From positions 26,380 through 90,379 of the forward strand of contig JANPFP010000066.1 of NCBI GenBank assembly GCA_031423495.1: a DNA stretch of 64,000 nucleotides, given 5' to 3'. The notes beneath the pieces were generated by a model, which saw only the letters and a program-made list of their open reading frames with translations, was not told the DNA's origin and did no database searches. Numbering within the stretch: the stretch's first letter is position 1; every line of letters begins with the position of its first letter. The translations under genes were made by a program, and so were the position numbers. Source of the DNA: Acidobacteriota bacterium (GTDB lineage: Bacteria > Acidobacteriota > Blastocatellia > RBC074). Below, piece by piece: positions 1 to 64,000 of this stretch.

Positions 1-3000
1 TCACCGTGCCGGTTGCGCCTTCGACGGTCAGCGTTTGGTTATAAGCCACGCCGACGAAACCGCTCGGCAGTGTTGCCGGATTCACCGTCAACACGTTGCA
101 CATCGGACGCACTGTGAAAGGCCGCGTCGTGGTGCATCCGTTGGCGTCGGTGAGTCTGATGGTGAACGAACGATCCACCGTGCTGGTGGGCGTGCCGCTC
201 AATACGCCGGTCGTGGCGTTGAGCGTAATGCCGGCGGGCAATGTGCCGTCCGCCACCGTCCACGTTAGCGGAGCCAGCGCGTTCGGCGAGGTGAGCGTTG
301 CGTTATATGCCGCGCCGACTTGCCCTGACGGCAATGTCGTCGGATTGATCGTCAGAATGTTGCAGACCGGCGTCAGCGTGAATTCACGCGTACCCATACA
401 ACCGTTCGCGTCAGTGCCCCTGATGGTAAAGCTGGTGAACGTCGTCGTCGCCGTGCTGGTCGGCGTACCGCTCAACACGCCTGCTGTCGAGAGCGTTAAG
501 CCCGTCGGCAACGTGCCTGCCGAAACAGCCCACGTCACCGTGCCGTTCGCGCCCGAAGCCGTGAAAGTTACGTTATAAGCCGTACCCACTGTCGCCGTCG
601 GCAACGCAATCGGATTGACCGTGAACGTGTTGCATTGTGGCATCAGCGAATATTCGCGCGTTGCCATACAGCCGTTCACGTCAGTGCCTTTGACCGTGAA
701 ACTCGCGGTCGCGGTCGCCGTCGGCGTGCCGCTGATGACGCCCGTCGTCGCGCCCAATGACAAGCCCGTCGGCAATGAGCCAGTGGTGATCGTCCAGTTG
801 ACCGCACCCGTCGCGTTGTTGAGCGAAAGCGTTTGGTTATATGCGACGTTGATGCTGGCGACCGGCAAGGTCGTCGGCGCAATCGTCAGATTGGTGTTGC
901 AAATCGGAGTGATGGTGAATTCACGTGTCGCGGGGCAGTTGTTCGCGTCTACCGCACGAATGGTGAACGTGCGCGCCGTCGTGCTGGTCGGCGTACCGCT
1001 CAACACGCCCGAAGCTGAAAGCGTCAGGCCTGCGGGCAGTGTGCCAACTGAAACCGAGAACGTGACGTTGCCCGTCGCGCCGCTCACCGTCAGCGTTTGC
1101 GAATAGGCTGTGCCGACTTGTCCGTTCGGCAAGGTGGTCGGGTTGATCGTCAGCACGTTGCACACGGGCGTGATGGTGAAATCGCGCGTCGTGCCGCATC
1201 CGTTCGCGTCAACGACACTGATCGTGAAGCTGCGCGCTGTCGTGCTGGTCGGAGTGCCGCTAATCACGCCGCCCGCGCTCAACGTGAGGCCGTTGGGCAA
1301 CACGCCGTTCGCAATGCTGAACGTGACCGCGCCCGTTGCGCCGCTGACGGCGAGTGTCGCGTTGTAAGCCGCGCCGACTTGTCCGGCGGGCAAAGTGCTG
1401 GTGGTGAACGTCACTACGTTGCACACCGGCGTGATGGTGAAATCGCGCGTCCCCATACAGCCGTTCGCGTCGGTCGCTTTGATCGTGACCGTGCGCGCGG
1501 CGGTGCTGGTCGGCGTACCGCTGATCACGCCCGCTGCGGTCATCGTCAAGCCGTTCGGTAAAGCTCCAGTCGAAATGCTGAACGTCACATTGCCGTTCGC
1601 GCCCGTGACCGCAAGCGTCGCGTTATAAGCCACACCGACTTGTCCGTTCGGCAATGCGCTGGTCGTGAAAGCCAAAGCGTTGCAACCGGGCATCAGCGAG
1701 AATTCGCGCGTCGCCATGCAGCCGTTGGCGTCGGTGACTTTGACCGTGAAGGTCGCCGCCGTCACTGATTGCGGTGTACCGGAAATCAAGCCCGCCGTCG
1801 AAAGCGTCAAGCCCGTCGGCAATGCGCCCGAAGCAATCGTCCAAGTGACCGCACCGGTTGCGCCGGTGACGGTGAGTGATTGGTTATAAGCCACGTTCAC
1901 TGCCGCTGCTGGCAACGAAGCCGGTGTGACCGTCAACGTATTGCAAAGCGGCGTGATAGTGAATGACGCGGTCGCGGGGCAGTTGTTGGCGTCCGTCGCG
2001 CGAATCGTGAAGGTGCGGGCGATCGTGCTGGTTGGCGTGCCGCTCAATACGCCTGCCGGTGAGAGCGTTAAGCCAGCGGGTAAAGCGCCTGCTGAAACAC
2101 TAAACGTCACTGCGCCAGTTGCGCCGTTGACGGCGAGCGATTGGTTATACGCTGTGCCTACGGTGGCGCTGGGCAACACTGCCGGATTCAACGTCAATAC
2201 GTTGCAGACCGGCGTCATCGTGAACGAAGCCGTCACGCCGCATCCGTTAGCGTCAACCGCGCGGATGGTGAACGAACGATCCACCGTGCTGGTCGGTGTG
2301 CCGCTAATCAGACCCGTTGCGCTCAACGTCAAGCCGTTCGGCAAAGCGCCGCCCGTCAACGAGAACGCCAACGCGCCCGTCGCGCCTGTGACCGTGAGTT
2401 GTTGCGAATAGCTTGCGCCGACTTGTCCGTTGGGCAACGAAGCCGGATTCATCGTCAACGTGTTGCAGAGCGGCGCAATCGTGAAATCGCGCGTACCCAT
2501 ACAGCCGTTGGCGTCGGTCACTTTAATGGTGAACGTGCGCGCCGCCGTGCTGGTCGGCGTACCTGAAATTGAGCCACTCGCCGTCATCGTCAAGCCCGCA
2601 GGCAGCGTGCCCGCCGATATGCTGTAAGTTACTGCGCCGTTGTTGCCCGACACCGTGAGTTGTTGCGAATAAGCCGAGCCGACTTGTCCGTTCGCCAACG
2701 CGCTGGTCGTAATCGAGAGCAGGTTGCAACCGGGCATCAGCGAGAATTCGCGTGTGGCGAAACATCCGTTCGCGTCACTCACGCGCGCCGTGAAGGTCGC
2801 CGTCGAAACCGAAGTCGGCGTACCTGAAATCACACCCGTCGAACTCAAGCTCAAGCCGTTCGGCAAGCCGCCCGCCGAGATCGTCCAAGCGACTACGCCC
2901 GTCGCGCCCGTTACTGAAAGCGTTTGGTTATAAGGCACGTTGATAGCCGCCGCAGGCAAACTTGCGGGCGAAACCGTCAGCGTGTTGCAACCAGGTATGA

Positions 3001-6000
3001 ACGTGAAGCTCTGGGTCGCGGGGCAGTTGTTCGCGTCTACGACTCTGACCACAAACGTAGCGTTCGCCGTCGAAGTCGGAACGCCGCTGATGACGCCTGA
3101 AGCGTTGAGCGACAAGCCCGTGGGCAGCGCGCCAGAGGCGAGGCTCCAAGCGACGAGTCCGGTAGCTCCTGTGACTGTGAGTTGTTGGTTATAAGCCGCG
3201 CCGACTTGCGGAATCGGCAAGGTGGTTTGATTGACGAGCAACACGTTGCACGCAGGCGTGAGCGTGAAGGGGAGCGTCGCGGAGCATCCGTTCGCATCAA
3301 CTATGCGGACGGTGAACGTGCGCGAAGTTGTGTTGAGCGGTGTGCCGCTGATGAGACCCGCCGCTGAGAGCGACAAGCCCGCTGACAATTGGCTCGGCGC
3401 TACCAGACTCCACGTCACTGCGCCGGTCGCATTGCTGACCGTGAGCTGTTGGTTATAAGCCGTACCGACTTGCGCGTTCGTCAAAGTCGCAGGGCTGATC
3501 GCCAAATTGGTGTTGCAGAGCGGTGTGATGGTGAAATCGCGCGTACCCATACAGCCGTTCGCGTCGGTCACTTTGATCGTGAATGCAGCCGCCGTCGTGC
3601 TGGTCGGCGTACCTGAAACCAAGCCTGCTGCCGTGAGCGTCAAGCCCGCCGGTAACGTGCCAGTCGAGACGCTGTATGTCACTGCGCCGTTGTTGCCGCT
3701 GACCGTGAGTTGTTGCGAATAGCTTGTACCGACTTGCGCGTTGGGCAAGCTGGCTGGCCCCACCGTCAACGTATTGCAACCCGGCATCAGCGAATATTCG
3801 CGCGTCGCCATGCATCCGTTGGCGTCGGTGACTTTCACCGTGAAGCTGGCAGTCGCAGCCGCTGTCGGTCTGCCACTCAGCACGCCCGTCGAGGCGTTGA
3901 GCGACATACCCATCGGCAATGCGCCGGAAGCAATCATCCACACCAGCGGATTCGTCGCGCCGCCCGTGACCGTAATCGTCTGGTTGTAATCAACCCCGAT
4001 TTGCGCGCTCGGCAAGCTCGTCGGACTCAACGTCAACGTCGCGCAACCCGGCGTGATGGTGTATTCGAGCGTCGCCATACACCCGTTGGCGTCGGTCGCT
4101 TTGACCGTGAAGGTGAACGCCGTCGTCGGCAACGTGCCACTCAGCAAGCCGGTGCTTGAGAGCGTCAGGCTGCTGGGTAAAGGATTATTGGGCGGCGTCG
4201 TAACAACGCTCCAGACAACGTTTCCAGTTGCGTTGGTGGTGCTGAGTTGTTGCGAATAAGCCGCGCCAATGGTGCCGCTCGGCAGAACGAGCGGATTGAT
4301 CGTGATGGTTTGGCAAACAATGGTGACGGTGAATTCGCGCGTCGCCGTGCAACCGTTCGCGTCAGTCGCGCGAATGGTGAACGCGGGATTCGTCAATGAC
4401 GTAGGCGTTCCGCCAATCACGCCACCCCCTGCACTGTTAGACAGCGTTAAGCCAGCGGGTAATGAACCCGCTGAGACCGCGAACGAATACGGCGCAACGC
4501 CGCCTGTCGCTGAAAGCGTTTGCGAATAGGCCGCGCCAATCGTGCCGTTGGGCAAGGTTGCTGGATTCACTGTGATGGTCGGGCAAACCGGCGTCACGGT
4601 GTATTGGCGTTCGCCAAAACATCCGTTCGGTCCGGTCGCGCGAATCGTGAAGGTTGCGCTTGTGAAACTCGTCGGTGTGCCGCTCACCGCGCCCGTCGTC
4701 GGATTGAGTGAGATGCCCACCGGCAAGTTACCGGCTGACACGCTCCACGACACGGTACCGGTCAAGCCCGATTGCGTGAGCGTCGTTGAATAAGCCGTGC
4801 CTACGGTCATCGCGGGCGTCGTCGGGAAGGTCGCAGGCGAGATCGTTATGGTGTTGCATACGACGTTGAGCGTCAGCGTCACCGAGCCGGTGCATCCGTT
4901 CGCGTCGGTCACGCGGAAGGTGAGCGCGGGCGAACCCGGAGCCGTCGGCGTACCGCTCAACAGTCCAGCATTTGGGCCGCTGGTCACAAAGGTCATGCCG
5001 TTCGGCAACGTGCCGTTCGTCAAAGCCCACGTGAGTGTGCCGTTCGCGCCTGTCGCACTGAGTTGCTGTGAATAAGCCGAACCAACCGTCGCTTGCGGCA
5101 ATGAGGCAGGCGTCACGGTGATGGTTGGGCAAGTCGCCACGACCGTGAAGCTGCGCGTGCCTTTGCATCCGCCAGCATTGGTCGCATCGGTGGCTTCGAT
5201 GGTGAAGTTATAAGTGCCTGCCGTCGTCGGCGTACCGCTGATGACTGCGCCAGTTAATGATAAGCCGGTGGGCAACGCGCCTGTGCCGATGACCGCGAAT
5301 GTATACGTCCCGCTGCCGCCCGTCGCGGTGATGGTTTGGTTATACGCCGTGCCGACGGTCGCAGCGGGCAACGTCGCCGGATTCACCGTGATGGTCGGGC
5401 AGCCGACTGAAATCGAAAGCGCAATCGAACCCTGACAGCCGTTGCCGTCGGTCACGTTGATCGTGAAATTAAAGTTGCCGTTCGTCGTCGGCGTACCGCT
5501 CAAGAGTCCGCCAGTCGTCAGCGTCAAGCCACCGGGCAAGGCTCCGGCTGAGACCATCCACGCGAGTGGATTAACGCCGCCCGTTGCGGTGAGTTGTTGC
5601 GAATAGTTCGCGCCAATCGTACCGGCAGGCAGGCTGGTTTGCACTACGACCAGCGTGTTGCATACGACGTTGAGCGAGAGTGTCACCGAAGCCATACAGC
5701 CCAGCGAATCAGTTGCCGTGAAAACGAGATTGCTCGAAGCCAACGCCGTCGGCGTGCCGCTCAACAGACCCGCGTTCGTGAACGTCATGCCGTTCGGCAA
5801 TGTGCCGTTCGCCAGCGCCCACGTCACTGCGCCGGTTGCGCCTGTGACCGAGAGCGGTTGGTTATAAAGCGCGCCTAACACTGCGTCAGGCAGCGTGGTC
5901 GGCGTGATCGTCAGCACTCCGCAAGTGCGTACGGTGAAGCTGCGGCTGCCTGTGCAACCTGCTGCATCGGTCGCCATGATGGTGAACGTGGTGTTGCTTG

Positions 6001-9000
6001 CCGTCGTCGGCACACCCGTCAACGCGCCCGTCGTGGCATTCAACAAAATGCCTGCGGGCAGTGCGCCGTTCGTCACGCTGAACGTGACCGCGCCCGTCGC
6101 GCCCGTGGTTGAAAGCGTCGCGCTATAAGCCGCACCGACAATGCCGCCGGGCAACGAAGCCGGATTGACTGTCAGCGCCGTGCAACCCGGTGCAAGCGAA
6201 TAAGTCGCAGTGGCCGGGCAGTTATTGGCATCGGTCGCCGTGATGGTGAACGACACGCTCGCATTGCTCGTCGGCGTACCCGCCAGAACGTTGCCGGTGA
6301 GCGTCAAGCCCGCAGGCAACGTACCCGCCGTGACGCTAAACGTAACCGCGCCCGTTGCGCCCGTCGTGCCGAACGTCACCGAGTAAGGCATGCCCACTGA
6401 GATAGCGGGCAAGTTCGCCGGAGTAATCGTGAACGCATTGCAAATCGGAGTGATGGTGAATTCGCTCGTCGCGGGGCAGTTGTTCGCGTCTACCGCACGA
6501 ATGGTGAAGGTGCGCGAAATGGTGCTGGTCGGTGTGCCGGAAAGCAGTCCGCCGCTTGTGAGCGATAAGCCAGCAGGCAGCGTACCCGTTACGCTCCACG
6601 TCACTGTGCCGGTTGCGCCCGTGACCGCGAGTTGTTGCGAATAGGCCGCGCCGACTTGTCCGTTGGGCAAGTTCGTCGTGATGGTCAACGTGTTGCACAC
6701 CGGCGTGATCGTGAATTGCAACGCGCCGAAACAGCCGTTCGCATCTTGTGCGCGAATTGAGAACGTCGTCGCCGCTGTGCTGGTTGGCACGCCGCCAATC
6801 GTGTTGCCGGTGAGCGTTAAGCCCGCAGGCAAAGAACCAACAAGTGAGAACGTGTAAGGCGAGACGCCGCCCGTCGCGCTCACGGTTTGCGAATACGCCG
6901 TGCCGACTTGTCCGTTCGGCAGCGTACCGCTGACCGTAATCGTCGGGCAATTCGGCGTAACGGTATAAGTGCGTTCGCCGCGACAGCCGTTCACGTCAGT
7001 TACGCGAATCGTGAAAGTCGCGCCTGCGCTGCTCGTTGGCGTACCAGCCAGCAAGCCGCCGCTCGTGAGCGTCAAGCCCGCAGGCAGCGTGCCTGGCGTG
7101 ACGAGGCTCCACGTCAAAGCGCCTCTGCCACCTGTGGCCGTGAGCTGTTGGCTATAGGGCGTGCCTACGACAAACGGCCCGACGGCGGTTTGGTCAAGCG
7201 TGATGGTTTGGCAGTTGATGACGAGCGCCAAATCAATGGTCGCCATGCATCCGCCGTTGTCTGTGACTTTGAACGTAATCGTTCCGCTTGCGGGTGCTGT
7301 CGGCGTACCAGCCAACACGCCATTGATAAACGTCATCCCCGTCGGCAACGTACCGGTCATGATGCTGAAGGTGTAAGGCGTAGCTCCGCCCGTGACGGTG
7401 AAAGTCGTCGAGGGATAAACCGCGCCAACTGTGCCTTGCGGCAAGCTCGTCGGCGTCGCAAACGTCATCGTCGAACAGCCCACCGTCAGCGTGAAATTGC
7501 GCGTACCCATACAACCATTGGCGTCGGTCACTTTGATCGTGAACGTATGCGCCGTCACGTCAGAGGTCGTGCCGCTGACGACGCCAGCCGTCGAGAGCGT
7601 GAGACCCGTCGGCAACGAACCACTCGCCAGCGTCCACGTCAGCGGATTCACGCCGCCCGTGGCCGCTAGCGATTGGTTGTATGCCACACCCGCAACCGGG
7701 TTCGGCAAACTCGAAGTCGTAATGTTCAACGTGTTGCATACGACGTTGATGGTCAGCACCACTGTCGCAAAACAGTTGTTCGCGTCAGTCGCGCGGAAGG
7801 TCAGGCTCGCGGGCGATGCGGTCGGAGCCGTCGGCGTTCCGCTAATCACGCCATTCGCAAAGGTCAATCCGTTGGGCAACGTACCGGTCATCGTCCAGGT
7901 GATTGCGCCGGTTGCGCCGCTGACGGTGAGCGTTTGGTTATAAGCCGCGCCGACGGTGGCGTTGGGCAAAGAGGATTGATTGATCGTCAGCGCGTTGCAC
8001 GCCGGAGCAATCGTGAATGATTGCGAACCGGGGCAGCCGTTCGCGTCGGTCACAGAAATCGTGAACGTGCGCAAAAGCGTGCTGGTCGGTGTTCCGCTAA
8101 TCACACCGGTCGGGCCATCGAGCGTTAAGCCCGCTGGCAATTGTCCGACTGAAACATTGAAACCATACGGCGCAGTGCCGCCGGTCGCCGTGATGGTCGC
8201 GCTATAAGGCACGCCGACTTGTCCGTTGGTCAACGTTGTCGAAGCCACCGTGATCGTCGCGCAACCCGGCGTCAGCGTGTATTGACGTGAGGCCGTGCAA
8301 CCGTTGGCATCGGTCGCCGTGATGGTGAACGTTGATGCCGTCGCCACATTCGTCGTGCCGCTGATGGTCGCGCCGCTCAAGGTCAAACCGTTGGGCAGGC
8401 TGCCCGCCGTGATAGCGTAACTCACCGCGCCCATCGCATTCGCCGTCGTCAGCGTCGCCGTGTAAGCCACACCGCGCGTGATCGCAGGCAACGTCGCAGG
8501 GTTCAGTGAAAGGTTGGTGTTGCAAATCGGCGTCACGGTGAAATTCGCAGTCGCCGTGCATCCGTTCGCGTCGGTCGCCGTGATGGTGAAAGCGCGCGCC
8601 GTTGTGCTGGTCGGCGTACCGCCAATCGTGTTGCCGGTGAGCGTCAAACCGTTGGGCAAGCTGCCGGTCGTCAAGGCAAACGTAACCGCGCCCGTCGCGT
8701 TCGTCACGCTCAAGGCTTGCGAGTAAGCCGTGCCGACTTGTCCGTTGGGCAACGTCGCCGGAGTGATGGCGAGGTTTGTATTGCAAAGCGGCGTGACGGT
8801 GAATTCGCGCGTACCCGTGCAGTTATTCGCGTCAGTCGCCGTGATGGTGAACGTGCGCGAGGCCGTGCTAGTCGGGGTTCCCGCAATCGTCGCGCCGGTC
8901 AAGGTCAAGCCCGCAGGCAAGGTTCCGGTCGTGACGGCAAAGGTATAAGGCCCCGTGCCGCCCGTCGCGCTGATAGTGGTTGATGGATAAGCCGTGCCGA

Positions 9001-12000
9001 CTTGTCCGTTGGGCAGCGTCGCGGGATTGACCGTGATCGCGGGGCAATTCGGCGTCAGCGTGTATTGCCGCACCGCTGTGCAACCATTCGCGTCGGTCGC
9101 TGTGACGGTGAACGTCGTCGCGGTTGAAACATTCGTCGTGCCGCTGATGGTCGCGCCGCTTAAGGTCAAGCCGGTTGGCAATGCGCCGACAGTCACGGCG
9201 TAAGTCACCGCGCCCGTTGTGCCGGTGGTCGAAAGCGTTGCTGAATAAGCCACGCCGCGCGTGATGGCAGGCAAGGTCGTCGGATTCAACACGAGGTTCG
9301 TGTTGCAAATCGGCGTCACGCTGAACGTTTGCGTCGCGGTGCATCCGCGCGCGTCGGTTACTTGAATCGTGAAATTCGCCGTCGCCGTGCTGGTCGGCGT
9401 GCCGTCAATCAGATTGCCGGTGAGCATTAAGCCTGCGGGCAACGTACCGGTCGTGATGCCAAACGTATAAGGCCCGGTTCCGCCTGAGCCGGTCAGCGTT
9501 TGGTTATAAGGCGTGCCGACCTGTCCGTTGGGCAAGGTCGAATTCATCGAGATGACGGGGCAGCCAATCGTGATCGTCAAATCGCGCGTAGCGAAACAGC
9601 CATTCGCATCAGTCGCGCGCACAGCGATATTCGCGCTGCCCGCCGCCGTCGGCGTGCCGCTAATTGTATTGCCGCCGGTGAGCGATAAGCCCGCTGGCAA
9701 CGTGCCAGTGATCGTGAACGTATAAGTTCCCACACCGCCCGTCGCGCTCAAAAGTTGTGAATACGCCGCGCCAATCGTGCCGTTGGGAAGCGTAGTGGGA
9801 TTCACCGTGATGGTCGGGCAATTGACGACCAGCGTCAGGTCAACCGTCGCGGTGCAACCCGCGTTGTCAGTCGCCATAAAACGGATCGTTCCGTTGATCG
9901 GCGTCGTCGGCGTACCGCTCAACACGCCATTAGTGAAGCTCATCCCCGTCGGCAAAGTGCCACTCACAATCGCAAACGTATAAGGCGAGACGCCGCCCGT
10001 CGCGCTGAAGGTCGTCGTCGTGTAAGCCGCGTTGACAGTACCCGTCGGCAAGCTCGTCGGCAACATCGTGATCGTCGAACAGCCCGGCGTCAGCGTGAAG
10101 CTGCGTGTGCCGAAACAGCCGTTCGCATCAGTTACGCGCACCGTGAAATTCGCCGCCGTCGTTGCTGTCGTCGTGCCAGTGATCGCGCCGCTGGTCGAAA
10201 GCGTTAAGCCCACTGGCAATGCGCCGCCTGCTTCAATCGTCCACGTCAACGGATTGGTTCCGCCTGTGGCTGCCAGCGTTTGGTTATAAGCCACGCCCGC
10301 CACCGGATTGGGCAAGCTCGCCGTCGTGATGTTCAGCGTGTTGCATACGACCGTGATGGTCAGCGAACGCGCACCGGGGCAACTCGTCGAGTCATTCACC
10401 GTGATGCTGAAATTCGACGTGCCGAGCGCCGTCGGCGTACCGCTGATGACGCCGTTCAACAGACTCAAGCCCGCAGGCAGGCTGCCCGTCAGCGTGAACG
10501 AATAAGGCCCGGTGCCGCCCGTCGCACCCAGCGTTTGCGAATAAGCCTGATTGATCGTCGCGTTCGGCAAGCTTGTCGGCGTGACCGAAATTACATCGCA
10601 GGTGCGCACCGTGAACGTGCGCGAACCTGTGCAATCTGCCGCATCCGTCGCTGTGATGGTGAACGTGAACGCGCCCGCCGTCGTTGGCGTACCCGTAATT
10701 GCGCCAGCATTGACACCGTTGGGTGCGAGCGACAAACCCGCAGGCAATGAGCCGTTCGTGACGGCAAAGGTATAAGGCGTCGAACCGCCAGTCGCCGTCA
10801 TCGTCGCGGCGTAAGCTGTGCCTACCGTGCCGTTGGGCAAGGTTGCGGGATTGACCGTGATCGTCGTGCAACCCGCATTGCCGCTATAAGCGCGCGAACC
10901 CTGACAGCCGTTCGCATCAGTCACGCTCACCGTGAAATTGAAAGGCGCTGAACTCGTCGGCGTACCGCTCAAGGTCGCCGTCGCCGTGTTAAACGTGAGT
11001 CCGCCCGGCAGCGTGCCTGTGAAGCTCCACGTCAACGTGCCGGTCGTGTTGGTTGCGCTGAAAACTTGCGAGAAAGTCGAACCTACGGTCATCGTCGGCA
11101 GTGTTGCCGGATTCACTGTGATGGTCGCGCAATTGACGCGAATCGAAATCGTCACCGAACCCTGACAGCCGTTCGCATCGGTCGCCGTGAAGGTCACGCT
11201 CGTGCCAGTGGTCGGCGCAGTCGGCGTCCCGCCCAATACGCCATTGGCGAAAGTCATTCCGGCAGGCAGATTGCTCGGCGCGTTCCAAGTCACTGCGCCG
11301 TTGTTGCCCGAAACGCTCAAGGTCTGGTTCGGATACAACACGCCGACCGTACCCGCAGGCAGCGTCGCGGGCGTGACCGTCAACGTATTGCAAGCCGGTT
11401 GCAGCGTGAACGAAAGGAAGCCGGTGCAACCGTTCGCGTCAGTCGCCGTGATGGTGAACGTGCGTGAAATCGTGCTGGTGGGCGTGCCGGTGATTTGACC
11501 CGCATTCACGCCGCTGGCCGCGAGCGTCAAGCCCGCTGGCAATTGTCCGGTCGTGACCGAATAGGTGTAAGGCGTGCTTCCGCCTGTTGCGCTAATCGTC
11601 GTGTTGTAAGGCGTGCCCACCGTCGCATTCGGCAAGCCGGGCACAGGCGAAGCCGGACTCAAGGTGATCGTCGTGCAAGTCGGCGAACCGGTGTAATTGC
11701 GCGAACCCGCGCAGCCGTTCGCATCGGTCGCCGTGACCGTGAAGTTGTAAGCCGCCGCGCTCGTCGGCGTACCGCTCAAGATCGCCGTCGCCGCGTTAAA
11801 GGTGAGTCCGGCAGGCAGTGTGCCCGTCGTCGTCCACGTGACTGCGCCGCTTGCGCCCGATTGGGTGAAGGTTTGTGAGAACGAGACGCCCGTCGTCATC
11901 GTCGGCAAGCTGGCAGGATTCACTGTGATGCTTTGGCAATTGACGATGATGGCAATCGTGACCGAACCGAAACAGCCGTTCGCGTCAGTCGCGCGAATTG

Positions 12001-15000
12001 TCACCGTTGGCGCAGGCGTCGCTGTCGGAGCCGTAGGCGTACCGCTAATCGCGCCCGTCGTCGGGTTAAGCGTTAAGCCTGCGGGCAACGTTCCCGCACT
12101 CACGCTCCAAGTGACCGTGCCGTTAAAGCCTGTGACGCTGAGGGTGTGCGAATAGATCGCGCCCACCGTACCCGTCGGCGGCGTGGTCGAAGTCACATTC
12201 AAGTTATTGCATACCGGTTGCACAGTGAACGAACGCGAACCCGCGCAGCCGTTCGCGTCCGTCGCCGTGACGGTGAAGGTGCGCGACACCGTGCTGGTTG
12301 GCGTACCGCTGATCGTGTTGCCGGTGAGCGTCAAGCCTGCGGGCAGCGTGCCGGTGACAGTCCATGTCAGCGAGCCGTTGCCGCCTGTCGCGCTCAAGGC
12401 AGCACTGTAAAACACGCCTACCGTGCCGTTCGGCAAGGTCGTTTGGTCAATCGTGATGGTGGGGCAATTCGATGAAAGATTGAACTCTTGCGTGCCCGTG
12501 CATCCGTTCGCGTCAGTCGCCGTGATGTTGAACGGTGTCGAAGCCGTGCTCGTCGGCGTACCGCTAATCACGCCGCCCGTCGTCATCGTCAATCCAGCCG
12601 GCAGGCTGCCCGTTGTGACTGCGTATGTGTAAGGCGAAGTGCCGCCCGTCGCGCTGACCGTTGCGTTGTAAGGCGTGCCTACAACCGCGTTGGGCAAACT
12701 GGTCGTCGTGAAAGTAATTGCCGGGCAAGTGCGCGTGATAGTCAGCGGTACTTGTCCGCTGCAACCGTTTTGATCAGTCGCGCGAATCGTGACGTTCGTG
12801 CTGCCCGCCGTCGTCGGCGTACCGCTCAACAATCCGGTCGAGGGATTGAGCGTCAAGCCTGTTGGCAACGTGCCGACGCTGATGCTCCAGGTGATCGTGC
12901 CGATGCCGCCGGTTTGCGACATCTGTTGCGAATAGCTTTGTCCCACCGTCGCGCCGGGCAAGGTCGCGGGCGTGACCGTGATCGTCGGGCAAGCAATCGT
13001 GATGCTCAACGGTGTCGTCGTGAAGCAGCCATTCGCGTCAGCCGCGCGCACCGTGAAATTCGCCGTGCCAGCCGCCGTCGGCGTACCCGAAATCACGCCG
13101 CCAGTGGAAAGCGATAGCCCCGCAGGCAATGCGCCGGTCACCGTCCACGAATAAGGCGAAGTGCCGCCCGTCGCCAAGAGCGTTTGGTTATACGCCACGC
13201 CAATCGTACCGCCCGGCAGCGCGCCGGTTTGCGTAATGCTCACCGTCGGGCAGTTCATCGAGATGGTGAAACTGCGCGTACCGAGACAGCCGTTCGCGTC
13301 ACTGGCTTGAATCGTAAAGCTGGAAGAACCTGCAGCCGTCGGCGTACCGCTCAACACTTGCGTCGCCGGGTTGAACGTCATGCCGGTCGGCAATGCGCCC
13401 GCGCTGACGCTCCAGGTAATCGCGCCTGCGCCGCCGCTTTGCGTGAAAGTCGTCGTCGGATAAGCCGTGCCGACTGTGCCATCCGGCAACGTCGCCGGAT
13501 TCACAGTGATGGTCGGGCAACCCGTCGAGATCGAAAGATTGACGGTGGCGAAACATCCGTTGACGTCGGCGACGCGAACGACGAACGAAGCACTGCCGTT
13601 CGCTGTTGGAATACCGCTAATCACGCCTGCGGTTGAAAGGGTTAAACCCACCGGCAAGCTGCCGCTATCCAGTGTCCAGTTCAGTGCGCCTGTGCCGCCG
13701 GTCGCAGTGAGCGTTTGGTTATACGCCGTACCGATGACGCCGTTCGGCAAGCTCGATTGATTGATGGTGATGGTTTGGCAATTGACCGCGATGCTCAACG
13801 CGCGGGAACCCGCGCAACCCGAAACGTCAATCACACCCACCGTGAAATTGCCTGTCGCCAATGCCGTCGGTGTGCCGGTGATGGCTCCGCCACTCGACAA
13901 GGTCAAACCGGCGGGCAGGCTTCCGCTCAAAACGCTGAACGTGTAAGGCCCGGTTCCGCCCACAGCGGTGAGCGTTTGGTTATAAGCCGCGCCCATCGTC
14001 GCGTTAGGCAGTGTCGCCGGATTGATCGTGATGACATCGCAGACCGTACCGCTGTAAGGGCGCGCGCCCGTGCATCCACTGGCCGTATGCGTGGCGGTAA
14101 TCGTGAAGCTGTAAGCGCCCGGTGTCGTCGGCGTACCGCTCAACAAACCGGTCGAAGCGTTCAACGTCAGACCCACAGGCAACGCGCCCGCGCTGACCGA
14201 ATAAGTCACTGGGCCCGACAAGGTCGTCGTCGTCGAGAGAAGTTGCGAGAACGCGAGCCCCGTCGTCATGCCAGGCAGTGTCGCGGGGTTCACCGTGAGC
14301 GTGGGGCAAGCCGGAGTCGCTGTGAAATTGCGCGTGCCGGTGCATCCGTTCGCGTCGGTCGCCGTGATGGTGAACGTTTGCGTGGTCGAACTCGTCGGCG
14401 TGCCGGTGATGGCTCCGTTGCTGGCAAGCGTCAAGCCCGCTGGCAAGCTGCCGGTCGTGACCGCAAAGGTATGAGGCGTTGCGCCGCCCGTCGCGGTGAT
14501 GGTTTGGTTATAAGCTGTGCCGACGGTTCCGTTCGGCAACGTCGCTGGATTCACCGTGATGGTTGGGCAACCAATGGTGATGCTCAGCACTTGCGAACCG
14601 GTGCATCCGTTCGCGTCGGTTACGCCAACGGTGAAATTCGACGTGCCCGCTGTCGTCGGCGTACCCGTGATTGCGCCGTTTGCCGCGAGCGTCAAGCCCG
14701 CTGGCAGCGAGCCGCTCGTTACCGCAAACGTTCGCGGAGCTGTGCCGCCCGTCGCCGTCAGCGTTTGGTTATAAGCGACGCCAATCGTGCCGCCCGGCAA
14801 TGCGCCGGTTTGCGTCACGCTGATCGTCGGGCAAGTCATTGTGATGGTGAAGCTGCGCGTACCGATGCAACCATTTGCATCTTGCGCTTGAATCGTGAAG
14901 CTCGCCGAACCTGCAGCCGTCGGCGTACCGCTCAACACCTGCGTGGCGGGGTTAAAGGTCAAGCCCGCAGGCAATGTGCCGGAAGAAACGCTCCAGGTAA

Positions 15001-18000
15001 TCGCGCCCGTGCCGCCGCTTTGCGTGATGGTCGTCGTCGGATAAGCCGTGCCCACCGTGCCGTTCGGCAAGGTCGCGGGGCTTACCGTGATCGTTTGGCA
15101 ACCAATCGAAATCGAAAGATTCGTTGTGGCGAAACATCCGTTCGCATCTTGCACGCGCACCGTGAAGGTCGCGTTGCCGTTCGCCGTCGGTGTACCTGAA
15201 ATCACACCACCGGTTGAGAGTGATAAACCGGCAGGCAGGCTTCCGCTGCTGACCGTCCAGTTCAAAGTGCCGTTGCCGCCGGTGGCGGTGAGCGTTTGGT
15301 TATAAGCCACGCCAACGGTTCCATTGGGCAGGCTCGATTGATTGATCGTGATCGCCTGGCAATTGATGGCGATGCTCAACGTGATTGAGCCGCTGCAACC
15401 TGAACTGTCAACGACGCCGACGGTGAAATTGCCCGTCGTGAGACTGGTCGGCGTACCCGTGATGACGCCCGTACTCGACAAGGTCAAACCGGCAGGCAGG
15501 CTTCCGCTCGTGACGCTGAATACATATCCGCCCGCGCCGCCCGTCGCCGTCAGCGTTTGGTTATACGCTGTGCCAAGCGTCGCGTTAGGCAAGCTCGCCG
15601 GAGTAATCGTGATGTTGCCGCAGATGGTGCCACTGTATGCGCGTTCGCCCGTGCATCCGCTGGCGGTATGCGTAGCGCGAATCGTGAAGCTGTATGACCC
15701 AGCTGTCGTCGGCATACCCGTAAGCGCGCCCGTTGTCGCATTCAACGACAAGCCCGCAGGCAGCGCGCCCGCCGAAACTGAATAAGTGAATGCGCCCGTA
15801 AGGGAACTCGTGACTGAAATCGTCTGCGAGAACGCCGAGCCAACGGTCATCGCGGGCAATGTCGCCGGATTTACCGTGATGGCTGCGCAGTTGATCGCGA
15901 TGGCGAGCGTGGCCGTGCCGGAACAGCCGTTCGCGTCAGTCGCTCTAAACGTAATGTCGGGCGTAGGCACAGCAGTTGGCGCGGTCGGCGTACCGGTAAT
16001 CGCCCCCGTCGAAGCATTCAACGACAAGCCCGCAGGCAGCGTGCCGCTTTGGATGCTCCAGGTGATCGTGCCCGTGCCGCCGACTTGCGTGAGCGTTTGG
16101 TTATAAACCGCGCCCACCGTCCCGCTCGGCAAGGTCGCCGGGCCAACTGTTATGGTTTGGCAATTGATCGCAATGCTCAACGCTTGCGTCGTCGTGCAAC
16201 CAAAGTTGTCAGTCGCGCGCACGGTGAAATTCGCCGTGCCGCTCGTGGTCGGCGTACCGCTAATCACGCCGCCGGTTGAGAGCGTCAAGCCCGCAGGCAA
16301 TGAGCCCGTAGCTGTCCAGGTGTAAGGCGCAGTGCCGCCGGTCGCCGTCAGCGTTTGGTTGTAAGCGACACCAATCGTGCCCGCGGGAAGCGCGCCGGTT
16401 TGCGTGATGCTCACCGTCGGGCAGTTCATCGTGATGGTGAAGCTGCGCGTGCCGATACAGCCGTTCGCGTCGCTCGCCTGAATCGTGAAGCTCGACGAAC
16501 CCGCAGCCGTCGGCGTACCGCTCAACACTTGCGTCGCCGCGTTGAACGTCAAGCCTGCCGGCAAGGTGCCCGATGAAACGCTCCACGTAATCGCGCCCGT
16601 GCCGCCGCTTTGCGTGATGGTCGTCGTCGGATAAGCCGTGCCGACTGTGCCGTTCGACAACGTCGCCGGATTCACCGTGATGGACTGACAGCCAATCGAA
16701 ATTGAAAGACTCGTTGTCGCAAAACATCCGTTCGCATCTTGCACTCTGACCGTAAACGTCGCGCTGCCATTCGTCGTCGGCGTACCGCTGATGACGCCGC
16801 CTGAAGAAAGCGTCAAACCGGCGGGCAGGCTTCCGCTGCTGATCGTCCAGTTCAAAGTGCCGTTGCCGCCGGTGGCGGTGAGCGTTTGGTTATATGCCGT
16901 GCCGACGGTTCCGCCCGGCAAGCTCGATTGATTGATCGTGATGGTTTGGCAATTGATGGCGATGCTGAGGCTGCGACTGCCCCCACAACCCGAAGCGTCA
17001 ACCACATTCACCGTGAAAGTGCCGGTCGTGAGATTCGTTGGTGTGCCGCTAATCACACCGCCGCTCGAAAGTGTCAGACCCGTGGGCAGGCTTCCGCTGC
17101 CAACACTGAACGTATAAGGCCCGGTTCCGCCTGCGACCGAAAGCATTTGGTTATACGCTGAGCCAAGCGTCGCGTTGGGCAAAGTCGCAGGGTTGATCGT
17201 GAGTACGTCACAAACGGTGCCGCTATAAAGCTGTGAGCCGCTGCATCCGCTGGCGGTGTGCGTCGCGGTGATCGTGAACGCATAAGCCGCCGCCGTCATA
17301 GGCGTACCGTTCAACACGCCCGTCGTCGGATTCAAGTTCAGCCCCGCAGGCAGGCTTCCGCCCGTGACGGCATAAGTGACCGCGCCGGTGAGCGTCGTCG
17401 TAACCGAAATCGTTTGATTGAAAGGCGTGCCTACGGTCACTGCGGGCAATGTCGCGGGATTGACCGTAATCGTGGGGCAAGCCGGTGTGATGGTGAAGTT
17501 GCGTGTGCCGGTACACCCGCTCGCCGTATGCGTTGCCGTGATGGTGAACGTCGCGGCGCTGCTGCTGGTCGGAGTTCCGGTGATTGCGCCGGACGTGGTG
17601 TTGAGCGTTAATCCGGCAGGCAAGGCACCGGTCGTGACTGAGAACGTGAACGCGCCGGTGAGTCCGGTGGCGCTGACGGTTTGCGAATACGCCGTGCCGA
17701 CAGTGCCGTTGGGCAAGGTCGCCGGATTCACCGTAATCGTGGGGCATGAGGGTGTGATGGTGTAGGCCTGCAAGCCGATACAGCCGTTGGAATTCGTTGC
17801 TGTGATTGTGAAAGAAGCGGCAGAGCTGCTGGTTGGCGTGCCACTCAATAGGCCTGCGCTGGTGAGCGTTAAGCCTGGGGGCAGCGCACCGGCTGTGACC
17901 GCAAACGTATGGCCCGTGCCGCCTGTCGCTGTAATGTTTTGTGAATAGGCTGTGCCTACTGTCATAGCGGGCAAAGTCACCGGACTGACTGTGACCGTTG

Positions 18001-18265
18001 GGCAAAGGCGCGTGAGCGTCAGTGACAGTGCGCCCGTGCAACCGTTGGCATCGGTGGCGGTGACGGTGAAAGTGTTTGATCCGGTTGTAGTGGCCGTGCC
18101 GCTCAATACGCCAGCGCTGGTCAGTGTGAAACCAGCGGGCAATGTGCCCGCTGTGACAGCAAAGGTATAAGGCGTTGTGCCGCCTGTCGCCGCGAGCGTT
18201 TGGCTATAAGCTACGCCGAGGGTTGCGTCAGGCAAGCTCGCAGGCGTGAGTGAAATCGTCGTGCA
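1..18265 (-). repeat. Tandem array of about 68 coding repeats, period about 264–270 nt (one ~88-aa Ig-like domain each). It contains nested higher-order repeats (about 1.59 kb x3 around 12950–17750; about 0.8 kb x2 around 8200–9500).
   Basis: Recurring nucleotide motifs (ttataagc..., cgttcgcgtc..gtgaa, gtcggcgtaccgct) recur at about 265-nt spacing. Near-identical plus-strand shadow ORFs recur at 13761/15342/16932 and at 13184/14765/16355. Confidence 0.85.
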
Positions 18266-21064
18266 AACGCCAAAGCCTGCATCGTAATGATGTTGGTTCT
18301 GGCCTTCGGTGACGGTGGTCAAATCCACCGCGATGAAAGGATAGTTCCCTGCGCCAATCGGCCCCGCCGCAGGTTTTTGCAAATCAGAATCGCGCGTGTC
18401 TTGTGTATTGCCGCTCACGTCGCGTGACGTGACGATCTTGCCTGCCAGCGGATTGCCGGTGGTGTAATTCGCCGCGTTGTCAAAACGCAGTTGATAACTC
18501 GCACCTAGCGTCAAGCCCGCGATGCCGTAACGACGCGAACCTGTGCTGGCGCGTCCGCCCTGGTTGTTTTCCGTGTAACCGCCATTCGAGGCCGTATTAT
18601 TCGGCGCGTTGTTGCCCGCAGTGGGATAGCCGCGCATGTCATTCGAAAAAGCATAAGAACCGGCGCTGTCTGTTACAGCGGTTGCCACCAAGGTAGCTCC
18701 GCTATAAAGCCGCACTGTCACGCCTGACAGTGCCATTTCGCTGGGGTCTTGAATGCCGTCGTTGTCGGCGTCCATCCACACGCGGTTGCCGATTTCGACG
18801 GGCGGCAGATCAATCATCGGTTCAACGTCACCGAGGCCGCTGGCCTTGCCGAAGTTTTCCGCCGTGTTGAGATAGAGGCGATAGGCTTTGTTAAACGAGC
18901 CGGTCGTCAAGCCCAACCAGCGAAATCCGCCGGTAAAGGCTTCATCCACCAACGGACGCGGAATCGGGTCAAAGGTAGACGCTACGACCTGAGGGTAGCC
19001 CAGAAGCTGCGTCAAGCTGCCAAGCATGACTTCATCGTGAAATTGACCGGCATTCGGATTCGTCGAGTAATCGTCGTTATGGAAAAATTCACCCTTGCCG
19101 GTGTTGGTATTGGAAGCGCCCGTGCCCGGCCCTTGCCCCGTGTCTTGCGGCGCGCTGCCCAGGCCGCCGCAACGGCCATTGCTTTCGAGCGTCCAACCTG
19201 TTGACGGACTGCCACAAGCCTTGAGCAAATCACCTGCCGGACGAATGCTATAGGTCGTGTTATTCGCCGGATTATCCAGTGAGGCTTCCCCGCCCTGATC
19301 GCCCAGGCGGTCACGTATCGCCAAATACAAATTGCCGCCGTTGTCGAACTCGAGGTCGGTCAACATCGGCGCGGGATTGGCATAAGTCGTTGCCATGTTC
19401 GTGGGAAAGGCCGACGACCACGGCAGCCATTGCGCGCGATAACCACCGTTGCTCGGTTCGGGAATGCCGCGCAGGTAATTTAGCGGAGCTTGAAAGATCG
19501 GCGAGGCACCGAAAGCCAGCGTCGTCGGATTCACCGTAAACACATAAGCCCGCAAATAACGCGCATCACCCAGGTTATAAATGCCGTTGCCATCACCGTC
19601 GGTGAACGGTTCACTCGTGTTGTAACGTCCGTTGTTGTTCGAGTCCGTCCAGCCGCTATCCACTGTCGTCGTAGATTGCGCGCTGCATACCATGCCGACA
19701 TACAACTGGCCTTGATGGAACTTCACCGCAAAAGGCCGCACGTCAGCAGCGGCGCAAGTGTTGGCTCCCGGTCCCGCAGGCAGTCCCGTTGTCGGTACAA
19801 CCTGACTCGTCAGCACTGCGCCGGTCGAACGATTCAACGCATAGAGCGTGCGGTTTTGCAGGTTCATCACATACAACCGCGTTTCGTCTTCCGAGACGTC
19901 AATGCCGCCTAAGCCGTATTTGCCTGTCGCGTCCCAACCGGTGTTGCCGTTGTCGCGTCCGTAATCATCAGTTTTGTGCGGATTGGTTGTCGCATTTGGT
20001 ACGGTGAATGTGCCGACTTTGGCATTGGTGTCGGGGTTGATAATGTAAATTGCTCCCGGATCATCGCTGCTGTTACCCGCCTGATACGTTCCGCCCCCAT
20101 TGACCGTGCTGTTAAGCGTATTGTCAGCGCCGGGGCCGAAGCCCGCATACTTTTTGAAATAACTCGCCGCATACAATCGCCGCGCCCGCCGTGCATAAGC
20201 CAAGCCCCAAGCCGTGCCCGCCTGTGGCGCAGGAATCATCACGCTATGCGTCGTCGGCACCCCGTATGGTGCCGAAGTTGTGTCAGTTGACGCGCCCGCC
20301 GAATAAGGGAAGCTCACGATTACGCCCTGATTCGTATTGGCCGCGCTGTCCTGTGCGCCTGTCACAAAGCAGGTCGTCGCCAGCAAAGGATTATTCGGGC
20401 TGTAATGCTGTGGCACGTTGATGGCGAAATTCATGTTGGCGACGTTGCCAGCCGTCGTGTCTACGAACCGCACGTTGCTCTGCGAATCCGCGCCTTGCGC
20501 GCTCGACTCAAAGCCCGCCGGTAAATTGACGAATTCGACGCGCACCAGATTCGTGCCGACCGGAACCGTAACCTGATAGAACCCCGGATTGCTGCCCGTG
20601 CAAACGCCGCCCACCGTCGTGCCGCAAGTCGTGGTCGTGGCGATGACCGTATTGGCGTCGTTATAAACATTGACCGTCACGCCACTGATGCCGCGATCTA
20701 CGGCCACCGGAACCGTTGTCGCCGTATTGCCGTCGTTCGGCAACGTACCGGTCGTGTCGAATGCACCGTTGCCGTTGTAATCCTGAAACACCGTACCGGT
20801 GACATTGCCCGCCGCTGCCGCTGAAGAAAAACCGAGCTTCGCGCCCACATAACTCGCGCTGTTGGCCAATGAATGGCGCAACTTCACGCCCAACGCCGCT
20901 TCCAGGCGCGCCGCCTGTGAGTTACCGCCGCCGCGCGCCATCAACGCTAATAGTGCCAGCGTAACTAAGCCAGTAACTAAACCGATGCGAATAATTTCCC
21001 GATTGAGCTTCTTTTTATTCGCTTTATTATTCGCCGGGGTCGTCGTGTCGTGTGTGTTTTTCAT
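1..21064 (-). CDS. Giant secreted or surface repeat protein (adhesin-like), over 7,000 aa within the window and truncated at the window edge (C-terminal part lies beyond position 1). It has an N-terminal signal peptide or TM segment, two SdrD-B/Cna-B-like domains flanking a beta-propeller-like region, then about 68 tandem Ig-like (He_PIG/HYR-type) domains.
   Basis: Hand translation of the reverse complement gives a continuous frame. Near 21064 it reads MKNTHDTTTPANNKANKKKLNREIIRIGLVTGLVTLALLALMA...GTVFQDYNGNGAFD...NRVWMDADNDGIQDPSEMALSGVTVRLY (SdrD-B-like). From about 18265 downward it gives repeats such as LCNTNLAITPATLPNGQVGTAYSQALSVTATGGTGPYTFAVTTGTLPAGLTLTGATIAGTPTSTASRTFTITATDANNCTGTREFTVTP. 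There is no stop in this frame at any point I checked. It is missing from the ORF track because it has no stop codon inside the window. Confidence 0.85.
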   Translation of the reverse strand, partial: MKNTHDTTTPANNKANKKKLNREIIRIGLVTGLVTLALLALMARGGGNSQAARLEAALGVKLRHSLANSASYVGAKLGFSSAAAAGNVTGTVFQDYNGNGAFDTTGTLPNDGNTATTVPVAVDRGISGVTVNVYNDANTVIATTTTCGTTVGGVCTGSNPGFYQVTVPVGTNLVRVEFVNLPAGFESSAQGADSQSNVRFVDTTAGNVANMNFAINVPQHYSPNNPLLATTCFVTGAQDSAANTNQGVIVSFPYSAGASTDTTSAPYGVPTTHSVMIPAPQAGTAWGLAYARRARRLYAASYFKKYAGFGPGADNTLNSTVNGGGTYQAGNSSDDPGAIYIINPDTNAKVGTFTVPNATTNPHKTDDYGRDNGNTGWDATGKYGLGGIDVSEDETRLYVMNLQNRTLYALNRSTGAVLTSQVVPTTGLPAGPGANTCAAADVRPFAVKFHQGQLYVGMVCSAQSTTTVDSGWTDSNNNGRYNTSEPFTDGDGNGIYNLGDARYLRAYVFTVNPTTLAFGASPIFQAPLNYLRGIPEPSNGGYRAQWLPWSSAFPTNMATTYANPAPMLTDLEFDNGGNLYLAIRDRLGDQGGEASLDNPANNTTYSIRPAGDLLKACGSPSTGWTLESNGRCGGLGSAPQDTGQGPGTGASNTNTGKGEFFHNDDYSTNPNAGQFHDEVMLGSLTQLLGYPQVVASTFDPIPRPLVDEAFTGGFRWLGLTTGSFNKAYRLYLNTAENFGKASGLGDVEPMIDLPPVEIGNRVWMDADNDGIQDPSEMALSGVTVRLYSGATLVATAVTDSAGSYAFSNDMRGYPTAGNNAPNNTASNGGYTENNQGGRASTGSRRYGIAGLTLGASYQLRFDNAANYTTGNPLAGKIVTSRDVSGNTQDTRDSDLQKPAAGPIGAGNYPFIAVDLTTVTEGQNQHHYDAGFGVCTTISLTPASLPDATLGVAYSQTLAATGGTTPYTFAVTAGTLPAGFTLTSAGVLSGTATTTGSNTFTVTATDANGCTGALSLTLTRLCPTVTVSPVTLPAMTVGTAYSQNITATGGTGHTFAVTAGALPPGLTLTSAGLLSGTPTSSSAASFTITATNSNGCIGLQAYTITPSCPTITVNPATLPNGTVGTAYSQTVSATGLTGAFTFSVTTGALPAGLTLNTTSGAITGTPTSSSAATFTITATHTASGCTGTRNFTITPACPTITVNPATLPAVTVGTPFNQTISVTTTLTGAVTYAVTGGSLPAGLNLNPTTGVLNGTPMTAAAYAFTITATHTASGCSGSQLYSGTVCDVLTINPATLPNATLGSAYNQMLSVAGGTGPYTFSVGSGSLPTGLTLSSGGVISGTPTNLTTGTFTVNVVDASGCGGSRSLSIAINCQTITINQSSLPGGTVGTAYNQTLTATGGNGTLNWTISSGSLPAGLTLSSGGVISGTPTTNGSATFTVRVQDANGCFATTSLSISIGCQSITVNPATLSNGTVGTAYPTTTITQSGGTGAITWSVSSGTLPAGLTFNAATQVLSGTPTAAGSSSFTIQASDANGCIGTRSFTITMNCPTVSITQTGALPAGTIGVAYNQTLTATGGTAPYTWTATGSLPAGLTLSTGGVISGTPTTSGTANFTVRATDNFGCTTTQALSIAINCQTITVGPATLPSGTVGAVYNQTLTQVGGTGTITWSIQSGTLPAGLSLNASTGAITGTPTAPTAVPTPDITFRATDANGCSGTATLAIAINCAAITVNPATLPAMTVGSAFSQTISVTSSLTGAFTYSVSAGALPAGLSLNATTGALTGMPTTAGSYSFTIRATHTASGCTGERAYSGTICGNITITPASLPNATLGTAYNQTLTATGGAGGYVFSVTSGSLPAGLTLSSTGVITGTPTSLTTGNFTVGVVDSSGCSGSITLSIAINCQAITINQSSLPNGTVGVAYNQTLTATGGNGTLNWTVSSGSLPAGLSLSTGGVISGTPTANGNATFTVRVQDANGCFATTNLSISIGCQTITVSPATLPNGTVGTAYPTTTITQSGGTGAITWSVSSGTLPAGLTFNPATQVLSGTPTAAGSASFTIQAQDANGCIGTRSFTITMTCPTISVTQTGALPGGTIGVAYNQTLTATGGTAPRTFAVTSGSLPAGLTLAANGAITGTPTTAGTSNFTVGVTDANGCTGSQVLSITIGCPTITVNPATLPNGTVGTAYNQTITATGGATPHTFAVTTGSLPAGLTLASNGAITGTPTSSTTQTFTITATDANGCTGTRNFTATPACPTLTVNPATLPGMTTGLAFSQLLSTTTTLSGPVTYSVSAGALPVGLTLNASTGLLSGTPTTPGAYSFTITATHTASGCTGARPYSGTVCDVITINPATLPNATMGAAYNQTLTAVGGTGPYTFSVLSGSLPAGLTLSSGGAITGTPTALATGNFTVGVIDVSGCAGSRALSIAVNCQTITINQSSLPNGVIGTAYNQTLTATGGTGALNWTLDSGSLPVGLTLSTAGVISGIPTANGSASFVVRVADVNGCFATVNLSISTGCPTITVNPATLPDGTVGTAYPTTTFTQSGGAGAITWSVSAGALPTGMTFNPATQVLSGTPTAAGSSSFTIQASDANGCLGTRSFTISMNCPTVSITQTGALPGGTIGVAYNQTLLATGGTSPYSWTVTGALPAGLSLSTGGVISGTPTAAGTANFTVRAADANGCFTTTPLSITIACPTITVTPATLPGATVGQSYSQQMSQTGGIGTITWSISVGTLPTGLTLNPSTGLLSGTPTTAGSTNVTIRATDQNGCSGQVPLTITRTCPAITFTTTSLPNAVVGTPYNATVSATGGTSPYTYAVTTGSLPAGLTMTTGGVISGTPTSTASTPFNITATDANGCTGTQEFNLSSNCPTITIDQTTLPNGTVGVFYSAALSATGGNGSLTWTVTGTLPAGLTLTGNTISGTPTSTVSRTFTVTATDANGCAGSRSFTVQPVCNNLNVTSTTPPTGTVGAIYSHTLSVTGFNGTVTWSVSAGTLPAGLTLNPTTGAISGTPTAPTATPAPTVTIRATDANGCFGSVTIAIIVNCQSITVNPASLPTMTTGVSFSQTFTQSGASGAVTWTTTGTLPAGLTFNAATAILSGTPTSAAAYNFTVTATDANGCAGSRNYTGSPTCTTITLSPASPVPGLPNATVGTPYNTTISATGGSTPYTYSVTTGQLPAGLTLAASGVNAGQITGTPTSTISRTFTITATDANGCTGFLSFTLQPACNTLTVTPATLPAGTVGVLYPNQTLSVSGNNGAVTWNAPSNLPAGMTFANGVLGGTPTAPTTGTSVTFTATDANGCQGSVTISIRVNCATITVNPATLPTMTVGSTFSQVFSATNTTGTLTWSFTGTLPGGLTFNTATATLSGTPTSSAPFNFTVSVTDANGCQGSRAYSGNAGCTTITVNPATLPNGTVGTAYAATMTATGGSTPYTFAVTNGSLPAGLSLAPNGVNAGAITGTPTTAGAFTFTITATDAADCTGSRTFTVRTCDVISVTPTSLPNATINQAYSQTLGATGGTGPYSFTLTGSLPAGLSLLNGVISGTPTALGTSNFSITVNDSTSCPGARSLTITVVCNTLNITTASLPNPVAGVAYNQTLAATGGTNPLTWTIEAGGALPVGLTLSTSGAITGTTTATTAANFTVRVTDANGCFGTRSFTLTPGCSTITMLPTSLPTGTVNAAYTTTTFSATGGVSPYTFAIVSGTLPTGMSFTNGVLSGTPTTPINGTIRFMATDNAGCTATVDLTLVVNCPTITVNPTTLPNGTIGAAYSQLLSATGGVGTYTFTITGTLPAGLSLTGGNTISGTPTAAGSANIAVRATDANGCFATRDLTITIGCPVISMNSTLPNGQVGTPYNQTLTGSGGTGPYTFGITTGTLPAGLMLTGNLIDGTPTSTATANFTIQVTDARGCTATQTFSVTPICNTNLVLNPTTLPAITRGVAYSATLSTTGTTGAVTYAVTVGALPTGLTLSGATISGTTNVSTATTFTVTATDANGCTAVRQYTLTPNCPAITVNPATLPNGQVGTAYPSTTISATGGTGPYTFAVTTGTLPAGLTLTGATIAGTPTSTASRTFTITATDANNCTGTREFTVTPLCNTNLAITPATLPNGQVGTAYSQALSVTNATGAVTFALTTGSLPNGLTLTGNTIGGTPTSTTARAFTITATDANGCTATANFTVTPICNTNLSLNPATLPAITRGVAYTATLTTANAMGAVSYAITAGSLPNGLTLSGATISGTTNVATASTFTITATDANGCTASRQYTLTPGCATITVASTTLTNGQVGVPYSATITATGGTAPYGFNVSVGQLPAGLTLDGPTGVISGTPTSTLLRTFTISVTDANGCPGSQSFTIAPACNALTINQSSLPNATVGAAYNQTLTVSGATGAITWTMTGTLPNGLTFANGVISGTPTAPTASPASLTFRATDANNCFATVVLTINVVCNTLNITTSSLPNPVAGVAYNQSLAATGGVNPLTWTLASGSLPTGLTLSTAGVVSGTTSDVTAHTFTIKVTDANGCMGTRNFTLTVGCSTMTFATPTSLPQGTVGAVYPSTTFTVTGGATPYTFSIMTGTLPTGMTFINGVLAGTPTAPASGTITFKVTDNGGCMATIDLALVINCQTITLDQTAVGPFVVGTPYSQQLTATGGRGALTWSLVTPGTLPAGLTLTSGGLLAGTPTSSAGATFTIRVTDVNGCRGERTYTVTPNCPTITVSGTLPNGQVGTAYSQTVSATGGVSPYTFSLVGSLPAGLTLTGNTIGGVPTSTAATTFSIRAQDANGCFGALQFTITPVCNTLTITTNLPNGQVGAAYSQQLAVTGATGTVTWSVTGTLPAGLSLTSGGLLSGTPTSTISRTFTIRAVDANNCPATSEFTITPICNAFTITPANLPAISVGMPYSVTFGTTGATGAVTFSVTAGTLPAGLTLTGNVLAGTPTSNASVSFTITATDANNCPATATYSLAPGCTALTVNPASLPGGIVGAAYSATLSTTGATGAVTFSVTNGALPAGILLNATTGALTGVPTTASNTTFTIMATDAAGCTGSRSFTVRTCGVLTITPTTLPDAVLGALYNQPLSVTGATGAVTWALANGTLPNGMTFTNAGLLSGTPTALASSNLVFTATDSLGCMASVTLSLNVVCNTLVVVQTSLPAGTIGANYSQQLTATGGVNPLAWMVSAGALPGGLTLTTGGLLSGTPTTNGNFNFTINVTDGNGCQGSIALSISVGCPTITVNPATLPAATVGTAYNQTITATGGSGTYTFAVIGTGALPTGLSLTGAVISGTPTTAGTYNFTIEATDATNAGGCKGTRSFTVVATCPTITVTPASLPQATVGSAYSQQLSATGANGTLTWALTNGTLPNGMTFVTSGPNAGLLSGTPTAPGSPALTFRVTDANGCTGSVTLTLNVVCNTITISPATFPTTPAMTVGTAYSTTLTQSGLTGTVSWSVSAGNLPVGISLNPTTGAVSGTPTSFTSATFTIRATGPNGCFGERQYTVTPVCPTITVNPATLPNGTIGAAYSQTLSATGGVAPYSFAVSAGSLPAGLTLSNSAGGGVIGGTPTSLTNPAFTIRATDANGCTATREFTVTIVCQTITINPLVLPSGTIGAAYSQQLSTTNATGNVVWSVVTTPPNNPLPSSLTLSSTGLLSGTLPTTAFTFTVKATDANGCMATLEYTITPGCATLTLSPTSLPSAQIGVDYNQTITVTGGATNPLVWMIASGALPMGMSLNASTGVLSGRPTAAATASFTVKVTDANGCMATREYSLMPGCNTLTVGPASLPNAQVGTSYSQQLTVSGNNGAVTYSVSTGTLPAGLTLTAAGLVSGTPTSTTAAAFTIKVTDANGCMGTRDFTITPLCNTNLAISPATLTNAQVGTAYNQQLTVSNATGAVTWSLVAPSQLSAGLSLSAAGLISGTPLNTTSRTFTVRIVDANGCSATLPFTLTPACNVLLVNQTTLPIPQVGAAYNQQLTVTGATGLVAWSLASGALPTGLSLNASGVISGVPTSTANATFVVRVVDANNCPATQSFTFIPGCNTLTVSPASLPAAAINVPYNQTLSVTGATGVVAWTISAGGLPNGLSLSSTGVISGTPTSVSTATFTARVSDANGCFATREFSLMPGCNLLSITTSALANGQVGSAYSQQLTVSGNNGAVTYSISAGTLPAGLTMTASGSISGTPTSTAARTFTIKVTDANGCMGTRDFTIAPLCNTLTMNPASLPNGQVGASYSQQLTVTGATGALAFSLTGGALPNGLTLSATGLISGTPTSTVDRSFTIRAVDANGCGVTASFTMTPVCNVLTLNPAVLPSATVGTAYNQSLAVNGATGAVTFSVSAGALPAGLTLSPAGVLSGTPTSTIARTFTIRATDANNCPATASFTITPLCNTLTVTPASLPAAAVNVAYNQSLTVTGATGAVTWTIASGALPTGLTLSTAGLISGTPQSVTAATFTVKVTDANGCMATREFSLMPGCNALAFTTSALPNGQVGVAYNATLAVTGANGNVTFSISTGALPNGLTMTAAGVISGTPTSTAARTVTIKATDANGCMGTRDFTITPVCNVVTFTTSTLPAGQVGAAYNATLAVSGATGAVTFSIANGVLPNGLTLSAGGVISGTPTSTTARSFTISVVDANGCGTTRDFTITPVCNVLTINPTTLPNGQVGTAYSQTLTVSGATGNVTFSVSVGTLPAGLTLSASGVLSGTPTSTTARTFTIRAVDANNCPATREFTITPICNTNLTIAPTTLPVASINVAYNQTLSLNNATGAVNWTITTGSLPTGLSLGATTGVISGTPTATATASFTVKGTDVNGCMATREYSLMPQCNTFTVNPIALPTATVGTAYNVTFTASGANGTVTWAVSAGTLPTGLTLSTAGVLSGTPTSTATTTFTSFTIRGTDANGCMGTREFTLTPVCNILTINPTTLPSGQVGAAYNATLTSPNALAPLTWTVADGTLPAGITLNATTGVLSGTPTSTVDRSFTIRLTDANGCTTTRPFTVRPMCNVLTVNPATLPSGFVGVAYNQTLTVEGATGTV

Positions 21065-21942
21065 AGGGGTGGTTTTGGGTTTACGTTGCAAGGGAGTTAT
21101 CACCTGATATTTTTTCTGGTCGTTGGTTATTTTCGCGTTGGCGCGAGTAACTTGCTTGCGGGCAAAGCTGTGCCTAGCTCGTCGGATGCGGACGTTGAGC
21201 GCCAAAAGACGAGTAACTAAAAATAGAATTTCGTAAGCTGAAATTTACGCGCGCATAGCAAGTTATGACGCAGGCTTAACGCCAGTGCCACAGCTTGCAC
21301 GGGAAGCGCAGCCGCTTTGATTTTTCAGCTATACGTCGTAAGGATTTCCGAATAACAGGCGGGATGAGTCATTCGGTTAATCGCCAAAAGAGCTTCACAC
21401 TGGTCGCTGAAGCGCGATCTGTTTCGTGAGTGATTGCAATTTGACCGTGAGTTACCAAATTAGCTGCAATTCCCCATACCCTCTGAGCTAGTAGCAGGGA
21501 AGGTCGGGTACGGCGGAAGTTGCAGATAAGTCCAGGGATCGCTGAACGAACAGCGAGGGGATTTTGCGTGACAGGATAATTTGTGGGGATGGGAGATCCC
21601 TAAATTGAGTTACTTAGGGAGAAGAGAGAAAGAAACTTCTCAAATGCGGGGTGGATATTAAGGATGACCTTGAGCGCGGTCAAGAAAATAATACAGCGCC
21701 CCGGACTTTCCCTGACAAACTGCGAGGAATAGTACCTAACCTCATCGCTCACCCGCGCCATTCTTTTGATTTTTCCTTTCCGGTTTCCCTCCCTCTGAAA
21801 ACCAATGACAAATCTCAAATAGAAAATCTCAAATGGAAAATAGCTGCTATCCACGTTCGGAGTCGCTTGAAACGAGCCGCCCACACCCTTTCAATTTTTC
21901 ACCCCTTCAGCCTCTCGCGGTCTCACTGCTATACTGCGGCGC

Positions 21943-22542
21943 ATGCCGACGAACAACCAGACCATCACGGTGGATGGGATGACGCTCACACTCCATTTGC
22001 AGCGCAAGTCCGTGCGCAATATCAACGCGCGGTTGCGCGGCGAAGTGTTGCAGGTCAGCGCCCCGCATAACGTGCCGCAAGAAATGCTCGACGATGTGCT
22101 GCCCGATTTGGCGCGGCGGCTGTTGCGTCGCGTGCGTGCGCGCCAGATCAACGCGAACGACAACCCGCTCGAACTCGCGCGCGAAATCGCCGCGCGCTTT
22201 CCGCATCCGCCGCAAATCAACGAAGTCCTTTTCGTCACCACGCAGGAAGCGCGCTGGGGCAGTTATAGCGGGATGACGCGCACGATCAGGCTGAACGCTA
22301 CGTTGCGGCTGATGCCGCGCTGGGTGCTGGAATCAGTCGTCGCGCACGAACTCGCTCACGTCTTTCACCCCAACCACGGCCCCGCCTTCTGGGCGCTCTG
22401 CCATCGCGTAGACCCGCACGTCGAACGCGCTCGCGCTTTTCTCGCTGGCGTCAGTTGGCTCGGCCATCGCTGGGAATCGTTGCCGCCGGTTGAGCGTTCC
22501 ATCTTGCTGCGCTCTAGCGAATTCGAGGAAGAAAATGATTAG
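21943..22542 (+). CDS. YgjP-like metal-dependent hydrolase (DUF45 / M48-like, HExxH)
   Basis: The motif VVAHELAHVFHPNHGPAFWAL matches the YgjP family signature HELAHL..H..FW. The size of 199 aa is typical. Confidence 0.65.
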   Translation: MPTNNQTITVDGMTLTLHLQRKSVRNINARLRGEVLQVSAPHNVPQEMLDDVLPDLARRLLRRVRARQINANDNPLELAREIAARFPHPPQINEVLFVTTQEARWGSYSGMTRTIRLNATLRLMPRWVLESVVAHELAHVFHPNHGPAFWALCHRVDPHVERARAFLAGVSWLGHRWESLPPVERSILLRSSEFEEEND

Positions 22543-22548
22543 CGGAGT

Positions 22549-23457
22549 TTAGCGAATAAATTTTTCGACGTAAGCCTTTAACTCAGCCATCGAACTATCA
22601 GAAACAATTCGAAAGACGCGGGTTTCTATGTTGGCAGGCAAGTGCAACGCGGTCGCGGCATCGGTAATCACCAGTGCGCTGGAACGCAGCCCGCGCGCCC
22701 AATCAGCTTCGCGCGCGTCGCGGAAGTTCAGCGCATCGCCATCCAACCCAACGGCAATTAACACTGAACGAGCGATCTGCAAAAACGCAGGCCAGTGCGA
22801 AACGATGCTGACGAGTTCATCGGGTGCGGGCGGGCGTTGGCCTTTGAGGGCTTCGGGAATGGAGCGCGTTTTTAACAACAGGCACGCTGTCGTTGGTGGC
22901 AACGTAGCCGTCACCGCTTGCGCCTGACCATAAAGCGCAACAGGTACAGCGCCGACCAGCAGGTTACGGTCTTCGGCATCGGCGAAGCTGGCCGTGGCAA
23001 CACGAAAGCCGGTGGCCTCGGCAATTTCGGCGGCAAGGATTTCGCGCAAGGCGGGGTCAGGGTCGAGTACGAGAAAGTGATCGGGCGGTTGCAAGCGCAG
23101 CCAATGCCGCACACGAGTTTGCACTTGCGCCAATGAAAAACCCTTGCGGCGCGCGACCTCGAGAAATTCGATGATCTGATGATCGAGGTCGAGTTGGGCT
23201 TCGAGCGCGCGCTCGGCTTTGAACGAGCGCACATAAACGCCGCTGCCCGCGCGCATCTCGACCCAGCCAGCATCGGTGAGTTCGGTATAAGCCGCGCTCA
23301 CCGTGTTGGCGTGAATCTTGAAACGCCGCGCCAACTCACGCGTACTCGGCAAACGCTCGCCGGGCTGCAAATCCTGACTCAAAATCGCCAGCTTGATTTG
23401 CGCGGTGAGCTGTTCGCGCAAGGGAACTTCGCTCTCTCGTGATAGCCAAAGTTGCAT
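22549..23457 (-). CDS. GntR-family transcriptional regulator
   Basis: N-terminal HTH: PGERLPSTRELARRFKIHANTVSAAYTELTDAGWVEMRAGSGVYV (GntR winged-helix signature). Confidence 0.7.
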   Translation of the reverse strand: MQLWLSRESEVPLREQLTAQIKLAILSQDLQPGERLPSTRELARRFKIHANTVSAAYTELTDAGWVEMRAGSGVYVRSFKAERALEAQLDLDHQIIEFLEVARRKGFSLAQVQTRVRHWLRLQPPDHFLVLDPDPALREILAAEIAEATGFRVATASFADAEDRNLLVGAVPVALYGQAQAVTATLPPTTACLLLKTRSIPEALKGQRPPAPDELVSIVSHWPAFLQIARSVLIAVGLDGDALNFRDAREADWARGLRSSALVITDAATALHLPANIETRVFRIVSDSSMAELKAYVEKFIR

Positions 23458-23483
23458 GAAAAAAGGTCGGACTGGTGGAAAAG

Positions 23484-24920
23484 CTAGGCCGTTAATTCTG
23501 GAATCACGCGGCCTTCAACGACGGTCGGCACTTCGTTGCGTCCGTTGTGTTTATAAGCCGTCTTGAATTGGTTCAAGCCCATCAAATGCAAGATGGTCGC
23601 GTGAATGTCGTGTACGTGTGCGCGTTTCTCAATCGCCTTGAACCCAATCTCATCCGTAGCGCCGATGATCTGCCCGCCCTTGATGCCTGCGCCCGCCATC
23701 CACATCGAGAAACCCCACGGATTGTGATCGCGTCCGTCGCCTTTTTCGTTAAACGGCGTGCGTCCGAACTCGCCGCCCCAAATGACCAGCGTCGAATCAA
23801 GCAAGCCGCGTCCTTTCAAATCGGCCAACAAGCCCGCAATCGGCAGGTCGCTCGCGCCGCACCATTTTGAATGATTGGCTTCGATGTTCGCGTGCGCATC
23901 CCAGCCGCTGCCCGAACCGGAATAAAGTTGAATGAAGCGTACATCGCGTTCGACCAGACGGCGCGCGAGCAAACACATCGTACCGAACTTGTCGGTCTTC
24001 GCTTCGCCGATGCCGTAAAGTTTTTTGGTGATCTCAGTTTCTTTCGACAGGTCTACGGCTTCAGGCGCAGCGGATTGCATGCGATAGGCGAGTTCATACG
24101 AATTCAACCGAGCGAGCAATTCGGTGTCGTCGGGTTTGTCGGCGGAATAACGTTCGTTGAGTTGTTTGAGAAAATCGAGTTTGCCGCGTTGTTGCGCGTC
24201 GCTCACCGCATCAGGCGGCTTGACGTAATAGACCGGATTCGTACCCGCGCGAAATTGCGTGCCTTGATAAACCGCCGGTAAAAATCCGGCGCTCCAGTTT
24301 TTGGTGCCGCCTAGCACTTCGCCGCCATCTGCCATCACGACGTAAGTCGGCAGGTTCTGATTCGCCGTGCCCAACCCATAAGTCGCCCACGCGCCTAACG
24401 AAGGCCGCCCCGCCAGAATCGAACCCGTATTCATTTGGCAAACGGAGCCTACGTGATTGAGGCCGTCCATCCAGCACGAACGAATGACGGCGAGGTCGTC
24501 TGCGTGCTGGGCAATGTTCGGCAACCAATCGCTCACGGGAATACCGCTTTGCCCGTAATTTTTGAATACGCGCTGACTCGGCATGATCGTATTCGACGCC
24601 GTCCCCATCGCCGTGATCGGACGCCCAAACGACAACGGCATCGGCTGCCCCGCGAGTTTCAATAGTTCAGGTTTGGGGTCGAACGTGTCTATATGCGAAG
24701 GCCCGCCTTCCAAAAACAACCAGATGACCGATTTGGCGCGCGGCGTGTGATGCGGCTTTTTCGCGGCGAGCGGATCAAGCCGGTTGCCCTCAGCAGCGAA
24801 TCCGTCTGTGCCGAGGATAGAAGACAACGCGAGCGCAGAAAGTCCGGCGCTGGTTTGTTGCAAGAAGTGGCGACGGTGCAGAAAGTGATGTTGAGCAGAA
24901 TCAAGTAAATCAGCTTTCAT
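23484..24920 (-). CDS. DUF1501 family protein (sulfatase-like fold), Tat signal
   Basis: Tat motif [20 protein letters not shown], and DUF1501-type sequence throughout. The track start at 24986 reads through one arm of a 31-bp inverted repeat; the second Met (MKADLLDS, 24920) is preferred. Confidence 0.75.
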   Translation of the reverse strand: MKADLLDSAQHHFLHRRHFLQQTSAGLSALALSSILGTDGFAAEGNRLDPLAAKKPHHTPRAKSVIWLFLEGGPSHIDTFDPKPELLKLAGQPMPLSFGRPITAMGTASNTIMPSQRVFKNYGQSGIPVSDWLPNIAQHADDLAVIRSCWMDGLNHVGSVCQMNTGSILAGRPSLGAWATYGLGTANQNLPTYVVMADGGEVLGGTKNWSAGFLPAVYQGTQFRAGTNPVYYVKPPDAVSDAQQRGKLDFLKQLNERYSADKPDDTELLARLNSYELAYRMQSAAPEAVDLSKETEITKKLYGIGEAKTDKFGTMCLLARRLVERDVRFIQLYSGSGSGWDAHANIEANHSKWCGASDLPIAGLLADLKGRGLLDSTLVIWGGEFGRTPFNEKGDGRDHNPWGFSMWMAGAGIKGGQIIGATDEIGFKAIEKRAHVHDIHATILHLMGLNQFKTAYKHNGRNEVPTVVEGRVIPELTA

Positions 24921-24950
24921 ACTATTTCTCGTTTGGGTATCAACTGCCGT

Positions 24951-25051
24951 GTCAGTAGCCCGCGCGTAAGCAAGGGCTGCCTTCAAAATGTGTGCCTTGC
25001 AGCAACGGGCGCAAACTAGAGGCAGCCCTTGCTTACGCGCGGGCTACTGAC
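24951..25051. promoter_or_regulatory. Perfect 31-bp inverted repeat (gtcagtagcccgcgcgtaagcaagggctgcc / ggcagcccttgcttacgcgcgggctactgac) with a 39-nt spacer, lying between the DUF1549/1553 gene and the DUF1501 gene.
   Basis: Read directly from the sequence: stems at 24951–24981 and 25021–25051. Confidence 0.6.
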
Positions 25052-25061
25052 ACGCGGCCAA

Positions 25062-27260
25062 TCAATTCACGTAAACAAACTCGTTTGCATTCAACAGCGC
25101 GTGGCAAAAATCGGTCAACGCCGCCGGACGTGCGCCTAGCAAGGTCGTTTGCTTTTGAATGAACTCACGCGCGGCTTGCCGTTCGTCAGTTGCAGGCATG
25201 CGCGCCAACGCCAAGCGATAAGCCAGCGTAACTTGCGCATCCAAATCTTCGCCCGCCGTGCGTTGCACTCGTTCGGCAAAGGCTTGCGCAGCCGCCAAGA
25301 TCGTTTTGTCGTTCAACAGATTCAACGCTTGTGGCGCAGTCGTCGTGACCGAACGCCTGCCGCAGCTTTCGTGCGTATCGGGCATATCGAACGCCTGAAA
25401 CAGCGGATAGCGTGAGTTGCGCCGCACGAAGGCGTAAATGCTGCGGCGATTTTTGTTGGCTTCGGTTTCTTTGCGGTTCCAGCCGCCACGCACTTCCATC
25501 TCTTTGGGAATTTCAGGGAAGATCGAGGGGCCATACATCTGTTCATTCAACGTGCCGCTCACGCGCAACACCGCATCGCGGATTTCTTCGCCGCTCAAGC
25601 GCGCGCGGCGAAAGCGCCATAGCAAATTGTTGTCAGGATCAACCTGCGCGGCCTGTTCGTTAAACGTTGCGGCCTGTTGATAAGCATTCGACAGCATCAT
25701 CAGTCGGTGCATTCGCTTGAGGCTCCAGCCCTGTTCGACAAAAGTTGCCGCCAGCCAATCCAATAACTCAGAGTGCGTTTCGGTTTCGCGCATCTTTCCA
25801 AAATCGTTGGGCGAACCCACGATGCCGCGTCCGAAATGGTGATGCCAGAGGCGATTGACCATCACGCGCGCGACCAAAGGATTTTTCGGATCAGTCAGCC
25901 AGTTCGCCAACGCAGTGCGGCGTCCGGTCGAGACGACTTTGCCGCACGGTTCAACCTGCGCGTCACGCGGTTCGATGATCGTCAGATAACCGGGCTGAAC
26001 TTCTGCGCCGTAATTGTCATAGCCGCCGCCATTGAGCAAAAAGTGTTTCGGCGCTTCGAGGCCTACGTCAGTGATGCCCGAACCCAGCGGCAGCGGCGCG
26101 GGTTTGCTCGCATCAAATTTTGCCAACTCAGTCCGCAAGGCTTCCCACTGTTTTTTCTGTTCGCCTTTCAGCTTTTGCGCAACGCCGTTGCCGTCTTCGT
26201 CTACGCCGTAATTCAACTGCCATTGCGCCTTGTGATACATCAGCCATTGCATCGTGTCGCGCTTTGCTGCTGGCGTATTCACCGCCAATTGAATCTCTGC
26301 CGGATACTTGTCGAAGTTGTCGTCATAGATCGCTTTGCGCGCGACGGCTTCGAGTTTATCGAGTTGTTCTTGCAAGTCTTTGGTTTGGGCTTCCCACGCG
26401 GCGCGCTTGCGGGCGTAATCATCCTGCTCTGCTTTCGACACCAATACGTAATCATCTTTTGCGCGCGTCGCAGCAAAGAAAGCCTGCAAGCGGTAATAGT
26501 CTTTCTGCAACACCGGATCGTATTTGTGATCGTGGCAGCGCGCGCAGGCATAAGTCGTACCGAGCAAGGCCGCGCCGACCGTATCAGTGATGTCGTTCAA
26601 AATTTCCTGCCGCCGCTGCATCAAATTGCGCGCATTGTATTCATCGGGGTAATGCCGATTGAAACCCGTGGCGACCAATGCTTCAGGGTCATCCGGCCAC
26701 AACTCATCGCCCGCGATTTGTTCTTTGATGAAGCGGTCGTAAGGCTTATCGGCATTGAACGCGCGAATCACATAATCACGATAACGCCACACGTGAGGCC
26801 GCGTGTCGTCGGCTTTGAATCCGTCGCTCTCGGCGTAACGCGCTACGTCAAGCCAATGCCGCGCCCACTTCTCGCCGTAACGCGGACTCGCCAGCAAGCG
26901 ATCAACGACACGCTCAAACGCTTTCGGCGAACGGTCGTTGACGAAAGCGTCAACCTCTTCCGGCGTAGGCGGCAAGCCCGTCAAATCAAACGTAGCCCGT
27001 CGCAACAGCGTCACCTTGTCCGCCGCTGCGGCAGGCTTGAGCGCACTGGCTTCGAGTTTTTGCAGGATGAAAGCGTCTACCGGCGACTTGATCCACGTGC
27101 GCTTCTTAACCGCAGGCACGGCGGGTTTGGTGACAGGCTTATAAGCCCAATGGCTCAGATGCTCTTTGGTGAAAGCCGCATGATCGGCGAGTGTCAATAC
27201 ACCACAACCCAACGCAACCAACGCGGCGAGCAAGGCTTTGAAGCGAAAAGAGACGCGCAT
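25062..27260 (-). CDS. DUF1549 + DUF1553 domain protein (PSD1-type), with signal peptide
   Basis: CARCHDHKYDP (the DUF1549 motif), and a C-terminal DUF1553-like region ...[39 protein letters not shown]. It forms the typical pair with the downstream DUF1501 gene. Confidence 0.8.
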   Translation of the reverse strand: MRVSFRFKALLAALVALGCGVLTLADHAAFTKEHLSHWAYKPVTKPAVPAVKKRTWIKSPVDAFILQKLEASALKPAAAADKVTLLRRATFDLTGLPPTPEEVDAFVNDRSPKAFERVVDRLLASPRYGEKWARHWLDVARYAESDGFKADDTRPHVWRYRDYVIRAFNADKPYDRFIKEQIAGDELWPDDPEALVATGFNRHYPDEYNARNLMQRRQEILNDITDTVGAALLGTTYACARCHDHKYDPVLQKDYYRLQAFFAATRAKDDYVLVSKAEQDDYARKRAAWEAQTKDLQEQLDKLEAVARKAIYDDNFDKYPAEIQLAVNTPAAKRDTMQWLMYHKAQWQLNYGVDEDGNGVAQKLKGEQKKQWEALRTELAKFDASKPAPLPLGSGITDVGLEAPKHFLLNGGGYDNYGAEVQPGYLTIIEPRDAQVEPCGKVVSTGRRTALANWLTDPKNPLVARVMVNRLWHHHFGRGIVGSPNDFGKMRETETHSELLDWLAATFVEQGWSLKRMHRLMMLSNAYQQAATFNEQAAQVDPDNNLLWRFRRARLSGEEIRDAVLRVSGTLNEQMYGPSIFPEIPKEMEVRGGWNRKETEANKNRRSIYAFVRRNSRYPLFQAFDMPDTHESCGRRSVTTTAPQALNLLNDKTILAAAQAFAERVQRTAGEDLDAQVTLAYRLALARMPATDERQAAREFIQKQTTLLGARPAALTDFCHALLNANEFVYVN

Positions 27261-27417
27261 AATTTTTTCTCCGGTGACAAAGGCAGGAATCCGTTTAACG
27301 ACGCGGCGGATTTTAGGCGGAGCTTGGCAGAAACGCTAGCGAAAGTGGCGATAATTATCGCGGTTAGCGGTGGGACTGATGACAGCTTCTCTTTCTATAT
27401 GAGTTAGGCGAGATGAG

Positions 27418-28758
27418 TTAGGTTGATCTTCCATCGCCGTCATAAAAGCCCGCGCGGCGATAAGATTCGTCGAGCATCTCTACGACGTGTTTGACTTCGC
27501 ACGAGGCGTCGAACATCCGCACGCCCGCGCCGAGTTGCATGTGGCAGCCGGGGTTGGCCGTGACCAGCGTGTCTGCGCCGGTGGCTTTCACTTTATGAAT
27601 CTTGTCTGAGAGCAGCGCCTCTGACATTTCGGGTTCGCTGAGGTTGTAAATGCCCGCGCCGCCGCAGCAATCCTGAAAGCCCGCGAGTTGTTTGTATTCA
27701 AGTCCCGGAATCGTTTGCAGCACTTTTTGCGGCGCGGTTTGTACGCGCTGGGCGTGATAGAGGTGGCACGGCGCGTCGTATGTCACGGTTTGATTGAGTT
27801 CCGCACCGGCCTTGATTTCGCCGTCTGCTAAAAACTCCGTCACGTCTTTGACGCGCGCGGCAAAGGCTTTTGCGCGTTCGGCATAGGCTTCATCGTGCTT
27901 GAGCAATTCGCCGTATTCTTTTAACAGCGCGCCGCAACCCGCTGCGTTGATGATGATCGTGGCGTTGGCGGCTTCATGCTCGAAGGCTTCAATGTTGCGC
28001 CGCGCGAGTTGGCGTGCAGTGTCGAGTTCGCCCGAATGCGCGTGCAATGCGCCGCAACAGGCTTGCGCGCCCACGTGTTGATTGCGCGCCCCGTTCACCG
28101 CCAGCACGCGCGTCGTCGCGTCGTTGACGTGCTTGAATAAACCTTCCATCACACAACCGGTGAACACTGAAACGGCCCGCGGTTTCGTCGTCTGGCATTG
28201 CGCCGCATCGCGCCGCGTCGCTTTACCGGTCGGGCGCGTCGTATCCAACAACGAAAACGCAAAATCCATTTGCGCTGATTGCCGTTTCAAAAAGCCCGAA
28301 CGCAAAGCCCACTTCGTCAGTGGAAAGCTGCGCACGAGGCGCAACAATAAAAAGTTCAACCGCAAGCGCCACGGATAAGGAAACATATGCCGCAACGCCA
28401 GCTTCAACATGCTTTTCTGAAACAAGCCGCCCCGCTTGGTTGGATTGGCAGTTTTTTGTTTGAGCAAATCTTCGCGCGCGGCCTCGAGCAGGAAGCCGTA
28501 ATTCACGCCCGCCGGACAAGCCGTTTCGCACGCGCGGCAACCCAGACATAAATCAATGTGTTTTTGATAAGCGGGCGAACTGGCTTCGAGACGGCCTTCG
28601 GCGACGGCTCGCATCAGGTAAATGCGTCCGCGCGGACTGTCGTTTTCGTTGCCCAGTTGCTGATAGGTCGGACACGCAGGCAAGCACAGGCCGCAATGTA
28701 TGCAGCCCAATAGCTTGTCGGTTTCGTTCTGTAATGCGGTGGTTAGTCCAGTACTCAT
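27418..28758 (-). CDS. glcF: Fe-S oxidoreductase, glycolate oxidase iron-sulfur subunit GlcF-like
   Basis: Two CxxCxxCxxxCP ferredoxin motifs (CIHCGLCLPACPTY, CLGCRACETACPAG) plus C-terminal CCG-type cysteine-rich domains. The track's N-terminal extension (LLPFAFCLL) comes from the heptamer repeat; start set at MSTGL (28758). Confidence 0.75.
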   Translation of the reverse strand: MSTGLTTALQNETDKLLGCIHCGLCLPACPTYQQLGNENDSPRGRIYLMRAVAEGRLEASSPAYQKHIDLCLGCRACETACPAGVNYGFLLEAAREDLLKQKTANPTKRGGLFQKSMLKLALRHMFPYPWRLRLNFLLLRLVRSFPLTKWALRSGFLKRQSAQMDFAFSLLDTTRPTGKATRRDAAQCQTTKPRAVSVFTGCVMEGLFKHVNDATTRVLAVNGARNQHVGAQACCGALHAHSGELDTARQLARRNIEAFEHEAANATIIINAAGCGALLKEYGELLKHDEAYAERAKAFAARVKDVTEFLADGEIKAGAELNQTVTYDAPCHLYHAQRVQTAPQKVLQTIPGLEYKQLAGFQDCCGGAGIYNLSEPEMSEALLSDKIHKVKATGADTLVTANPGCHMQLGAGVRMFDASCEVKHVVEMLDESYRRAGFYDGDGRST

Positions 28759-28763
28759 TGAAA

Positions 28764-28880
28764 TCAAAAGGCAAAAGGCAAAAGGCAAAAGGCAAAAGTG
28801 AAGAACCGCACGCAAGGTAAAAATAAAAGAGAGCAAGTGCCGCCCTTTTGATTTTTGCCTTTTGCCTTTTGCCTTTTGAT
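28764..28880. repeat. Inverted pair of heptamer arrays (AAAAGGC)x4–5 and (GCCTTTT)x4 flanking a 46-nt core; copy 1 of a dispersed element
   Basis: Read directly from the sequence: 28764–28798 atcaaaaggcaaaaggcaaaaggcaaaaggcaaaag and 28845–28880 cttttgatttttgccttttgccttttgccttttgat. It lies between the glcE-like stop and the glcF start. Confidence 0.8.
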
Positions 28881-28905
28881 TTTTTCCATCGTCAAGAGTG
28901 AGAGC

Positions 28906-30294
28906 TTATAGCCCCGCCACAAATCGCCCGAAATTCAGCCGATTGTGCGGGTCGTATTGTTTTTTCAAGCCTTGCATCAACGTCGTCGTAGCGCCCGCGT
29001 CGCCCCATACGTCGAGTTGATTTTTGAGTTCGTCGGGTGCGCGCAAGATGACCATGTGTCCGCCGTTTTGTTTGGCGAATTCGCGCAACTCAAGCAACAG
29101 CTTGAACTGATGTTTGCTGCGTAACTCGCTTAACAAATCGGCGCTGCCGTGAATGCGCAGCACGCCGTTGGCCGCGTGCGCGCGCAACATCGCCGTCGGC
29201 ATCAGGCGTTGCGCGGTTTCAATCAGCTTCCCCAAATCAGTCGGCAACGCGACGGCGCGCAAACTGAAACAGCGTTCGTCGCTGGTTTCGCTGGTGTAAT
29301 AGTCGTGCCAAAACGTACTTGCGTCCGTGCTGCTCAACACCGTATTCGCCATGCCATTGCCCAACCGCGCGGCTTCGCCGGTTTGCCACGCGACGGTTTC
29401 CTGCTCTTCGTTGACATAACGCAACACGAGCGCGAAACGGTTTTCATCAATCGGTAAGCCGGATTGTGGCGAAAGCAATTCGGTCGCGGTGGGTTGCAAG
29501 TCTGACTCGGTGAGCCGCGCCATCAAGGCGCACAGCGTCGCCGCATCGTTCGCGTAAAAGACTTGCGTCGCATCGGCTTGCGGCAAGGCGCGCATCTTGA
29601 AAAATAACTCAGCCAGAATGACCAGCGTGCCGAAACTGCCTGTATAAAGTTTGCAGAGTTCGTAACCGGCTACGTTTTTGACGACCTTGCCGCCCGCGCT
29701 GGTGATTGTTCCATCGGCGTGTACGACGCGGCATCCGACCAGCCAGTCGCGGGGCGTGCCGTAACCCGCGCGCAAAGGCCCATAACTCGCAGTCGCCACC
29801 GTCGCGCCAATCGTCGAGCGTTCGTCACCAAACGGGTCGAGCGGCAAAAACTGATTGTGTTCTGCCGCGCGCAAATTGAAATCGCGCAAGCTGACACCGG
29901 CTTCAACGGAACACGTCAAATCGGCGGGTTCGTATTCAAGCACGCACGCCATCTTCGCCGTCGAAACGATCAGATGAAATTGCACGATGGCGTTGCCCAT
30001 TTCGAGCCAAGTACCCGCTCCCGCCGGAGCTACGCGCCAATTGGATTCGTGCGCGAGTTTCATCATCGCGCTCAGTTCTTCGATATTGTGCGGATAGGCG
30101 ATAACGCGAGTTTCTGCTTCGCCGAGGCGAAAGGCGTTGCCGTGAGTTTGCGTGACGCGGTCTGCGCCGAAGGCCTCGGCTAATCGTTGCGCAACTGCCG
30201 CTGGCGTGACCGAAGGCACAGCCGTCAGGCTCGAACTTTCCATAAGATTCAGTGTTTGGAGTAATGCAGAATAGTTGATGAGTGATGTCATCAA
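28906..30294 (-). CDS. glcE: FAD-binding oxidoreductase, glycolate oxidase FAD-binding subunit GlcE-like
   Basis: GGKVVKNVAGYELCKLYTGSFGTLVILAELFFKMRALP matches the GlcE region GGEVMKNVAGYDLSRLMVGSYGCLGVL. It sits directly upstream of glcF on the same strand. Confidence 0.65.
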   Translation of the reverse strand: MMTSLINYSALLQTLNLMESSSLTAVPSVTPAAVAQRLAEAFGADRVTQTHGNAFRLGEAETRVIAYPHNIEELSAMMKLAHESNWRVAPAGAGTWLEMGNAIVQFHLIVSTAKMACVLEYEPADLTCSVEAGVSLRDFNLRAAEHNQFLPLDPFGDERSTIGATVATASYGPLRAGYGTPRDWLVGCRVVHADGTITSAGGKVVKNVAGYELCKLYTGSFGTLVILAELFFKMRALPQADATQVFYANDAATLCALMARLTESDLQPTATELLSPQSGLPIDENRFALVLRYVNEEQETVAWQTGEAARLGNGMANTVLSSTDASTFWHDYYTSETSDERCFSLRAVALPTDLGKLIETAQRLMPTAMLRAHAANGVLRIHGSADLLSELRSKHQFKLLLELREFAKQNGGHMVILRAPDELKNQLDVWGDAGATTTLMQGLKKQYDPHNRLNFGRFVAGL

Positions 30295-30315
30295 CAGGCC
30301 GATTTTATAGCACGC

Positions 30316-30672
30316 TCACGCCGTTTGTGCGAGCGCGTCGCGCAACGCATCTATTGCCAGCAAGGCGCAATGTTCTTTGTTGCGCGGCAATCCGCCTAGC
30401 GCCTGCTTGAGGTCAATTGGTTTTATTTGTCGCGCGTTGGCGACCGATTGATGGATGAGCATTTCGGTCAACAACGAAGCAGCCGCAATGCATGGCGGGC
30501 AGCATTGCGCTTCAAAACTGGCGGCGATGATTTGATCGTCTGCGAGTTTGAGATAAAGGTTCAACAGGTCACCGCACACCGGATTGGTCGCTGTGCCTTT
30601 GTGCGTAGCGTCAGGCAATGTGCCGGTGTTGCGCGGGTTGTCGAGATGGTCGAGGACAGTGGGTGAATACAT
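30316..30672 (-). CDS. NifU/IscU-like Fe-S cluster assembly scaffold protein
   Basis: Three conserved Cys contexts: NPVCGDLLNL, QCCPPCIAAASLLTE, KEHCALLAIDAL. Size 118 aa. Confidence 0.75.
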   Translation of the reverse strand: MYSPTVLDHLDNPRNTGTLPDATHKGTATNPVCGDLLNLYLKLADDQIIAASFEAQCCPPCIAAASLLTEMLIHQSVANARQIKPIDLKQALGGLPRNKEHCALLAIDALRDALAQTA

Positions 30673-30757
30673 AAATTAAGGCGGTTGAATTATCGTACAC
30701 CGAAGCTCAGCACTCGATTGACGTGCTTGCCATCGAACGCGATGTCTTGCGCCTTGT

Positions 30758-31252
30758 TTATGTCTTTCGGGGAGCACGCGATATTTGTCGCAGAGGTTTC
30801 TCACTCAACGCTTCGTTAGCGCTAGCAATAAGTGATTGTGCCAATGACACAACTTGTGGTGATCGCAAAACCGTGCTGAGTACTTGGATGAACTCTTGGT
30901 CATTATCTGCGCGATTGTCAGGCTTATTTCCTGGTTCTATTCCCCGAAATGGGTCTAATTCTCTTTGGTTTTTAAAAAACTCTGCCTCCAATGTAGCCGG
31001 ATAAGCTAAACCTTTAGCTTGTTCAACTATAAAAAGTGCGCGGCGGTAATTGTCGAGTGCAGGCACTACAATATCGAAAGAAAAGATGATCTTATCTTCG
31101 CCTCTGCGAGTGAGTACTGGGCTAATTTCGGCCTGTAACACTCCGCTAGTCTGTTGGGAAAGCGCCTGCGCTTGCGCCTTGAGAATGTTTAGCGGGGATT
31201 GAATTTGAGGCCGAATTTCAGTAGGCCATAAACTACCAATGTTATCTTCCAT
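30758..31252 (-). CDS. Hypothetical protein (164 aa) in a low-GC island, co-oriented with and immediately downstream of the EEP-family gene
   Basis: A protein-like ORF with no recognisable motif. GC is clearly lower than the flanking DNA. There is a 13-nt gap to the upstream gene. Confidence 0.5.
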   Translation of the reverse strand: MEDNIGSLWPTEIRPQIQSPLNILKAQAQALSQQTSGVLQAEISPVLTRRGEDKIIFSFDIVVPALDNYRRALFIVEQAKGLAYPATLEAEFFKNQRELDPFRGIEPGNKPDNRADNDQEFIQVLSTVLRSPQVVSLAQSLIASANEALSEKPLRQISRAPRKT

Positions 31253-31264
31253 AACTGCGTCCTT

Positions 31265-32146
31265 TCACACATTGAGCCGGAGTATGACCGGCAAATGATC
31301 TGACAAGTGGTTCTTGTCTGGAGCGCCATCGCTTCCTAACAAATTATGAGTACCATCGAAGTCAAGCACAAGCACATCCTTCAAGTACTGAATCAATGAT
31401 GGACGTAATAGGGCTTGGTCAAGCATACCCCAATGAGGATTATGCAAAACGCTTGAGCGCCAAAAATGACTTCCTGCTGGGCCGACAGTTCGATCTCCTA
31501 GCAGTCCCCACATCGGATTATAAAACCGACGGCGTAACTGGCCGCGATGTTCGCGGTCGGGAAGCTCGGCTAGCGCCCGCGTCATCAGTCCGTGGATGCC
31601 AGTAGCCAATGTCATACCAGGGTCATACGGATACATATTGAAATCACCAATGAGCAGGGTGTTGCGATGGTGCGAGCGGTCTTCGAATTCCGCGATTTCT
31701 TGACTCACTTCCATAGCGACCGATGCCTGATCTTCAACACTGTTGCCGCCCATTTTAGAAGGCAAGTGTACTCCTGCGATCAAAATTTCTGGCGGCGTCA
31801 TAACGGTAGACCTGAGTCGCCAGATAGCGACCTCGCGCCCTTGGCTAGTGTAACGATGCACGAAGTCTCGTTTTGCGAGCCGCGTAATGGCACGTACTTT
31901 TGTTTTTTCGTAATCCGCTTCTCGGTAAGTTCCGAGGCCGAGTTTGTTGATGTCTTGCAGCACTGGTGATAAGTCGTCTGACGATTCAGCGAGAAGAAAT
32001 ACGTCTACCTGATGCGTCAACGCTAAACATGGCAAATGCTCTAACGCGTTTTGTTTTTTGGCTAGGTTCCAAAAGAGGATCGTTTTCAAGTTCACCACCT
32101 GAAGGCAAAGTTTGTTATGTCTTTTTAAAAAATAGAGGAGCGTCAC
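31265..32146 (-). CDS. Endonuclease/exonuclease/phosphatase (EEP) family protein
   Basis: N-terminal LKTILFWNLAKK, a central LLIGDFNMYPYDP, and a C-terminal SDHLPVILRLNV motif (EEP SDHxPV). The track start is GTG; an internal GTG or TTG near 32098 is also possible. Confidence 0.7.
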   Translation of the reverse strand: MTLLYFLKRHNKLCLQVVNLKTILFWNLAKKQNALEHLPCLALTHQVDVFLLAESSDDLSPVLQDINKLGLGTYREADYEKTKVRAITRLAKRDFVHRYTSQGREVAIWRLRSTVMTPPEILIAGVHLPSKMGGNSVEDQASVAMEVSQEIAEFEDRSHHRNTLLIGDFNMYPYDPGMTLATGIHGLMTRALAELPDREHRGQLRRRFYNPMWGLLGDRTVGPAGSHFWRSSVLHNPHWGMLDQALLRPSLIQYLKDVLVLDFDGTHNLLGSDGAPDKNHLSDHLPVILRLNV

Positions 32147-33333
32147 GCTTGGCTATTTTGCATCCGCGCCATCGGCGACAACTTTCGCAGCTTTTCAACC
32201 TGCGCCGGCAGCGTTTCTAACACGTAATCCACTTCTTCTTTCGTATTGAACTTGCCCAAACTAAAACGAATCGCGCCGCGTCCGTTGTCTTGATTCAGCC
32301 CCAAAGCGACCAGCACATGCGAAGGTTCGACCGAACCGGACGCGCAAGCCGAACCGGTCGAAACCGCGATGCCTTTTAAGTCCAGTGAGATTTGCAGCCC
32401 TTCGCCTTCGACAAAATCGAAGTTGAGATTGGCGACACTCGGAATGCGTTGCGCCGCATCGCCGTTGCGCGTGAGGTGCGGAATCTTTTCAAACAAACCG
32501 GCTTCGAGGTAATCGCGCAAGCCGCGAATTTCTTCCATGCGTTCGGCGAGTTGTGTGCGCGCAAGTTCAGCCGCCGCGCCGATGCCGACGATGAGCGGAA
32601 CGCTTTCTGTACCCGCGCGCCGGTCGCGTTCGTGATGTCCGCCGTGCATTTGCGCGGTGAGCCTGACGCCCTTGCGCACGTATAAAACGCCGATGCCTTT
32701 GGGTCCGTGAAACTTGTGCGCGGTGAGCGCGAGCAGGTCTACGCCGAGTTGTTGCACGTCAACGGGAATCTTGCCGATGGATTGCACGGCGTCGGTATGA
32801 AAGTGCAGATGCTTTTGTCCGGCGGTGCGACGCTCTTTGATGAGCGCGCCGATTTCAGCGAGCGGTTGAATCGTACCGATCTCGTTGTTGGCGTGCATGA
32901 TCGTGACGAGCGTCGTCGCGTCAGTCAGCGCCGCCTGCACGTCTTTCACGCGCACGAGGCCGTTGTCATAAACCGGCAAGCGCGTAATTTGCCAGCCCTG
33001 CTTTTCGAGTTCGGCGCACGAAGCCAGCACGGCGGAATGTTCAAATTGCGAAGTGATGACGTGACGGCCTTTGTCTTGATGCGCTGCGGCAATGCCTTTG
33101 ATCGCAAGGTTGTCGGCTTCGGTTCCGCCTGACAGAAAGGTGATCTCAGCGGGTTGCGCATGGATGAGTTGCGCGACTTGGCTGCGCGCCGTCTCAATCG
33201 CTTGCTTGGCACGCTGTCCGAACTGATGCGTAGAAGAAGCGTTGCCGAACGCCTCGGTGAAATAGGGAAGCATGGCGACGACGACTGCATCGTCTACGCG
33301 GGTGGTGGCGGAATTGTCTAAGTAAACTTGCAT
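32143..33333 (-). CDS. iscS: Cysteine desulfurase (NifS/IscS, class V aminotransferase)
   Basis: Full-length match to the IscS/NifS family: the PLP-lysine context HKFHGPKGIGVLYV, the active-site loop SACASGSVEPSHVL, and N-terminal MQVYLDNSATTRVD. Confidence 0.9.
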   Translation of the reverse strand: MQVYLDNSATTRVDDAVVVAMLPYFTEAFGNASSTHQFGQRAKQAIETARSQVAQLIHAQPAEITFLSGGTEADNLAIKGIAAAHQDKGRHVITSQFEHSAVLASCAELEKQGWQITRLPVYDNGLVRVKDVQAALTDATTLVTIMHANNEIGTIQPLAEIGALIKERRTAGQKHLHFHTDAVQSIGKIPVDVQQLGVDLLALTAHKFHGPKGIGVLYVRKGVRLTAQMHGGHHERDRRAGTESVPLIVGIGAAAELARTQLAERMEEIRGLRDYLEAGLFEKIPHLTRNGDAAQRIPSVANLNFDFVEGEGLQISLDLKGIAVSTGSACASGSVEPSHVLVALGLNQDNGRGAIRFSLGKFNTKEEVDYVLETLPAQVEKLRKLSPMARMQNSQA

Positions 33334-33336
33334 ATC

Positions 33337-33414
33337 GGTTGTCAGTTGTCAGTTGCCAGTTGCCGGTTGTTAGTTCCTTTCTGAACCGACAATCGGCAAC
33401 CGACTACCGATAAC
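33337..33414. repeat. Heptamer tandem array (GTTGYCA)x5 followed by inverted degenerate copies, in the iscS 5' leader
   Basis: Read directly from the sequence: ggttgtcagttgtcagttgccagttgccggttgttagttcc ... ccgacaatcggcaaccgactaccgataacc. Confidence 0.7.
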
Positions 33415-33416
33415 CA

Positions 33417-34205
33417 TTAAAGCGGACGCACCCAAATGTTGCGGAACCGAATGAGGTCGCCGTGGTCTTGCAACGACAACCCGGCTTTGGTTGGAATCAC
33501 AATGTAATGCGGCGCGCGGTCGTGCGAAGTTTCGCCTTGAATCTCGACGTTGTTTTGCACGAGCACTCCGTTGAGCAGCACAGTAATGCGGGCGCGGCGC
33601 GTGGGCAAACCGATTTCGTTAAAACGCGGGCCGCTGAAAATGATGTCGTAAGTCTGCCATTCGCCCGGCTTGCGCACGGGGTTCACGAGGGGCGGATATT
33701 GTTTGTAAATGCTGCCCGCTTGTCCGTGAAAGTAGGTTTTGTTCTCGAACGAATCTAGCACCTGCACTTCGTAATGGCTTAACAGAAAGATGCCACTGTT
33801 GCCACGTCCCTGGCCTTCGCCTTTGACGACGACCGGCGTCGCCCATTCGACGTGCAACTGGCAATCGCCGAATTCATATTTGCTTTGAATGCCGCCGGTG
33901 CGCGGCGCGACTTCCATGTAACCATCTTTGACCGTCCATTTGGCTTCGCCGCCGTCGCGCTGGCTCTTCCAGCCTGACAGGTCTTTGCCGTCAAAAAGTA
34001 TGACGGCATCAGAGGGCGCAGCGCCAACCGTAGCGCCGGGCGTAATGACCGTCGGTTCTTTCTTCGGCGATTCATAAGCCGGTTCTGCCGCCGGGCGCGC
34101 AGGTTGTTGCGGCGCGGCGGGTTGTTGCGCTTGCGTCGTAAAGATGACGGCGCACGCGATGAAAACTAATGCGAAAAGGGCAAGGGTGATGCGAGACAGT
34201 TTCAT
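33417..34205 (-). CDS. DUF1080 family secreted protein (3-keto-disaccharide hydrolase / LamG-like fold)
   Basis: Signal peptide [20 protein letters not shown], then [18 protein letters not shown] and a C-terminal [11 protein letters not shown] typical of DUF1080. Start set at the second Met (34205). Confidence 0.7.
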
Positions 34206-34231
34206 TGTTGACGTTCTCCTCGGTGATAAAA

Positions 34232-34368
34232 AAGGTACAGCAACCTTTCCAGGTTGCTGAGGGCTTGTGCAAAAAAACACACTGAGAGAATGGTAAGGCG
34301 TGTGTATGTCCCGCTTGGTTTAGTAGACGCGACACCAATCCGCAGCAACCTGGAAAGGTTGCTGTACC
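34232..34368. terminator. Two copies of an identical 9-bp-stem hairpin (cagcaacc-tttcc-aggttgctg) in inverted orientation, lying between the PSCyt gene stop and the DUF1080 start
   Basis: Read directly from the sequence: 34236–34262 and 34341–34366. Confidence 0.4.
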
Positions 34369-34370
34369 GT

Positions 34371-37300
34371 TCACTTCGTGATCGTTTCGTCCAAATTCAA
34401 TAACACATTGGCGACCATCGTCCACGCCGCGAGTTCGGGCGAAGGCACCGATGATGAGGAAGCCTGTTTGACCACTTTAAGGGCTTCGTCAGCGTGCAAC
34501 TTGAAGTAAGCGAGTTGCTGCTGATAAAGCGCGGTGAGCCGTTCGAGTTCGGCTTTGTGCGGAGCGCGCGCTACGCACAGGCGCGTGCCGTAAGCCAAAT
34601 GCGACGATGCATCTGCACCTTCTTTCATCATTCGGCCAGCTAAGGCACGCGCGGCCTCAAACATTGCTTCGTCGTTTAACAGGTTCAGCGCCTGCAACGG
34701 CGTATTCGTTCGCGTACGCCGCACGACGCACGACTCGCGGCTGATGCCGTCGAAATTCAACATCATCGGATAAGGCGACGAGCGGCGCAGGAACGTATAC
34801 AAACTGCGGCGATAGCGGTCTGCGCCTTTGGCGTTCATCCATTTTTCGCTGCTGTAAGGCGCTTTCCAGATGCCTTCGGGTTGCAACGGCATGACCGACG
34901 GGCCGCCGACTTTTTGCGTCAACAAGCCGCTGATGGCGAATACAGTATCGCGCAACATTTCGGCTTCAAGCCTGAAACGCGGGCCGCGCGCGAGCAAGCG
35001 GTTGTAAGGGTCTTTCTCTTGCAAGGCGGGTGAACTAGCCGCCGCTTGCCGATAAGCCGATGAAGTCACGAGCGTACGAATGAGCTTTTTCATGCTCCAA
35101 TTCATGCCGCCTTGGTTAGCGGGTTTGCTGAACTCTACGGCGAGCCAGTCGAGCAATTCGGGGTGCGAAGGCGTGGCGGATTGCAGGCCGAAATCTTCTG
35201 ACGTCTCGACGATGCCGCGTCCGAAAAGCTGTTCCCAAAAACGATTGACTGCGACGCGCCCGACCAACGGATTGTCTGAACTGACCAGCCATTGCGCGAG
35301 TCCCAGGCGATTGGCGGGCGCGCTCTCAGGCAGCGCGTGCAACACGGCGGGCGTAGCCGCAAATACCTTTTCGCCTTTGCTCATGAAGTTGCCGCGTTCG
35401 CGCAAAAACGTGGCGGGGCGTTCAGCGGATTTCACTTCCTGCATCACCAGCGCCGACGTGATGCGCAAGGCTTTGAGTTCGTCGCGCAGCTTTTCTAACT
35501 GGTCGCGCGTCGCTTTGAACTCAGGCACGAGCGAACGATAACGATCGGCCAAATCCTGCTGTTGTTTGGCCGTACGCGCGGTTACCGCTTGGGCGAGAAC
35601 CGCTTGTTGCCGCGCTGAAATGTTCACGATCTCAAACGGCGTCTTGCTGTTCGTCACCGACAATCTGAAGCGTCCCATCGTTTGGCAAAGCGCGCCGCCT
35701 TGATGCCGCAACGTGATTTTTAATTGCGTACCGGTGGCCGCGCCAAAAGGCAAAGCGGTAGTGAATACGGCTTGGCGTGCTAGCCGTTGAGCTACATCAC
35801 CATTTGGGTCGTTGGTCGCATTGATCGCCCAACCCGCCGGACGATCAGCCACGCGCGTGTCGGTCTTGTCGGCAAAAATTTCGCGCGGTTCGGGTTTGTA
35901 AGCCGAATCATTCACGCGCAGATCTTTCAGCTTGATAGCTTGGCCTTTGCCGTTAAGCGGTACGGTTTCGACCGCGAAACCCGTCAGCAAAAAATTGCCA
36001 TAAGGGTCACGTCCCGGCCCGCCTTGCGGCAAGCTGGCGTCGGGCAACACTTCAAGCCGCAACGCAGTGATATTCGCCAGTTTGGTTTGCGCCGTGATGG
36101 TGAAAATTTCGCTCTCGCTTTGCGTGCCTGACACCAGCAACGAATGATCGCTTTGGGCGTTGAGTTGCGCGCCGCTGGCAGCTTCGGCCTTGAGCGGTTT
36201 GAGCGTCGTCCAGCTTTGCGGAGCATTCAGCAAAGCCTTTTCCCAAGCGGCTTGCGCGGCTTGGCGTTCAGGCGCATCGGCTTTGAGTTCGGCTTCGAGC
36301 TTTTTGATTTCGGCGTTCAGGCGTTGGCGTTGCGCGGCCTGTTCGGGCGAAGGCAAATCAAGCGCAGGCTCTTTCACAAAGCGCGTGAATTCCTCTTTCG
36401 TCACGCTCTGATAAGCGATTTCGTACTCGCTGTTTTCAAAAAACGCCAACAGCTTGTAATAGTCTTTTTGCGTGAACGGGTCGTATTTGTGGTTGTGGCA
36501 TTGCGCGCAACCGACGGTGGAACCCAGCCAGACCGTGCTGGTCGTATTCACGCGATCAACCAGTGTTTCCCAACGCGCTTCGTGCGGATCAACGCCACCT
36601 TCCTGATTAATCATTGTGTTGCGATGAAAGCCCGTCGCAATGCGCTGTTCTTCCGTAGCGTTCGGCAGCATGTCTCCCGCGATTTGTTCGATGGTGAATT
36701 GATCGAAAGGCTTGTCGGCGTTGAGTGCATTGATGACCCAGTCGCGGTACTTCCACATCACGCGCAGGTTGTCTTTTTCGTAACCGTTCGAATCGGCATA
36801 GCGCGCCAAATCCAACCACGGACGCGCCCAGCGTTCGCCATAAGCAGGCGACGCGAGCAGCTTGTCCACCACCTTTTCATAAGCGTTGGCTGAAGTGTCG
36901 GCGATGAATGCGTCTAGGTCTTGCGGCGAAGGCGGCAGGCCGATCACGTCGAGATATACGCGCCGCAACAAGACGGCTTTGTCCGCTTCAGGCGAAGGCC
37001 GCAATCCTTCTTTTTCGAGGCGCGCGAGAATGAAACTGTCTACGGCGTTGCGCACCCAGGCTTGGTTTTTGACGGTCGGCAAAGCGACTTGGCGCGGCTT
37101 CACATACGACCAATGTTTCGGCGTGTCGGATTTGAGATTTGAGATTGCGTCATCGGGCCAACTCGCGCCTTCATCAATCCAGCGAGCGATGAGGGCGATT
37201 TGTTCAGGCTTGAGCGCGCTGGCTTTGAGCGGCATTTGCACTTCGCCGCCTTCGCCTTTGAGGCGCGCCATCAAACGCGAAGCCTTGCTGTCACCAGCGA

Positions 37301-37538
37301 CAATGATCGTGCCAGAAATGCCGCCTTTCATCGCCAACGATTTGAGATCAAGCCGCAACTGTCCCGAAGCCTTTTTGTCGTTGTGGCATGCGTTGCAACT
37401 CGCGGCAAAAATCGGCTGGATGTCGCGCGCAAAATCAACTTTAGTTTGGGCGGCGTGGCTCGCCGCACGCGGCCACAGCGAAGCCAGTGCGACCACTATA
37501 AACGAGGCGGTGACTAGACCTTTCATCCGGTAGTTCAT
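34371..37538 (-). CDS. PSCyt1/PSCyt2 + DUF1549 + DUF1553 protein (planctomycete cytochrome c-like), 1055 aa
   Basis: [29 protein letters not shown] (PSCyt1 CxxCH), [11 protein letters not shown] (DUF1549) and a C-terminal DUF1553-like region. Confidence 0.8.
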
Positions 37539-37674
37539 TGTCTAACTCGCAAGCAACTTTTAATTGTTAGGTTTAGGAAAACCCGCGTGGGCGTGGCCCC
37601 GCGCAGGTGCAAATGATTCGTCGGTGCAAAAGATAGCACAGCCAACTGATGTCGCAAATGTTCAGAACCGGCGG

Positions 37675-39225
37675 TCAGTCGTTCGCCGGTTTGTCGTTCG
37701 TGTTGAACAAAAAGTAATCGTGAACGGCGCGTGCGACTTCGGCAATCGCGCGTTCGCGTTCAGCCATGTCTTTGGTCGCGGCCTTGACGAACACGGCCAG
37801 CGCGACGTGTCCAGCGTTGTCGGGCAGCGTGACGATGCCTACGTCATTGGCCGTACCGCCGATGCTACCGGTTTTGTGCGCGACTTCAGTGCCGCGCGGC
37901 AACAGTCCTTTCAACCGCGCATCGCCCGTGCGACAGCGCCGCATAATGTCGTAAAGCAATTCGGCGCTTGCGGGTTTGAGGCAATCTTTTTTCCAGATGC
38001 GTTCAAGCAAGCGCGCCATTCCTTCAGGTGTGGAAGTGTCGCGCGCATCGGAAATGAACTTTTCGTTTGCCAGCTTGCCGTGGTCGGGCGTAACGGCTTT
38101 CGCCAACTTGCTGTAACCATCCAGCGTGTGTTCGTCACGCGACGGCAAACTTTGAATGCCCAACCAGTCGGCGATCAATTCACGCGTCGAACGATTGACG
38201 TTGATGCCTTCGATGCCAAGCGCACGCATGCGCGCGGTGACAGCTTCGCCGCCGCCCGCCAGACGCAAGCAAACATCAGTCGCGCTGTTGTCGCTGATGA
38301 GCAGCATTAGTTCGAGCAGGTTGCGCAGCGAAAGCGCCACACCGGGTTGGTTGAATAAGTCTGACAACGTGCCGCTGCCCGGACTCAAGTCACTCGTTTT
38401 CAATTCGATCATTTGATTGAGCGCGAGCTTGCCTTCGTCAACGAGCGTCAGCAATTGCACAGCGACGGGCACTTTGAACGTACTCGCCATCGGATAGGCT
38501 TCGCCGTTGTTGAGCGTGACGCGGCGACCTGATTCGAGATGAAGGGCGGCGACGCCTACGGTTCCGTCAGTGACTTTGACGAGGCGCGCGAGTTCGCGTT
38601 CGAGGCGCGGCAGTGAATCGTCTTTGGTTGCTGAGAGGGCTTCAACTTTTATCAGGCTGAACGAATCAAGAAAGCTCATCGCAATCTTTTCATATCCGTT
38701 TTCAGCGCCCATACGTTCAAGGTCGTGAATCTGGGTAGTGATGACGACTTGATATAAACGTCCGCCGACCAGCACGGTCTTGGTGCGCAATACGACACGC
38801 TTTTCGACTTCGACGTGCAGGAATTGTCCCGCATGTCCGTCGAGTGTGAAGTCTTTTTCGCTGATGAGTTGGCTGCCAGCACGTTTGAGCGCGGCTTCGC
38901 GTACAGCCGCGAACATCTCGCGGCTGCCTGTTTCTTCGAGATTAGCGGGGAAGGCTGACACGTTCACCGAATAGGAAATGAATGAGGCCGAGCCATGTTG
39001 CACATTGGTGACGGTGACTATGATGCCGTTGCGCTCTACCTCATTTTTGGTTTGCTTAGGTTCGCCAGGCAATTTGATTTTGAAACCGCTGTCAGGGAAA
39101 GCGAACTCTTTCCACTTTTCAGGGAAGTAATCAGGAGCAGGCGGGGGCGGGGGCGGCGGAGCCTGTGCCACACCGAAGGCCAGCCCGTTCAACATAATCA
39201 TCCACAACAACAGAAAGTTTTTCAT
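37675..39225 (-). CDS. Secreted protein with a C-terminal class A beta-lactamase-type serine hydrolase domain and an N-terminal ~230-aa domain of unknown function
   Basis: SxxK (MASTFKV), SDN (ISDNSATD) and KTG (AHKTGSIG) motifs; signal peptide followed by a poly-Pro stretch AQAPPPPPPPAPDYF. Confidence 0.75.
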   Translation of the reverse strand: MKNFLLLWMIMLNGLAFGVAQAPPPPPPPAPDYFPEKWKEFAFPDSGFKIKLPGEPKQTKNEVERNGIIVTVTNVQHGSASFISYSVNVSAFPANLEETGSREMFAAVREAALKRAGSQLISEKDFTLDGHAGQFLHVEVEKRVVLRTKTVLVGGRLYQVVITTQIHDLERMGAENGYEKIAMSFLDSFSLIKVEALSATKDDSLPRLERELARLVKVTDGTVGVAALHLESGRRVTLNNGEAYPMASTFKVPVAVQLLTLVDEGKLALNQMIELKTSDLSPGSGTLSDLFNQPGVALSLRNLLELMLLISDNSATDVCLRLAGGGEAVTARMRALGIEGINVNRSTRELIADWLGIQSLPSRDEHTLDGYSKLAKAVTPDHGKLANEKFISDARDTSTPEGMARLLERIWKKDCLKPASAELLYDIMRRCRTGDARLKGLLPRGTEVAHKTGSIGGTANDVGIVTLPDNAGHVALAVFVKAATKDMAERERAIAEVARAVHDYFLFNTNDKPAND

Positions 39226-39423
39226 GGTTACGGTTCCTCTCAGTCAGAAAGTAGCTTGGGTTTTGCATAAGGCGATGGCGCGCATCATAACATCGGCAGA
39301 GAATTTTTCGCGCAACGGACTTTCTCACGCGACGTTTTGCGGCCCGTTCGCCAGCGACAGGTTCCTGACTTTACGCAAAAAAACTGAAACCCTTTCCGCC
39401 TTTCTACCGGTCTTACCAATTGC

Positions 39424-39453
39424 TTGACGCGCAAGCGGCGCGACGTTTATACA
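39424..39453 (+). promoter_or_regulatory. Candidate sigma70-type promoter TTGACG-N17-TTATAC upstream of the small ORF pair
   Basis: Read directly from the sequence; weak. Confidence 0.25.
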
Positions 39454-39594
39454 AGCCTCGTTAATCTCACGTGGTTAGCGATCTTGTTAGCGGTAACTTT
39501 TCCCATCAGTTCTAAACTCGCGGAAGGCCTATGCAATTCAATCTTCGTCATCTGAAACGTTGGCTGCTGAGGCAGGGCGTCAGGGAGGGGTTGA

Positions 39595-39912
39595 TTGTCT
39601 TTTGACGAATTGACTGATCTGGTGATTGTGGTACGCGGCGGCATCAGCGAGTTGCCACCTTCTGGCACCGTTTTTTCCGGCGCTGTTGGTGAGACGTTGG
39701 CAGACGCAGCGGCTTTTGTTCCGCACGGGACGATTCGGCATACGACCGTTGGTGCGATTCTAGCGGCGGGCGGTTCGGTCACGCTCAAACCGGAAATGAC
39801 TCGTAGCGGTAAGCTCAACGAGCGGCATGTCAATGTGGTAGAGGCGGCTGCGCCTTCGGTTTTTTCAGAACCATTGGATAATCCGGTTCCCAAGCCGGAA
39901 CGGATTCAATGA
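39595..39912 (+). CDS. Hypothetical small protein (105 aa)
   Basis: Protein-like ORF whose stop directly abuts the next ORF; the opposite-strand ORF looks like junk. Confidence 0.3.
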   Translation: MSFDELTDLVIVVRGGISELPPSGTVFSGAVGETLADAAAFVPHGTIRHTTVGAILAAGGSVTLKPEMTRSGKLNERHVNVVEAAAPSVFSEPLDNPVPKPERIQ

Positions 39913-39936
39913 GTGTTTTGTCAAAGGAGTTTTACG

Positions 39937-40260
39937 ATGAATTGGGTCAGCATTCGTTACCGCGATTTTTATGATTTGCCGCGCATCTTCATCGCCAGTT
40001 ATGAAGGGCGGCAATATCTTTTTGACTGCCCTTTCGATGATGCGCTTGATGATTACCCAGAGAGCTATCGCGTATACCAACTGCCGCTGTTGTCGGAAGC
40101 AGAGTTGCAAGGCTCGTGGGAACACTTGTCAGCGCGAGCGATTGATTTTCTAGGGACGCTTCCGCTGGCGGCGGTTCAATTCGATCCAACCAAACGTGCG
40201 TGCATCAATGCCGCCGTTTTCACTTCGTTGTCGCGCCAGCCAGAGTTACTGGCAGCTTAG
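39937..40260 (+). CDS. Hypothetical small protein (~107 aa)
   Basis: SD-like aaaggag 6 nt upstream of ATG (MNWVSIRYRDFYDLPRIF...); coupled to the upstream ORF. Confidence 0.35.
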   Translation: MNWVSIRYRDFYDLPRIFIASYEGRQYLFDCPFDDALDDYPESYRVYQLPLLSEAELQGSWEHLSARAIDFLGTLPLAAVQFDPTKRACINAAVFTSLSRQPELLAA

Positions 40261-40289
40261 TATGATTCTTTTTTCGCGGAGCTTATCCA

Positions 40290-43133
40290 ATGCAACTTCG
40301 TCAATTGAAACGGCTGCTGCTCGCGTGCAGCTTATGCTTACTGGTTTATGGCTTTGGTTCCGTCGCCGCGCAATCGTCAGCACAAGACACTGCACAGGCT
40401 GAATTTTTTGAGAAACAGATTCGCCCGATCTTTGCTACGCAATGCGCGAGGTGCCACAACCCGAAAGCGCAGGTCGCCAAACTCGACCTCACGACGGCGG
40501 AAGGTTTCGCCAAAGGCGGCGAGAGCGGTGCGCTTATCAATAAAGACAAGCCGGAAGAGAGCCGCTTGCTCAAGGCGATTGGCTATAGCGAAACGCTCAA
40601 AATGCCGCCGACCGGCAAGCTGAAAGACGAAGAAATTCAAGCCCTCGCCGCGTGGGTCAAAGCGGGCGCTGTCTGGCCGGGCGCAGTCGCCACGGTTGCC
40701 AAAGCCGCCAAACCGGATTCGACGCGCGCATTCACCGAAGCCGAAAAAGCCTTTTGGTCGTTTCAACCGCTGGCGCGTCCGGCGCTTCCGAAAGTCAAAA
40801 ACAACGCTTGGGTTAAGGCTCCGATTGATGCGTTCGTCTTGCAACAACTCGAAGCGAAAGGACTCAAACCCGCAGTGCCAGCCGATAAGCTGACGCTGTT
40901 GCGACGCGCGACTTTTGATTTGACCGGCTTGCCGCCGAGCGAAAAAGAGATCAACGAATTCCTCGCCGACAACGCAAAAGATGCCTTTGCCACAGTGGTT
41001 GATCGTTTGTTGGCTTCTCCGCGTTACGGCGAGAAGTGGGGACGCCACTGGCTTGACGTGGCCCGTTATGCCGACTCGACCGGCAACGACGAAGATCATC
41101 GCTATCCGCACGCGTGGAAGTACCGCGATTACGTGATCGAATCTTTCAACAACGATTTGCCTTACGATCAATTTATCCGCGAACAAATCGCGGGCGATAT
41201 GTTGCCAAGCAAAGACGGTAGCGAAGTGAATCGGCGCGGCATTATCGCTACGGGATTTTTGGCGTTGGGGCCGAAAGCGATTGCGCAGCAAGACAAAAAG
41301 AAAATGTTGTATGACGTTTTCGACGAACAGGTAGACGTGACGACCAAAGCCTTTCTCGGCCTCACCGTAGCTTGCGCGCGCTGCCACAATCACAAGTTCG
41401 ATCCGCTGTTGACGAAAGATTATTACGCGCTGACCGGGATGTTTGCCAGCACCAAGAGTTTCTCGAACGCCGAATCGCACGTTTCAGTCCCGCTCGAAAA
41501 ACCGCTCGTGCCCAAAACGGAATGGGACAAATACAAAGCCGAACGCGATGCGCTGCAAGCGAAGCAGAGTGCTGCGATGACCGAGATCAGCGAGATCGTT
41601 GACAGCGTACGCGAACCCGCCGCGCGTGAACTCGTGCCGCGCACAGCGGATTACATGCTGGCGGCGCATCGTGTCTATGCCGAGAACGCGAATGCTCTCG
41701 ACGTAGCCGTTCGCGCCAAGCTCAATCTCGATGCGTTGCAACGTTGGGTCAAAGTTTTGAAACCCGAAGACCTCACGCCGCAACACTTGTTGGAATGGCG
41801 CAAGGCTACGGATGAAAAACGCGCTGCCGTGGCGCAACAATATCAGCAGCAATTGCAAACGCGTCTTGCCGGTTGGCTCAAGCGCATGGGCGAATGGCGC
41901 ACAGGCGGGAAGCCGCTGCAAACCGACAGCGATGGCCGAACCGTCAGGAAGCCGGTGTTTGAAGCCGGCGAAGATCGTTTCTTCCAAGCCGTTTATGTCA
42001 GCGGCACCGGCCCGCTCGGAATCACCGCTAAAGACAAAAAGCGTTTCAACGAAACGCAAAACAACCACATCGCTGAACTCGAAAAAGAAATCGAATCACT
42101 AAAAAAAGCCGCGCCGAAAGAACTCGATATGGCCTGCGCGGTGGAAGAAGGTGAAACGCTGGCACAGCCCGTATTCATTCGCGGCGATTACCACAGCGAG
42201 GGCGAAGAAGCGCCGCGCTCTTTCCCCGCGATCTTGTCGAAATTCGATACGCAGCCTGCTTTCAAAGGCAGCGGACGTTTGCAATTCGCCGAATGGCTCA
42301 CGCAACCCGAACATCCGTTGACGGCGCGTGTGCTGGTCAATCGTTTGTGGCAAGGCCATTTTGGCGAAGGCTTAGTTCGTACGCCGGACAATTTCGGCAA
42401 GATGGGCGAACGGGCTTCGCACCCTGAGTTGCTAGACTTTCTGGCGCGCGAATTCGTGCAAAGCGGTTGGTCAATCAAAGCGATGCACCGCGTGATGATG
42501 TTGTCGAACACTTATCAAATGGCGAGCGAAAACACGGCGGCGTTGAGTGCCGATCAAGACAATCGTTTGCTGTCGCGCTTCAATCGTCGTCGCCTCGCGG
42601 TCGAAGAATTGCGCGACGGCTTATTGCAAATTGACGGGACGATTGATTTGACGATGTTCGGTTCGTTGCAAAGCGGGCGCGGCACCGACGGCGAAACCAG
42701 CCAGGGCCGTTTGAGCATCAATCCCGACAAACAAAAACGGCGGACGGTTTATTTGCCGCTGCGTCGGGCGAACTTGTCTACGTTGCTGAATCTTTTTGAT
42801 TTTGGTGATGCGACGACGATGAGCGGCAAGCGGCAACTGACCAATGTTTCTACGCAGGCGTTGTTCTGGCTGAACAGCGAATTCCTGACCGACGGTTCGA
42901 CCACGATTGCCAAAGGCTTGTTGAGCGACGCCCAACTCACTGACGAAGCGCGCATCGCCAGCCTTTACCTGCGCGTGTTGAATCGCACTGCCGACTCGCG
43001 CGAAGTTGCCGCCGCGTTGCAATACGTGAATGCGTTCAAACAGAAATTCGCGGGCGAGCAAGCCGACCTCAAAGCGTGGCAGAGCTTCTGTCGCGTGTTG
43101 ATGGCGTCGAATGATTTCCTTTACGTTGACTAA
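40290..43133 (+). CDS. PSCyt2 + DUF1549 + DUF1553 protein, 947 aa, with signal peptide
   Basis: FEKQIRPIFATQCARCHNPKAQ (PSCyt), CARCHNHKFDP (DUF1549), and a C-terminal DUF1553-like region. Confidence 0.8.
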   Translation: MQLRQLKRLLLACSLCLLVYGFGSVAAQSSAQDTAQAEFFEKQIRPIFATQCARCHNPKAQVAKLDLTTAEGFAKGGESGALINKDKPEESRLLKAIGYSETLKMPPTGKLKDEEIQALAAWVKAGAVWPGAVATVAKAAKPDSTRAFTEAEKAFWSFQPLARPALPKVKNNAWVKAPIDAFVLQQLEAKGLKPAVPADKLTLLRRATFDLTGLPPSEKEINEFLADNAKDAFATVVDRLLASPRYGEKWGRHWLDVARYADSTGNDEDHRYPHAWKYRDYVIESFNNDLPYDQFIREQIAGDMLPSKDGSEVNRRGIIATGFLALGPKAIAQQDKKKMLYDVFDEQVDVTTKAFLGLTVACARCHNHKFDPLLTKDYYALTGMFASTKSFSNAESHVSVPLEKPLVPKTEWDKYKAERDALQAKQSAAMTEISEIVDSVREPAARELVPRTADYMLAAHRVYAENANALDVAVRAKLNLDALQRWVKVLKPEDLTPQHLLEWRKATDEKRAAVAQQYQQQLQTRLAGWLKRMGEWRTGGKPLQTDSDGRTVRKPVFEAGEDRFFQAVYVSGTGPLGITAKDKKRFNETQNNHIAELEKEIESLKKAAPKELDMACAVEEGETLAQPVFIRGDYHSEGEEAPRSFPAILSKFDTQPAFKGSGRLQFAEWLTQPEHPLTARVLVNRLWQGHFGEGLVRTPDNFGKMGERASHPELLDFLAREFVQSGWSIKAMHRVMMLSNTYQMASENTAALSADQDNRLLSRFNRRRLAVEELRDGLLQIDGTIDLTMFGSLQSGRGTDGETSQGRLSINPDKQKRRTVYLPLRRANLSTLLNLFDFGDATTMSGKRQLTNVSTQALFWLNSEFLTDGSTTIAKGLLSDAQLTDEARIASLYLRVLNRTADSREVAAALQYVNAFKQKFAGEQADLKAWQSFCRVLMASNDFLYVD

Positions 43134-43136
43134 GAG

Positions 43137-43206
43137 CATGTAGTCCCGCCTTCAGGCGGAATGTCTTGAGTGAGCGAGACATTCCGCCTGACGGCGGGAC
43201 TACATG
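43137..43206. terminator. 29-nt imperfect inverted repeat (one mismatch) with nested palindromes, immediately after the stop at 43133; probable terminator or attenuator
   Basis: catgtagtcccgccttcaggcggaatgtc ... gacattccgcctgacggcgggactacatg. Confidence 0.45.
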
Positions 43207-44373
43207 CCTCAAACATCCCCCATGCCATACAAAATCCTTGTCGTAGATGACGAACCCGACCTTGAAATCCTCATCACCCAACGCTTCCGCAAACGCATTC
43301 GCGCCGAGGAACTCACCTTTCTTTTTGCCAGCCATGGCGAAGAGGCGCTGGTCAAATTACAAGCCGACAACCTCGTAGACGTCGTGCTCACCGACATCAA
43401 TATGCCTGTGATGGATGGCCTGACGCTGCTGTCCCGTTTGCGTGAAGCGCATCCGCTGCTGCGTTCCGTGATTGTCTCGGCGTATGGCGATATGCCGAAC
43501 ATTCGCACGGCGCTCAATCGTGGCGCGTTCGATTTCATCACCAAGCCAATTGATTTTCAGGATTTAGAAATCACGCTTGACCGCGCCATCAGCGACGCCG
43601 TCGAGCGCAAACAGGCGGCGCAGGATCGTGACCGCTTGCTGGCCTTGAGCCGCGAACTCGAACTGGCGCGCAACATTCAATCCGCGCTCGTTCCGCATAC
43701 CTTCCCGCAACACGAAAGCCTGTCGGTCTATGGCTCGATGATTCCGGCGGCGGAAGTCGGCGGCGATCTGTTTGATTGTTTCATGCTTGATGACCAGCGG
43801 CTGGCCTTCACCATCGGCGATGTGTCCGGCAAAGGCATCGCGGCGGCACTGTTTATGGCCGTCAGCCGCACGGTGTTGCGCGTAGCCGCCAGCAAAGGCT
43901 TGTCGCCGCAAGCCTGTCTGCTGGAAGCGCACCAGTTTCTGTATGGCGAGCGCCGCGCTACGTCCCACTTCGTCACCTGTTTTTACGGCATTCTCGATCT
44001 GGCGACCGGGCAATTGGAATACAGCCGCGCCGGACACAATCCGCCGTATCTGGTGCGCGGCGATGCGGTGCAAACGCTGGATGCGGCGAGCGGGTTGCCG
44101 CTGGGCATGATCAGGCGCGTGAACTACGACACGGCAACGGTGCAGCTTGCTCCCGGAGACACGCTGCTGCTGTTCACCGACGGCATCACCGAAGCGATGA
44201 ATCCGCGACAAGAGGAATATGGCGAAGAGCGGCTGGTGCAATTGCTCGGCGAGCGATCGTCGGCGCTGGCTGTGGAGGAGTTAGTTCGGTTGGTGACACA
44301 AGAGGCGATTGCGTTCGCCGAGGGCGCACCAGCTTCGGATGATATGACGGTTTTAGGCGTGCGGTATGTTTAG
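43204..44373 (+). CDS. Response regulator (REC) fused to a PP2C/SpoIIE-type serine phosphatase
   Basis: YKILVVDDEPD...VVLTDINMPVMDGL (REC) and GDVSGKGIAAALFMAVSRTVLR (SpoIIE/PP2C). An alternative start at 43222 (MPYKIL) would avoid the hairpin. Confidence 0.85.
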   Translation: MPQTSPMPYKILVVDDEPDLEILITQRFRKRIRAEELTFLFASHGEEALVKLQADNLVDVVLTDINMPVMDGLTLLSRLREAHPLLRSVIVSAYGDMPNIRTALNRGAFDFITKPIDFQDLEITLDRAISDAVERKQAAQDRDRLLALSRELELARNIQSALVPHTFPQHESLSVYGSMIPAAEVGGDLFDCFMLDDQRLAFTIGDVSGKGIAAALFMAVSRTVLRVAASKGLSPQACLLEAHQFLYGERRATSHFVTCFYGILDLATGQLEYSRAGHNPPYLVRGDAVQTLDAASGLPLGMIRRVNYDTATVQLAPGDTLLLFTDGITEAMNPRQEEYGEERLVQLLGERSSALAVEELVRLVTQEAIAFAEGAPASDDMTVLGVRYV

Positions 44374-44377
44374 TTAT

Positions 44378-44529
44378 GGAGTGCTGCGGCTCGACGCAGC
44401 TTTTCGTTCGCCGCGATTCGACTCAGGTTACCCCAAGCGGTCAAATGCGAACGCAACGCTGCGGCGATATTAAGGGTTACCCCAAGCGGTCAATTGCGAA
44501 CGAAAAGCTGCGTCGAGCCGCAGCACTCC
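44378..44529. promoter_or_regulatory. Structured intergenic element: a perfect 34-bp inverted repeat enclosing two 27-nt direct repeats (gttaccccaagcggtcaa[a/t]tgcgaacg)
   Basis: Read directly from the sequence: stems 44378–44411 and 44496–44529; DRs at 44427–44453 and 44476–44502. Confidence 0.6.
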
Positions 44530-44551
44530 ATGTCGCACTGAAAGGGCTGAA

Positions 44552-47500
44552 ATGAAGAAAAATCAAAAGGCAAAAGGCAAAAGGCAAAAGGCAAAAGTGG
44601 AATGCGGAAGCAGAGCTTTTTCTGTATTTCCGAAATCAAGTTCCGAACTTTTTCCTTTTGTGTCTGGCTTTCTGAACTTTTGCCTTTTGCCTTTTGCCTT
44701 TTGCCTTTTGATTTTTCTGCTGCTTGCCTTTCCGGCGTTCAGCCAGGAGCCCGCGCTAAAGGCCGAAATCGGCATGCCCTTGCTGCGCAATTACACGTCG
44801 AAGGAATACGGAGCCTCCGCCCAGAACTGGAGCATTCTGCAGGATCGTCGTGGCGTGCTCTACGTCGGCAACCTCGGAGCTGCCGTGCTGGAATACGACG
44901 GCGTTACCTGGCGCAAGATCAGCATCCCCGGCGCAGGTCGTTCCCTCGCCCTGGACGCTGCGGGAAAGATTTGGGTGGGTTCTCAGGCGGACTTCGGTTT
45001 CCTGGAACCCGACGCCAACGGCACGCTGCAATACGTCTCGCTGGTTGAGAAGATTCCGCCGGAGCACCGCAGCTTCAACGATGTCTGGCGGGTGCTGTCC
45101 ACTCCACAGGGAACCTTCTTTCAATCCTACGCGCGCCTCTTCCGCTGGGATGGCCAGCGGGTGCAGGTCTGGGCCACGAAGACGCGCTTTGAAGCGCTCT
45201 CGGAAGTGCGTGGTCGCATCTATACCTCGCAGATCGGCATCGGTTTGCAGGAAATTGTGGGCGATGAATTACGCAACCTGCCCGGTGGCGTGGCCTGGAA
45301 AGATTCCATCAAGCTCATTCTGCATCCGTATGACGAACAGCGCATCCTGGTCTCTGCCCAGCGGGAAACGCTAACACTTTACGATGGTGAGCAGGTGACC
45401 CTGTTTCCGACTCAGGCGGACGATCATCTCAGGAAAAGCGAACTCTACACGTCCACGCCGCTCCCCGATGGCGGCTTCTGCCTCAACACTCAGGCTGGTG
45501 GCGCGGTGATCATTGAGCGCGATGGTCGGCTGCGCCGCATTCTGGACAAGGATTCCGGGCTGCAAACTCAGAAGGTCAATGCGGCTTTTACTGATCGCGA
45601 GGGTGCCTTATGGCTGGCGCTTGGCTCCGGCATCTCCCGCGTGGACATCAACTCCCCGATTGCTCTCTTTTCCCGCCAAAGCGGTTTCGATGTCATGCGC
45701 CACGGCGGCTCGCTCTACGTTACGTCTTTACACACGGGCGTTGCGCTCTACCGCCTGGAGCCGAATCGAACCACTGGCCTGGCCGCCTTGCAACCGATCC
45801 CTTCTCGTGCTGTTCAGGCTTATCGCCTGCTATCCTTCCTTGATCCCGCTGGCAAAGCGCCGCCCCAGTTGCTCGCCGCCGCCTTTTATTATGGTGTCAT
45901 GAAAATCGAGGGCGATGTAATTTCCCCGACCCTGCCACGCGAGCAAGGGCTGGTAGAGTGGGGGGACACGCTGCTGCAATCCCGGCAATTTCCTAACCGC
46001 GTGTTTGCGGGGTACTCGGGTAGCCTGTCTTCCATCCGCTGGGAAAACGGTCAATGGATTAATGAGGGCCGCATTCCCACCAACAGCGTTGTGAGGTCAT
46101 TGGCTGAAGAGGGCGATGGCACGCTTTGGGCTGGTACCAGCACGGGCGGCGTGCTGCGCGTGGTCGTCCCCGCCACCGGGATGCGTGATGCGAAAGTGGA
46201 ACGCTTCACTGAAAAAGACGGGCTGGGGAAACGCGTGCATGAGGTGCTCCACGCAGACGGCCAACTTTTCGTTATTCCGTCCCCGACGAAGAACATCCTG
46301 CGCTGGGATGGAGCGGCTCGTCGTTTTATCCCTGACAACCGCTTCCTGCTTCCGCTGCCAGACCCCGAGGCGGGGGCTAGATTGCAGTTACTCCCAAACG
46401 GCGACATCTGGTCCAGAACTTCAACACTCAACGATCAACGGCAGGGCATCTTTCGCCGCCAGGCTGATGGAACCTATCAACTCGACGAAGCGCCTTTCCG
46501 CGGCTTGTCCCGGTTCGGGGTTCGCAACGTCCTGTCTGAGTCGGACGGCAGCCTCTGGATTGCCGGTGATGACGGCCTCGTCCGCTTTGACCAGCGGATG
46601 AAACCCACCGCCGCGCCGCCTTTCTCCGCGTTGGTGCGCCGCGTCAGCGCAGGGGCGGACGCCATCGTCTTCGGTGGAGCAACACTCGCCGCTCCGCTGC
46701 GTCTGCCCTTCGCCCGCAACTCGCTGCACTTTGAATTCGCCGCGCCGAGTTACGGCGACGAAGCGGGAACCGCATATCAATACCGCCTGGAAGGAGCCGA
46801 CAAAGACTGGTCGGGCTGGGGCAGGCAAACCGAAGCCAACTACAACAACCTCGGCCCCGGCGCGTACCGGATGCGCGTCCAGGCGCGCACCAGTGATGGT
46901 CGCCTCAGCGAAGAAGGAGCCTTCAGCTTCACGATCCTGCCGCCGTGGTATCGCACGTGGTGGGCTTATGGTTTTTATGCGCTGCTGCTGGCGGCGTTGA
47001 TTTATGCGGCTGCGCGCCTGTTGCGGCGACGTGTCGAGGCGCGCGAACAAGCGAAAGCCGCGCAACGCGAAGCGGAGTTGCGCGCGGAAACTGCTCTGCG
47101 CGAAGCCGAGTTGCGCGCCGATGCCGCCGCCGCGCAGGCGAAATCGCTGCAAGCCGAAAACGAGGCTTATCAACGCCTCAAAGCGACGCAGGAACAATTG
47201 CTGGTGCAGGAAAAACTGGCTTCGCTCGGAGCCTTGACCGCAGGCATCGCGCACGAGATCAAGAATCCGCTGAACTTCGTCAACAACTTCGCCGACCTGT
47301 CGGTAGAACTGATGGACGAATTGCGCGAAGACATCGAAAAGAACAAGGCCGCGATTCCTGCGAAGGATTACGAGAACATCGAAGCCTTGCTCGACGACCT
47401 GACCGGCAACGCCAAAAAGATCAACGAACACGGCAAACGCGCCGACGGCATCGTGCGCAGCATGCTGCTGCATTCGCGCGGGCAAGCGGGCGAACGCCAA

Positions 47501-48001
47501 CCGACCGACATCAACGCGATGCTGGACGAATATGTGAACCTGACGTATCACGGCATGCGCGCGCAGGATTCATCCTTCAACGTCACCATCGAACGCGCGC
47601 TGGCAAGCGATGCCGGAATGGTCGAGGCGATTCCGCAAGACCTGAGCCGCGTGTTTTTGAATTTGCTGAACAACGCCTGTTACGCGGTGAACGACAAGGC
47701 GAAAAAGAACGGCGCAGGCTTTGTACCGAAGCTGCGCGTGAGTTCGGTGAACCTGGGCGATGCTGTCGAGATTCGCATCCGTGACAATGGCATGGGCATT
47801 CCGCCGGAAGTGCGCGACAAAATCTTCAATCCGTTTTTCACGACGAAACCTACGGGGCAGGGAACGGGCTTGGGTCTTTCGATCAGTCACGACATCGTCG
47901 TGCAGCAACACCACGGACAACTGGAAGTGGAAACCGAACCGGGCGAATACACGGAATTCATCGTGCGTTTGCCGCGCAGCAGTGGATTACGGCTGCGATG
48001 A
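44552..48001 (+). CDS. Sensor histidine kinase with periplasmic beta-propeller repeats and a Y_Y_Y domain, TM segment, coiled coil, HisKA and HATPase domains
   Basis: [42 protein letters not shown] (Y_Y_Y), [18 protein letters not shown] (H-box), [13 protein letters not shown] (G2 box). The true start is uncertain because the 5' end runs through the heptamer element; the second arm encodes a signal-peptide-like [23 protein letters not shown]. Confidence 0.85.
44564..44713. repeat. Copy 2 of the inverted (AAAAGGC)n / (GCCTTTT)n heptamer-array element, at the 5' end of the histidine kinase gene
   Basis: 44564–44597 caaaaggcaaaaggcaaaaggcaaaaggcaaaag; 44677–44713 cttttgccttttgccttttgccttttgccttttgatttttc. 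Confidence 0.8.
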
Positions 48002-48056
48002 TTACTTCACGAAACCGCTTGATTTCGGTATGTTGAAAGCGAAATTACTGACAGCA
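47970..48056 (+). pseudogene. Remnant of the C-terminal end of a receiver (REC) domain (…[25 protein letters not shown]), out of frame immediately after the HATPase domain
   Basis: The alternative frame across the histidine kinase stop encodes a canonical REC alpha4-beta5 motif (GADDYLTKPFD-like), with no upstream remainder of the domain. Confidence 0.35.
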
Positions 48057-48190
48057 AACGGTAGCGCAATCTGCCGAAATTGCGTGGCGTGATGACCTAC
48101 GACATTGATTGCGCCCATAACCCCACGGCTTCGGTAAGTGAAGCTGCGCAATCTCGGCAGATTGCGCTACCGTTGTATTCTTTTTTAATG
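48057..48190. terminator. 29-nt inverted repeat (2 mismatches) with a 57-nt loop, followed by a T-run (tattcttttttt); likely a terminator or small inserted element downstream of the histidine kinase
   Basis: aaacggtagcgcaatctgccgaaattgcg ... cgcaatctcggcagattgcgctaccgttg. Confidence 0.4.
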
Positions 48191-48198
48191 ATAGCCCG

Positions 48199-48648
48199 AT
48201 GAAAACACTGAGCAATCCGCAAGACTTGGTTGAGATTCAAACGCGCTTGCAACAAGTACGCGCCGATTCAGCGCGGCAATGGGGCAAGATGAACGCGCAT
48301 CAGATGCTTTGTCATTTGTGCGACGCCTTTCGCAACGTATCGGGTGAACGGCCTACGGCGTGGCGCGGCAACTGGTTTACCAAACACGTATTGAAATGGT
48401 TGGCGTTGCAAGCGCCGATGCAATGGCCGCACGGCGTCAAAACCAGCCCTGAAGCCGATCAGGAAATCGGCGGTACGAAGCCGGTTGAATTTGCGCGCGA
48501 CCGTGCCGATTGCGAAGCCTTGTTGCGACAGTTTGTTTCAGGCCAATCGTTTGTGCGGCATCCGATGTTCGGCGAGATGACGAACGAGGAATGGATGCGT
48601 TGGGGTTATTTGCACTGTGATCATCACCTGCGACAGTTCGGAGTTTGA
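48199..48648 (+). CDS. DUF1569-like (DinB/YfiT-like four-helix bundle) protein
   Basis: Size about 150 aa, and a C-terminal WGYLHCDHHLRQFGV resembling the DUF1569 terminal HxxHHLxQFG motif. Confidence 0.45.
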   Translation: MKTLSNPQDLVEIQTRLQQVRADSARQWGKMNAHQMLCHLCDAFRNVSGERPTAWRGNWFTKHVLKWLALQAPMQWPHGVKTSPEADQEIGGTKPVEFARDRADCEALLRQFVSGQSFVRHPMFGEMTNEEWMRWGYLHCDHHLRQFGV

Positions 48649-49691
48649 TTATGGAAAAGGAGCTACCAATCAACTCAGCCGAGCCGGACGATCAAGACAG
48701 CGCGTGGAAAGACTTGCTCGACGCCTGCTTGCCGGAGTTCATGGCTTTCTTCTTTCCGCACGTCGAGTGCGAAGTAGATTGGACGCGCCGATACGAGCCG
48801 ATGGATAAAGAGTTGGCGCAACTTAAACCTGATTTGCCAAGCGGCAAACTGTATGCGGATAAGCTCTATCAGGTTTGGCTCAAGAACGGGCAAGCCAAAT
48901 GGATTTTGATTCACATCGAAGTGCAGGGACGCGCCCTTCGTGGTTTTGCGCGCCGGGTCTTTGATTACAATTATCGTATCGGCGCAAAGTATCCGAACGT
49001 AGATGTTGTGAGCTTGGCGATCATCACCGAAACCAAACGCCCGGTGGCGGGACGTTATGAAAAATCGGCGTTCGGCTGTTCGGTGGTGTTTACGTTTCCG
49101 CTGGCGCAATTGGCTGCGTATGCGAACAAGTTGGCGGAGTTGGAAAAGAATCCGAACCCTTTTGCGTTGGCTGTGGCAGTGCAGTTGAAAGCGTTGGAAA
49201 CGCGCGGTGATAATCAAAGCCGGTACGGATGGAAGAAAGCCTTTATTGCCGGGTTGCGCAAACGTCGCTATCCGCGTGAGAGAATTGCTGCGTTGCTCAG
49301 GTTTATGGATTGGGCGATGCGGTTGCCCGCTGCGTTGGAAGAGCGCCTCAAAAACGAGATCAAAGGAGTACAGAGCATGTCGTATGTAACGTCTTGGGAA
49401 AGAATGGCAGAACAAAAAGGCAAGCAGATAGGCAAACAGGAAGGTAAACAGGAAGGCAAGCAGGAAGCCTCGTTGTCGCTGGTGACAATGTTTCTTTCAG
49501 AGCAATTTGGTACGTTGAGCGACACGCTGCAAATAAAATTGCGAAAGCTATCCACTGAACAATTGCAATCCTTGTTTGCCGACGCGCTCAAGTTTGAAGC
49601 CCAGTCTGACGTGACAACCTGGCTGAAACAGCACGCGAACCAGATGGCGGCGAAACATAACGGAACACATTCAAAGAAAAAGGGCCAATGA
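48645..49691 (+). CDS. Rpn-family recombination-promoting nuclease / putative transposase (YhgA-like, PDDEXK_7 + DUF4351)
   Basis: N-terminal PD-(D/E)xK-like region (ILIHIEVQ...) and a C-terminal LSTEQLQSLFADALKFEAQSDVTTWL (DUF4351-like). Internal KQEGKQEGKQ repeat. A 4-nt overlap with both neighbouring genes. Confidence 0.65.
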   Translation: MIMEKELPINSAEPDDQDSAWKDLLDACLPEFMAFFFPHVECEVDWTRRYEPMDKELAQLKPDLPSGKLYADKLYQVWLKNGQAKWILIHIEVQGRALRGFARRVFDYNYRIGAKYPNVDVVSLAIITETKRPVAGRYEKSAFGCSVVFTFPLAQLAAYANKLAELEKNPNPFALAVAVQLKALETRGDNQSRYGWKKAFIAGLRKRRYPRERIAALLRFMDWAMRLPAALEERLKNEIKGVQSMSYVTSWERMAEQKGKQIGKQEGKQEGKQEASLSLVTMFLSEQFGTLSDTLQIKLRKLSTEQLQSLFADALKFEAQSDVTTWLKQHANQMAAKHNGTHSKKKGQ

Positions 49692-51175
49692 AAAACCTAA
49701 ACATGTCTGAGTCATTGCAACATCTCTATCGTCGCGTCGAAAAACCGCAATCGCGCCGCGCCTGGTTACGCGCCGCCGGACTCGGTTTCGGCTCGCTGGC
49801 ATTGGCTGGATTGTGCGGCGAAGAAAATCAGGCATACGCCACTCCGCACTCCGCACTCCTCACTCCGCAATCAGAGAATCCGCTCGCGCCGAAAGCGCCG
49901 CATTTCGCGCCCAAAGCCAAGCGCGTGATCTTTCTGTTTATGCACGGCGGGCCTTCGAGCATTGATTCGTTCGACCCGAAAGAGCGTCTCATCCGCGATC
50001 ACGGCAAGCCATTGCCGATCAAGCGACCGCTGGCGTTTGCCGATGGCAAGATGGGGCCGTTGATGCGTCCGCTGTGGGATTTCAGGCCGGGCGGCAAGAG
50101 CGGCATTCCGGTGAGTGACTTGTGGCCGAACGTGCGCGACGTAGTGGACGAGCTTTGCATCATCCGCTCAATGGTCGGCGAGGGCGTAGACCACGGCGCG
50201 GCGTTGTTGCAATCGTTCACTGGCTCTTCGACGTTTGTGCGTCCGAGCATGGGTTCGTGGTCGCTTTATGGTTTGGGGACTGAGAATCAGAACCTGCCGG
50301 GGTTCATTACGATCAAGCCTTCGCTGTCGCACGGCGGAGCTAAAAACTGGGCTTCGGCGTTTTTGCCCGGCGCTTATCAAGGTACGGCCATCGGCAATTC
50401 CGGCCTTAAAGTAGACGACATCAAAAATCAGCCGATTGATTACCTCGTAGGCAAACATCTGACCGGCGACGCGCAGCGTTTCGAGCTGGAGATGTTGCAA
50501 AACATCAATCGCCGCCATCAGGAATTGCGCAAGCAAGACACGCAACTCGAAGCGCGCATTCAAGCCTTCGAACTCGCCTTTCGCATGCAATCAGAAGCGC
50601 CCGAAGCGTTTCAGGTAGACAAAGAATCTGACGCGACCAAAAAACTTTATGGCATGGATAACCCGTTGACGGCTGATTTCGGCTGGCAATGTTTGCTCGC
50701 GCGGCGCTTGGCCGAACGTGGCGTGCGCTACATTCAATGCACGCACAGTTACAAATGGGATCAGCACGAAGACCTGTACAACCTGCACAACAAAAACGCG
50801 CGCGAAGTTGACCTGCCCATTGCCGGATTGATTCGTGACTTGAAGTCGCGCGATTTGTTGAAAGATACGCTGGTGATTTGGGCGGGTGAGTTCGGACGCA
50901 CGCCGGTCAGCGAAAGCGGCGACGGACGCGACCATAATCCTTACGGCTATACGATCTGGATGGCGGGCGGCGGCGTGAAGCCCGGCTTCGTTTACGGCGC
51001 GACGGACGAGATTGGTTATCACGCCGTCGAAGACCGCATGCACATCAACGACTTCCACGCGACCGTGTTGCACCTGCTCGGCCTCGACCACGAACGGCTG
51101 ACCTATCAATACAGCGGACGCAATTTCAGGCTGACCGACGTAGCGGGCGTCGTCGCCAACAAGATCATCGCGTAG
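49688..51175 (+). CDS. DUF1501 family protein (Tat signal); an orphan, with no adjacent DUF1549/1553 partner
   Basis: RRAWLRAAGLGFGSLALAGL (Tat-like), and it is homologous over its whole length to the 23484–24920 DUF1501 gene. Confidence 0.8.
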   Translation: MKNLNMSESLQHLYRRVEKPQSRRAWLRAAGLGFGSLALAGLCGEENQAYATPHSALLTPQSENPLAPKAPHFAPKAKRVIFLFMHGGPSSIDSFDPKERLIRDHGKPLPIKRPLAFADGKMGPLMRPLWDFRPGGKSGIPVSDLWPNVRDVVDELCIIRSMVGEGVDHGAALLQSFTGSSTFVRPSMGSWSLYGLGTENQNLPGFITIKPSLSHGGAKNWASAFLPGAYQGTAIGNSGLKVDDIKNQPIDYLVGKHLTGDAQRFELEMLQNINRRHQELRKQDTQLEARIQAFELAFRMQSEAPEAFQVDKESDATKKLYGMDNPLTADFGWQCLLARRLAERGVRYIQCTHSYKWDQHEDLYNLHNKNAREVDLPIAGLIRDLKSRDLLKDTLVIWAGEFGRTPVSESGDGRDHNPYGYTIWMAGGGVKPGFVYGATDEIGYHAVEDRMHINDFHATVLHLLGLDHERLTYQYSGRNFRLTDVAGVVANKIIA

Positions 51176-52535
51176 CTGTCAGCACACGAATCGGGTTCGC
51201 ATAAATCCACGGACGCAACTCGCCATCAAGTGACAGCCACACTTCGGCGCGATAGGTTCCCGGTTCGGGCAGCGCGTATGAAAAATCCTGTGCCTCAGCG
51301 GTTTGCACCAGCTTGCCATTGCGAAAGAGTTTGATCGTAGCCGCCACCGGCGCAGCCACACGCAACTGCAAGCCTTGCGCAAATTTGATCTCGTCGCCCA
51401 TCACGCCGACTTGCCGTTTGCCCTGATTCGCTACGAACGCAAAGCCCGTCGGATCACACAGCCAATCGTGCGCGACATAAGCGTGCGCTTGCGTGAGCGC
51501 CGTGCGAACGGCGCTTTCAGTTTGCGCCGCCGCCAGAATGTGCGTCGTGACGTAACGCAAGCTGCGTTCGTAAGGGTCAATATCCACTTGCGCAATTACC
51601 TCGCCGACCGCTTTGCCTTGGGTCAATTCGGGAATGCGCGGCGCTTTCTTTGCCGTCACCTTAAACGTAGGCTCTTTGTCGCCCGTCAGCCATATTTCGA
51701 TGGCGTCAGGCGCGGCGACTTTGACGGTGATGACTTGATTGTGATGGCAATCGTTCGCGGCGATACCGGTGACGCGATGAAGCTGGCTGTCGGCGTCCCA
51801 CTTGGCAATGTAATCAGCCAGATAATCCTGCTGCGAACCGAAGAATTCCTGCGGATAGTCAGCCAGCAACTTTTGCAAATTCGCAATGCCATCTGGGTCA
51901 GCCAGCGTCATTTGCAACCAACCCAAAAACTCGCGCTCCGTTTTGAAATCGGCGTGATGGTTATAGATTTCCATCCCCGTCAATTGATCGGTAGCCCAAT
52001 CTGGACGCTCTTCGATATGCGAGAGAAAGATGTTGCCGCCATTGGCCGTGACCGCGCTGATGAGTTCTGCGCGCGAAGCAGTTTTGCGATTCATGATCGA
52101 AGTCTGCGGATAAGCCAGAAATCCTTCGTGTTCCGCGCCGGGGATGAACAGCACGCCTTCGCGCAAGCCGCGCCAACTGTCGTTGATGAAGTCCACCGGC
52201 GGGCGCACGTGATTGGTGAGCAGCACAACCTGCACACCCGTACGCTTGCACGCCGCCAGTAACTCAGGTCGCGTCCCGCCCGTATGCGCCGAGTCTTCGG
52301 CGTGTACGTGCATGATCGCGCGCAGGTCTTTGAGTTGCTTGATGACGTTGACGGATTTGCGTTCGCGTTGATATCGCTCGCGGTCGGCTTTGACGGCTTG
52401 CAGGCGTGCGGGTTGCAGGCGTTCGACGGTCGTGTATTTGCGTGCAGGTTGCGGAGTTTGTGCAACCATCGGATGCGGCCCAAGCAAACAGCCGACGACG
52501 ATGCAAAACAGACGATGGAGTAGTTTTTTCATCAT
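51165..52535 (-). CDS. PHP-domain metal-dependent phosphoesterase, secreted
   Basis: MHVHAEDSAHTGG (PHP HxH motif), with signal peptide MMKKLLHRLFCIVVGCLLGPHPMVAQ. Start set at the internal Met (52535) rather than the track's 52598. Confidence 0.6.
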   Translation of the reverse strand: MMKKLLHRLFCIVVGCLLGPHPMVAQTPQPARKYTTVERLQPARLQAVKADRERYQRERKSVNVIKQLKDLRAIMHVHAEDSAHTGGTRPELLAACKRTGVQVVLLTNHVRPPVDFINDSWRGLREGVLFIPGAEHEGFLAYPQTSIMNRKTASRAELISAVTANGGNIFLSHIEERPDWATDQLTGMEIYNHHADFKTEREFLGWLQMTLADPDGIANLQKLLADYPQEFFGSQQDYLADYIAKWDADSQLHRVTGIAANDCHHNQVITVKVAAPDAIEIWLTGDKEPTFKVTAKKAPRIPELTQGKAVGEVIAQVDIDPYERSLRYVTTHILAAAQTESAVRTALTQAHAYVAHDWLCDPTGFAFVANQGKRQVGVMGDEIKFAQGLQLRVAAPVAATIKLFRNGKLVQTAEAQDFSYALPEPGTYRAEVWLSLDGELRPWIYANPIRVLTATR

Positions 52536-52616
52536 CAAGATAAGGTGGAGCGCAACAGCTTCGGGATAGTCGAGATAGACGAAGCCTTCAGTCACCACGG
52601 CGTTTTATAGACATCA

Positions 52617-52846
52617 AGAAAATGATTTTCCAAAAAAGCCCCAACGGGGCGATGGTAAAACAGCCCGGGGTGAAGCCCTGGGATAAAGTACGCGCGACAA
52701 ACAAGCCCTGAAAGGGCGTGATAGTTGCGCGATTATTTCGCCCTTTCAGGGCTTGCCGAAAATCCCCGTTTCGTTCCCAGGGCTTCACCCTGGGCTTTAA
52801 TACAGTCGCCCCGTTGGGGCTTTCTGCGGAGGATCATTTTCTTGAA
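52617..52846. repeat. ~230-nt imperfect palindrome (two ~110-nt arms, each containing three short hairpins) between the 129-aa gene stop and the PHP gene; MITE-like or structured-RNA candidate
   Basis: Arm 1, 52618–52727 (…aaagccccaacggggcga…cccggggtgaagccctggg…caagccctgaaagggcg), is reverse-complementary to arm 2, 52739–52846. Confidence 0.7.
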
Positions 52847-52848
52847 AG

Positions 52849-53238
52849 CTATAGCTCCTCAAACGCTTCGCCATATTGGTTCAGGGTACGCTCGACCGCT
52901 GATTTTATCGCGGGCGACGGCGACGGCAGGACTTCAACCCGCAGCGCGCCGTGTTTGGCATAAATCGTCAACAACGAACCGGACGCAAAGCCCGCCGCCG
53001 CCGCCAAGTCTGACGGCATCTCAAGAAACCAGCCCGGCTCGCGTTGCCGCGCTTCTTCAGTTTGCACTGCCAGATTCATCAACGCGGTAATTTTGCCGGG
53101 GCGCGCAAACAACGTAACCAGCGAACCGGCAGGCACGCCAAACAGGTCTTCGGCAATTTCTTTGGGCATCGCCGCAATCCAGGCTTGATCTATGCGCTGC
53201 GGCGTTTCAGTCAGCGTTAAAGCGGTTGATAAACTCAT
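52849..53238 (-). CDS. Hypothetical protein with two tandem AbrB/MazE-like (swapped-hairpin) segments
   Basis: Internal duplication: MPKEIAEDLFGVPAGSLVTLFARPGKITALMNL / MPSDLAAAAGFASGSLLTIYAKHGALRVEVL. Confidence 0.4.
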   Translation of the reverse strand: MSLSTALTLTETPQRIDQAWIAAMPKEIAEDLFGVPAGSLVTLFARPGKITALMNLAVQTEEARQREPGWFLEMPSDLAAAAGFASGSLLTIYAKHGALRVEVLPSPSPAIKSAVERTLNQYGEAFEEL

Positions 53239-53319
53239 TGCGAACTCCTTTGGTCGGCATCCTAACGCACGAAACAGCTTTGTCGTAGTGTCATCACGGA
53301 GCGCCTTGTTGAAAGGCGC

Positions 53320-53787
53320 TCATGCTTCTCGCCCGCTTTCGGCGAGGGCTTGCCGCCGCATTTTCGTGATGGTGGTTTCTCTGAAAAAATCTATGGCGTA
53401 CCCAAGCGGCGTCGTTTCGTAATCACCTTCGGCGAGTGGGTCAGCGCCGTGCTGCAACAACAGCGCGATAATGTCTTCGTAACCGCCCATCACTGCCCAG
53501 TGCAACGGCGTATGGTTGTGATCGTCAAAAGCATTGATGGGCAGATTTCTTTGCAGGTAATCTTTGACGGCTTCGTAATCACACCGCATTACGGCAAGGT
53601 GCAGCGGAAATTCTTGCGCATCGCTTGAATGGGCAGATGGTGTTATCCCGTATTTGTCTGACAACTGGTGCAGCGCTTCGCGTGCTGGTAATCCTTCGCC
53701 CCGCGCGAAACTTTCGATGCCTTCACGTATGGTTGCCACTGTAGCTGCACGTTCTTCAATTTCAATTCGCTTTGGCTCGTTGCTCAT
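53320..53787 (-). CDS. Ankyrin-repeat protein
   Basis: TPLHWAVMGGYEDIIALLLQHGADPLA and PLHLAVMRCDYEAVKDYL ankyrin signatures. Confidence 0.7.
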   Translation of the reverse strand: MSNEPKRIEIEERAATVATIREGIESFARGEGLPAREALHQLSDKYGITPSAHSSDAQEFPLHLAVMRCDYEAVKDYLQRNLPINAFDDHNHTPLHWAVMGGYEDIIALLLQHGADPLAEGDYETTPLGYAIDFFRETTITKMRRQALAESGREA

Positions 53788-53806
53788 TTTGGCCCCAACC
53801 CTTCTG

Positions 53807-54707
53807 CTACTTAAACTCCAAAGGCAATACGCCTTCCATCATAACTGGCATATTGCCCAGCTTCATTGGCTTGAACTTCCATTGTCTGGCGGCTTCAAGC
53901 GCTGCCACACGCAACATCAGATGACCGCTGATGGCATCTGCGCTAATGACATCGCCTTCGTTTGAAACTGTGATTTTGATTTCTACGAGGCCTTTTGCCC
54001 GCAGATGTGCAGGAGTTAGAGGTTGTACTTTCTTAGTCGCTTGCTCTATCAAGACGCCGGAAGAAACCTTTATCTTTCTTGGCTTGGCATTCTTTTCATC
54101 ATTCTGCGAACGTGTGGCTGCTGCTTCGACTTCTTGCGCATTGAGCGGTTGCGCCTTGAATGAATCGAAATAGGCTTTCACGCCAGCAGCTTCTTCGTCT
54201 CCAACCCGCGCCAATGCCCACACCTGATAAACCCGTTGACCAATCAGATAAATCCGCGTGTGAAATATTCGGTTACCATCGTCTGGCTTAGTGGTAAACG
54301 AGCGAACTGGCAAACCATTGAACGTTAGGTTGTCTTCCTTGCTGAGCTTAACCGAATACATTTTCAGCATGTGATCGCGCGTGCGATCAAAGCGGTTTTG
54401 ACTGGCTGCCTCGTCCGCAGGCGCAGCAGGCAAATCAAAGTAAGCGACTGTCCAGGCTTTTTCATCAATGATCAGATTGGTGACGTAAGTCGTGGAGCTT
54501 TCTGAATCGGCTCCGACAGGGCGATAGCCGGTGGTTGGTTCGCCTGGCAACAAGATGCTGAACTTGCCTTGCGACGAAACATACTCTTTCCAGTTCAGCG
54601 GCTTTGATTGTGCCACGGCGCAGATCGCGGCAAGGCACAGTGAAAAGATAACGCTTGCGATTCTGACTGAAGCCAACAATCTCGAACTTTTCATATTTAC
54701 CTCACAG

Positions 54708-54718
<11 letters not shown>
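53807..54718 (-). CDS. TonB C-terminal domain protein (energy transducer-like), with signal peptide
   Basis: Signal or TM segment [25 protein letters not shown] and a C-terminal TonB_C-like region [23 protein letters not shown]...[16 protein letters not shown]. An 11-nt overlap with the metH stop. Confidence 0.55.
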
Positions 54719-58400
<3,682 letters not shown>

Positions 58401-58432
58401 TATGACTCCAAATAAGAAACAGTAATTCTATT

Positions 58433-59752
58433 TTATTTACGCTTTGTGTAGTGTTTGTCGAACTCTTTCAAGATTTCCATACTGTAAAATTTCTGTTGTG
58501 ATCCCTTTTTCTCGATCACATTCAGGTAATTTATGCGGCAAAATCTGCCTAGATGTTTTTCTTGATCTTCAAGCTCTTTCTTGATTTTGTGAAAACGGTT
58601 ATCAGGCCTGAAGTTGATATACCTGTCTTTGAGTTTTTCTACTAAAGCAGCATACGTTAGTGGGTATTTGTTCTTAAAAATGCTCTCTTCCGAAACTCGA
58701 ATTTCAGGAGCTTCTGGATTATCTGTGTAGCGAACATCCAATGCTTGTGCGGTTGAACTTGCTTTCACGAAATGAGTTTGGATTCTTAAAGTAATGTTGT
58801 AGGACGCACTTGCATCTGAAGGATATTGATCTTCGACGGACTGAAAATGCTTTAGGATGTTTTCGATCTGTTTATCACTATGTAAGATAGAATGGCTTTC
58901 GATATCCGTTACGTGGAAAAACGACATCGGCATCAAATAGAAGTTGTATTGCGAGAGGTCTTTATCAAACCATTCCCCTACGGCTGTCACATAATTGCTC
59001 AACCCCGCCGTACCGACTTCTTGGATTTTGCGATTCAGGTTTTTGCTTTTGTTTATAAAGTGAATGGCGTTGTCACGTATTTCCATCAATAAACTAATAT
59101 TTTCTCGACATCTAGCATCAAGCAATTTTTGGTCAACAAGCTGTTGCAGTGCATAGTTAATATCAATTGTCAGCGGATTTCCTGCTCTATTAAGCTTGGT
59201 ATTTCCTTCTTTATCTGTGGCTTGAATCGATCGAATATCGTTATCGTTGATCGCTAATATCTTAGCTTTAAGCAAAAGTTCCCAAGCATTGACCAACAAG
59301 ATGGAAAAAGTTTCCTCGCGGTACTTGAAATCGGGCTTGTTATAGATTTCTATTGCCGAAACGCAGGCAGCTACTGACTTCTCAAGAACAGCTTTCAACC
59401 TTCCTTTAATTTCAGCTTTTGGTTTTTTGTAACCTACAACACTCCGACACGTCTCCCCCTTTGCATTTTTGAAAAGATAGTTATTGCCTTTTCCGTCACC
59501 TTTGAAAATAAATCCATCTTTTCTCAAATCCCGAATTAACCCTGCGGGCTGTGAGCTAATGCGTGCAAGTTCTTCTGTCGTCGCCTCTCGCTTATACGTA
59601 AGAATAAGGAAAGCCATTTTCTTTGAACTCGCTTTAGGAAAGCAATTCAGGGAAAGAATGGTTTCATCCATCGCAGGATTCTGAGATAAGGAGTACTCTC
59701 TAACACATTGCCTCACTACTTTTTTAACTAAATCAAGCTGCTGAGTAGTCAT
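58433..59752 (-). CDS. Low-GC (about 40%) 439-aa protein with an N-terminal winged-helix-like region and a HEPN-type Rx4H motif (MEIRDNAIHF); Abi-like candidate defence protein
   Basis: GC content drops sharply. Motifs AIEIYNKPDFKYREETFSILLVNAWELLLKAKIL and EIRDNAIHF (R-x4-H). Confidence 0.55.
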   Translation of the reverse strand: MTTQQLDLVKKVVRQCVREYSLSQNPAMDETILSLNCFPKASSKKMAFLILTYKREATTEELARISSQPAGLIRDLRKDGFIFKGDGKGNNYLFKNAKGETCRSVVGYKKPKAEIKGRLKAVLEKSVAACVSAIEIYNKPDFKYREETFSILLVNAWELLLKAKILAINDNDIRSIQATDKEGNTKLNRAGNPLTIDINYALQQLVDQKLLDARCRENISLLMEIRDNAIHFINKSKNLNRKIQEVGTAGLSNYVTAVGEWFDKDLSQYNFYLMPMSFFHVTDIESHSILHSDKQIENILKHFQSVEDQYPSDASASYNITLRIQTHFVKASSTAQALDVRYTDNPEAPEIRVSEESIFKNKYPLTYAALVEKLKDRYINFRPDNRFHKIKKELEDQEKHLGRFCRINYLNVIEKKGSQQKFYSMEILKEFDKHYTKRK

Positions 59753-59866
59753 TTGCGTCTTTCCTGATTTTGCCTATTCGACCTGTGGGGCGTGGCCCCT
59801 ATTCATTTTCAGCCATTCCGGCAAGTCAGAGACTTGCCGCACATCACTGCGGCAAAGCCGCAGCAA

Positions 59867-60112
59867 TCACGCTTGCCTCAATTCTTCCAGCGTGAGTAAG
59901 TCCGCTTCAAAATCAGCCACGCCATAATGGATGGGAATGTCGCGGCTGCCCAGCAGTTGTTGGAACTGCCACTGGCTCATTCCGGCCAAACGGCTGGCTT
60001 GTCCGAACGTGAGCTTTTCACGTTGAAACAAGGCCAGCGCCAGTTCTTGTATTAACTCGGCTGCCGTCAGCCGAGTTGATTGCACGATCTCATCTGCAAT
60101 GACAATGCTCAT
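59867..60112 (-). CDS. UPF0175-family antitoxin-like protein (81 aa)
   Basis: LTFGQASRLAGMSQWQFQQLLGSRDIPIHYGVADFEADLLTL matches the UPF0175 consensus (…G.P..Y..EDLEED). Confidence 0.6.
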   Translation of the reverse strand: MSIVIADEIVQSTRLTAAELIQELALALFQREKLTFGQASRLAGMSQWQFQQLLGSRDIPIHYGVADFEADLLTLEELRQA

Positions 60113-60345
60113 TGTTTAACCTCCGTGTTGTTGGCGTCTCCTGCCAGTTCGCGTAAGTCCGCCAGAAAGAGCGGATCGTTCATGGCATCGCGCATCGCCG
60201 CTAGCTTGTCAGTGTCTGGCGTACGCAAGGTGACTTCCATCTTTGCGCCTTCGGTCAATGCCAGCGGTTGCAACGGGCGCAACAGCCCTTGTTCGTAAAT
60301 TACTTCAACGATCATCGTCATCGTATTTACCTCTTTCTTCAGCAA
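60109..60345 (-). CDS. DUF104 / AF2212-like antitoxin-like protein (78 aa)
   Basis: MTMIVEVIYEQGLLRPLQPLALTEGAKMEVTL matches the PF01954 consensus (IxAVYENGVLKPLEPLDLPEG). Confidence 0.6.
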   Translation of the reverse strand: MLKKEVNTMTMIVEVIYEQGLLRPLQPLALTEGAKMEVTLRTPDTDKLAAMRDAMNDPLFLADLRELAGDANNTEVKQ

Positions 60346-60572
60346 GCGGAAGTCTTCAAAATTTTCGGCGTGTATGAGTCAGCTTCAAAATCAGCCACGT
60401 CGTAATGCGTATCCTGCTGACTTGGCAATGACGGCGGTAACGCCGCCGCAAATTGTCGCTGGAACTCAACCGCTCGCGCGATGATTTCTTCCCAGTCATT
60501 TCCAGCTTCGGCTTCGATAATCAGGCGTTGTTGACGCACTTCTTTCACGATTGGGTCTTCCCACATTGTCAT
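60339..60572 (-). CDS. Small protein (77 aa) sharing the C-terminal HY[DG]VADFEAD motif with the UPF0175 gene; a paralogous antitoxin-like protein
   Basis: MTMWEDPIVKEVRQQ...THYDVADFEADSYT. The track ORF (160 aa) overlaps the AbiEii gene, so the shorter form is taken. Confidence 0.4.
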   Translation of the reverse strand: MTMWEDPIVKEVRQQRLIIEAEAGNDWEEIIARAVEFQRQFAAALPPSLPSQQDTHYDVADFEADSYTPKILKTSAC

Positions 60573-60579
60573 ACCTCTA

Positions 60580-61254
60580 TTAACTGAGCAGCAATAACTC
60601 ATCTCCGAGCGTTTGCAATTCTGCCAAAAAACTCTCGCAAGCAGGTGGCTCAATCCAGCGCACGGCTTCCCAATCAGCTTGCGTGGTTTGGCATAAACGA
60701 CGAGCGAGGTCAGCCGGATAGATGCCGGAAGATTTGCTTTGCGCTCCGCTGAGGGCAGCGCGTAATGACAAACCGAGCTTGCCGCATAAGCCCCAGACAT
60801 CGGCCACGTCACGCGGTTCATCGCGTCCGATCAAGGCGGTTAATTTATTTGCCAGAATGTTTTCGGGGCTGTCTATGCGTCCGAGTTCGGGGTAGCGCGG
60901 ATCAACCTGAGGTGTGCCGACGCGCGAGCCTACGTCGTTAATCATCTCTATTTTTAGCGTCAGGTCATCGCGTAACAACAAGGCGCGCACGAAATATTGA
61001 TCTTTCAATACGACTTGCGTTTGCCAGCGGTCTTGCCGTTCCAATGCATCAACGATGCGCTCGGCCCATAGGCCGAAACGATCATCCCAATTGACGAACA
61101 AATCGAGATCGTCAGAGAACCGATGATGCAAATAAGCCCGCGACAACGCCGTACCGCCCGTTAGATAGAAATCGGTTTCAACCGCGTTGATGACCGACAG
61201 CGCCTCGTCTTGAAAAGGATAAAGATGGTCGTAGTAATAACTGCTATCTTCCAT
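60580..61254 (-). CDS. AbiEii/AbiGii-family nucleotidyltransferase (type IV TA toxin-like, DUF1814)
   Basis: FYLTGGTALSRAYLHHRFSDDLDLFV and KLTALIGRDEPRDVADV signatures. Confidence 0.65.
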   Translation of the reverse strand: MEDSSYYYDHLYPFQDEALSVINAVETDFYLTGGTALSRAYLHHRFSDDLDLFVNWDDRFGLWAERIVDALERQDRWQTQVVLKDQYFVRALLLRDDLTLKIEMINDVGSRVGTPQVDPRYPELGRIDSPENILANKLTALIGRDEPRDVADVWGLCGKLGLSLRAALSGAQSKSSGIYPADLARRLCQTTQADWEAVRWIEPPACESFLAELQTLGDELLLLS

Positions 61255-61558
61255 CTTCTGCCTCCTTGAGTAATTCAGCCAGTAATTCAGGATGATGTTT
61301 GGGAATCCATTCGACGACGAAATCCAAACCGCGTCGTTGCGATTCAGCCCGCACCCGCGAACGCCAATGCGGCCATTCGCGTACCAGCGCCGCGAAGCCG
61401 ATCTTGCGAATCATCTCGTCGTAACTCGCCCATTCGATCAGACGCACCGCCGCCCAGTCACGATCGAGCTTTCCGCGCCGCAACTTTCCGCTCAACAACG
61501 CGTCGAACTCTTCCTGACTCAGATCGTAATCCCAAACGTATTTCGCGCGATTCGTCAT
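61244..61558 (-). CDS. Hypothetical 104-aa protein translationally coupled (11-nt overlap) to the AbiEii-like gene; possible cognate partner
   Basis: Protein-like ORF; operon context. Confidence 0.4.
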   Translation of the reverse strand: MTNRAKYVWDYDLSQEEFDALLSGKLRRGKLDRDWAAVRLIEWASYDEMIRKIGFAALVREWPHWRSRVRAESQRRGLDFVVEWIPKHHPELLAELLKEAEDGR

Positions 61559-61583
61559 AGTTCAATTCCGTTACGCCGTACAC

Positions 61584-62027
61584 CTAAACCAGTTCTTTCT
61601 GTCGTATCACCATCCGATAAATGCGCATCAACTTGAGCCGGACTTCGGCATCTTTCTCTCCATAAACATCGGTGTGGGCGCGATTGATGTTGGGAGGTTC
61701 TGCGTCTGGTTGATAGATCGGCGTATGCACTACGGTTTGTTCGGGTATTTGCCTTACGTCTTCGACCTTGAGTTGAATCACCGCATTGTCGTGGGGATTT
61801 CTGGCGCGGTTGCGGCACGCTTCCGGCGACGAATACTTTTTCCAATCTGTAGACATTCCGTCGGTTGATTGCGGGCGATTTCTGAAAGCGCCGGGGAACG
61901 GTTCACCGTCTGCGTCGAGTTGGTTTTTATGCACCCGCATGAAAAGCAGCGCGTCATCGGGGATTGGTTCTTTTGCCCAGACCGGCGGAGTCTCATGGTT
62001 TATCGGGTCAGCCATAGCAAGATCCAT
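61584..62027 (-). CDS. Hypothetical protein (147 aa)
   Basis: Protein-like ORF; overlaps the upstream ORF by 28 nt. Confidence 0.4.
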   Translation of the reverse strand: MDLAMADPINHETPPVWAKEPIPDDALLFMRVHKNQLDADGEPFPGAFRNRPQSTDGMSTDWKKYSSPEACRNRARNPHDNAVIQLKVEDVRQIPEQTVVHTPIYQPDAEPPNINRAHTDVYGEKDAEVRLKLMRIYRMVIRQKELV

Positions 62028-62422
62028 TCGTTGGGCAGAGCGGTATTGAGTTTCCCTTTCACGGCGTCTTGCGCATCGCCTGTGCCGTAATAGTCCGCCG
62101 GGTTTTCAGCGCGTTCGGGGATATTGATCAGCAACTCACGCTCCGCCGTGCGCCAGTGCAAATCAATACTGCCTTCTGGGCCGGGCAGGATGCGCGGCGG
62201 TTCAATCCAAACGCCGAAGCGTTGTTGAAAGGCCAGAGCCGCCAGTTTCACAAACTCAGTCGCGCGCCGCCAAGTGGTTTCCCGAAAGCTCGGACTGCCT
62301 TCTTCATCCCAATCGTCCGGCAAATCGAGAATGCGGCGCGATGCGCGCAAGGCTTCAGCCAGCGTTTGGTTCAGCGGAATTTGATGGATCGTCTCGACAA
62401 CCATAATGTTTCGTCCTCTCAA
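62000..62422 (-). CDS. Hypothetical protein (140 aa)
   Basis: Protein-like ORF, 18 nt downstream of the large upstream gene. Confidence 0.4.
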   Translation of the reverse strand: MRGRNIMVVETIHQIPLNQTLAEALRASRRILDLPDDWDEEGSPSFRETTWRRATEFVKLAALAFQQRFGVWIEPPRILPGPEGSIDLHWRTAERELLINIPERAENPADYYGTGDAQDAVKGKLNTALPNEWILLWLTR

Positions 62423-62439
62423 TATTTACCGGCTCATTT

Positions 62440-64000
62440 TTACACACGCGGCATCCCGTATCCCACCAAGTGCGCCGCCTTGCGAAACGCTTCTTCGTCA
62501 TTTTCTTTCACGGTCAGATGTTTGTCGCCCGCGCGCAGGCACAGCTTCTTCGTCCGCTCGTGCGTAGCCAGCAATTCAGCCAGTTCCGCGTTGGCGCATT
62601 CGATCAACAGCGCCGTGCCTTTTTGTTTTAACGCGCGCGCATTGCGTTCGGTAGTGATGAAAAAGGCGATGACCGTATCGGGCAATTCCTGTTCGTCGCG
62701 CGCCGCGAGGAATTCGCGCAGTTCAGTGAGGTTGCCGCCGTTCTCGACTGCGTTAAAAGCCTTGTCGCGGTCGAGCCGCCAAACGCTATCAGATTCTTTT
62801 TCGGCCCAGGTTTCGAGCAACAGGGCTTCGTCAAGCGAAAGGTTGGCGACGTTGACTTGCAAGCTGGGCAAGACGTTCACCGTCGCTTTGGCTTCGATGC
62901 CGGCGGGCGTGTAACTCTTCGTTAGTTCAAGGCAATAAGCGCCGAGCGCGTTCACGCGGAAGTAAAGCAAGCCGTCGTAACGGCTGAGAAAACTCAGATC
63001 ATCAACGCCCCACATGTCTGTGAAATCGTCGCGCGCGTGTTCGGGGTCAACATAGGCTACGTCAATCAGCCCTAGCGTGGCGGCGTATTCAAACAGCAAG
63101 GCCATCAGGTAACGCGCTTGCAAAATTTCCCAGCCGTCGTTGCCGCTATTGCTGAGGTTGCCGTAATTGGCGTCAGCGACATAGAGCGTCCACGAGCTGC
63201 GCGTAATTTCGAAGTCGAGCGCCGCCGCTTGCATGTACCGCGAAAAATCATCGAACTTGACCCACGCGCCGACGGGGCAATGTTTGAGGGCTTCGTCAAT
63301 GACGGCGCGGCGCGATTCGATGGCGGTCATGTGGCGTCCGCTTTTGCTTTGCTGGCCTTTGATGGCGTCTACGCGGCTGAACTCATCAAGCAGCTTTGAC
63401 TTGAGCCAGCGTTGCCAGAGCAGCTTCAGCGTTTCAGCGGGCGGCGCGCTCAACGCGGCGCGCCCGGTTTTGGTGAGCGCAAGTTTCTTGCTTTGCAGTT
63501 CGGCCAGCTTGCCTGCTTGCAACAACAGCGGCCAGGCAAAGGCTTTGAACGGGCCGACCTCTTGTTCCCACTTGCTCTCTTTGGGCAGCCATCCGTAAAA
63601 ATCGCCGTCGCGCAACATTGTCGTAATCTCTTTCATCGTCGCGGCTGAAGCCTGAAAGGTTTTTTCGCTGACGGCGAGCTTGCCCTTTTCGATCAAGCGC
63701 AACAGCGTCAACAAGTCTTGTGTGGCGGCGCGTTCGGTTTCGCGGCGTGTGATCGCAATTTGATGAACGACTTCACGCATCTTGGTCGGCTGGCGATATT
63801 CATACGCGCGATTGCCTGAGAGGTGAACGATCTTTTGCGCGTTCTCGTCAACGTCGTATTCCTGCTCAATGCGTTCAACGAATTCCGGCACGGCTTCGAC
63901 GGATTGCAGCCGCAAGCCTTCCGGCTTCGGCACGAATTCGAGCAAGCGCGTTCTCAAGTCATCCGGCACGATGGAGTCGTTGGCGTTGGAAAAAAGAAAC
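62440..64000 (-). CDS. Large hypothetical protein, N-terminally truncated by the window edge; possibly a helicase-associated (PF13625-like) accessory domain protein, with no Walker motifs
   Basis: The frame stays open to the window end beyond the track's GTG start. There are no NTPase motifs. The C-terminal region (LTELREFLAARDEQELPDTVIAFF) resembles helicase-associated domain proteins. Confidence 0.45.
   Translation of the reverse strand, partial: FLFSNANDSIVPDDLRTRLLEFVPKPEGLRLQSVEAVPEFVERIEQEYDVDENAQKIVHLSGNRAYEYRQPTKMREVVHQIAITRRETERAATQDLLTLLRLIEKGKLAVSEKTFQASAATMKEITTMLRDGDFYGWLPKESKWEQEVGPFKAFAWPLLLQAGKLAELQSKKLALTKTGRAALSAPPAETLKLLWQRWLKSKLLDEFSRVDAIKGQQSKSGRHMTAIESRRAVIDEALKHCPVGAWVKFDDFSRYMQAAALDFEITRSSWTLYVADANYGNLSNSGNDGWEILQARYLMALLFEYAATLGLIDVAYVDPEHARDDFTDMWGVDDLSFLSRYDGLLYFRVNALGAYCLELTKSYTPAGIEAKATVNVLPSLQVNVANLSLDEALLLETWAEKESDSVWRLDRDKAFNAVENGGNLTELREFLAARDEQELPDTVIAFFITTERNARALKQKGTALLIECANAELAELLATHERTKKLCLRAGDKHLTVKENDEEAFRKAAHLVGYGMPRV

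What the first reader, a model, noticed from the sequence alone, without database searches (positions are those of the whole stretch)
28764..28880. Dispersed inverted heptamer-array element (AAAAGGC)n … (GCCTTTT)n, copy 1, inside the glcE–glcF junction
Two arrays of 4–5 heptamers in opposite orientation flank a 46-nt core, forming a ~35-bp AT/GC-mixed stem. A second copy with a different core lies at 44564–44713. This is a candidate REP/MITE-like small mobile or regulatory element. When read through, it adds a spurious LLPFAFCLL hydrophobic N-terminal extension to ORF calls.
Basis: seen in the sequence. Interest (0 to 1): 0.55.

Follow-up and report, generated by a model that had tools for sequence, protein, structure and literature searches.

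The report
Palindromic heptamer-repeat hairpin element family
The finding is real: it is one copy of a large, previously undescribed family of small palindromic DNA repeats in soil Acidobacteria, built from the 7-base unit AAAAGGC, that fill the short gaps after stop codons, fold into very long hairpins, and in some genes (including the second copy here) are even read as the protein's export signal.

Summary
Copy 1 (28761-28884) has 38-nt arms of AAAAGGC/GCCTTTT units and a 46-nt core. Copy 2 (44556-44718) has perfect 43-nt arms. Both fold far better than shuffles.

The family is widespread. A truncated metagenome scan gave 71 paired elements with one consensus, GAAAATC-(AAAAGGC)n-AAAA(A/G)TG-AAGAA / unique core / mirror image. 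Lengths are 80-184 bp.

- Position: elements begin a median 14 nt after a stop codon and often end 0-12 nt before the next start codon.
- Transposon marks: there is no target-site duplication, and almost every core is unique.
- Conservation between orthologues: arms diverge 3%, coding flanks 10%, cores 19%.
- The glcE-glcF gap: it carries this element in four lineages (GlcF 89-100% identical), unrelated long hairpins in four others, and none or a small one in two.

I conclude it is an STRR-like/REPIN-like dispersed palindromic repeat. It most probably acts as an intercistronic or 3'-end RNA hairpin; that function is inferred, not shown.

The "spurious LLPFAFCLL extension" holds for copy 1. At copy 2 the arm most likely encodes the sensor kinase's signal peptide.

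Verdict: new member of a known kind, moderate interest.

The parts
28761..28798 (.). Copy 1, arm A: AAATC + (AAAAGGC)4 + AAAAG (on the + strand)
   Evidence: (I14). It is identical in orthologue L262 and 92-95% identical in L119.
28799..28844 (.). Copy 1, 46-nt unique core (the hairpin loop region)
   Evidence: It is 88% identical to L262 and 65% (with a 6-nt indel) to L119. It evolves faster than the flanking genes.
28845..28884 (.). Copy 1, arm B: CTTTT-GATTTTT-(GCCTTTT)3-GATTT(TT)
   Evidence: Together with arm A it forms a 38-bp stem, -63.1 kcal/mol, z = -8.3.
28906..30294 (-). Upstream cistron: FAD-binding oxidase subunit (GlcD/E-like). Its stop codon at 28908-28906 lies 21-24 nt before the element.
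   Evidence: Pfam FAD_binding_4, E = 1e-28. Gene order matches L120, L121, L259, L260 and L262.
27418..28758 (-). Downstream cistron: GlcF-like Fe-S subunit. The true start is ATG 28758-28756, 2 nt after the inverted repeat.
   Evidence: Translation. The N-terminus MSTGLTTALQNETDKLLGCIHCG matches 120 homologues. The ORF listed from TTG 28836 is the read-through artefact.
44556..44598 (.). Copy 2, arm A: AGAAAAATC-(AAAAGGC)4-AAAAGT
   Evidence: I10: 43 nt, 100% complementary.
44599..44675 (.). Copy 2, 77-nt unique core. It has no stop codon in the frame of the downstream gene.
44676..44718 (.). Copy 2, arm B: ACTTTT-(GCCTTTT)4-GATTTTTCT. In frame it encodes ..[13 protein letters not shown].., which runs into ..LLLAFPAFS|QEP.
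   Evidence: Homologues all have a signal peptide at this position.
44552..48001 (+). Sensor histidine kinase (Reg_prop, Y_Y_Y, HisKA, HATPase_c). Its 5' end overlaps copy 2. The exact start codon is undetermined (ATG 44552, an in-frame GTG in the core, or a TTG in the arm).
   Evidence: Pfam, translation and homologue N-termini.
43204..44373 (+). Upstream gene of copy 2: response regulator fused to a SpoIIE phosphatase
   Evidence: Pfam.
44376..44531 (.). A different long hairpin element lying directly between the upstream stop codon and copy 2. It has 36-nt perfect arms, each containing a small terminator-like hairpin.
   Evidence: (I15).
33335..33410 (.). An inverted heptamer-array hairpin of a second motif family (GGTTGYC type). 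It fills the gap between stop codon 33419-33417 and ATG 33333 on the minus strand.
   Evidence: Fold -41.7 kcal/mol, z = -8.4. The same family occurs in L039 at 940-1030.
24948..25054 (.). Another dispersed hairpin family with 35-nt perfect arms. A member of this family replaces the heptamer element at the glcE-glcF junction in L261.
   Evidence: (I16), (arms about 85% identical).

Best explanation
Copy 1 is one member of a large dispersed family of palindromic heptanucleotide-repeat elements in Blastocatellia-type Acidobacteriota.

Consensus: (G)AAAATC-(AAAAGGC)3-7-AAAA(A/G)TG-AAGAA, then a unique core of 5-127 nt, then TTCTT-CA(C/T)TTTT-(GCCTTTT)n-GATTTT(C). Total length is 80-184 bp.

Shown:
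- The family is multicopy.
- Copies sit in the short gaps just after stop codons, often filling the whole gap up to the next start codon.
- They are inherited at orthologous sites. Their arms are kept far more constant than the neighbouring genes, while the core drifts.
- They are one of several unrelated long-hairpin families that occupy, and replace each other in, the same intercistronic slots in this lineage.

Inferred:
- The element is co-transcribed with its neighbours, because no room is left for a promoter.
- It folds into a 35-45-bp RNA stem.
- That stem acts as an intercistronic or 3'-end structure: a barrier to 3'-to-5' exonucleases and/or a double-strand-specific (RNase III-type) processing site.
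- Between convergent genes it acts as a bidirectional pause or terminator. This would uncouple the fates of the upstream and downstream cistrons, as REP/BIME, Correia and cyanobacterial STRR hairpins are thought to do.
- It spreads as selfish DNA by a mechanism that leaves no target duplication. Arm length is adjusted by 7-nt slippage, and the two arms are kept matched by selection or templated correction.

In any frame and on either strand the arms read as a basic stretch (KGKRQKA)n followed by a hydrophobic stretch (AFCLLPF)n. Copies landing at the 5' end of exported-protein genes can therefore be read as signal peptides. Copy 2 is such a case.
For: Real repeat and hairpin.

Family size and consensus:
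- The genome scan hit many Acidobacteriota MAGs with the inverted arrangement.
- The metagenome scan gave at least 120 loci and 71 paired elements sharing the same end and inner-boundary motifs.
- By my count, about 18 of the first 80 contigs end within 100 nt of the element, as assemblers do at repeats.
- Several hits lie on contigs of one assembly (ERZ1066125, Ga0268299).

Position:
- 36 co-directional, 10 convergent and 7 divergent contexts.
- Stop-to-element distance is a median 14 nt, with 56 of 65 within 40 nt.
- Start codons lie 0-12 nt after the element for GlcF, RbfA, AtpH, TatD, PgsA and ClpA.

Orthologous conservation: the window, L262/L263 and L119 all carry it at the same junction.

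Divergence between orthologues: arms 3.2%, flanks 10.1% (p = 1.6e-5), cores 18.8%.

The slot attracts hairpins of unrelated sequence: L121/L258 (-86 and -76 kcal/mol), L259 (-62) and L261. The L261 hairpin belongs to a family also present at window 24948-25054.

Within the window, seven long hairpins all sit next to stop codons.

Precedents:
- Heptamer STRR hairpins lie between hupS and hupL in cyanobacteria (PMC2670836).
- Inverted GGGAATC heptamer pairs in Xanthomonas lie about 28 nt after the upstream ORF (PMC4692102).

Signal-peptide use:
- Homologues of the copy 2 gene all carry signal peptides.
- L039 is a c-type cytochrome with arm-encoded ..[18 protein letters not shown].
- L137/L151 is an fn3 lipoprotein starting [31 protein letters not shown].
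- L163/L197 is an FG-GAP/ASPIC protein.
Against: - No transcript data exist, so the RNA role is inference by analogy.
- The stem is A/U-rich with a large loop and is not picked up by the terminator scan.
- Copy 1 cannot be an efficient terminator, because glcF starts 2 nt after it.
- Mismatches between the arms of copy 1 are not G-U-compatible on the mRNA strand. This follows from reading.
- Arm sequence, not only pairing, is conserved. A simple RNA-stem model does not predict that.
- Native arms fold only marginally better than chimeric arms: -0.506 versus -0.476 kcal/mol per nt, p = 0.04.
- Evidence for transposition of whole elements is thin. Only L198/L220 share a core with different flanks.
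- No enzyme candidate was found.
- Gene contexts come from a heuristic ORF picker.
Confidence: 0.55

Rival explanations
1. Purely selfish or neutral repeat. On this view it is a non-autonomous mobile palindrome (REPIN/MITE-like) with no host function. It is seen after stop codons only because insertions anywhere else are removed by selection.
For: - Many copies with the same arms sit in unrelated contexts.
- Contigs break at the element.
- Different hairpin families replace each other at one slot even among close relatives: L261 at 94% GlcF identity versus L262 at 93%.
- L120 does without any hairpin.
- Lengths show no coding constraint.
Against: - Arms diverge three times more slowly than adjacent coding DNA, which needs selection or continuing homogenisation.
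- Five of the eight distinct lineages examined at this one junction carry a very stable hairpin of some kind.
- There is no target duplication.
- No transposase was seen.
Confidence: 0.3
2. In-place simple-sequence-repeat growth. On this view each locus independently expanded a heptamer by polymerase slippage. The second arm was then copied from the first by template switching within a quasi-palindrome. No transposition is involved.
For: - Heptamer repeats are over-represented in many bacteria, and slippage has been proposed as the cause (PMC4692102, discussion).
- Many other heptamer motifs occur in the same contigs and in the window.
- Unit numbers vary from 3 to 16.
- Left and right unit numbers are correlated, rho = 0.41.
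- There is no target duplication, and cores are unique.
Against: - The same non-repeat end motif (A|AATC..GATT|T) and inner boundary (AAAAATGAAGAA/TTCTTCATTTTT) recur at dozens of unrelated loci.
- Orthologues 7-11% diverged keep exactly the same number and order of units. That is unlike an unstable microsatellite.
Confidence: 0.1
3. Primarily an intrinsic, bidirectional transcription terminator.
For: - It lies just after stop codons.
- In 10 convergent gene pairs it is the only structure between the two stops, at 5-38 nt from each.
- It has an A-rich 5' flank and a T-rich 3' flank.
- T runs of 5-6 follow the stem in both copies.
Against: - In 36 co-directional contexts the next gene often starts 0-12 nt after the element, with no room for a promoter. 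These genes include glcF, atpH and rbfA.
- The T-rich tail is itself paired in the stem.
- Loops of 46-77 nt are atypical.
- The consensus scan does not flag it.
Confidence: 0.15
4. A phase-variation switch. On this view, changes in the number of 7-nt units shift the reading frame or the promoter spacing of the downstream gene.
For: - Seven is not a multiple of three.
- Copy 2 lies inside the 5' end of an ORF.
- Heptanucleotide repeats drive phase variation in Haemophilus (PMC8262952, PMC12721329; titles and abstracts seen).
Against: - Unit numbers are identical between orthologues 7-11% diverged.
- Most copies lie between housekeeping genes.
- The organism is a soil bacterium, not a host-associated pathogen.
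Confidence: 0.03

Closest known systems
Cyanobacterial STRR (short tandemly repeated repetitive) heptamer sequences, including the hairpin between hupS and hupL
   Same: Both are tandem 7-nt units dispersed in intergenic DNA. Both can form a hairpin between two co-transcribed subunit genes. The suggested roles are the same (transcript stability, coupling, termination) and remain unproven (PMC2670836).
   Different: - The phylum differs: Acidobacteriota rather than filamentous cyanobacteria.
- The unit differs: AAAAGGC.
- Here the inverted pair with defined end and inner-boundary motifs is the rule. About 70% of arrays not at contig ends have a partner.
Xanthomonas GGGAATC heptamer repeats in convergent inverted pairs (Rehm et al. 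2015, PMC4692102)
   Same: - Heptamer arrays of typically about 4 units.
- 70-75 inverted pairs per genome.
- 89-93% intergenic.
- Much closer to the upstream ORF (about 28 nt) than to the downstream one.
- Length variation between species.
   Different: The Xanthomonas repeats are G-rich and were studied as G-quadruplex formers. AAAAGGC cannot form a G-quadruplex. The Xanthomonas repeats were not reported to be conserved at the same genes between species, whereas these are conserved at orthologous sites.
REP / REPIN elements mobilised by RAYT transposases (PMC3116915, PMC3337134, PMC3733652)
   Same: Both consist of two inverted repeat units around a less conserved spacer that form a long hairpin. 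Both are extragenic, multicopy, without target duplication, and often lie at the 3' ends of genes.
   Different: - The arms here are tandem heptamers, not short palindromes.
- There is no GTAG/CGTC head.
- No RAYT was seen.
- Spacers here are essentially unique.
- Other hairpins in the same window (44376-44531, 24948-25054) look more REPIN-like than this one.
Correia/NEMIS elements of Neisseria and other bacterial MITEs (my own knowledge of De Gregorio et al. and Buisine et al.)
   Same: Both are elements of about 100-150 bp with terminal inverted repeats. Both are co-transcribed with neighbouring genes. In Correia elements the hairpins are cleaved by RNase III and change mRNA levels.
   Different: Correia elements have a TA target duplication and a conserved interior. 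Neither feature is found here.
Rickettsia palindromic elements (RPE) inserted in frame in protein-coding genes (my own knowledge, Ogata et al. 2000)
   Same: Both are palindromic repeats that can sit in frame inside ORFs and be translated.
   Different: RPEs insert in the body of proteins. Here the translated copies sit at the N-terminus and supply a signal-peptide-like segment. There is no sequence relationship.

Membership tests
STRR / dispersed heptanucleotide tandem repeats | Tandem repeats of a 7-nt unit | tested here: met
   Period 7, 4.9-5.0 copies, 85-100% matches.
STRR / dispersed heptanucleotide tandem repeats | The same unit recurs at many intergenic loci of a genome | tested here: met
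   There are 4 arrays in the window. The truncated genome scan gave 118 or more genome loci and the truncated metagenome scan 120 or more loci. Several hits lie on contigs of the same assembly. A whole-genome count for the source organism was not possible.
STRR / dispersed heptanucleotide tandem repeats | Host is a (filamentous) cyanobacterium, as in the original definition | tested here: not met
   The nearest GlcF homologues are named Blastocatellia/Acidobacteria. The paired elements lie mostly in Acidobacteriota MAGs.
Inverted heptamer pairs (Xanthomonas type) | Two arrays in convergent orientation close together, intergenic, and nearer to the upstream ORF | tested here: met
   The median distance after the stop codon is 14 nt.
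Inverted heptamer pairs (Xanthomonas type) | G-rich unit able to form a G-quadruplex | tested here: not met
   The unit AAAAGGC has only GG. This follows directly from the sequence.
REP / REPIN | Inverted doublet forming a hairpin, with a less conserved spacer | tested here: met
REP / REPIN | Each unit is itself a short imperfect palindrome with a conserved GTAG or CGTC head | tested here: not met
   The arms are direct heptamer arrays. No GTAG or CGTC is present in the consensus.
REP / REPIN | A cognate RAYT (Y1 transposase) gene in the genome | not testable with these tools
   None was found among 30 window ORFs scanned against Pfam. The rest of the genome is not available, because exact-protein look-ups for the source failed.
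MITE (including Correia/NEMIS) | Terminal inverted repeats | tested here: met
MITE (including Correia/NEMIS) | Target-site duplication flanking the element | tested here: not met
   No direct repeat of 3-8 nt at any boundary offset from 0 to 8 exceeded the permutation expectation in 65 elements.
MITE (including Correia/NEMIS) | Interior sequence shared among copies and derived from a parent insertion sequence | tested here: not met
   68 cores fall into 43 clusters. Most multi-member clusters are the same locus sampled twice or residual heptamers.
Intrinsic terminator | G+C-rich stem with a short loop, followed by an unpaired U tract | tested here: inconclusive
   T runs of 5-6 follow both copies. 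However, the stem is A/U-rich, the loops are 46-77 nt, the T-rich tail is partly paired, and the consensus scan does not call it.
Known RNA families (Rfam 15) | Match at the gathering threshold | tested here: not met
   No match anywhere in the window.

The most novel reading that the evidence does not exclude
The family is a frame-independent, strand-independent 'portable signal-peptide cassette'.

Seven and three share no factor. (AAAAGGC)n therefore reads as the basic peptide KGKRQKA in all three frames, and (GCCTTTT)n reads as the hydrophobic peptide AFCLLPF in all three frames. The palindrome gives the same reading on both strands. The conserved inner motif AAAAATGAAGAA supplies an ATG-AAG (Met-Lys) start.

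On this reading, the ability to donate or extend export signals is a selected property that helps the family persist and rewires protein localisation. Examples are copy 2, the L039 cytochrome c, the L137/L151 lipoprotein and the L163/L197 FG-GAP protein. The mRNA hairpin between the n-region and h-region codons would gate translation of those genes.
Probability: 0.12. Interest if true: 0.8.

Novelty: new member of a known kind. Interest (0 to 1): 0.5.

Why it matters
1. Annotation. These elements create false N-terminal extensions. P0002 in a public JGI annotation is a live example. Elsewhere they hide real start codons, and they break metagenome assemblies of abundant soil Acidobacteria.

2. 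Biology of repeats. Heptamer-repeat hairpins have been an unexplained feature of cyanobacteria and Xanthomonas for decades. This is a third, distant phylum with a well-defined consensus. It shows orthologous conservation with arms more constrained than coding DNA. It also shows clear turnover of unrelated hairpins at one intercistronic slot. Together these give a tractable comparative system for asking how such repeats spread and what they do.

3. Protein evolution. Several exported proteins appear to use the element's arm as their signal-peptide core. This is a concrete and testable example of selfish palindromic DNA being recruited into coding sequence.

Tried and rejected
- Rfam: no family matches anywhere in the window.
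- Insertion into the loop of pre-existing hairpins: flank complementarity beyond A|AATC..GATT|T is at background (3.8 versus 3.4 of 12). Only a few loci show it, such as L164 and L230. Rejected as a general rule.
- Target-site duplication: none.
- The element as a translated upstream ORF coupling glcE to glcF: an ATG-to-TGA frame spans copy 1, L119 and L262. However, element lengths modulo 3 are 19/19/31 over 69 copies. There is no general coding constraint, so this was dropped.
- Enrichment of ATG just upstream of the left arm: 7 of 66, about what the flank composition predicts (my estimate). Dropped.
- Strong within-element co-variation of arms: the effect is only marginal.
- Type I toxin-like small hydrophobic ORFs on both strands: no conserved ORF, length or promoter. 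Rejected.
- Terminator consensus scan: uninformative for loops longer than 8 nt.
- Transposase or RAYT in the window: none in 30 ORFs. ORF 48645-49691 has a DUF4351 domain (Rpn/YhgA-like), but there is no evidence linking it to the element.
- Identifying the source genome by exact protein look-up: failed three times.
- Elhai et al. 2008 on small dispersed repeats could not be read.
- Viral contigs: 16 hits to (AAAAGGC)3, a few in inverted heptamer arrangement, with no sign of a phage origin.
Full report
**1. Observation**

Tandem Repeats Finder reports a perfect (CAAAAGG)4.9 at 28765-28798 and (CCTTTTG)5.0 (85% matches) at 28844-28878. The second copy has 4.9 + 4.9 perfect units at 44564-44597 and 44677-44710.

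- Copy 1: 28761-28798 / 28845-28882, 38 nt, 95% complementary, 46 nt apart.
- Copy 2: 44556-44598 / 44676-44718, 43 nt, 100% complementary, 77 nt apart.

The 14-mer AAAAGGCAAAAGGC occurs 11 times in the window against 0.04 expected. As RNA, copy 1 folds at -63.1 kcal/mol (z = -8.3) and copy 2 at -91.2 kcal/mol (z = -10.5). No Rfam family matches anywhere in the window.

**2. Local context**

Copy 1:
- It lies on the minus strand between the stop codon (28908-28906) of a FAD_binding_4 oxidase subunit (28906-30294) and the ATG (28758) of a GlcF-like Fe-S protein (27418-28758).
- About 21-24 nt separate the stop from the element, and 2 nt separate the element from the ATG.
- The N-terminus MSTGLTTALQNETDKLLGCIHCG matches 120 homologues. 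The ORF that starts at TTG 28836 and reads LLPFAFCLL is therefore an artefact.
- The same artefact exists in a public gene call, P0002: [32 protein letters not shown]....

Copy 2:
- It lies between a response-regulator/SpoIIE gene (43204-44373) and a propeller-type sensor histidine kinase (44552-48001).
- It is preceded by a different perfect hairpin at 44376-44531.

No transposase was found among 30 window ORFs.

**3. The family**

The inverted arrangement with a variable core was concentrated in Acidobacteriota: Blastocatellia, Pyrinomonadaceae, Vicinamibacterales and Terriglobia.

A metagenome scan with the more specific AATC(AAAAGGC)3 also hit its limit at 120 loci, mostly soil and rhizosphere contigs. 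Of the arms not at a contig end, about 70% have an inverted partner within 350 nt. This gave 71 non-redundant paired elements.

They share this consensus:
- Left half: A|AATC-(AAAAGGC)3-7-AAAA(A/G)TG-AAGAA.
- Middle: a unique core of 5-127 nt.
- Right half: TTCTT-CA(C/T)TTTT-(GCCTTTT)n-GATT|T.
- Total length is 80-184 bp, median 108.

By my count from the table, about 18 of the first 80 contigs end within 100 nt of the element. That is what assemblers do at multicopy repeats. Several hits lie on large contigs of the same assembly.

Cores are almost all unique: 68 cores fall into 43 clusters, and the multi-member clusters are mostly the same locus sampled twice. Two observations hint at movement of whole or composite elements:
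- L198 and L220 share a core (85%) but have different flanks.
- L127, L135 and L232 carry the same nested G+C-rich palindrome in the core at three different loci.

There is no target-site duplication. Complementarity does not extend into the flanks beyond one or two bases, except in a few loci.

Arrays without a partner often adjoin arrays of other heptamers: AGTAGTC, TGGAACC, AAGTTGA, TCAAGCC, CCAAGAC. The window itself holds an inverted-array hairpin of a second motif (GGTTGYC type) at 33335-33410, with -41.7 kcal/mol and z = -8.4. It again lies exactly between a stop codon and an ATG. The same second family occurs in L039.

**4. Position relative to genes**

I used a heuristic ORF picker (longest open frame weighted by GC3). 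It classed 36 elements as lying between co-directional genes, 10 between convergent genes and 7 between divergent genes. Some of the divergent calls are errors; L119 is one.

The distance from a facing stop codon to the element has a median of 14 nt, and 56 of 65 distances are at most 40 nt. In convergent pairs the element lies 5-38 nt from both stops.

Where a gene start faces the element, an unambiguous Met often follows within 0-12 nt. Examples are GlcF, RbfA, the ATP synthase delta subunit, TatD, PgsA, ClpA and an ABC ATPase. The element thus typically fills a short intergenic gap almost completely. It is therefore not specific to 5' ends.

**5. Orthologous comparison**

The glcE-glcF junction was recovered from ten loci, eight distinct lineages. 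(L263 repeats L262; the L121 and L258 hairpins are related.)

| Locus | GlcF identity to window | What the junction carries |
|---|---|---|
| Window | 100% | Heptamer element |
| L262 / L263 | 93% | Heptamer element |
| L119 | 89% | Heptamer element |
| L261 | 94% | Different hairpin with 36-nt arms |
| L121, L258 | 74% | Related G+C-rich hairpin, -86 and -76 kcal/mol |
| L259 | 74% | Third hairpin type, -62 kcal/mol |
| L260 | 69% | 12-bp hairpin |
| L120 | 75% | 46-nt gap, no structure |

Sources.

The arms of the L261 hairpin are about 85% identical to those of the window's other element at 24948-25054.

Two things follow. First, hairpin families are mobile enough to replace each other at one slot among close relatives. 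Second, the slot is either strongly permissive or favours a hairpin.

Divergence over five orthologous pairs:

| Region | Differences | Divergence | Fisher test against flanks |
|---|---|---|---|
| Arms | 10/313 | 3.2% | p = 1.6e-5 |
| Flanks (mostly coding) | 223/2200 | 10.1% | - |
| Cores | 42/224 | 18.8% | p = 2.7e-4 |

Unit number and order are identical between the window and L262. They differ from L119 only by substitutions. That is not the behaviour of a free-running microsatellite.

**6. Translation of the arms**

Seven and three share no factor. (AAAAGGC)3 therefore reads K-R-Q-K-A-K-G and (GCCTTTT)3 reads A-F-C-L-L-P-F in every frame, and the palindrome gives the same reading on both strands. 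This follows directly from the sequence.

For copy 2:
- The homologues of the sensor kinase all begin with a 22-30-residue signal peptide, a few residues before the conserved AE(I/V)GMP(V/L)LRNY.
- In the window only [11 protein letters not shown]|QEP follows the arm. There is no ATG between the arm and that motif.
- Translation must therefore start in or before the arm, and ..[11 protein letters not shown].. is part of the hydrophobic core of the signal peptide.

Other loci show the same pattern:
- L039: a c-type cytochrome, which must be exported, has ..[18 protein letters not shown] with a lipobox directly after the arm.
- L137/L151: an fn3 lipoprotein starts [31 protein letters not shown]. 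Its ATG lies in the conserved AAAAATGAAGA motif.
- L163/L197: an FG-GAP/ASPIC protein starts MKIKNQKSKIKNQK...FAFCLLPF.
- L020 (YCF48/BNR) and L088 are likely further cases.

This is not a general property of the family. Element lengths modulo 3 are 19/19/31, and most downstream genes are cytoplasmic with their own start codons.

**7. Interpretation**

What is shown:
- A real, abundant, dispersed palindromic heptamer-repeat family of Blastocatellia-type Acidobacteria.
- It sits in the gaps after stop codons.
- It is inherited at orthologous sites, with arms under stronger constraint than the neighbouring genes.
- It is interchangeable with other long-hairpin families.
- It is occasionally recruited into signal-peptide coding sequence.

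What is inferred:
- It is co-transcribed with its neighbours.
- It acts as an RNA hairpin: an exonuclease barrier, a double-strand-specific processing site, or a pause or terminator between convergent genes.
- The analogies are REP/BIME, Correia elements and cyanobacterial STRR hairpins (PMC2670836), and the very similar inverted GGGAATC heptamer pairs of Xanthomonas (PMC4692102).

It cannot be an efficient terminator at copy 1, because glcF starts 2 nt downstream with no room for a promoter.

The mode of spread is unknown:
- The lack of a target duplication and the unique cores argue against a classical MITE.
- The absence of palindromic arm units and of a GTAG/CGTC head argues against REP/REPIN membership.
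- The shared end and inner-boundary motifs argue against purely local repeat expansion.

**8. Limits**

- The source genome could not be retrieved.
- Gene contexts rest on a heuristic.
- No expression data were available.
- A key paper on cyanobacterial small dispersed repeats (Elhai et al. 2008) could not be read.
- My statements about Correia elements and RPEs rest on my own knowledge.

**9. Verdict**

- The 'spurious extension' holds for copy 1 but probably not for copy 2.
- It is a new member of a known kind (heptamer-repeat hairpins).
- Two observations are worth following up: the turnover of hairpin families at one slot, and the frame-independent signal-peptide coding.
- Interest: 0.5.

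Noticed in passing
window 44376-44531, 24948-25054, 34231-34371, 52635-52823: Four further long intergenic inverted repeats were seen. Arms are 35-49 nt and 87-100% complementary, with loops of 37-91 nt and unrelated sequences. Each lies next to a stop codon. The arms of three of them contain a small terminator-like hairpin followed by a T run, an architecture like REP doublets (REPINs). The arms at 24948-25054 contain GTAG.
   Followed up: partly
window 33335-33410; L039 940-1030: A second family of inverted heptamer-array hairpins (GGTTGYC type) exactly fills a stop-to-ATG gap in the window. It also occurs in an unrelated Acidobacteriota MAG that carries the AAAAGGC family.
   Followed up: partly
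L261 70-190 versus window 24940-25062: In a relative with 94% identical GlcF, the heptamer element at the glcE-glcF junction is replaced by a member of the hairpin family found at window 24948-25054. This is turnover of unrelated palindromic elements at one slot.
   Followed up: yes
window 1-18240 (minus-strand sense): The region holds a very long array of diverged 261-nt (87-codon) repeats at 60-87% identity. It probably belongs to a giant repetitive surface protein whose ORF runs off the window end.
   Followed up: no
window 49840-49869 and 49401-49467: A (CACTCCG)4.3 heptamer array lies inside the DUF1501 ORF 49688-51175. It encodes TPHSALLTPQS just after the putative Tat-type signal region. 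A 12/24-nt repeat encoding (E/Q)GKQ lies inside ORF 48645-49691, which has a DUF4351 (Rpn/YhgA-like) domain.
   Followed up: no
window 23674-24775 versus 49878-50985; 26493-27110 versus 40794-41426; 36664-36756: Long, diverged inverted matches (71-84%) reflect paralogous PSCyt2/PSD1 (DUF1549/DUF1553) and DUF1501 gene pairs. These are present three times and twice in the window respectively.
   Followed up: partly
window 58000-60000 and 60580-61254: This is a low-G+C island (0.435 against about 0.56). It carries a DUF3644 gene, and an AbiEii-type toxin gene lies next to it. It may have been acquired horizontally.
   Followed up: no
L127 2141-2227, L135, L232: The same G+C-rich palindrome (GGTAGGGGCAGGGCTTGTCCCTGCCCGG...) is nested in the core of the heptamer element at three different loci.
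   Followed up: partly
L134, L152, L159, L217, L238: A recurrent composite repeat was seen: GCGGCTGCGCCGCAAAA-AATC(AAAAGGC)n-AAAAATCTCTGCGCCGGGCCGCGGGCCGG...AATCGTCAATGACTCAAT. Here the AAAAGGC array has no inverted partner.
   Followed up: no
L242/L255, L246, L248, L257 (IMG/VR contigs): Some contigs classed as viral also carry inverted arrays of AAAGGNN-type heptamers around a short core.
   Followed up: no
P0131, P0139, P0144, P0151 (homologues of the copy 2 gene): Several public gene calls for the sensor-kinase family start at the conserved internal Met of ..GMPVLRNY.. and therefore lack the signal peptide. The 5' ends of these genes may be disrupted or hidden by similar elements.
   Followed up: no

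Follow-up and report, generated by a model that had tools for sequence, protein, structure and literature searches.

A dispersed inverted-repeat element, probably a REP doublet, inserted between a response-regulator gene and a histidine kinase gene in an acidobacterium

In a 64,000-nt stretch of an Acidobacteriota genome (contig JANPFP010000066.1; hereafter the window), a gene for a response regulator with a PP2C/SpoIIE phosphatase domain (RsbU-like; RR-PP2C) is followed on the same strand by a sensor histidine kinase gene, and the gap between them is taken up almost entirely by a 156-nt element built around a perfect inverted repeat (Table 1). The initial annotation had placed the element between genes of these two kinds, and the Pfam domains bear this out. 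The RR-PP2C protein has acidobacterial homologs of up to 92% identity, annotated as SpoIIE or RsbU; a look-up of the exact protein gave no record. Between the TAG stop codon of the RR-PP2C gene (44371-44373) and the element lie 2 nt, and between the element and the kinase ATG (44552) lie 20 nt, which hold a Shine-Dalgarno-like AAAGGG (44541-44546). No promoter-like site was found in the element, and a search of Rfam 15 over 44376-44531 gave no match at E ≤ 1; neighbouring hairpins returned sub-threshold matches to generic miRNA precursors only. An ORF of 59 aa runs across the element (44376-44555) and is without a Pfam match. We reject it as a small protein gene: a stop closes it in the closest ortholog of the locus (L004), and its ATG is missing in most copies of the family described below.

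Table 1. Positions of the element, its component parts, the flanking genes and further inverted repeats in the window.
Feature	Position	Strand	Sequence, basis or remark
RR-PP2C gene, response regulator + PP2C/SpoIIE phosphatase domain (RsbU-like)	43204..44373	+	Pfam
Left arm, REP-like unit, head outward	44376..44411	+	ATGGAGTGCTGCGGCTCGACGCAGCTTTTCGTTCGC; family profile 47.4 bits
Left-arm mini-hairpin, GCTGCG gctcga CGCAGC then TTTT, intrinsic-terminator-like	44383..44404	+	terminator scan
Variable spacer, 84 nt, about twice the canonical ~39-41 nt	44412..44495	.	family table
Direct-repeat copy 1	44426..44467	+	42 nt, 90% identity to copy 2
Direct-repeat copy 2, into right arm	44475..44516	+	49-nt spacing to copy 1
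Right arm, REP-like unit on the opposite strand	44496..44531	-	family profile 46.6 bits
Right-arm terminator-like mini-hairpin	44524-44507	-	terminator scan
Leftover of ancestral 20-nt RR-HK operon spacer	44532..44551	+	homologous to the whole intergenic spacer of L045
Reg_prop/Y_Y_Y/HisKA/HATPase_c sensor histidine kinase gene	44552..48001	+	Pfam
AAAAGGC-heptad palindrome, 43-bp perfect arms, unrelated to the element	44556..44718	.	in frame, 5' end of kinase ORF
Near-perfect inverted doublet with GTAG	24948-25054		CAGTAGCCCGCGCG
Near-perfect inverted doublet with GTAG	43136-43207		CATGTAGTCCCGCCttcaGGCGG
Near-perfect inverted doublet with GTAG	48057-48174		CGGTAGCGCAATctgccgaaATTGCG
Long imperfect palindrome, 39-nt arms, 87%	34231-34371		
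Long imperfect palindrome, 49-nt arms, 88%	52606-52853		nested in a larger 44-nt inverted repeat; internal 27-nt palindrome

The two arms are 36 nt long and 100% complementary. The initial annotation had described a perfect stem of 34 bp enclosing two 27-nt direct repeats, and both features proved to be longer than reported. Its 34-mer matches the window twice, once in each arm, where none is expected (100 shuffles). The direct repeats extend over 42 nt, and the second copy does enter the right arm, as had been claimed. Within the first copy, the 3' half (44447-44467) repeats the inner right arm in degenerate, shortened form and has 86% complementarity to the left arm across 21 nt; the simplest description of the direct repeats would be an internal tandem duplication of 49 bp. 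The predicted RNA fold of the region is far more stable than that of shuffled sequence (−97.9 vs −54.8 ± 3.8 kcal/mol, z = −11.35).

Each arm is also a small hairpin in its own right, with a predicted folding energy of −15.6 kcal/mol. Its single strand (TGGAGTGCTGCGGCTCGACGCAGCTTTT) contains a GGAGT foot, the stem and the loop GCTCGA, and in both arms the terminator scan picked out the GC-rich stem-loop and U-run of a putative intrinsic terminator, each on its own strand and with a T-run of only 4 nt. Across 34 distinct arms of the family the 6-bp helix is 98.5% paired. Four cells are doubly compensated, two in L036_R and one each in L029_L and L019_R, while each partner arm keeps the consensus; these changes thus preserve the mini-hairpin and break the pairing of arm to arm. 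The covariation score was reached by none of 500 shuffles, and we take it as supportive evidence for the arm hairpin, not proof, given that it comes from four cells only and from a biased sample in which most arms were retrieved by an exact 22-mer covering the hairpin. The 6-nt loop and the unpaired GGAGT foot are conserved as strongly as the stem, which suggests sequence-specific recognition by a protein and not merely the structural role of a generic terminator.

The arms are not confined to this locus. An exact scan of a metagenome collection with an arm 22-mer (GCTGCGGCTCGACGCAGCTTTT) found 27 metagenomic loci in ~16 assemblies, many of them at contig ends, and the outer flanks of the family copies fall into 32 distinct clusters, equivalent to about two dozen genomic sites. 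Several of these contigs come from common samples; in the window itself, a profile search with the arm model found a single copy of the family. The family unit is 28-34 nt long (consensus TnTGGAGTGCTGCGGCTCGACGCAGCTTTT, often followed by CGTTCG), and conservation ends abruptly outside TGGAG (boundary TnTGGAG). Most members are paired: we tabulated 19 doublets, mostly inverted pairs of 97-112 nt (canonically ~110 nt) with spacers of ~38-47 nt and diverse sequence, and the family also includes singletons and doublets with a diverged partner. One 2.5-kb contig (L028) carries two copies, and the spacer of the window copy locally resembles an L028 spacer (GGGTTACCCCTGGCTGTTCGG). At least 12 of 29 copies lie no more than 30 nt from the 3' end of a gene, a proximity that is the reported pattern for REPs (PMC3733652).

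Target-site duplications were absent both at the flanks of 12 complete doublets and in the comparison of an empty with a filled site (L045 vs the window, see below). The 1-3 bases outside TGGAG tend instead to be complementary between the two ends, and the variable base just outside TGGAG is, by eye, equal in both arms in 9 of 12 doublets, which speaks for the doublet as the unit. In the contigs of the Ga018789x series (L015/L026, L031, L038), the arms are prolonged outward by a common sequence (TTCTGTAAATATTTCGGGGCTGCAATG) in differing contexts, and this suggests a longer subfamily or a composite repeat. Viral contigs contained no family copy. A scan of the GTDB representative genomes with a spacer 19-mer (GGTTACCCCAAGCGGTCAA) gave three single matches, with similarity limited to 19-21 nt, that is, chance level. 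A literature search for the arm sequence found no paper, and the family appears to be undescribed in the searchable literature.

Orthologous RR-HK junctions in relatives show what the site looks like with the element, without it and with other insertions. In L004-L007 (92%), identical arms stand at the same position 2 nt past the stop, and the element has the same total length (156-157 nt). Between the window and L004, the arms are identical over their outer 33-34 nt and the upstream 300 nt are 84% identical, whereas the two spacers are no more similar than shuffled sequences (score 17 vs 18.9 ± 6.7); the arms would therefore seem to be maintained independently of the locus. The position, arms and unusual length that the two copies have in common (156-157 vs ~110 nt), together with their unrelated spacers, could result from replacement in situ, through recombination of the homologous arms with those of other members of the family. 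Alternatively, the unrelated spacers could stem from two independent insertions at one preferred site. An inverton (invertible promoter) can be rejected, since the spacers are not reverse complements of each other (reverse-complement score 29 vs 18.9 ± 6.7, maximum 48) and no promoter-like site is present.

L045 (85%) is an empty site. Here only 20 nt lie between the stop and the kinase ATG (TAG, GTTTTCCGAAAGGGTAAAGA, ATG), including the kinase Shine-Dalgarno sequence, and they are homologous to the 20-nt stretch downstream of the element in the window (GTCGCACTGAAAGGGCTGAA, then ATG). The ancestral state was thus a tight RR-HK operon, and the element is, as read from this comparison, an insertion between the RR-PP2C stop codon and the ribosome-binding site of the kinase. 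The element is likewise absent from L046/L047 (74%), in which the annotated genes overlap.

Elsewhere the junction holds different insertions. In L008/L009/L043 it contains a 147-aa IS200-type Y1 transposase (L009 6464-6907) amid CCACTAGC hairpin repeats, and in L011/L012/L044 a 304-aa IS200-type Y1 protein (L011 11752-12666; L044 6926-7840) whose gene is preceded by tandem GATACCACCGCC...GGTGGAGG hairpins. In L041 a GTAG-tagged hairpin is followed by a 246-aa RAYT-like ORF (5206-5946) with HVH and YVLNNP motifs, which scores 69 bits against REP_Tyr_transpos, below the cut-off of 80. The L040 and L042 contigs break within a GTGTCAGTAGCCCG repeat, a 14-mer that also opens the arms of the palindrome at 24948 in the window. 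Judging from these contigs, a variety of hairpin repeats and Y1 genes have repeatedly invaded the junction, and the presence of three Y1 genes at one junction may mean that it is a hot spot of insertion or that these genomes are very rich in repeats. We rejected a link between these Y1 genes and the family studied here: the repeats around them are different ones, and in the DNA available no family copy had a Y1 gene nearby. Around the IS200-like gene of L009 (6140-7600), about three copies of a ~200-nt composite repeat were seen. The limits of each are formed by CCACTAGCT..AGCTAGTGG hairpins and short tandem arrays, whose units measure 21-24 nt and have a GGCAATTGATG core, or its complement, in common.

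Taken together, we consider it likely that the element is one copy of a dispersed, non-autonomous family of palindromic repeats of the REP-doublet kind (REPIN/BIME-like), probably mobilised by an HUH-Y1 transposase. Of the three functions originally offered (a protein-binding operator, a cis-regulatory RNA controlling the kinase, a small mobile element), it is the last that survives, now narrowed to a REP-doublet family. The doublet consists of two units in opposite orientation, heads outward, with a spacer between them that is free to vary. The window copy reaches 156 nt through an internal duplication of 49 bp, which took in some of the spacer, the inner portion of the right arm and 7 nt of junction, and it landed in the ancestral 20-nt operon spacer between the RR-PP2C stop and the kinase ribosome-binding site. 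The element had been called far more elaborate than a simple terminator; this is true of its form, and the sources of that form are two inverted terminator-like REP units and the 49-bp duplication.

Mobilisation would most likely depend on an HUH-Y1 transposase (RAYT/TIRYT-type) acting on the single-stranded hairpin, which would explain both the missing target-site duplications and the conservation of the mini-hairpin with its loop. The transposase is one that we infer, because no arm-flanked Y1/RAYT gene was found: neither tblastn with three Y1 proteins as queries nor a scan for the HUH...Y motif detected a Y1 gene in the window or in the short stretches of DNA available around the family copies. 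The Y1 genes of the relatives, lying at the same junction with hairpin repeats of their own, and the GTAG doublets of the window provide a Y1 context that we count in favour of a REP doublet. The individual traits of REPs are matched in part. The unit is a short stem-loop within the usual 20-40 nt (a 6-bp GC stem and a 6-nt loop in 28-34 nt of sequence) and was inserted without a target-site duplication, and it lacks the 5' GT[AG]G foot. Its anatomy matches a REP doublet, but with its GGAGT foot and no arm-flanked Y1 gene found, the element is not a proven REPIN.

The main rival to the REP doublet is a classical MITE, a deletion derivative of an IS with a DDE transposase, in which the 28-36-bp arms would be the terminal inverted repeats of the parent IS and the transposase would act in trans. 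Long terminal inverted repeats with TG...CA termini, small size (~110 nt) and dispersal are all as expected of a MITE. Yet a DDE-type MITE combines terminal inverted repeats with a target-site duplication of fixed length, and the family has the former only, no duplication being seen in any complete copy or in the empty/filled comparison. The arms are, moreover, themselves hairpins with compensatory changes within the arm, which DDE terminal repeats do not need; like REP families, the family includes lone arms and diverged heterodimers; and among the 27 metagenomic loci, in a search that was not exhaustive, no two arms stood at an IS-sized interval. We therefore disfavour this reading and regard it as improbable. 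Copies scattered at many loci together with target-site duplications had been named as what would reduce the element to a plain MITE. The scattered copies exist (27 metagenomic loci), the duplications do not, and on that combination a REP doublet fits better.

It is also conceivable, though distinctly improbable as a complete account, that the family is a portable bidirectional terminator or RNA-stability module maintained by the host, selected at the 3' ends of genes and spread or homogenised by recombination with no dedicated transposase of its own. Each arm is terminator-like on its own strand, copies cluster 0-30 nt from stop codons between tandem or convergent genes, and the arms stay identical while the spacers turn over. 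On the other hand, a T-run of 4 nt is short, the conservation of loop and foot at the level of the stem goes beyond what termination asks for, and the clean presence or absence of the element at a 20-nt operon spacer needs an insertion mechanism. The two explanations are not exclusive, as REPs have such secondary roles (PMC6006769).

We give very little credence to the idea that the element is a locus-specific cis-regulator of the RR-HK pair, either as an operator or as an RNA or attenuator in which the left arm pairs with the first or the second repeat. Its appeal lies in the position of the element, exactly between two functionally linked genes, and in the capacity of the left arm to pair with either the degenerate inner copy or the perfect right arm, which formally allows alternative structures. 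Against it stand the recurrence of the arms at some two dozen unrelated loci, the absence of the element from the L045 and L046 junctions, wholly different insertions in other relatives, and the lack of conservation both of the spacer with its internal duplication (in L004) and of the 59-aa ORF, as well as the lack of an Rfam match and of a promoter-like site. Given the dispersed family and the state of the junction in relatives, a dedicated regulator of the two-component pair is excluded for practical purposes. CRISPR was rejected, since the repeats are inverted and not direct, and so was an integron attC site, the ends being TGGAG...CTCCA without RYYYAAC/GTTRRRY core sites and the setting a conserved RR-HK operon with no cassette array.

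An extension of the REP-doublet reading, which we put forward as speculative and on balance unlikely, is that the arms represent a REPIN-like system without GTAG, so far unrecognised, in uncultured Acidobacteria, with units that also serve as intrinsic terminators, that the junction is a true landing pad for at least five unrelated hairpin-repeat or Y1 elements, and that the spacer swap was a replacement in situ, by gene conversion or by re-insertion into a resident copy. To our knowledge, replacement of the spacer in situ between identical arms has not been described for REPINs.

Any local action of the element is probably a side effect of its insertion and not a designed switch. With its GC hairpin and the UUUU after it, the first arm may act as a weak intrinsic terminator that ends a fraction of transcripts before the second arm. 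RNA that reads through would form a perfect 36-bp duplex between the cistrons, which could stop 3'-5' exonucleases or serve as a substrate for RNase III. The net expectation would be expression of the kinase that is lowered, or uncoupled from that of the regulator, as a by-product of insertion. In E. coli, REPs within ~15 nt of a stop codon reportedly lower translation of the upstream gene, and with a gap of 2 nt between stop and element that effect would apply here. A summary of how REPs bear on mRNA stability, termination and translation is available (PMC6006769).

The element shares the window with at least six further long intergenic inverted repeats, and neither these nor the AAAAGGC palindrome that follows it within the kinase gene (44556-44718) had been mentioned in the initial annotation. 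The left arm of this palindrome encodes a Lys-rich stretch (15 residues) and the right arm a hydrophobic stretch of Leu, Phe, Pro and Ala (22 residues), and together the two peptides would resemble a signal anchor. L045 (~1537-1700) has the same in-frame AAAAGGC insertion with a different loop; L004 and L009 lack it, and their kinases have an ordinary signal peptide at the start. The window contains one more copy at 28761-28884, beside the likely ATG of a minus-strand gene and seemingly intergenic. A likeness to the Rickettsia palindromic elements and to intragenic REPs (PMC3733652) holds for the AAAAGGC palindrome, in frame and translated as it is, and not for the extragenic element. Since GTAG beside a small palindrome is the hallmark of canonical REPs, the doublets at 24948, 43136 and 48057 look like canonical GTAG-type REP doublets as far as their motifs go. 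The one at 43136 fills the entire gap from the stop of a PSD1-domain gene to the start codon of the RR gene, and the family of the one at 24948 recurs at L004 15141-15209 and L042 3956-3980, with a related repeat at the broken ends of L040 and L042. For the long imperfect palindromes at 34231 and 52606, the fetched loci contained no copies. At 2-21244 the minus strand carries one open reading frame that is longer than 7,081 codons and is cut off by the start of the window. The G+C content of this region is 0.61-0.62 as against ~0.55 elsewhere, and the product is presumably a giant surface or repeat protein.

For bacterial-repeat specialists the finding is, taken by itself, routine: an ordinary insertion of a mobile repeat and not a dedicated regulatory switch. 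It does keep such a hairpin from being read as a riboswitch-like or operator-like element that controls a two-component system, and it adds a seemingly undescribed REP-doublet family in a phylum for which repeats are poorly charted. Studied in complete genomes, the family would allow one to ask whether a Y1 transposase can recognise a foot that is not GTAG. With its natural filled, empty and alternatively filled alleles, the RR-HK junction lends itself to studying the effects of insertion on operon expression.

Among known systems, the Correia elements of Neisseria and the ERIC/IRU sequences of Enterobacteria are small palindromic intergenic repeats of ~100-150 nt that are co-transcribed with adjacent genes and can form RNase III-sensitive hairpins or terminators. 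The element resembles them as a small, intergenic and palindromic repeat. Correia elements differ from it in their TA duplication and IHF site, whereas here no target-site duplication was seen and each arm is a hairpin. Closer in phylogeny are repeats linked to Y1 proteins in Acidobacteria and Planctomycetes, among them Koribacter versatilis and Solibacter usitatus, which belong to the phylum studied here: the TIRtrons with their TIRYTs, which are Y1-linked non-GTAG repeats of a sort prominent in Acidobacteria (PMC3733652), and the atypical hairpins of the 'class 3' Y1 HuH proteins, present in ~600 copies in Solibacter usitatus (PMC6006769). Like our family, these are non-GTAG inverted repeats or atypical hairpins that are dispersed and often dimeric. 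Compared by their published motifs, they differ from it in that both the GGGGWSAS of some TIRs and the CnGA foot of class 3 are absent from the arm consensus. From the RAYT-mobilised REPINs and BIMEs of Pseudomonas fluorescens SBW25 and E. coli (PMC3337134, PMC3733652) the family differs in a foot of GGAGT in nearly all arms as against GT[AG]G, in a unit with a T-run and the look of an intrinsic terminator, and in copies near which, in the flanking DNA available, no RAYT was found, unlike the RAYT genes of those systems, which are flanked by their own units. The likeness lies in the following: in both, two inverted palindromic units enclose a less conserved spacer and form a long hairpin, the copies are dispersed, extragenic, near the 3' ends of genes and without target-site duplications, singletons and heterodimers occur beside homodimers, and several families share one genome.

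Follow-up and report, generated by a model that had tools for sequence, protein, structure and literature searches.

The TnpA transposases of IS608 and ISDra2 and the RAYT protein of Escherichia coli bind hairpins in single-stranded DNA, which is then cut and rejoined. Insertion sequences of the IS200/IS605 group lack inverted repeats at their ends, have both of their hairpins read on the same strand and normally leave no target duplication. Classical REPINs are roughly 50–110 nt long. These non-coding elements consist of two palindromic units in inverted orientation, which together with a short spacer can fold into one long hairpin, and the same units flank, also inverted, a single small HUH/Y1 transposase gene; singlets occur alongside doublets and clusters, and the hairpins are kept as the spacers drift (Bertels and Rainey, 2011; PMC3116915; PMC3337134). 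The Rfam family Acido-Lenti-1 (RF01687) is described as an isolated two-hairpin sRNA. It was rated a likely RNA with covariation, was noted near group II introns in Lentisphaerae and was given no function (Weinberg et al., 2010; PMC2864571); a 2026 preprint still considers its function unknown and speculates on a regulatory role near protease genes of Tannerella.

In the 64,000-nt stretch of acidobacterial DNA analysed here (64 kb, hereafter the window), the palindrome at 52608–52851 is probably a non-autonomous transposable element of the REPIN/MITE type, with two inverted three-hairpin ends and mobilised in trans by a Y1 transposase. It and its relatives share each of the REPIN/RAYT features just listed, and differ in having three hairpins plus a tail per arm (244 bp in total), in the absence of the GTAG tag from the window element, in a partner that is closer to the TnpA of IS200/IS608 than to RAYTs, and in a 21-nt hairpin that is identical in at least 12 phyla, whereas REP families are lineage-specific. 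On balance, we also lean towards reading Acido-Lenti-1 not as an RNA gene but as the hairpin end (REP) of a REPIN-type system of many phyla, whose partner is an IS200-like Y1 transposase of subclass 1.2. The REPIN-like kind of element is already known; the family, its three-hairpin arms, its spread over phyla and its identity with the Rfam 'sRNA' appear to be undescribed in the literature searched.

Insertion of a 244-bp palindrome near the end of an open reading frame

The boundaries of the element were obtained by comparing a filled with an empty site. The 129-aa protein encoded beside it belongs to a cluster with 95%-identical (amino acid) variants of 134 aa, which end in ...EAFEELKRLGD and are five residues longer, and these variants gave access to two contigs from different ENA samples, L128 and L129, that do not contain the element; the comparison is of one locus, with the empty allele found in two independent metagenome samples. 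Deletion of 52608–52853 from the window yields a gapless 472-nt alignment to L128, identical at 434/472 positions (92%) and extending 75 nt past the junction, and the palindrome is therefore a discrete 244-bp insertion. Across the empty junction both contigs read GAGGAGCTA|AAACGACTTGG or, over a longer distance, GAGGAGCTA|AAACGACTTGGCGACTGAAGG. On the minus strand the empty site is GAGGAGC-TA-AAACG, with a single TA, whereas the filled site is GAGGAGC-TA-element-TA-AAACG, with two (GAGGAGC-TA-TAGCTTTCAAGAAAATGA...TCATTTTCTTGATGTCTA-TA-AAACGCCGTGGTGACTGAAGG). The element thus moved as a unit into a TA site. Its parts and surroundings, with three hairpins per arm designated hp1, hp2 and hp3, are as follows:

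52588–52605, minus strand: displaced original end of the ORF (AAA CGC CGT GGT GAC TGA), now downstream of the element
52606–52607: TA at the left end of the element; the empty site has one TA
52608–52851, palindromic, 244 bp: whole element, a six-hairpin inverted doublet, delimited by filled and empty site; its precise excision would restore GAGGAGCTAAAACG
52608–52634, plus strand: left terminal tail TAGACATCAAGAAAATGATTTTCC..., an imperfect terminal inverted repeat
52637–52682, minus strand: left-arm module (hp1, linker, hp2), a full-length sub-threshold RF01687 match
52638–52650: hp2 of the left arm, GCCCC-AAC-GGGGC, followed by T6 and terminator-like when read on the minus strand; hp2 (GCCCCAACGGGGC) of the right arm is at 52808–52820
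52664–52682: hp1 of the left arm, CCCGGGG-TGAAG-CCCTGGG, with one A.C mismatch on the Rfam strand that is G.T on the complement; hp1 (CCCGGGGTGAAGCCCTGGG) of the right arm is at 52776–52794
52705–52717: hp3 (GCCCTGAAAGGGC) left of the centre, GCCCT-GAA-AGGGC, a hairpin kept in doublets of four other phyla
52718–52739: short variable centre of 22 nt, occupied by the Y1 transposase gene in gene-carrying units of other genomes
52740–52752: hp3' right of the centre, GCCCT-TTC-AGGGC
52776–52821, plus strand: right-arm module (hp1 52776–52794, linker, hp2 52808–52820), a full-length sub-threshold RF01687 match with an exact hp1 21-mer
52822–52851, plus strand: right terminal tail ...GGAGGATCATTTTCTTGAAAGCTA, whose last three bases are the minus-strand TAG stop of the upstream ORF
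52852–52853: TA at the right end of the element, contributing to the final Leu codon (CTA) of the 129-aa ORF
52849–53238, minus strand: 129-aa ORF truncated by the insertion; uninterrupted alleles have 134 aa and end in ...EELKRLGD

The target was a TA that precedes the end of the ORF by five codons; the element has cut these codons off the ORF and supplies the stop codon TAG. The first-pass annotation, made from the letters of the window, had set the extent at 52617–52846 and the start 3 nt after the stop of the 129-aa gene; the empty site moves the limits outward to 52608–52851 plus a TA on each side, and the terminal TAG of the element (minus strand, 52849–52851) is itself that stop codon. 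The termini form imperfect inverted repeats beginning TAG...CTA, with tails complementary at 22/29 positions. The element is short (244 bp) and non-coding, the ORFs that cross it being only mechanical, as is typical of MITEs, and the suggestion that it is a miniature inverted-repeat element has held up: besides the clean insertion, the same architecture is found at unrelated loci in many genomes and a gene-carrying counterpart exists.

The element sits between two minus-strand ORFs, of 129 aa (52849–53238) and of 477 aa as listed. The downstream gene is one of 456 aa that was called with a 477-aa GTG start. Its homologues were also tried as a route to the empty site and gave no clean comparison, the relatives at 74–86% identity having other neighbours and no element. 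The names of homologues point to Blastocatellia/Acidobacteriota.

Fold and conservation of the two arms

The region 52600–52860 forms one long hairpin on either strand, with minimum free energies of −157.4 (minus) and −163.2 kcal/mol (plus) compared with about −80 ± 5 kcal/mol for dinucleotide shuffles (z = −14.9 and −16.3, respectively; 0/200 shuffles fold as well). The fold check proposed with the first-pass annotation thus comes out clearly, and the ~230-nt palindrome described there is real at that place (z = −15 to −16) but is not near-perfect. In a global alignment of one arm with the reverse complement of the other, the arms are complementary at 95/127 positions (75%), and a repeat finder returns the palindrome in three blocks (49, 27 and 44 nt, at 88%, 85% and 70%, respectively). 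Because the arms have diverged to this degree, the window copy may be old and immobile. Same-species Logan contigs from three sequencing runs (L001–L003; L002 and L122 are from the same run) each copy one arm exactly and break in the centre, and since the arms are reproduced base for base in three runs, the palindrome is genuine rather than a product of the assembly.

It is the hairpins that are conserved, and not the linkers. Between the arms, hp2 matches at 17/17 positions, hp1 at 20/21 and hp3 at 16/16 (53/54 together), whereas outside the hairpins the matches are 5/10 in the hp2–hp1 linker, 9/20 in the hp1–hp3 linker, 6/10 in the centre and 22/29 in the tails. The three GC hairpins per arm that had been recognised at the outset are all present, hp1 being longer than the gggtgaagccc quoted for it. 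Searches of the window with three sub-motifs at up to three mismatches and with a structural scan returned only the two arms, together with two extra matches that correspond to the expected false-positive rate.

Sub-threshold matches of both arms to Acido-Lenti-1

One Rfam family, RF01687, is matched by both arms over model positions 1–46, with 25.0 bits on the left (E = 9e-4 in a 351-nt search) and 24.8 bits on the right against a gathering score of 37, and a scan of the whole 64-kb window gave no Rfam match at gathering level. The two matches point outward from the centre, and a partial match (model positions 26–45) is found at 52733–52752. The hp1-linker-hp2 module aligns to all 46 nt of the model, including its single-stranded conserved bases: there are hairpins of 7–8 bp and 5 bp, a linker of ~12 nt, the GGCU after hp1 and the CG...CU around hp2. 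The taxon, Acidobacteria, fits as well. In the window copies the hp1 loop is 1 nt shorter, the hp2 loop is GUU and the linker is longer than in the model, and the two hairpins described by Rfam are here half an arm of a larger DNA element. Relatives of the window element do reach the threshold, namely the L037 doublet (38.3 and 38.2 bits), the acidobacterial copy L049 (37.5) and modules that flank Y1 genes (40–59). Genomes contribute many instances each to the published seed, 89 in total, among which are tandem arrays and one inverted pair that has the geometry of the window.

The mismatches within the stems bear on which strand folds. On the Rfam strand, A.C and C.A mismatches outnumber G.U pairs by 23 to 1 in our own set and by 38 to 8 in the published seed, the latter counts being dominated by one genome and hence not independent. 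As A.C and C.A on the Rfam strand are tolerated G.T wobbles on its complement, the complement of the annotated strand is probably the folding strand.

A hairpin family in at least 12 phyla

In a scan of one genome per species, exact copies of the hp1 21-mer, CCCAGGGCTTCACCCNGGGCT, turned up in at least 114 genome-contig stretches, compared with about 1 expected by chance (2 × 596 Gb / 4^20). The matches span at least 12 phyla, with Planctomycetota, Verrucomicrobiota, Lentisphaerota, Bacteroidota, Chlorobiota, Acidobacteriota, Desulfobacterota, Nitrospinota, Calditrichota, Cloacimonadota and Sumerlaeota among them. Some 125 of the 137 matches listed have the full hp1-linker-hp2 module, and the other ~12 look like chance matches inside genes. 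The sequence of hp2 is free to vary while its pairing is kept: the stem covaries, with compensatory changes in 5/5 pairs (62 cells), a level attained by 0/500 shuffles. Judged from these sequences, the internal hairpins with covarying stems indicate that a folded single strand, rather than duplex termini, would be recognised.

The six-hairpin inverted doublet is the commonest arrangement among the matches listed. At ten of these loci, in Bacteroidales, Verrucomicrobia, Desulfobacteraceae and Planctomycetales, two exact hp1 copies lie 121–143 nt apart in (−,+) order, and all ten have the order rc(hp2)-rc(hp1)-linker-hp3-variable centre-hp3'-linker-hp1-hp2 seen in the window. A looser structural scan found 223 modules in the 773 kb of hp1-match loci against 30 in shuffled sequence; at the listed loci, 37/48 adjacent (−,+) pairs of modules have an inner gap of 81–137 nt (93 nt in the window), other orientations being less common and scattered. 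Modules are also often single or arranged in tandem at spacings of 74–200 nt. Several copies per genome occur, among the matches listed, in the Bacteroidales MAG CALZMA01, Tannerella OT808 and the Desulfobacteraceae genome JAABRU01.

Closer to the window, three acidobacterial doublets (one in L049, Blastocatellia, and two in L096) have its six-hairpin layout at unrelated loci. The tail TATAGACAT[CT]AAGAAAAT...ATTTTCTTRA-nnn-CTA is common to the window and the acidobacterial doublets, in L096 as a related tail. A metagenome scan with the 3' half of hp1, an hp2 with GTT loop and the TTCTTRA tail gave one match, to a different variant (L127). There were 0 matches of the hp1 21-mer in viral contigs and no blastn match of the element in plasmids, hence no sign of carriage by phages or plasmids. 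The first-pass annotation had made its proposal depend on further copies or on conservation in relatives; the window holds no further copy, yet the family is widespread and its hairpins are conserved.

A Y1 transposase gene at the centre of related doublets

All 2188 ORFs of at least 90 aa from the hp1-match loci were clustered against each other, without bias towards any protein. Besides generic kinases and ABC ATPases, only one specific family recurs across genomes, a Y1 transposase of ~150 aa (Y1_Tnp, PF01797; E = 1e-21 to 1e-30), which the clustering detected in 6 loci of several phyla among the matches listed. The Y1 gene adjoins modules in 10 loci, and in 8/10 of these it occupies the centre of the doublet (L059, L098, L055 and L058, where it lies exactly between hp3 and hp3', and L118–L121), so that, as in REP–RAYT pairs, inverted units flank a single-copy Y1 gene. 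These gene-bearing units account for a class of (−,+) gaps of 566–724 nt. In a homology search 2972 relatives were retrieved, nearly all of them 150 aa long and many on contigs of 0.7–1.5 kb. Their JGI name is 'REP element-mobilizing transposase RayT'. In a reverse test, four homologues picked only for lying on long contigs were all (4/4) flanked by Acido-Lenti-1 matches above the gathering score, in the arrangement (−, gene, +) in L119 and L120, and the hp1 stems beside the four differ from that of the window in a compensatory way. The physical association of the module ends with the Y1 gene is thus observed from both directions, and because the same inverted ends bracket a Y1 gene elsewhere, the element of the window is a gene-less derivative of that unit. 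The 64-kb window contains no Y1 ORF, and we infer that the window copy is mobilised by a Y1 protein acting in trans.

The HUH and Tyr motifs (DH[VIL]H, WQ, YIxNQxEHH) are intact in the Y1 proteins. These proteins belong to the Y1_Tnp fold family of IS200/IS605 transposases (TnpA structures of IS608, 2A6M, and ISDra2, 2XM3), and their units share with IS200/IS605 elements subterminal hairpins, which the enzyme probably recognises, and a full length of ~0.7 kb. The proteins score 56–77 bits with the NCBIfam model of IS200/IS605 transposases (NF033573, cutoff 55) and 20–35 bits with that of REP_Tyr_transpos (NF047646, cutoff 80), and their closest solved relatives are the transposases of IS608, ISDra2 and Sulfolobus IS200-type elements, the E. 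coli RAYT structure being absent among their PDB matches. The partner thus lies outside the RAYT clade (TnpA_REP, class 2). In its motifs and its length it agrees with subclass 1.2 of Quentin et al. (2018; PMC6006769), which was listed there as 'REP: no' and as one that 'does not share IS properties'. Flanking repeats are abundant mainly for RAYT groups 2 and 3, and an odd 'IS200 Group 3' has abundant flanking 16-mers and no duplication (Bertels et al., 2017); this group may be the clade of Y1 proteins flanked by Acido-Lenti-1.

Proposed mechanism and alternative explanations

In the mechanism that we propose, two inverted copies of tail-hp2-hp1-hp3, joined by the 22-nt centre, would form the ends of the element. 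By analogy with the TnpA of IS200/IS608 and REP-associated tyrosine transposases, the Y1 enzyme would recognise the hairpins in single-stranded DNA, and would then cut the element and rejoin it at a new site, which for the window copy would be the TA five codons before the end of the small ORF. Several observations run against this reading. The 64-kb window has neither a Y1 gene nor a second copy, its modules remain under the Rfam threshold (25 versus 37 bits), the arms have diverged to 75% complementarity, and subclass 1.2 has been listed without REPs and without IS properties (PMC6006769). Moreover, target duplications and terminal inverted repeats are normally absent from IS200/IS605 elements, whereas the window element has inverted, if imperfect, ends and a TA on both sides; PATEs, the gene-less derivatives of IS200/IS605, likewise have subterminal hairpins but neither terminal inverted repeats nor a duplication, and although the window element has hairpins too, its inverted ends and flanking TAs set it apart from them. 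The two TAs could reflect a duplication, or a TA cleavage motif common to the target and the element end.

The same TAs are the main argument for a classical MITE moved by a TA-duplicating DDE transposase of the IS630/Tc1-mariner type, with the Y1 gene as a passenger or a coincidence, an explanation that we consider quite unlikely. The likeness to DDE-derived MITEs is considerable: the element is small and non-coding, has imperfect inverted termini (TAG...CTA) and a 2-bp repeat at its junctions compared with the single TA of the empty site, inserts as a unit and has a longer, gene-carrying counterpart with the same ends. However, the gene in that counterpart is a HUH/Y1 transposase, found exactly in the middle of the doublet at 8 loci from several phyla, the internal hairpins are conserved parts of the element, and no DDE transposase recurs among the 2188 clustered ORFs of the listed loci. 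Neither is the repeat at the junctions general, as the acidobacterial copy L049 is flanked by one TA and one TG and Bacteroidales copies with well-defined ends, GCGTTCAAGG...CCTTGAACGC, have no flanking duplication. The check for a target-site duplication that had been suggested at the outset gives a mixed result: TA stands at both junctions against one TA in the empty site, but this is a single locus, and a Y1 cleavage motif that ends in TA at target and element end would give the same picture without duplication.

A second alternative, under which selection acts on the transcript rather than on mobile DNA, would be two Acido-Lenti-1 sRNA genes or an RNA structure that serves the upstream gene in cis, as a terminator or a stabiliser; it seems very unlikely. 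It would agree with the filing of the motif as an sRNA in Rfam, its rating as a likely RNA with covariation (Weinberg et al., 2010), the covarying hp2 stem, the regulatory role near Tannerella protease genes on which the 2026 preprint speculates, and the terminator-like sequence on the transcribed minus strand (52650–52638, GCCCCGTTGGGGC followed by T6). Against it, an ORF has been truncated by the insertion of the element; modules are found in either orientation, as arrays and on the flanks of a transposase gene; no promoter-like site lies upstream of either window module in the sense orientation; and the mismatch asymmetry (23 to 1; 38 to 8) is the opposite of that expected for RNA folding on the Rfam strand. 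The T-run after hp2 is not a feature of the family. The structured RNA or terminator that the first-pass annotation had offered as another explanation is thus not favoured as the primary one, although the terminator-like hairpin with its T6 does exist on the transcribed strand, where a terminating side effect on the upstream transcript is possible on sequence grounds.

Some group II introns target the attC sites of integrons, and the taxa of Acido-Lenti-1 overlap with the integron-bearing phyla. A site-specific recombination site of the attC type, to which the group II introns noted by Weinberg near the motif in Lentisphaerae, the imperfect palindrome just after an ORF and the loose resemblance of GTTGGGG and CCCCAAC in the outer hairpins to R'/R'' boxes could lead, is nevertheless hardly credible: the attC core (RYYYAAC/GTTRRRY at the palindrome ends) is not a property of the family, whose hp2 loops are TTC (29), GTT (9), TTT (5) and others, TAC included, so that conservation does not extend to the GTT/AAC loop; modules often stand alone or in tandem (74–200 nt spacing), attC sites are usually shorter than the total of ~185–245 nt, the listed loci show no recurrent integrase, and the insertion is inside an ORF, not between cassettes.

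Concluding remarks

If the reading of the palindrome as a Y1-mobilised element is true, it represents a REPIN-like system outside Proteobacteria for which a filled and an empty insertion site can be compared directly. The REPIN/RAYT concept, so far tied to a few lineages of Proteobacteria, would then also cover Acidobacteriota, the PVC phyla, Bacteroidota, Desulfobacterota and others, and a Y1 subclass that has been described as being without repeat partners would be assigned some. In addition, there would be a concrete and testable function for an Rfam family whose members have been labelled in genomes since 2010 as functionally uncharacterised ncRNAs, an annotation that already prompts regulatory speculation. 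There are practical consequences as well. Palindromes of this kind break short-read assemblies, as seen from the Logan contigs that end in the centre and from the 0.7–1.5-kb contigs on which most Y1 homologues lie, and Acido-Lenti-1 palindromes can truncate genes, as happened to the 129-aa ORF.

The contrast between the exact conservation of hp1 and the free covariation of hp2 would be a natural experiment that separates the parts which a Y1 enzyme recognises by their sequence from those which it recognises by their shape. Finally, a 21-nt hairpin that is kept base for base in at least 12 phyla would imply either a very old, frozen protein–DNA code or frequent horizontal transfer.

Insertion locus

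The locus occupied by the 244-bp palindromic element (52608-52851) is both an insertion site and the scar of a rearrangement. In L128, the contig that carries the empty site, the 134-aa gene that represents the uninterrupted allele of the window's 129-aa ORF overlaps by 11 nt with a 132-aa Fic/Doc gene (628-1026), an arrangement like that of a toxin-antitoxin pair. The window has kept no more than about 21 codons of the Fic/Doc gene (VVTEGFVYLDYPEAVALHLILM; 52536-52598, minus strand), and these are joined in frame to a 456-aa "histidinol-phosphatase-like" gene. It is this reduction and fusion that identifies the locus as a rearrangement scar too. The true start of the 456-aa gene is probably the MMKKLL located near 52535.

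Hairpins, linker and module arrays

Each arm of the element contains three hairpins (hp1 to hp3), of which hp1, a linker and hp2 make up the module related to Acido-Lenti-1 (Rfam RF01687). Judging from the pairing pattern, RF01687 may be annotated on the non-folding strand: on the annotated strand, A.C mismatches and G.U pairs number 38 versus 8 in the published Rfam seed and 23 versus 1 in our own alignment. The tip of hp1 tolerates insertions, since some copies in a Prosthecobacter locus (L101, 2790-3040 and 3500-3830) have a greatly enlarged loop, e.g., CCCAGGG-tcagcgaggaacgagcgcag-CCCTGGG. Copies from the Bacteroidales MAGs CALZMA01 and CAMGGA01 (L022, L029, L062, L113, L007, L031, L047, L051, L067, L074 and L104) have a hypervariable segment adjoining hp1: the 12-15 nt between TCGGA and TAA-CCCAGGG are their sole unconserved part, differing in each copy and between the two arms but constant in length. 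In the window element, too, conservation is lowest in the corresponding linker.

Beside some genes for the IS200-like Y1 transposase in other genomes, modules occur in tandem arrays (L055, 3700-4700; L121, 2390-2900 and 3450-3600; L118, 3500-3720), an arrangement similar to the BIME clusters that REPs form in E. coli. The array unit is hp1-hp2-hp3, of 94-95 nt, in L055 and measures 55-70 nt in L118 and L121.

Other repeats in the window

Further long hairpin repeats are located in intergenic gaps of the window:

24948-25054, between two minus-strand ORFs: palindrome of a sequence family unrelated to the element; perfect 35-nt arms, 37-nt loop, fold of -94 kcal/mol
28761-28884: sister copy of the palindrome at 44556-44718
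34231-34371: inverted repeat; 39-nt arms, 87%, both containing the hairpin GCAACC-UUUCC-AGGUUGC
44376-44531: palindrome, perfect 36-nt arms
44556-44718: neighbouring palindrome made up of (AAAAGGC)n runs, perfect 43-nt arms

With several palindromes in such gaps, the source genome appears to be rich in long hairpin repeats, which belong to several families. Inverted DNA similarity of 71-84% also links distant gene pairs (23674-24775 with 49878-50985, and 26493-27110 with 40794-41426). As the first pair involves the DUF1501 gene at 49688-51175, the similar stretches are more likely to be paralogues that have diverged than mobile repeats. Separately, a very long coding region on the minus strand (1-18300), extending past the window start, is built from a unit of about 261 nt (87 aa) repeated in tandem dozens of times, the copies having diverged, and presumably encodes a giant repeat-domain surface protein.

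Representation of the family in assemblies

Palindromes of this kind interrupt short-read assemblies, as seen in four Logan contigs of the same species (L001-L003 and L122), and most homologues of the Y1 protein in our homologue table lie on contigs of only 0.7-1.5 kb, roughly the length of one gene together with its flanking modules. As a result, the Y1/module family is probably rarer in MAGs than in the organisms they represent.

Follow-up and report, generated by a model that had tools for sequence, protein, structure and literature searches.

A winged-helix HEPN protein of the DUF3644/PDC-S19 family encoded beside metH in an Acidobacteriota genome: a candidate single-gene ribonuclease effector

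Beside metH, on the minus strand of a 64,000-nucleotide stretch of acidobacterial DNA (by "the window" we mean this whole stretch), lies a gene for a three-domain protein, in which an N-terminal winged helix is followed by a four-helix HEPN domain, its R226-x4-H231 motif invariant, and by a family-specific C-terminal domain. We consider it fairly probable (roughly 0.65) that this protein is a self-contained, single-gene DUF3644/PDC-S19 HEPN ribonuclease, most likely an effector directed against phages or other mobile elements. The gene is a further member, from a Blastocatellia-like Acidobacteriota genome, of the already catalogued DUF3644/PDC-S19 (EC042_2821) HEPN family, and two modest observations are new: the N-terminal domain is homologous to that of NlaIII/IceA-like HNH proteins, and the AT-rich gene has long stayed syntenic with metH. 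The first gives a concrete idea of how invaders may be sensed in one subfamily of single-gene HEPN effectors. The second, a gene whose GC3 is about 0.25 below that of its neighbours, kept in one slot among neighbours that are themselves 65–86% identical, is of interest for the question of how genomes maintain AT-rich defence genes.

The gene and its composition

The open reading frame (58433–59752, minus strand) is complete, running from an ATG through 439 codons to a stop codon, and a Shine-Dalgarno-like AGGAAAG can be read directly in the sequence 6 nt 5′ of the start (59759–59765, minus strand). The 439-aa frame is real; in an alignment the homologues begin at the same position, and the identical protein is present in public data (P0001). 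The end at 59866 given in the sequence-only reading corresponds to this frame plus the 114-bp intergenic spacer upstream of it. The sharp fall in GC relative to metH (54708–58400) that had been noticed is borne out, as the gene has a GC of 0.391 and a GC3 of 0.405 against 0.558 and 0.682 for metH, the window as a whole being at 0.569; along the DNA, GC goes from 0.53–0.59 over metH to 0.36–0.42 over the DUF3644 gene and then to about 0.5–0.55 upstream. A scan of 58300–60500 for sigma-70 promoters returned no sites, a result that is uninformative for an acidobacterial genome, and an Rfam search of 58200–60400 gave a single sub-threshold snoRNA match that we take as chance.

Family membership and the HEPN domain

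The only Pfam match of the protein at E ≤ 0.1 is DUF3644 (PF12358), with 168.2 bits against a gathering cut-off of 27.6 (E = 1.8e-49; aa 122–309, profile positions 2–182 of 183). This match delimits the HEPN domain (58826–59389, minus strand). A likeness to Abi-type HEPN RNases had been suggested from the letters alone, and of the families then proposed for checking DUF3644 is thus matched directly, whereas the protein is not a member of Abi_2; Pfam found no AbiV or HepT-like match either. In PADLOC, where PDC-S19 denotes a single-gene "phage defence candidate", the model PDLC04954 aligns with aa 118–438 over profile positions 5–328 of 330 (E = 5.1e-112), and eight further, weaker PDC-S19 models also match. 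NCBIfam had no match for the protein nor for seven of its neighbours. A large-database search recovered 2740 homologues at E ≤ 1e-3 among 8000 candidates scored, and these fall into two length classes: members of about 440 aa carry the N-terminal extension, and those of about 330 aa comprise the core only. The winged helix is absent from most members of the family. [quoted passage not shown] A full-text literature search for "PDC-S19" found no publication, and hence no published phenotype for this subfamily, and one for "PF12358" found nothing; any PDC-S19 member would be a sensible choice for first experiments.

The domain shows the four-helix up-and-down bundle that resembles solved HEPN domains, and with it the Rx4-6H motif of the superfamily, so that the HEPN fold suspected from the letters is upheld together with the Pfam match. 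A sequence-profile search of the PDB with the whole family found no significant match, and Foldseek with the full model found no PDB match at E ≤ 0.001. Both peptides picked out by the sequence-only reading, AIEIYNKP...AWELLLKA (aa 133–163) and EIRDNAIHF (aa 224–232), are present in the protein. The first of them contains a block of conserved residues, specific to the family, in HEPN helices 1 and 2 (aa 134–162, IEIYNKPDFKYREETFSILLVNAWELLLK; 59267–59353, minus strand), where I134, Y137, N138, P140, R145, E147, L152, N155, E158 and K162 are 100% conserved among 119 homologues and K139 and Y144 are at 99%. The second carries RDNAIH, the Rx4H motif proper (59060–59077, minus strand), with the codon of R226 at 59075–59077 and that of H231 at 59060–59062. 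Given the size and composition of the protein, we estimate that about 0.5 matches to the Rx4H pattern would arise by chance, so the pattern alone is weak evidence and it is conservation that gives it meaning. In this regard, the HEPN proposal had been made to depend on the conservation of the two residues in homologues, and R226 and H231 are invariant both in the 119 sequences and in a separate alignment of 43 hand-picked homologues from both length classes, in which I134, Y137, N138, K139, P140, Y144, R145, E147, N155, E158 and K162 are invariant as well. On the grounds of this conservation and by analogy with HEC-08 (see below), R226 and H231 are the predicted catalytic residues of an RNase, and from fold and motif we infer an activity that would be independent of metals.

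The N-terminal winged helix

The N-terminal segment (aa 1–116; 59405–59752, minus strand), previously described as winged-helix-like, has a winged helix-turn-helix (wHTH) fold and is, on fold and profile homology, a probable DNA-recognition module. A profile search of the PDB gave nothing significant for it, the best hit being SlyA/MarR at E = 0.23. Compared with 1.84 billion representative proteins, the profile of the domain found 76 proteins, about 50 of which are 230–350 aa long and consist of the N-domain followed by an HNH-type module with the consensus LEIDHRxP...TNxxKRExCxxC...CxGCFW, the remainder including long-form DUF3644 proteins. The Pfam family ICEA, of NlaIII/IceA restriction endonucleases, gave weak matches in 10 of the 46 wHTH-HNH proteins examined, confined to their C-terminal part. 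The homology of the two N-domains, from the DUF3644 proteins and from the HNH proteins, is clear in hhalign (probability 99.9%, E = 5.9e-33, 35% identity over 111 columns). In all three genomic contexts retrieved, the wHTH-HNH gene lies directly after, or overlaps, a gene for a C5 DNA methyltransferase, followed in one case by a D12 methyltransferase gene as well, and these loci are type II R-M-like operons.

Judging from these sequence comparisons, the N-domain is probably a DNA-recognition module that is combined either with an HNH DNase or with a HEPN RNase. A further step, which we take only tentatively, would be to regard the long-form proteins as "restriction-like RNases", in which a winged helix derived from NlaIII/IceA-like HNH proteins might read the sequence or the methylation of invader DNA and switch on the HEPN RNase or tether it locally. 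If this were true, a single polypeptide would couple restriction-type DNA sensing to RNA cleavage, and in most genomes it would do so without a cognate methyltransferase. Autoregulation of the protein's own promoter would be an equally good explanation for the winged helix.

The C-terminal domain

The remaining part of the protein is a family-specific alpha/beta domain (aa 310–439; 58436–58825, minus strand), which lies within the PDC-S19 models and outside Pfam DUF3644 and which is kept in every family member. The 43-sequence alignment has no invariant residue in this region, and in the 119 sequences no residue exceeds 89% identity, with neither a PD-(D/E)xK pattern nor an invariant residue of catalytic type. 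From D265 (94% identical) onwards, the positions that stand out in the 119 sequences are 283, acidic in 91%, 330, basic (K/R) in 94%, and 356, acidic in 89%, and the domain has no invariant acidic residue or lysine. The region found neither a sequence match nor a fold match in the PDB, and confidence in the AF2 model is limited here to aa 355–439, being low at aa 272–291 and 326–353. In EC042_2821 a C-terminal domain of about 180 aa has been described as a novel restriction-endonuclease fold (PMC3710099), whereas no PD-(D/E)xK-type invariants and no fold match were found for the subfamily of the window protein. The DNA of a Pantoea homologue, compared with E. coli genomes as a route to EC042_2821, gave no match.

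Genomic context across the family

The surroundings of the gene were surveyed in 80 genome loci from many phyla, across which the family is patchily distributed. The DUF3644 gene is lower in GC than its flanks in 69 of the 71 loci longer than 6 kb (median difference −0.083). Upstream neighbours are often co-oriented at a gap of 1–30 bp, and for 73 homologues they include ResIII (10), Eco57I (8), Methylase_S (7), N6_N4_Mtase and SWI2_SNF2 (3 each), and D12 methyltransferase, TIR, Schlafen and HNH (2 each); HsdM, HsdS and Eco57I are found among those downstream. The long-form homologues illustrate the range of these settings. One is embedded as HsdM-HsdS-X-HsdR (L086), another lies 1.6 kb from an HsdM-HsdS-HsdR cluster (L085), two directly follow D12 methyltransferase genes (L005 and L054), one adjoins GmrSD, Fic, PIN and HicB (L093), one is found among transposase genes (L094) and one stands alone amid metabolic genes (L095). 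DUF3644 homologues thus often occur within type I/IIG R-M operons or defence islands and have no single conserved partner gene, and the protein therefore looks self-sufficient. More distant homologues occur in Streptococcus phage satellites, flanked there by the integrase gene and the cI gene, and also on plasmids. The proposal that this is a candidate defence gene is supported by these settings and by the PDC-S19 match.

Ishtar1 and Ishtar2 were considered because they are described as single-gene HEPN proteins with DUF4145 or DUF3644 and a small beta/alpha C-terminal domain; in A. baumannii such proteins block the conjugation of RP4 (bioRxiv 10.64898/2026.07.06.735840). The overall architecture is similar (one gene, a HEPN domain and a small C-terminal domain, an occurrence in variable regions and satellites), and the window protein could in the same way have plasmids or further non-phage elements as its main target and promote their loss, instead of aborting phage infections. 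We think this unlikely, as the YNKP and IRDNA motifs are absent from all the Ishtar homologues in Table S3 of that work, hhalign of the DUF3644 family profile with one of the Ishtar homologues tabulated there found no match (probability 0.3%), and two Ishtar homologues lack a Pfam DUF3644 match. Membership in the ist1/ist2 group was rejected on the motifs and the hhalign result, which leaves a likeness at the level of the superfamily.

The many homologues inside or linked to type I/IIG R-M operons raise a second alternative, modelled on PrrC/EcoprrI, an R-M-linked RNase. By this analogy the protein would be a back-up RNase that the R-M complex or host methylation keeps silent and that the failure of restriction releases, and the window gene would be an orphan of such a system. 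The short gaps to the R-M genes, the D12 methyltransferase genes directly upstream of two long forms and the N-domain held in common with HNH nucleases of R-M-like operons would all suit it. Searches with phmmer, using type I, Dam and C5 queries, found no R-M gene in the window, and there is none at the syntenic loci L003 and L084 nor at L095, so that the tendency of the EC042_2821 family to occur in R-M operons is true of many homologues but not of this gene. Moreover, no partner family is conserved across loci, and an ORF that stays intact, at 67–82% identity, across these genomes argues that the DUF3644 protein functions alone. We therefore hold a role as R-M back-up to be quite unlikely.

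The metH slot

The nearest relatives of the window protein come from Acidobacteriota and Blastocatellales MAGs, and at least four related genomes have the DUF3644 gene in this one slot beside metH. At three of these loci (L003, L083 and L084) the orthologues are 67–70% identical to the window protein and are directly followed by metH, while a homocysteine S-methyltransferase/MTHFR gene and a Helicase_C_3 gene stand on their upstream side. The neighbouring genes have diverged to a similar degree (metH 78%, the yitJ-like gene 86% and Helicase_C_3 65% identity, against 67–82% for the DUF3644 gene), while in every syntenic genome the GC3 of the DUF3644 gene is 0.40–0.50 versus 0.68–0.74 for its neighbours. 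The Helicase_C_3 gene was considered as a functional partner and rejected, being adjacent only in the syntenic clade and appearing in 1 of the 73 neighbour sets. The earlier suggestion of horizontal acquisition is consequently to be taken in part: the composition is foreign and fits it, yet the gene did not arrive recently, because related genomes keep it in the same slot with a divergence like that of its neighbours. Either its AT-richness has been maintained or the slot has repeatedly been refilled.

A further alternative is a housekeeping RNA-processing factor co-expressed with metH, or else a wHTH transcription factor with a HEPN fold that binds a ligand or partner, as in MtlR, an example of a non-catalytic HEPN fold. 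Both are very unlikely given the invariant Rx4H motif and the surrounding polar residues typical of catalytic HEPNs, the patchy distribution across phyla, the anomalous GC, the association with R-M systems and satellites, and the absence of the wHTH from most family members.

The upstream cluster and its hairpin repeat

The toxin–antitoxin-like cluster reported upstream is there, on the same strand as the DUF3644 gene, and it consists of a UPF0175 gene (59867–60112), an AF2212-like gene (60109–60345) and an AbiEii nucleotidyltransferase gene (60580–61254), all three on the minus strand. The immediate neighbours of the DUF3644 gene are thus UPF0175 and, across a junction of 32 bp, metH, and the nucleotidyltransferase lies 0.8 kb upstream and is absent at the syntenic loci L002, L003 and L084. 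The small cassettes around the slot vary among genomes, with UPF0175+DUF3368 pairs, AbiEii or a Y1 transposase gene.

Three hairpins had been seen between the gene and this cluster, and we find them at about 59787–59867 (minus strand), in a block that starts at the UPF0175 stop codon and has its stem-loops at approximately 59843–59867, 59819–59839 and 59787–59799. The spacer folds with a minimum free energy of −49.3 kcal/mol (z = −3.5), and none of 200 shuffled versions folds as well. The block is a copy of a dispersed REP-like repeat; it belongs to the context of the gene and is not part of the protein. At L002, whose DUF3644 protein is 94% identical, five copies occur in both orientations within 1.3 kb, and two inverted copies flank a Y1_Tnp/IS200-like gene. 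Between copies the middle stem shows compensatory changes that keep its pairing perfect (CGGCAAGTC...GACTTGCCG versus CGGAAGGGC...GCCCTTCCG). The repeat is also found in three metagenomic contigs with unrelated flanks, has a single copy in the window and matches no Rfam family. An integron attC array was also considered, an idea taken from the position of ist1 among attC sites, and REP/RAYT is the better fit to inverted copies flanking a Y1 transposase gene.

That the DUF3644 protein is a toxin neutralised by the small UPF0175 (or AF2212-like) protein is hardly credible. In its favour, antitoxin-type genes of the same strand do stand just upstream, the window contains no cognate PIN toxin for them, and HEPN proteins do serve as toxins in HEPN-MNT modules. 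UPF0175 was nevertheless rejected as the antitoxin. At L083 the DUF3644 gene has UPF0175 genes on either side, paired with DUF3368 (PIN-like) genes, so that UPF0175 belongs to a different module; at the syntenic L003 and L084 the DUF3644 gene has no UPF0175 gene beside it; the families that recur as neighbours of the 73 homologues do not include UPF0175; and the REP-like repeat lies between the two genes.

A proposed mechanism

For a self-contained HEPN ribonuclease, the reading that we prefer, the following course of events may be proposed. The protein would dimerise, as other HEPN enzymes do, and two Rx4H motifs would probably form one metal-independent RNase site, which the flanking domains probably keep latent. 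Activation would come from an invader cue, which might be DNA that the winged helix recognises, and the active form would cleave RNA, be it tRNA, rRNA or mRNA, with the result that growth or infection stops. The C-terminal domain, universal in the family, would be the likelier core sensor or regulator, and the winged helix, found only in the long-form subfamily, would be an accessory module for targeting or sensing, with DNA sensing, DNA tethering or autoregulation as its possible contribution. Two features of the locus count against this reading, namely that the window gene adjoins no R-M gene and that synteny with metH over at least four genomes is unusual for defence cargo, which turns over fast.

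Comparison with known systems

Experimental support for one DUF3644 protein comes from HEC-08, which was discovered inside another defence system and defends against phages; mutation of its motif histidine abolishes defence (Payne et al. 2024, bioRxiv 10.1101/2024.01.29.577857). HEC-08 and the window protein have the DUF3644 HEPN domain in common, with the defence of HEC-08 dependent on the Rx4-6H histidine, and they differ, as far as descriptions can be compared, in what surrounds it. HEC-08 has its HEPN domain at the N-terminus, followed by zinc-finger-like domains, whereas that of the window protein is central, with a wHTH before it and a Cys-poor alpha/beta domain after it, the post-HEPN region having one moderately conserved cysteine (C405, 75%) and no CxxC pairs. 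The EC042_2821 family (Anantharaman et al. 2013, PMC3710099) resembles the window protein in its conserved Rx4H motif and in the N-terminal wHTH fusion reported "in some" members, and differs in its occurrence in R-M operons. PDC-S19, a candidate system only, matches the core of the protein over nearly its full length, with models of about 330 positions that do not include the N-terminal wHTH.

Other HEPN proteins are more remote. The minimal toxins (HepT/SO_3166 and AF0298) and the defence RNases Csm6, AbiV, AbiA (C-terminal domain) and HepS are only 8–16% identical in sequence to the window protein, which has no MNT antitoxin partner, CARF domain or reverse transcriptase. A HEPN-MNT toxin–antitoxin system of type II/VII was rejected in this line, as no conserved MNT gene is adjacent: the AbiEii nucleotidyltransferase is not syntenic, and across the family NTP_transf_2 appears once among 67 downstream neighbours and is not among the listed upstream families. 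The NlaIII/IceA-like HNH proteins, by contrast, have the same N-terminal wHTH as the window protein, and where they join it to an HNH effector encoded beside a C5 methyltransferase gene, the window protein, with no methyltransferase, joins it to a HEPN effector.

The slot between Helicase_C_3 and metH

Comparison of the HEPN gene of the window (58433-59752, minus strand) with the loci of related genomes L003, L083 and L084 revealed that at least four related genomes carry the HEPN gene in the slot between the Helicase_C_3 gene and metH, the encoded proteins being 67-82% identical. Across these relatives, the HEPN gene keeps a GC3 of 0.40-0.50, in comparison with 0.68-0.74 in neighbouring genes, indicating either that its AT-richness has been kept up or that the slot has been refilled again and again.

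At the metH side, only 32 bp (58401-58432) separate the HEPN stop codon from the GTG start of metH, which is preceded by a GGAG motif 7 nt upstream, and the junction is equally tight in L084 (38 bp). As this spacer is too short to hold a typical promoter or a riboswitch, metH is probably either co-transcribed with the HEPN gene or promoted from within this AT-rich gene. At the opposite side, the Helicase_C_3 ORF (62440-63969) runs to the end of the window, and its alignment to the 641-aa orthologue of L003 (65% identity) begins at residue 132 of the latter. Its actual start would probably lie past the window end, and therefore the GTG given as its start codon is likely incorrect. Between this gene and the AbiEii module there are two overlapping ORFs of unknown function, one with a weak match to PDC-M32A, a candidate system in PADLOC (62000-62422; E=8.8e-6), and one with no match (61584-62027), a pair that may represent a further small defence or toxin-antitoxin cassette.

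The winged-helix N-domain in other proteins

About 50 proteins of 230-350 aa (within the set P0127-P0190) join the wHTH N-domain of the HEPN protein, for which there is no Pfam model, to an HNH module with weak matches to Pfam ICEA, the NlaIII/IceA family. In all three contexts analysed (L082, L087 and L088), the wHTH-HNH gene comes immediately after a gene for a C5 DNA methyltransferase, and these proteins are apparently type II restriction enzymes.

Repeats and possible toxin-antitoxin remnants upstream of the HEPN gene

The three-hairpin block at 59787-59867 is a single copy, the only one in the window, of a dispersed REP-like repeat, also present in three metagenomic contigs (L096-L098) and showing compensatory changes between copies in its middle stem. 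The related locus L002 carries five copies (588-664, 1214-1297, 1435-1510, 1620-1697 and 1782-1860), and inverted ones flank both sides of a 182-aa Y1_Tnp/IS200-like gene (673-1221), which looks like a REP/RAYT arrangement.

Next to the repeat, UPF0175 (59867-60112) and AF2212-like (60109-60345) antitoxin-type genes overlap by 4 bp, with no toxin gene following the pair. In L083, DUF3368 (PIN-like) genes come after the UPF0175 genes, and the missing toxin may have been lost at the site now occupied by the repeat.

The AbiEii nucleotidyltransferase gene (60580-61254) is overlapped from upstream by a small ORF (61244-61558), which is retained in L002 (202-513; 84% nucleotide identity), where REP repeats and the Y1 transposase gene take the position of AbiEii. 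The encoded 104-aa protein has no family match and is far shorter than typical AbiEi antitoxins.

Follow-up and report, generated by a model that had tools for sequence, protein, structure and literature searches.

The row of five genes at positions 59867–61558 of the acidobacterial DNA stretch analyzed here (64 kb in total, hereinafter the window) probably represents the eroded end of a mosaic toxin-antitoxin and defense island, in which one intact gene pair is accompanied by three orphan antitoxins. On the minus strand, the gene for a 104-aa protein is followed by genes for an AbiEii nucleotidyltransferase, a 75-aa (or 77-aa) protein, an AF2212-like protein and a UPF0175 protein (Table 1). 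An earlier note on this DNA had described these genes, all of which were recovered in the same places and on the same strand, and had pointed to three small antitoxin-type genes in a row that lack their usual toxin partners, a description that is borne out by the present analysis. The protein family profiles expected from that description, namely PF01954, PF03683 (UPF0175) and PF08843, all produced matches. The reported absence of a PIN toxin held as well: a tblastn search of the complete 64-kb window, for which two proteins encoded in sister loci served as queries (the DUF3368 toxin and the PIN-like protein of 158 aa), detected no PIN-type toxin (best E=0.1). The AbiEii protein is the only predicted toxin-type gene product of the cluster. 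As the analysis covers 64 kb of the genome, genes for the partner toxins could lie outside this stretch. Logan contig L001 is 100% identical to the window and ends at position 59825.

The characterization of the three small genes as consecutive and overlapping is accurate in part. The AF2212-like and UPF0175 genes do overlap, by 4 nt (ATGA), but the 75-aa gene overlaps the AF2212-like gene only if the latter starts with TTG (position 60345, resulting in a 78-aa protein). With the ATG start, the one chosen by the gene callers, the two genes are separated by a 17-nt spacer that carries a GAGG ribosome-binding site. A scan of the region for promoters and terminators identified sites that were no more numerous than those in shuffled sequences.

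Table 1. Features of the gene row and its surroundings (window positions)
Feature	Position	Strand	Profile or remark
metH (methionine synthase)	54708..58400	-	Conserved anchor; synteny with L002, L003, L009, L020
DUF3644 (HEPN-family) gene, 439 aa	58433..59752	-	PF12358; PADLOC PDC-S19
Spacer in place of the DUF3368 toxin gene	59753..59866	.	7-nt toxin remnant, then IS200-like palindromes
UPF0175 antitoxin-type gene, 81 aa	59867..60112	-	PF03683
Tail segment copy 1, 3' end of UPF0175	59878..59929	-	Encodes IHYGVADFEADLLTLEEL
AF2212-like (DUF104) antitoxin-type gene, 70 aa from ATG	60109..60321	-	PF01954
75-aa gene (77 aa from MTMW, 60572)	60339..60566	-	Orphan from a family of small helical-hairpin proteins
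Tail segment copy 2, 3' end of the 75-aa gene	60356..60407	-	Encodes THYDVADFEADSYTPKIL
AbiEii/DUF1814-type nucleotidyltransferase gene, 224 aa	60580..61254	-	PF08843
104-aa gene	61244..61558	-	Unannotated all-helical family; likely cognate partner of AbiEii

The loss of a toxin is most readily traced for the UPF0175 gene. Its product is a clear member of the family (E=1.6e-22, 79.4 bits with a cut-off of 27.9; residues 5–72 are aligned with positions 1–73 of the 75 positions of PF03683) and has more than 160 close homologues. UPF0175 has been found exclusively next to COG2405/DUF3368 (PMC5499597), and relatives that are 80–91% identical to the window protein show this canonical UPF0175 (COG2886)/DUF3368 (COG2405) arrangement, in which the start of the toxin gene overlaps the stop codon of the antitoxin gene. 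Among the loci compared here (denoted by L numbers), a 159-aa DUF3368 PIN gene is located downstream of UPF0175 in three contexts (L020-22, L023-28 and L030-34), and in L020-22 the pair lies beside metH, in the slot corresponding to that of the window gene. In the window, by contrast, the toxin gene is gone (best tblastn hit for DUF3368 with E=0.96). Comparison with the start contexts in L020 and L030 shows that the first 7 nt of the DUF3368 ORF (GTGATTG) survive in the spacer; next come palindromes matching the end of IS200-like Y1-transposase elements, and then a foreign gene. The junction alignment and a blastn search show 93–100% identity over 29–45 nt between this spacer and the flanks of Y1_Tnp genes in L016, L017, L019, L029 and L050. 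Orphan UPF0175 genes are present also in L016-19, L029 and L050. The dN/dS values for UPF0175 range from 0.02 to 0.14, and comparison of two orphan copies, those from the window and from L016, yields a dS of 0.92 and a dN of 0.022. Given that purifying selection is very strong even between orphan copies, UPF0175 is not a dead leftover and must serve some function at present.

The 75-aa protein shows no match in Pfam, NCBIfam or PADLOC. It has 14 close homologues, and a profile search expands the family to 98 representative clusters. In the structural model, two helices (residues 5–21 and 25–42) are followed by a disordered linker and then a short helix in the tail. A 158-aa gene is located directly upstream of the 75-aa gene in four related acidobacterial contexts next to metH (L002, L003-8, L009-14 and L015); the two genes are 2 nt apart or overlap by ATGA, depending on which start codon is assumed. 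The 158-aa gene is missing from the 64-kb window by tblastn, and the slot that it occupies in the relatives is taken by the AbiEii gene. When the window is aligned with L003, homology breaks off where the 104-aa gene ends and restarts about 17 nt before the start of the 75-aa gene, so that only the toxin slot differs. The 158-aa protein shows sub-threshold similarity to the PIN domain (PF01850, E=6.5e-4, 20.8 bits with a cut-off of 23.6), and its plasmid homologue (42% identity) is annotated by NCBI as a VapC family toxin; sequence and profile searches of the PDB gave no match, and there is no support from NCBIfam. Homology between the 158-aa protein and DUF3368 was also considered, but BLASTP shows no relation. 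The position of the 75-aa gene, together with the modeled shape of its product, suggests that this protein is an antitoxin. In L050, a distant relative of the 75-aa gene is preceded by a gene that resembles DUF433 on visual inspection, and because this upstream gene differs from the 158-aa gene, the linkage to PIN is claimed for the closer subclade of the 75-aa family only. In the window, the tail of the 75-aa protein (ADSYTPKILKTSAC) diverges from the consensus of its clade (ADLRTLEELRAAA): conserved Leu and Glu residues are missing, and a Pro has been acquired. Five disruptive substitutions, rather than a significant excess of dN/dS, suggest that this tail is decaying or drifting; dS too is larger on the window branch.

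The AF2212-like protein contains the N-terminal domain characteristic of the AF2212-like (DUF104) antitoxins of VapBC-type modules (PF01954, E=1.5e-10, 41.8 bits with a cut-off of 21.6, profile positions 1–45 of 59). Its relatives that are linked to toxins precede genes for PemK/MazF-like toxins (L043, L044 and L046) or a PIN toxin (L049); these relatives are distant, with 42–58% identity over the N-terminal 38 residues. Unlike these modules, the gene in the window is not adjacent to any PIN or MazF-type toxin gene, and the UPF0175 antitoxin gene begins at its stop codon.

The AbiEii gene and the 104-aa gene upstream of it, which overlaps the AbiEii start by 11 nt, form the remaining part of the row. 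The AbiEii protein is identified with confidence (PF08843, E=3.7e-15, 57 bits with a cut-off of 22.5) and is matched by 23 PADLOC AbiEii models. The catalytic motifs are intact by eye (TGGTAL...R..SDDLDLF and NKLTALIGR...RDVADV): inspection against the motifs defined for DUF1814 nucleotidyltransferases (PMC3985639) reveals hGG..R..DhD, KLxALxxR and the Asp of motif IV. The 104-aa protein has no match in Pfam, NCBIfam or PADLOC, and its model is all-helical, without a solved structural relative. Judging by position and predicted shape, it is likely to be the cognate partner, an antitoxin or a regulator, of the AbiEii toxin. The pair resembles the AbiE/MenAT type IV systems in being an overlapping bicistronic operon with a small upstream gene and in the retention of motifs I–IV by the DUF1814 nucleotidyltransferase, but differs from them in that the upstream partner is an all-helical 104-aa protein instead of the AbiEi/COG5340 winged-helix protein (with its additional C-terminal domain), and in that the toxin is short. 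In Caldilineales MAGs (Chloroflexi), the pair stands alone between unrelated genes (56% and 52% identity), and it recurs in L050 and in the adjacent NCBI proteins NOT61694/NOT61695. Thus, the 104-aa and AbiEii genes appear to comprise an autonomous, self-sufficient two-gene module that is apparently intact. A by-product for annotation is a widespread, so far unannotated family of 104-aa partners of short AbiEii toxins.

On its other side, the antitoxin row is separated from metH, which marks the position of the island shared with related genomes, by a single gene. As noted before, this gene encodes a HEPN protein: its 439-aa product belongs to the DUF3644 family (PF12358, E=1.8e-49, 168 bits), which is a family of HEPN proteins, many of which are toxins (PMC3710099). 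It also matches the PADLOC candidate defense family PDC-S19 (E=5e-112). The GC content of the DUF3644 gene is 39–40%, compared with about 55% in the flanks, and none of the sister loci contains this gene. The DUF3644 gene is an insert of foreign, low-GC DNA and an independent unit.

The proposed scenario is that of a hypervariable island located between a Helicase_C_3-like gene and metH in Blastocatellia-like Acidobacteriota, where three separate PIN/MazF-type modules would each have had the toxin gene deleted or replaced, leaving behind one orphan antitoxin. In the case of the 75-aa gene, the lost partner would be the preceding gene for the 158-aa VapC/PIN-like protein, with AbiEii taking over the slot; the AF2212-like gene would have been left without a downstream toxin; and UPF0175 would have lost its DUF3368 PIN toxin, to be followed now by the end of an IS200-like element and the foreign DUF3644 gene. 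The three small genes are presumably still co-transcribed behind AbiEii. Under this scenario, UPF0175 would remain under selection, probably as a trans-acting neutralizer or repressor of DUF3368-type toxins that are encoded elsewhere or on mobile elements, whereas the 75-aa protein may be drifting in its toxin-binding tail. The modules found in related loci come in many different orders and subsets. In L015, the C-terminal half of the AF2212-like gene is fused in frame to the N-terminal half of the 75-aa gene, and the PIN gene is frameshifted; in L029 and L030, the 104-aa gene is joined to UPF0175, with about 30 nt resembling the 3' end of the AF2212-like gene at the junction; and in L050, the modules appear in another order. 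Given these fusions, frameshifts and deletions in sister loci, the erosion seems to be ongoing. The data fit both a long array in the ancestor, followed by differential loss, and a series of repeated insertions.

Orphan antitoxins are a common, documented outcome of the evolution of toxin-antitoxin loci, as shown by a survey in Klebsiella, and the roles proposed for them include anti-addiction, cross-talk and mere persistence as remnants (PMC7192599). As in the degraded chromosomal loci of that survey, the antitoxins described here stay within their original flanks after the toxin is lost; the difference is that three orphans from three families are arranged head to tail, and two of these share an apparently grafted C-terminal peptide. 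The region thus offers a well-documented case of the decay of a chromosomal toxin-antitoxin island, in which toxins would go first and antitoxins persist, fused or re-tailed. The routes of toxin loss at gene boundaries would include deletion, insertion of a mobile element and cassette replacement. Current views of these toxin-antitoxin systems are not overturned by these findings.

The earlier note had reported that the first and the third small genes share a C-terminal motif (HY.VADFEAD) and a nucleotide stretch, and the two regions indeed are related DNA. An identical stretch of 17 nt (CTTCAAAATCAGCCACG) is present in exactly two places, 59905-59921 and 60383-60399, compared with 0.06 matches expected from shuffles even when 2 mismatches are allowed. 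It is part of a 52-nt in-frame repeat, the two copies of which show 79% identity in the same register (encoding HYGVADFEADLLTLEEL and HYDVADFEADSYTPKIL). The interpretation of this similarity as a recent local partial duplication does not hold, given that the tail is conserved also in 75-aa orthologues without a UPF0175 neighbor (L002, L003 and L009) and that the orthologous copies are closer to each other (28/30) than the paralogous copies in the window (26/30). Recent gene conversion between the two copies is not claimed either: the window copies share three synonymous codons that vary among orthologues, but this is only a roughly 1-in-16 coincidence, and again, the orthologous tails are closer. 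In UPF0175, the tail is part of the Pfam domain, the match to which extends to position 73 of the 75 in the profile; the members of the wider 75-aa family that are about 60 aa long lack this tail. The HY.VADFEADL..L..L tail would be native to UPF0175, and the acidobacterial subclade of the 75-aa family would have gained it before the compared lineages split. The tail has been found on three different N-terminal scaffolds, one of which is a 132-aa protein in L029. It is tempting to speculate, although we consider this rather unlikely, that the 16-residue acidic peptide Y-x-V-A-D-F-E-A-D-L-R-T-L-E-E-L is a portable PIN-toxin-neutralizing element of UPF0175, copies of which were added to two or more unrelated scaffolds (the 75-aa helical-hairpin family and the L029 132-aa protein), the toxin-less row being kept as a trans-acting shield against the DUF3368/VapC toxins of invading elements. 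If true, the island would provide a natural case both of antitoxin domain-grafting and of anti-addiction. The shared tail itself offers a case in which the possible transfer of antitoxin specificity peptides from one scaffold to another can be tested.

A related possibility is that the three orphans are maintained behind AbiEii as an anti-addiction set directed against PIN, DUF3368 or MazF toxins encoded elsewhere in the genome or on incoming mobile elements, with the shared tail allowing two scaffolds to bind the same kind of toxin. This explanation, which we view as doubtful, is compatible with the intact state of UPF0175 and the strong purifying selection on its orphan copies (dN/dS 0.02-0.10), which come from four independent contexts; with the retention of ribosome-binding sites and coupled start and stop codons; with the occurrence of the tail on three scaffolds, including that in L029; and with the established status of the anti-addiction concept (PMC7192599). 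However, no target toxin of such an array came to light, and the tail of the 75-aa protein in the window lacks conserved Leu and Glu residues and has acquired a Pro. Furthermore, the array as such is seen in this strain only (the L001 contig being identical), whereas relatives have other subsets, and much of the purifying selection seen along the pairwise branches may have acted before the toxin was lost. The erosion scenario is preferred here.

The model put forward in the earlier note, an unconventional multi-antitoxin module that would regulate the AbiEii nucleotidyltransferase, finds support in the tight packing of the five genes on one strand, with no convincing terminator between them, and in the fact that the 75-aa gene follows AbiEii exactly as it follows the PIN partner in the relatives. 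This model appears very unlikely because AbiEii with its 104-aa partner is autonomous elsewhere, each of the small genes is linked to a different toxin in the relatives, and the modules are shuffled: the 104-aa gene occurs without AbiEii, and UPF0175 without either (L003, L029 and L030), whereas the five-gene order is found in no second genome, at any divergence. The variant of this model in which the small proteins are antitoxins or regulators of the HEPN protein is compatible with the adjacency of the DUF3644 gene, on the same strand and only 114 nt away, and with the frequent role of HEPN proteins as toxins (PMC3710099), but is extremely improbable: the DUF3644 gene, with 39% GC as opposed to 55% for the small genes, matches a candidate defense family (PDC-S19), is separated from the small genes by the end sequence of a mobile element, and is found in none of the sister loci in which these small genes are present. 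Thus, the multi-antitoxin control of either protein is contradicted by the data, and the decay of several independent modules is the favored explanation.

With respect to the distribution of the 75-aa family, a genome scan detected one locus only, and a metagenome scan with the alignment of the family confirmed no locus. Two candidate relatives were rejected: a weak tblastn match of the 75-aa protein at window positions 40057-40149 (E=0.003) belongs to a 115-aa ORF that is unrelated, and the similarity of a 68-aa ORF from Thiodictyon is confined to an N-terminal motif and is not significant. As a further by-product for genome annotation, the analysis delineates a small helical-hairpin family encoded directly after VapC/PIN-like genes.

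The gene row described in the earlier note (listed in the table) is borne out by family matches to PF08843, PF01954 and PF03683 and by gene calls on two further contigs, an identical Logan contig and a 104-kb NCBI contig, both of which carry the five genes from the 104-aa gene to UPF0175. The reported lack of PIN partners also holds: neither DUF3368, the PIN toxin family paired with UPF0175, nor the 158-aa VapC/PIN-like protein of the sister loci has a counterpart anywhere in the 64-kb window. The region is likely to be a toxin-antitoxin island of mosaic make-up that is undergoing erosion, in which one pair (104-aa/AbiEii) is intact and three antitoxins are orphans that would derive from three former PIN/MazF-type modules. 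Eroding islands are of a known kind; new here are two unannotated partner families and an apparently grafted antitoxin tail.

Features of the window and, by locus, of the comparison contigs (L numbers)
Feature	Position	Strand	Remarks
metH	54708-58400	minus	endpoint towards which the gene row reads
DUF3644 gene	58433-59752	minus	PF12358, E=1.8e-49; PADLOC PDC-S19, E=5e-112
Spacer, 114 nt	between UPF0175 and DUF3644 genes		
UPF0175 gene	59867-60112	minus	PF03683, E=1.6e-22
AF2212-like gene	60109-60321	minus	PF01954, E=1.5e-10
75-aa gene	60339-60566	minus	77 aa with MTMW start
AbiEii nucleotidyltransferase	60580-61254	minus	PF08843, E=3.7e-15
104-aa gene	61244-61558	minus	no family assignment
140-aa and 147-aa overlapping pair	62000-62422 and 61584-62027	minus	no Pfam match
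Helicase_C_3-like gene	62440-63969, extends past ORF listing	minus	weak Helicase_C_3 match, E=1e-4
Helicase_C_3-like gene in relatives	L003 1036-2895; L020 615-2558; L029 4666-6588		
Palindromic motif copies	L016 5255-5300 and 6026-6070; L029 8340-8384; L050 2497-2525		

Homologues of the 104-aa protein number more than 200 and span several phyla, with Acidobacteriota, Chloroflexi, Actinomycetota and Thermoanaerobaculia represented; the family has no match in Pfam and no solved structural relative. Two Caldilineales MAGs encode an AbiEii of 220 aa (52% identity) next to a homologue of 100 aa (56% identity), as an isolated pair (L035/L036, 3001-3975) among unrelated genes of opposite orientation. 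The pairing is seen again in L050 and in the adjacent NCBI proteins NOT61694/NOT61695; L003 has a 104-aa homologue without AbiEii. The AbiEii protein of the window retains the motifs whose requirement for toxicity was shown in PMC3985639. Whereas the known upstream partner in AbiE systems, AbiEi, is a winged-helix protein, the 104-aa protein is confidently predicted to be all-helical (pLDDT 87.6) and, given the lack of a solved relative, the model sets it apart from AbiEi-type antitoxins. The 104-aa family looks like a so far undescribed partner of short (about 220 aa) AbiEii toxins, and the pair stands on its own.

The three small genes each have their own toxin in relatives. UPF0175 is followed, with a 4-nt overlap, by a 159-aa DUF3368 PIN gene in L020-22, L023-28 and L030-34, in agreement with the report that UPF0175 is found exclusively with COG2405/DUF3368 (PMC5499597); in L020, this pair lies directly before metH, downstream of the same Helicase_C_3-like gene. 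Four distinct contexts (L002, L003-8, L009-14 and L015) have the 75-aa gene directly 3' of the 158-aa gene; whether the two are 2 nt apart or overlap (ATGA) depends on the choice of start codon. The 75-aa gene lies about 38 nt ahead of metH there, at the chromosomal position that it also has in the window. The 158-aa protein has a PIN match below threshold, and a plasmid homologue with 42% identity carries the annotation VapC family toxin. Its gene, too, has a small overlapping ORF behind it. This unlisted 68-aa ORF (MNDSIITEVRSIREQH...), which overlaps the toxin stop codon on the Thiodictyon plasmid NZ_CP020372.1 (L051, 1970-2176), is probably an unannotated partner gene. Only distant relatives of the AF2212-like protein were retrieved, with PemK/MazF-like or PIN toxins encoded downstream. 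The window and L003 are homologous at the DNA level up to where the 104/95-aa gene ends (3'), and again from about 17 nt upstream of the start codon of the 75-aa gene; the sole difference is the toxin slot, occupied by AbiEii in the window vs a PIN-like gene in L003. These private toxins, together with the self-standing 104-aa/AbiEii pair, leave the multi-antitoxin module proposed earlier, in which the small proteins regulate AbiEii or the downstream HEPN protein, unsupported. In L050 (3-182), a fragment that by eye looks DUF433-like, not the 158-aa PIN-like gene, precedes P0012, a 75-aa-type gene of a more distant relative with a different acidic tail.

Erosion of the kind seen in the window affects the sister loci as well. 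In L015 (736-1495), a frameshift splits the 158-aa gene into pieces of 73 aa and 91 aa; in the next gene, P0010 (93 aa), the N-terminal domain of the 75-aa protein is fused in frame to the C-terminal half of the AF2212-like protein. In L029 and L030, the 104-aa gene is joined to UPF0175, and about 30 nt resembling the AF2212-like 3' end remain at the junction; in L050, the order of the modules differs again and HicAB joins them. The orphans are not simply dead given their low dN/dS (0.02-0.14 for UPF0175, even between orphan copies; 0.04-0.08 for the 104-aa gene without AbiEii), and they may act in trans or in regulation, as PMC7192599 discusses for orphan antitoxins.

The variable island is bordered upstream, in several related genomes, by the conserved Helicase_C_3-like gene (about 620-650 aa). 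In PADLOC, the 140-aa protein has a weak match (E=9e-6) to the C-terminus of PDC-M32A. Homologues of both this and the 147-aa protein are encoded together in L050; in L015, the 140-aa homologue is present and the 147-aa gene is represented by its first ~23 codons alone. This pair may be another two-gene conflict module.

Of the DUF3368 ORF present in L020 and L030, the window retains the initial 7 nt (GTGATTG) 3' of the UPF0175 stop codon; next comes palindromic sequence 93-100% identical over 29-45 nt to the flanks of IS200-like Y1-transposase genes that sit after orphan UPF0175 copies in L016-19, L029 and L050. The recurrence of these genes where the DUF3368 toxin would be suggests this element as the agent of toxin loss. 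The transposase genes are bracketed by the motif GCGG.T.TGCCGC..TGATGTGCGG.AAG...CTT.CCG. With a GC content of 39-40% vs about 55% in the flanks and 55% for the genome, the DUF3644 gene appears to be a foreign insert; it adjoins a palindromic end of the Y1-transposase type and was therefore probably acquired horizontally and recently. The identical Logan contig ends at its UPF0175-side boundary. In the DUF3644/HEPN protein, the family match leaves about 117 additional N-terminal residues uncovered.

The 17-nt identity noticed earlier between the 75-aa and UPF0175 genes is real and limited to two places in the window (0.06 matches expected from shuffles); it is embedded, as the core, in an in-frame repeat of 52 nt with 79% identity. 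A recent local duplication is not borne out, since the encoded tail is conserved in an acidobacterial subclade of the 75-aa family, including loci without a nearby UPF0175 gene. In UPF0175, HY.VADFEADL.TLEEL lies within the Pfam domain and is conserved in all orthologues. A profile search with the 75-aa family against 1.8 billion representatives retrieves 98 clusters, nearly all of 57-70 aa and nearly all matching the N-terminal 50 positions only, with unrelated, variable tails. The restriction to one subclade therefore marks the tail as acquired within this clade, most simply from a UPF0175 gene, and before the compared lineages split. The predicted 75-aa model (a helical hairpin, a disordered linker and a short tail helix) would fit an antitoxin with a toxin-binding tail. 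The window tail reads ADSYTPKILKTSAC, not ADLRTLEELRAAA, which may reflect relaxed constraint following partner loss. The same tail occurs on a third scaffold, a 132-aa protein (L029, 6602-7000) that ends in EYDVADFEADLRTLQELRQL, has no family match and resembles a methyltransferase fragment at its N-terminus.
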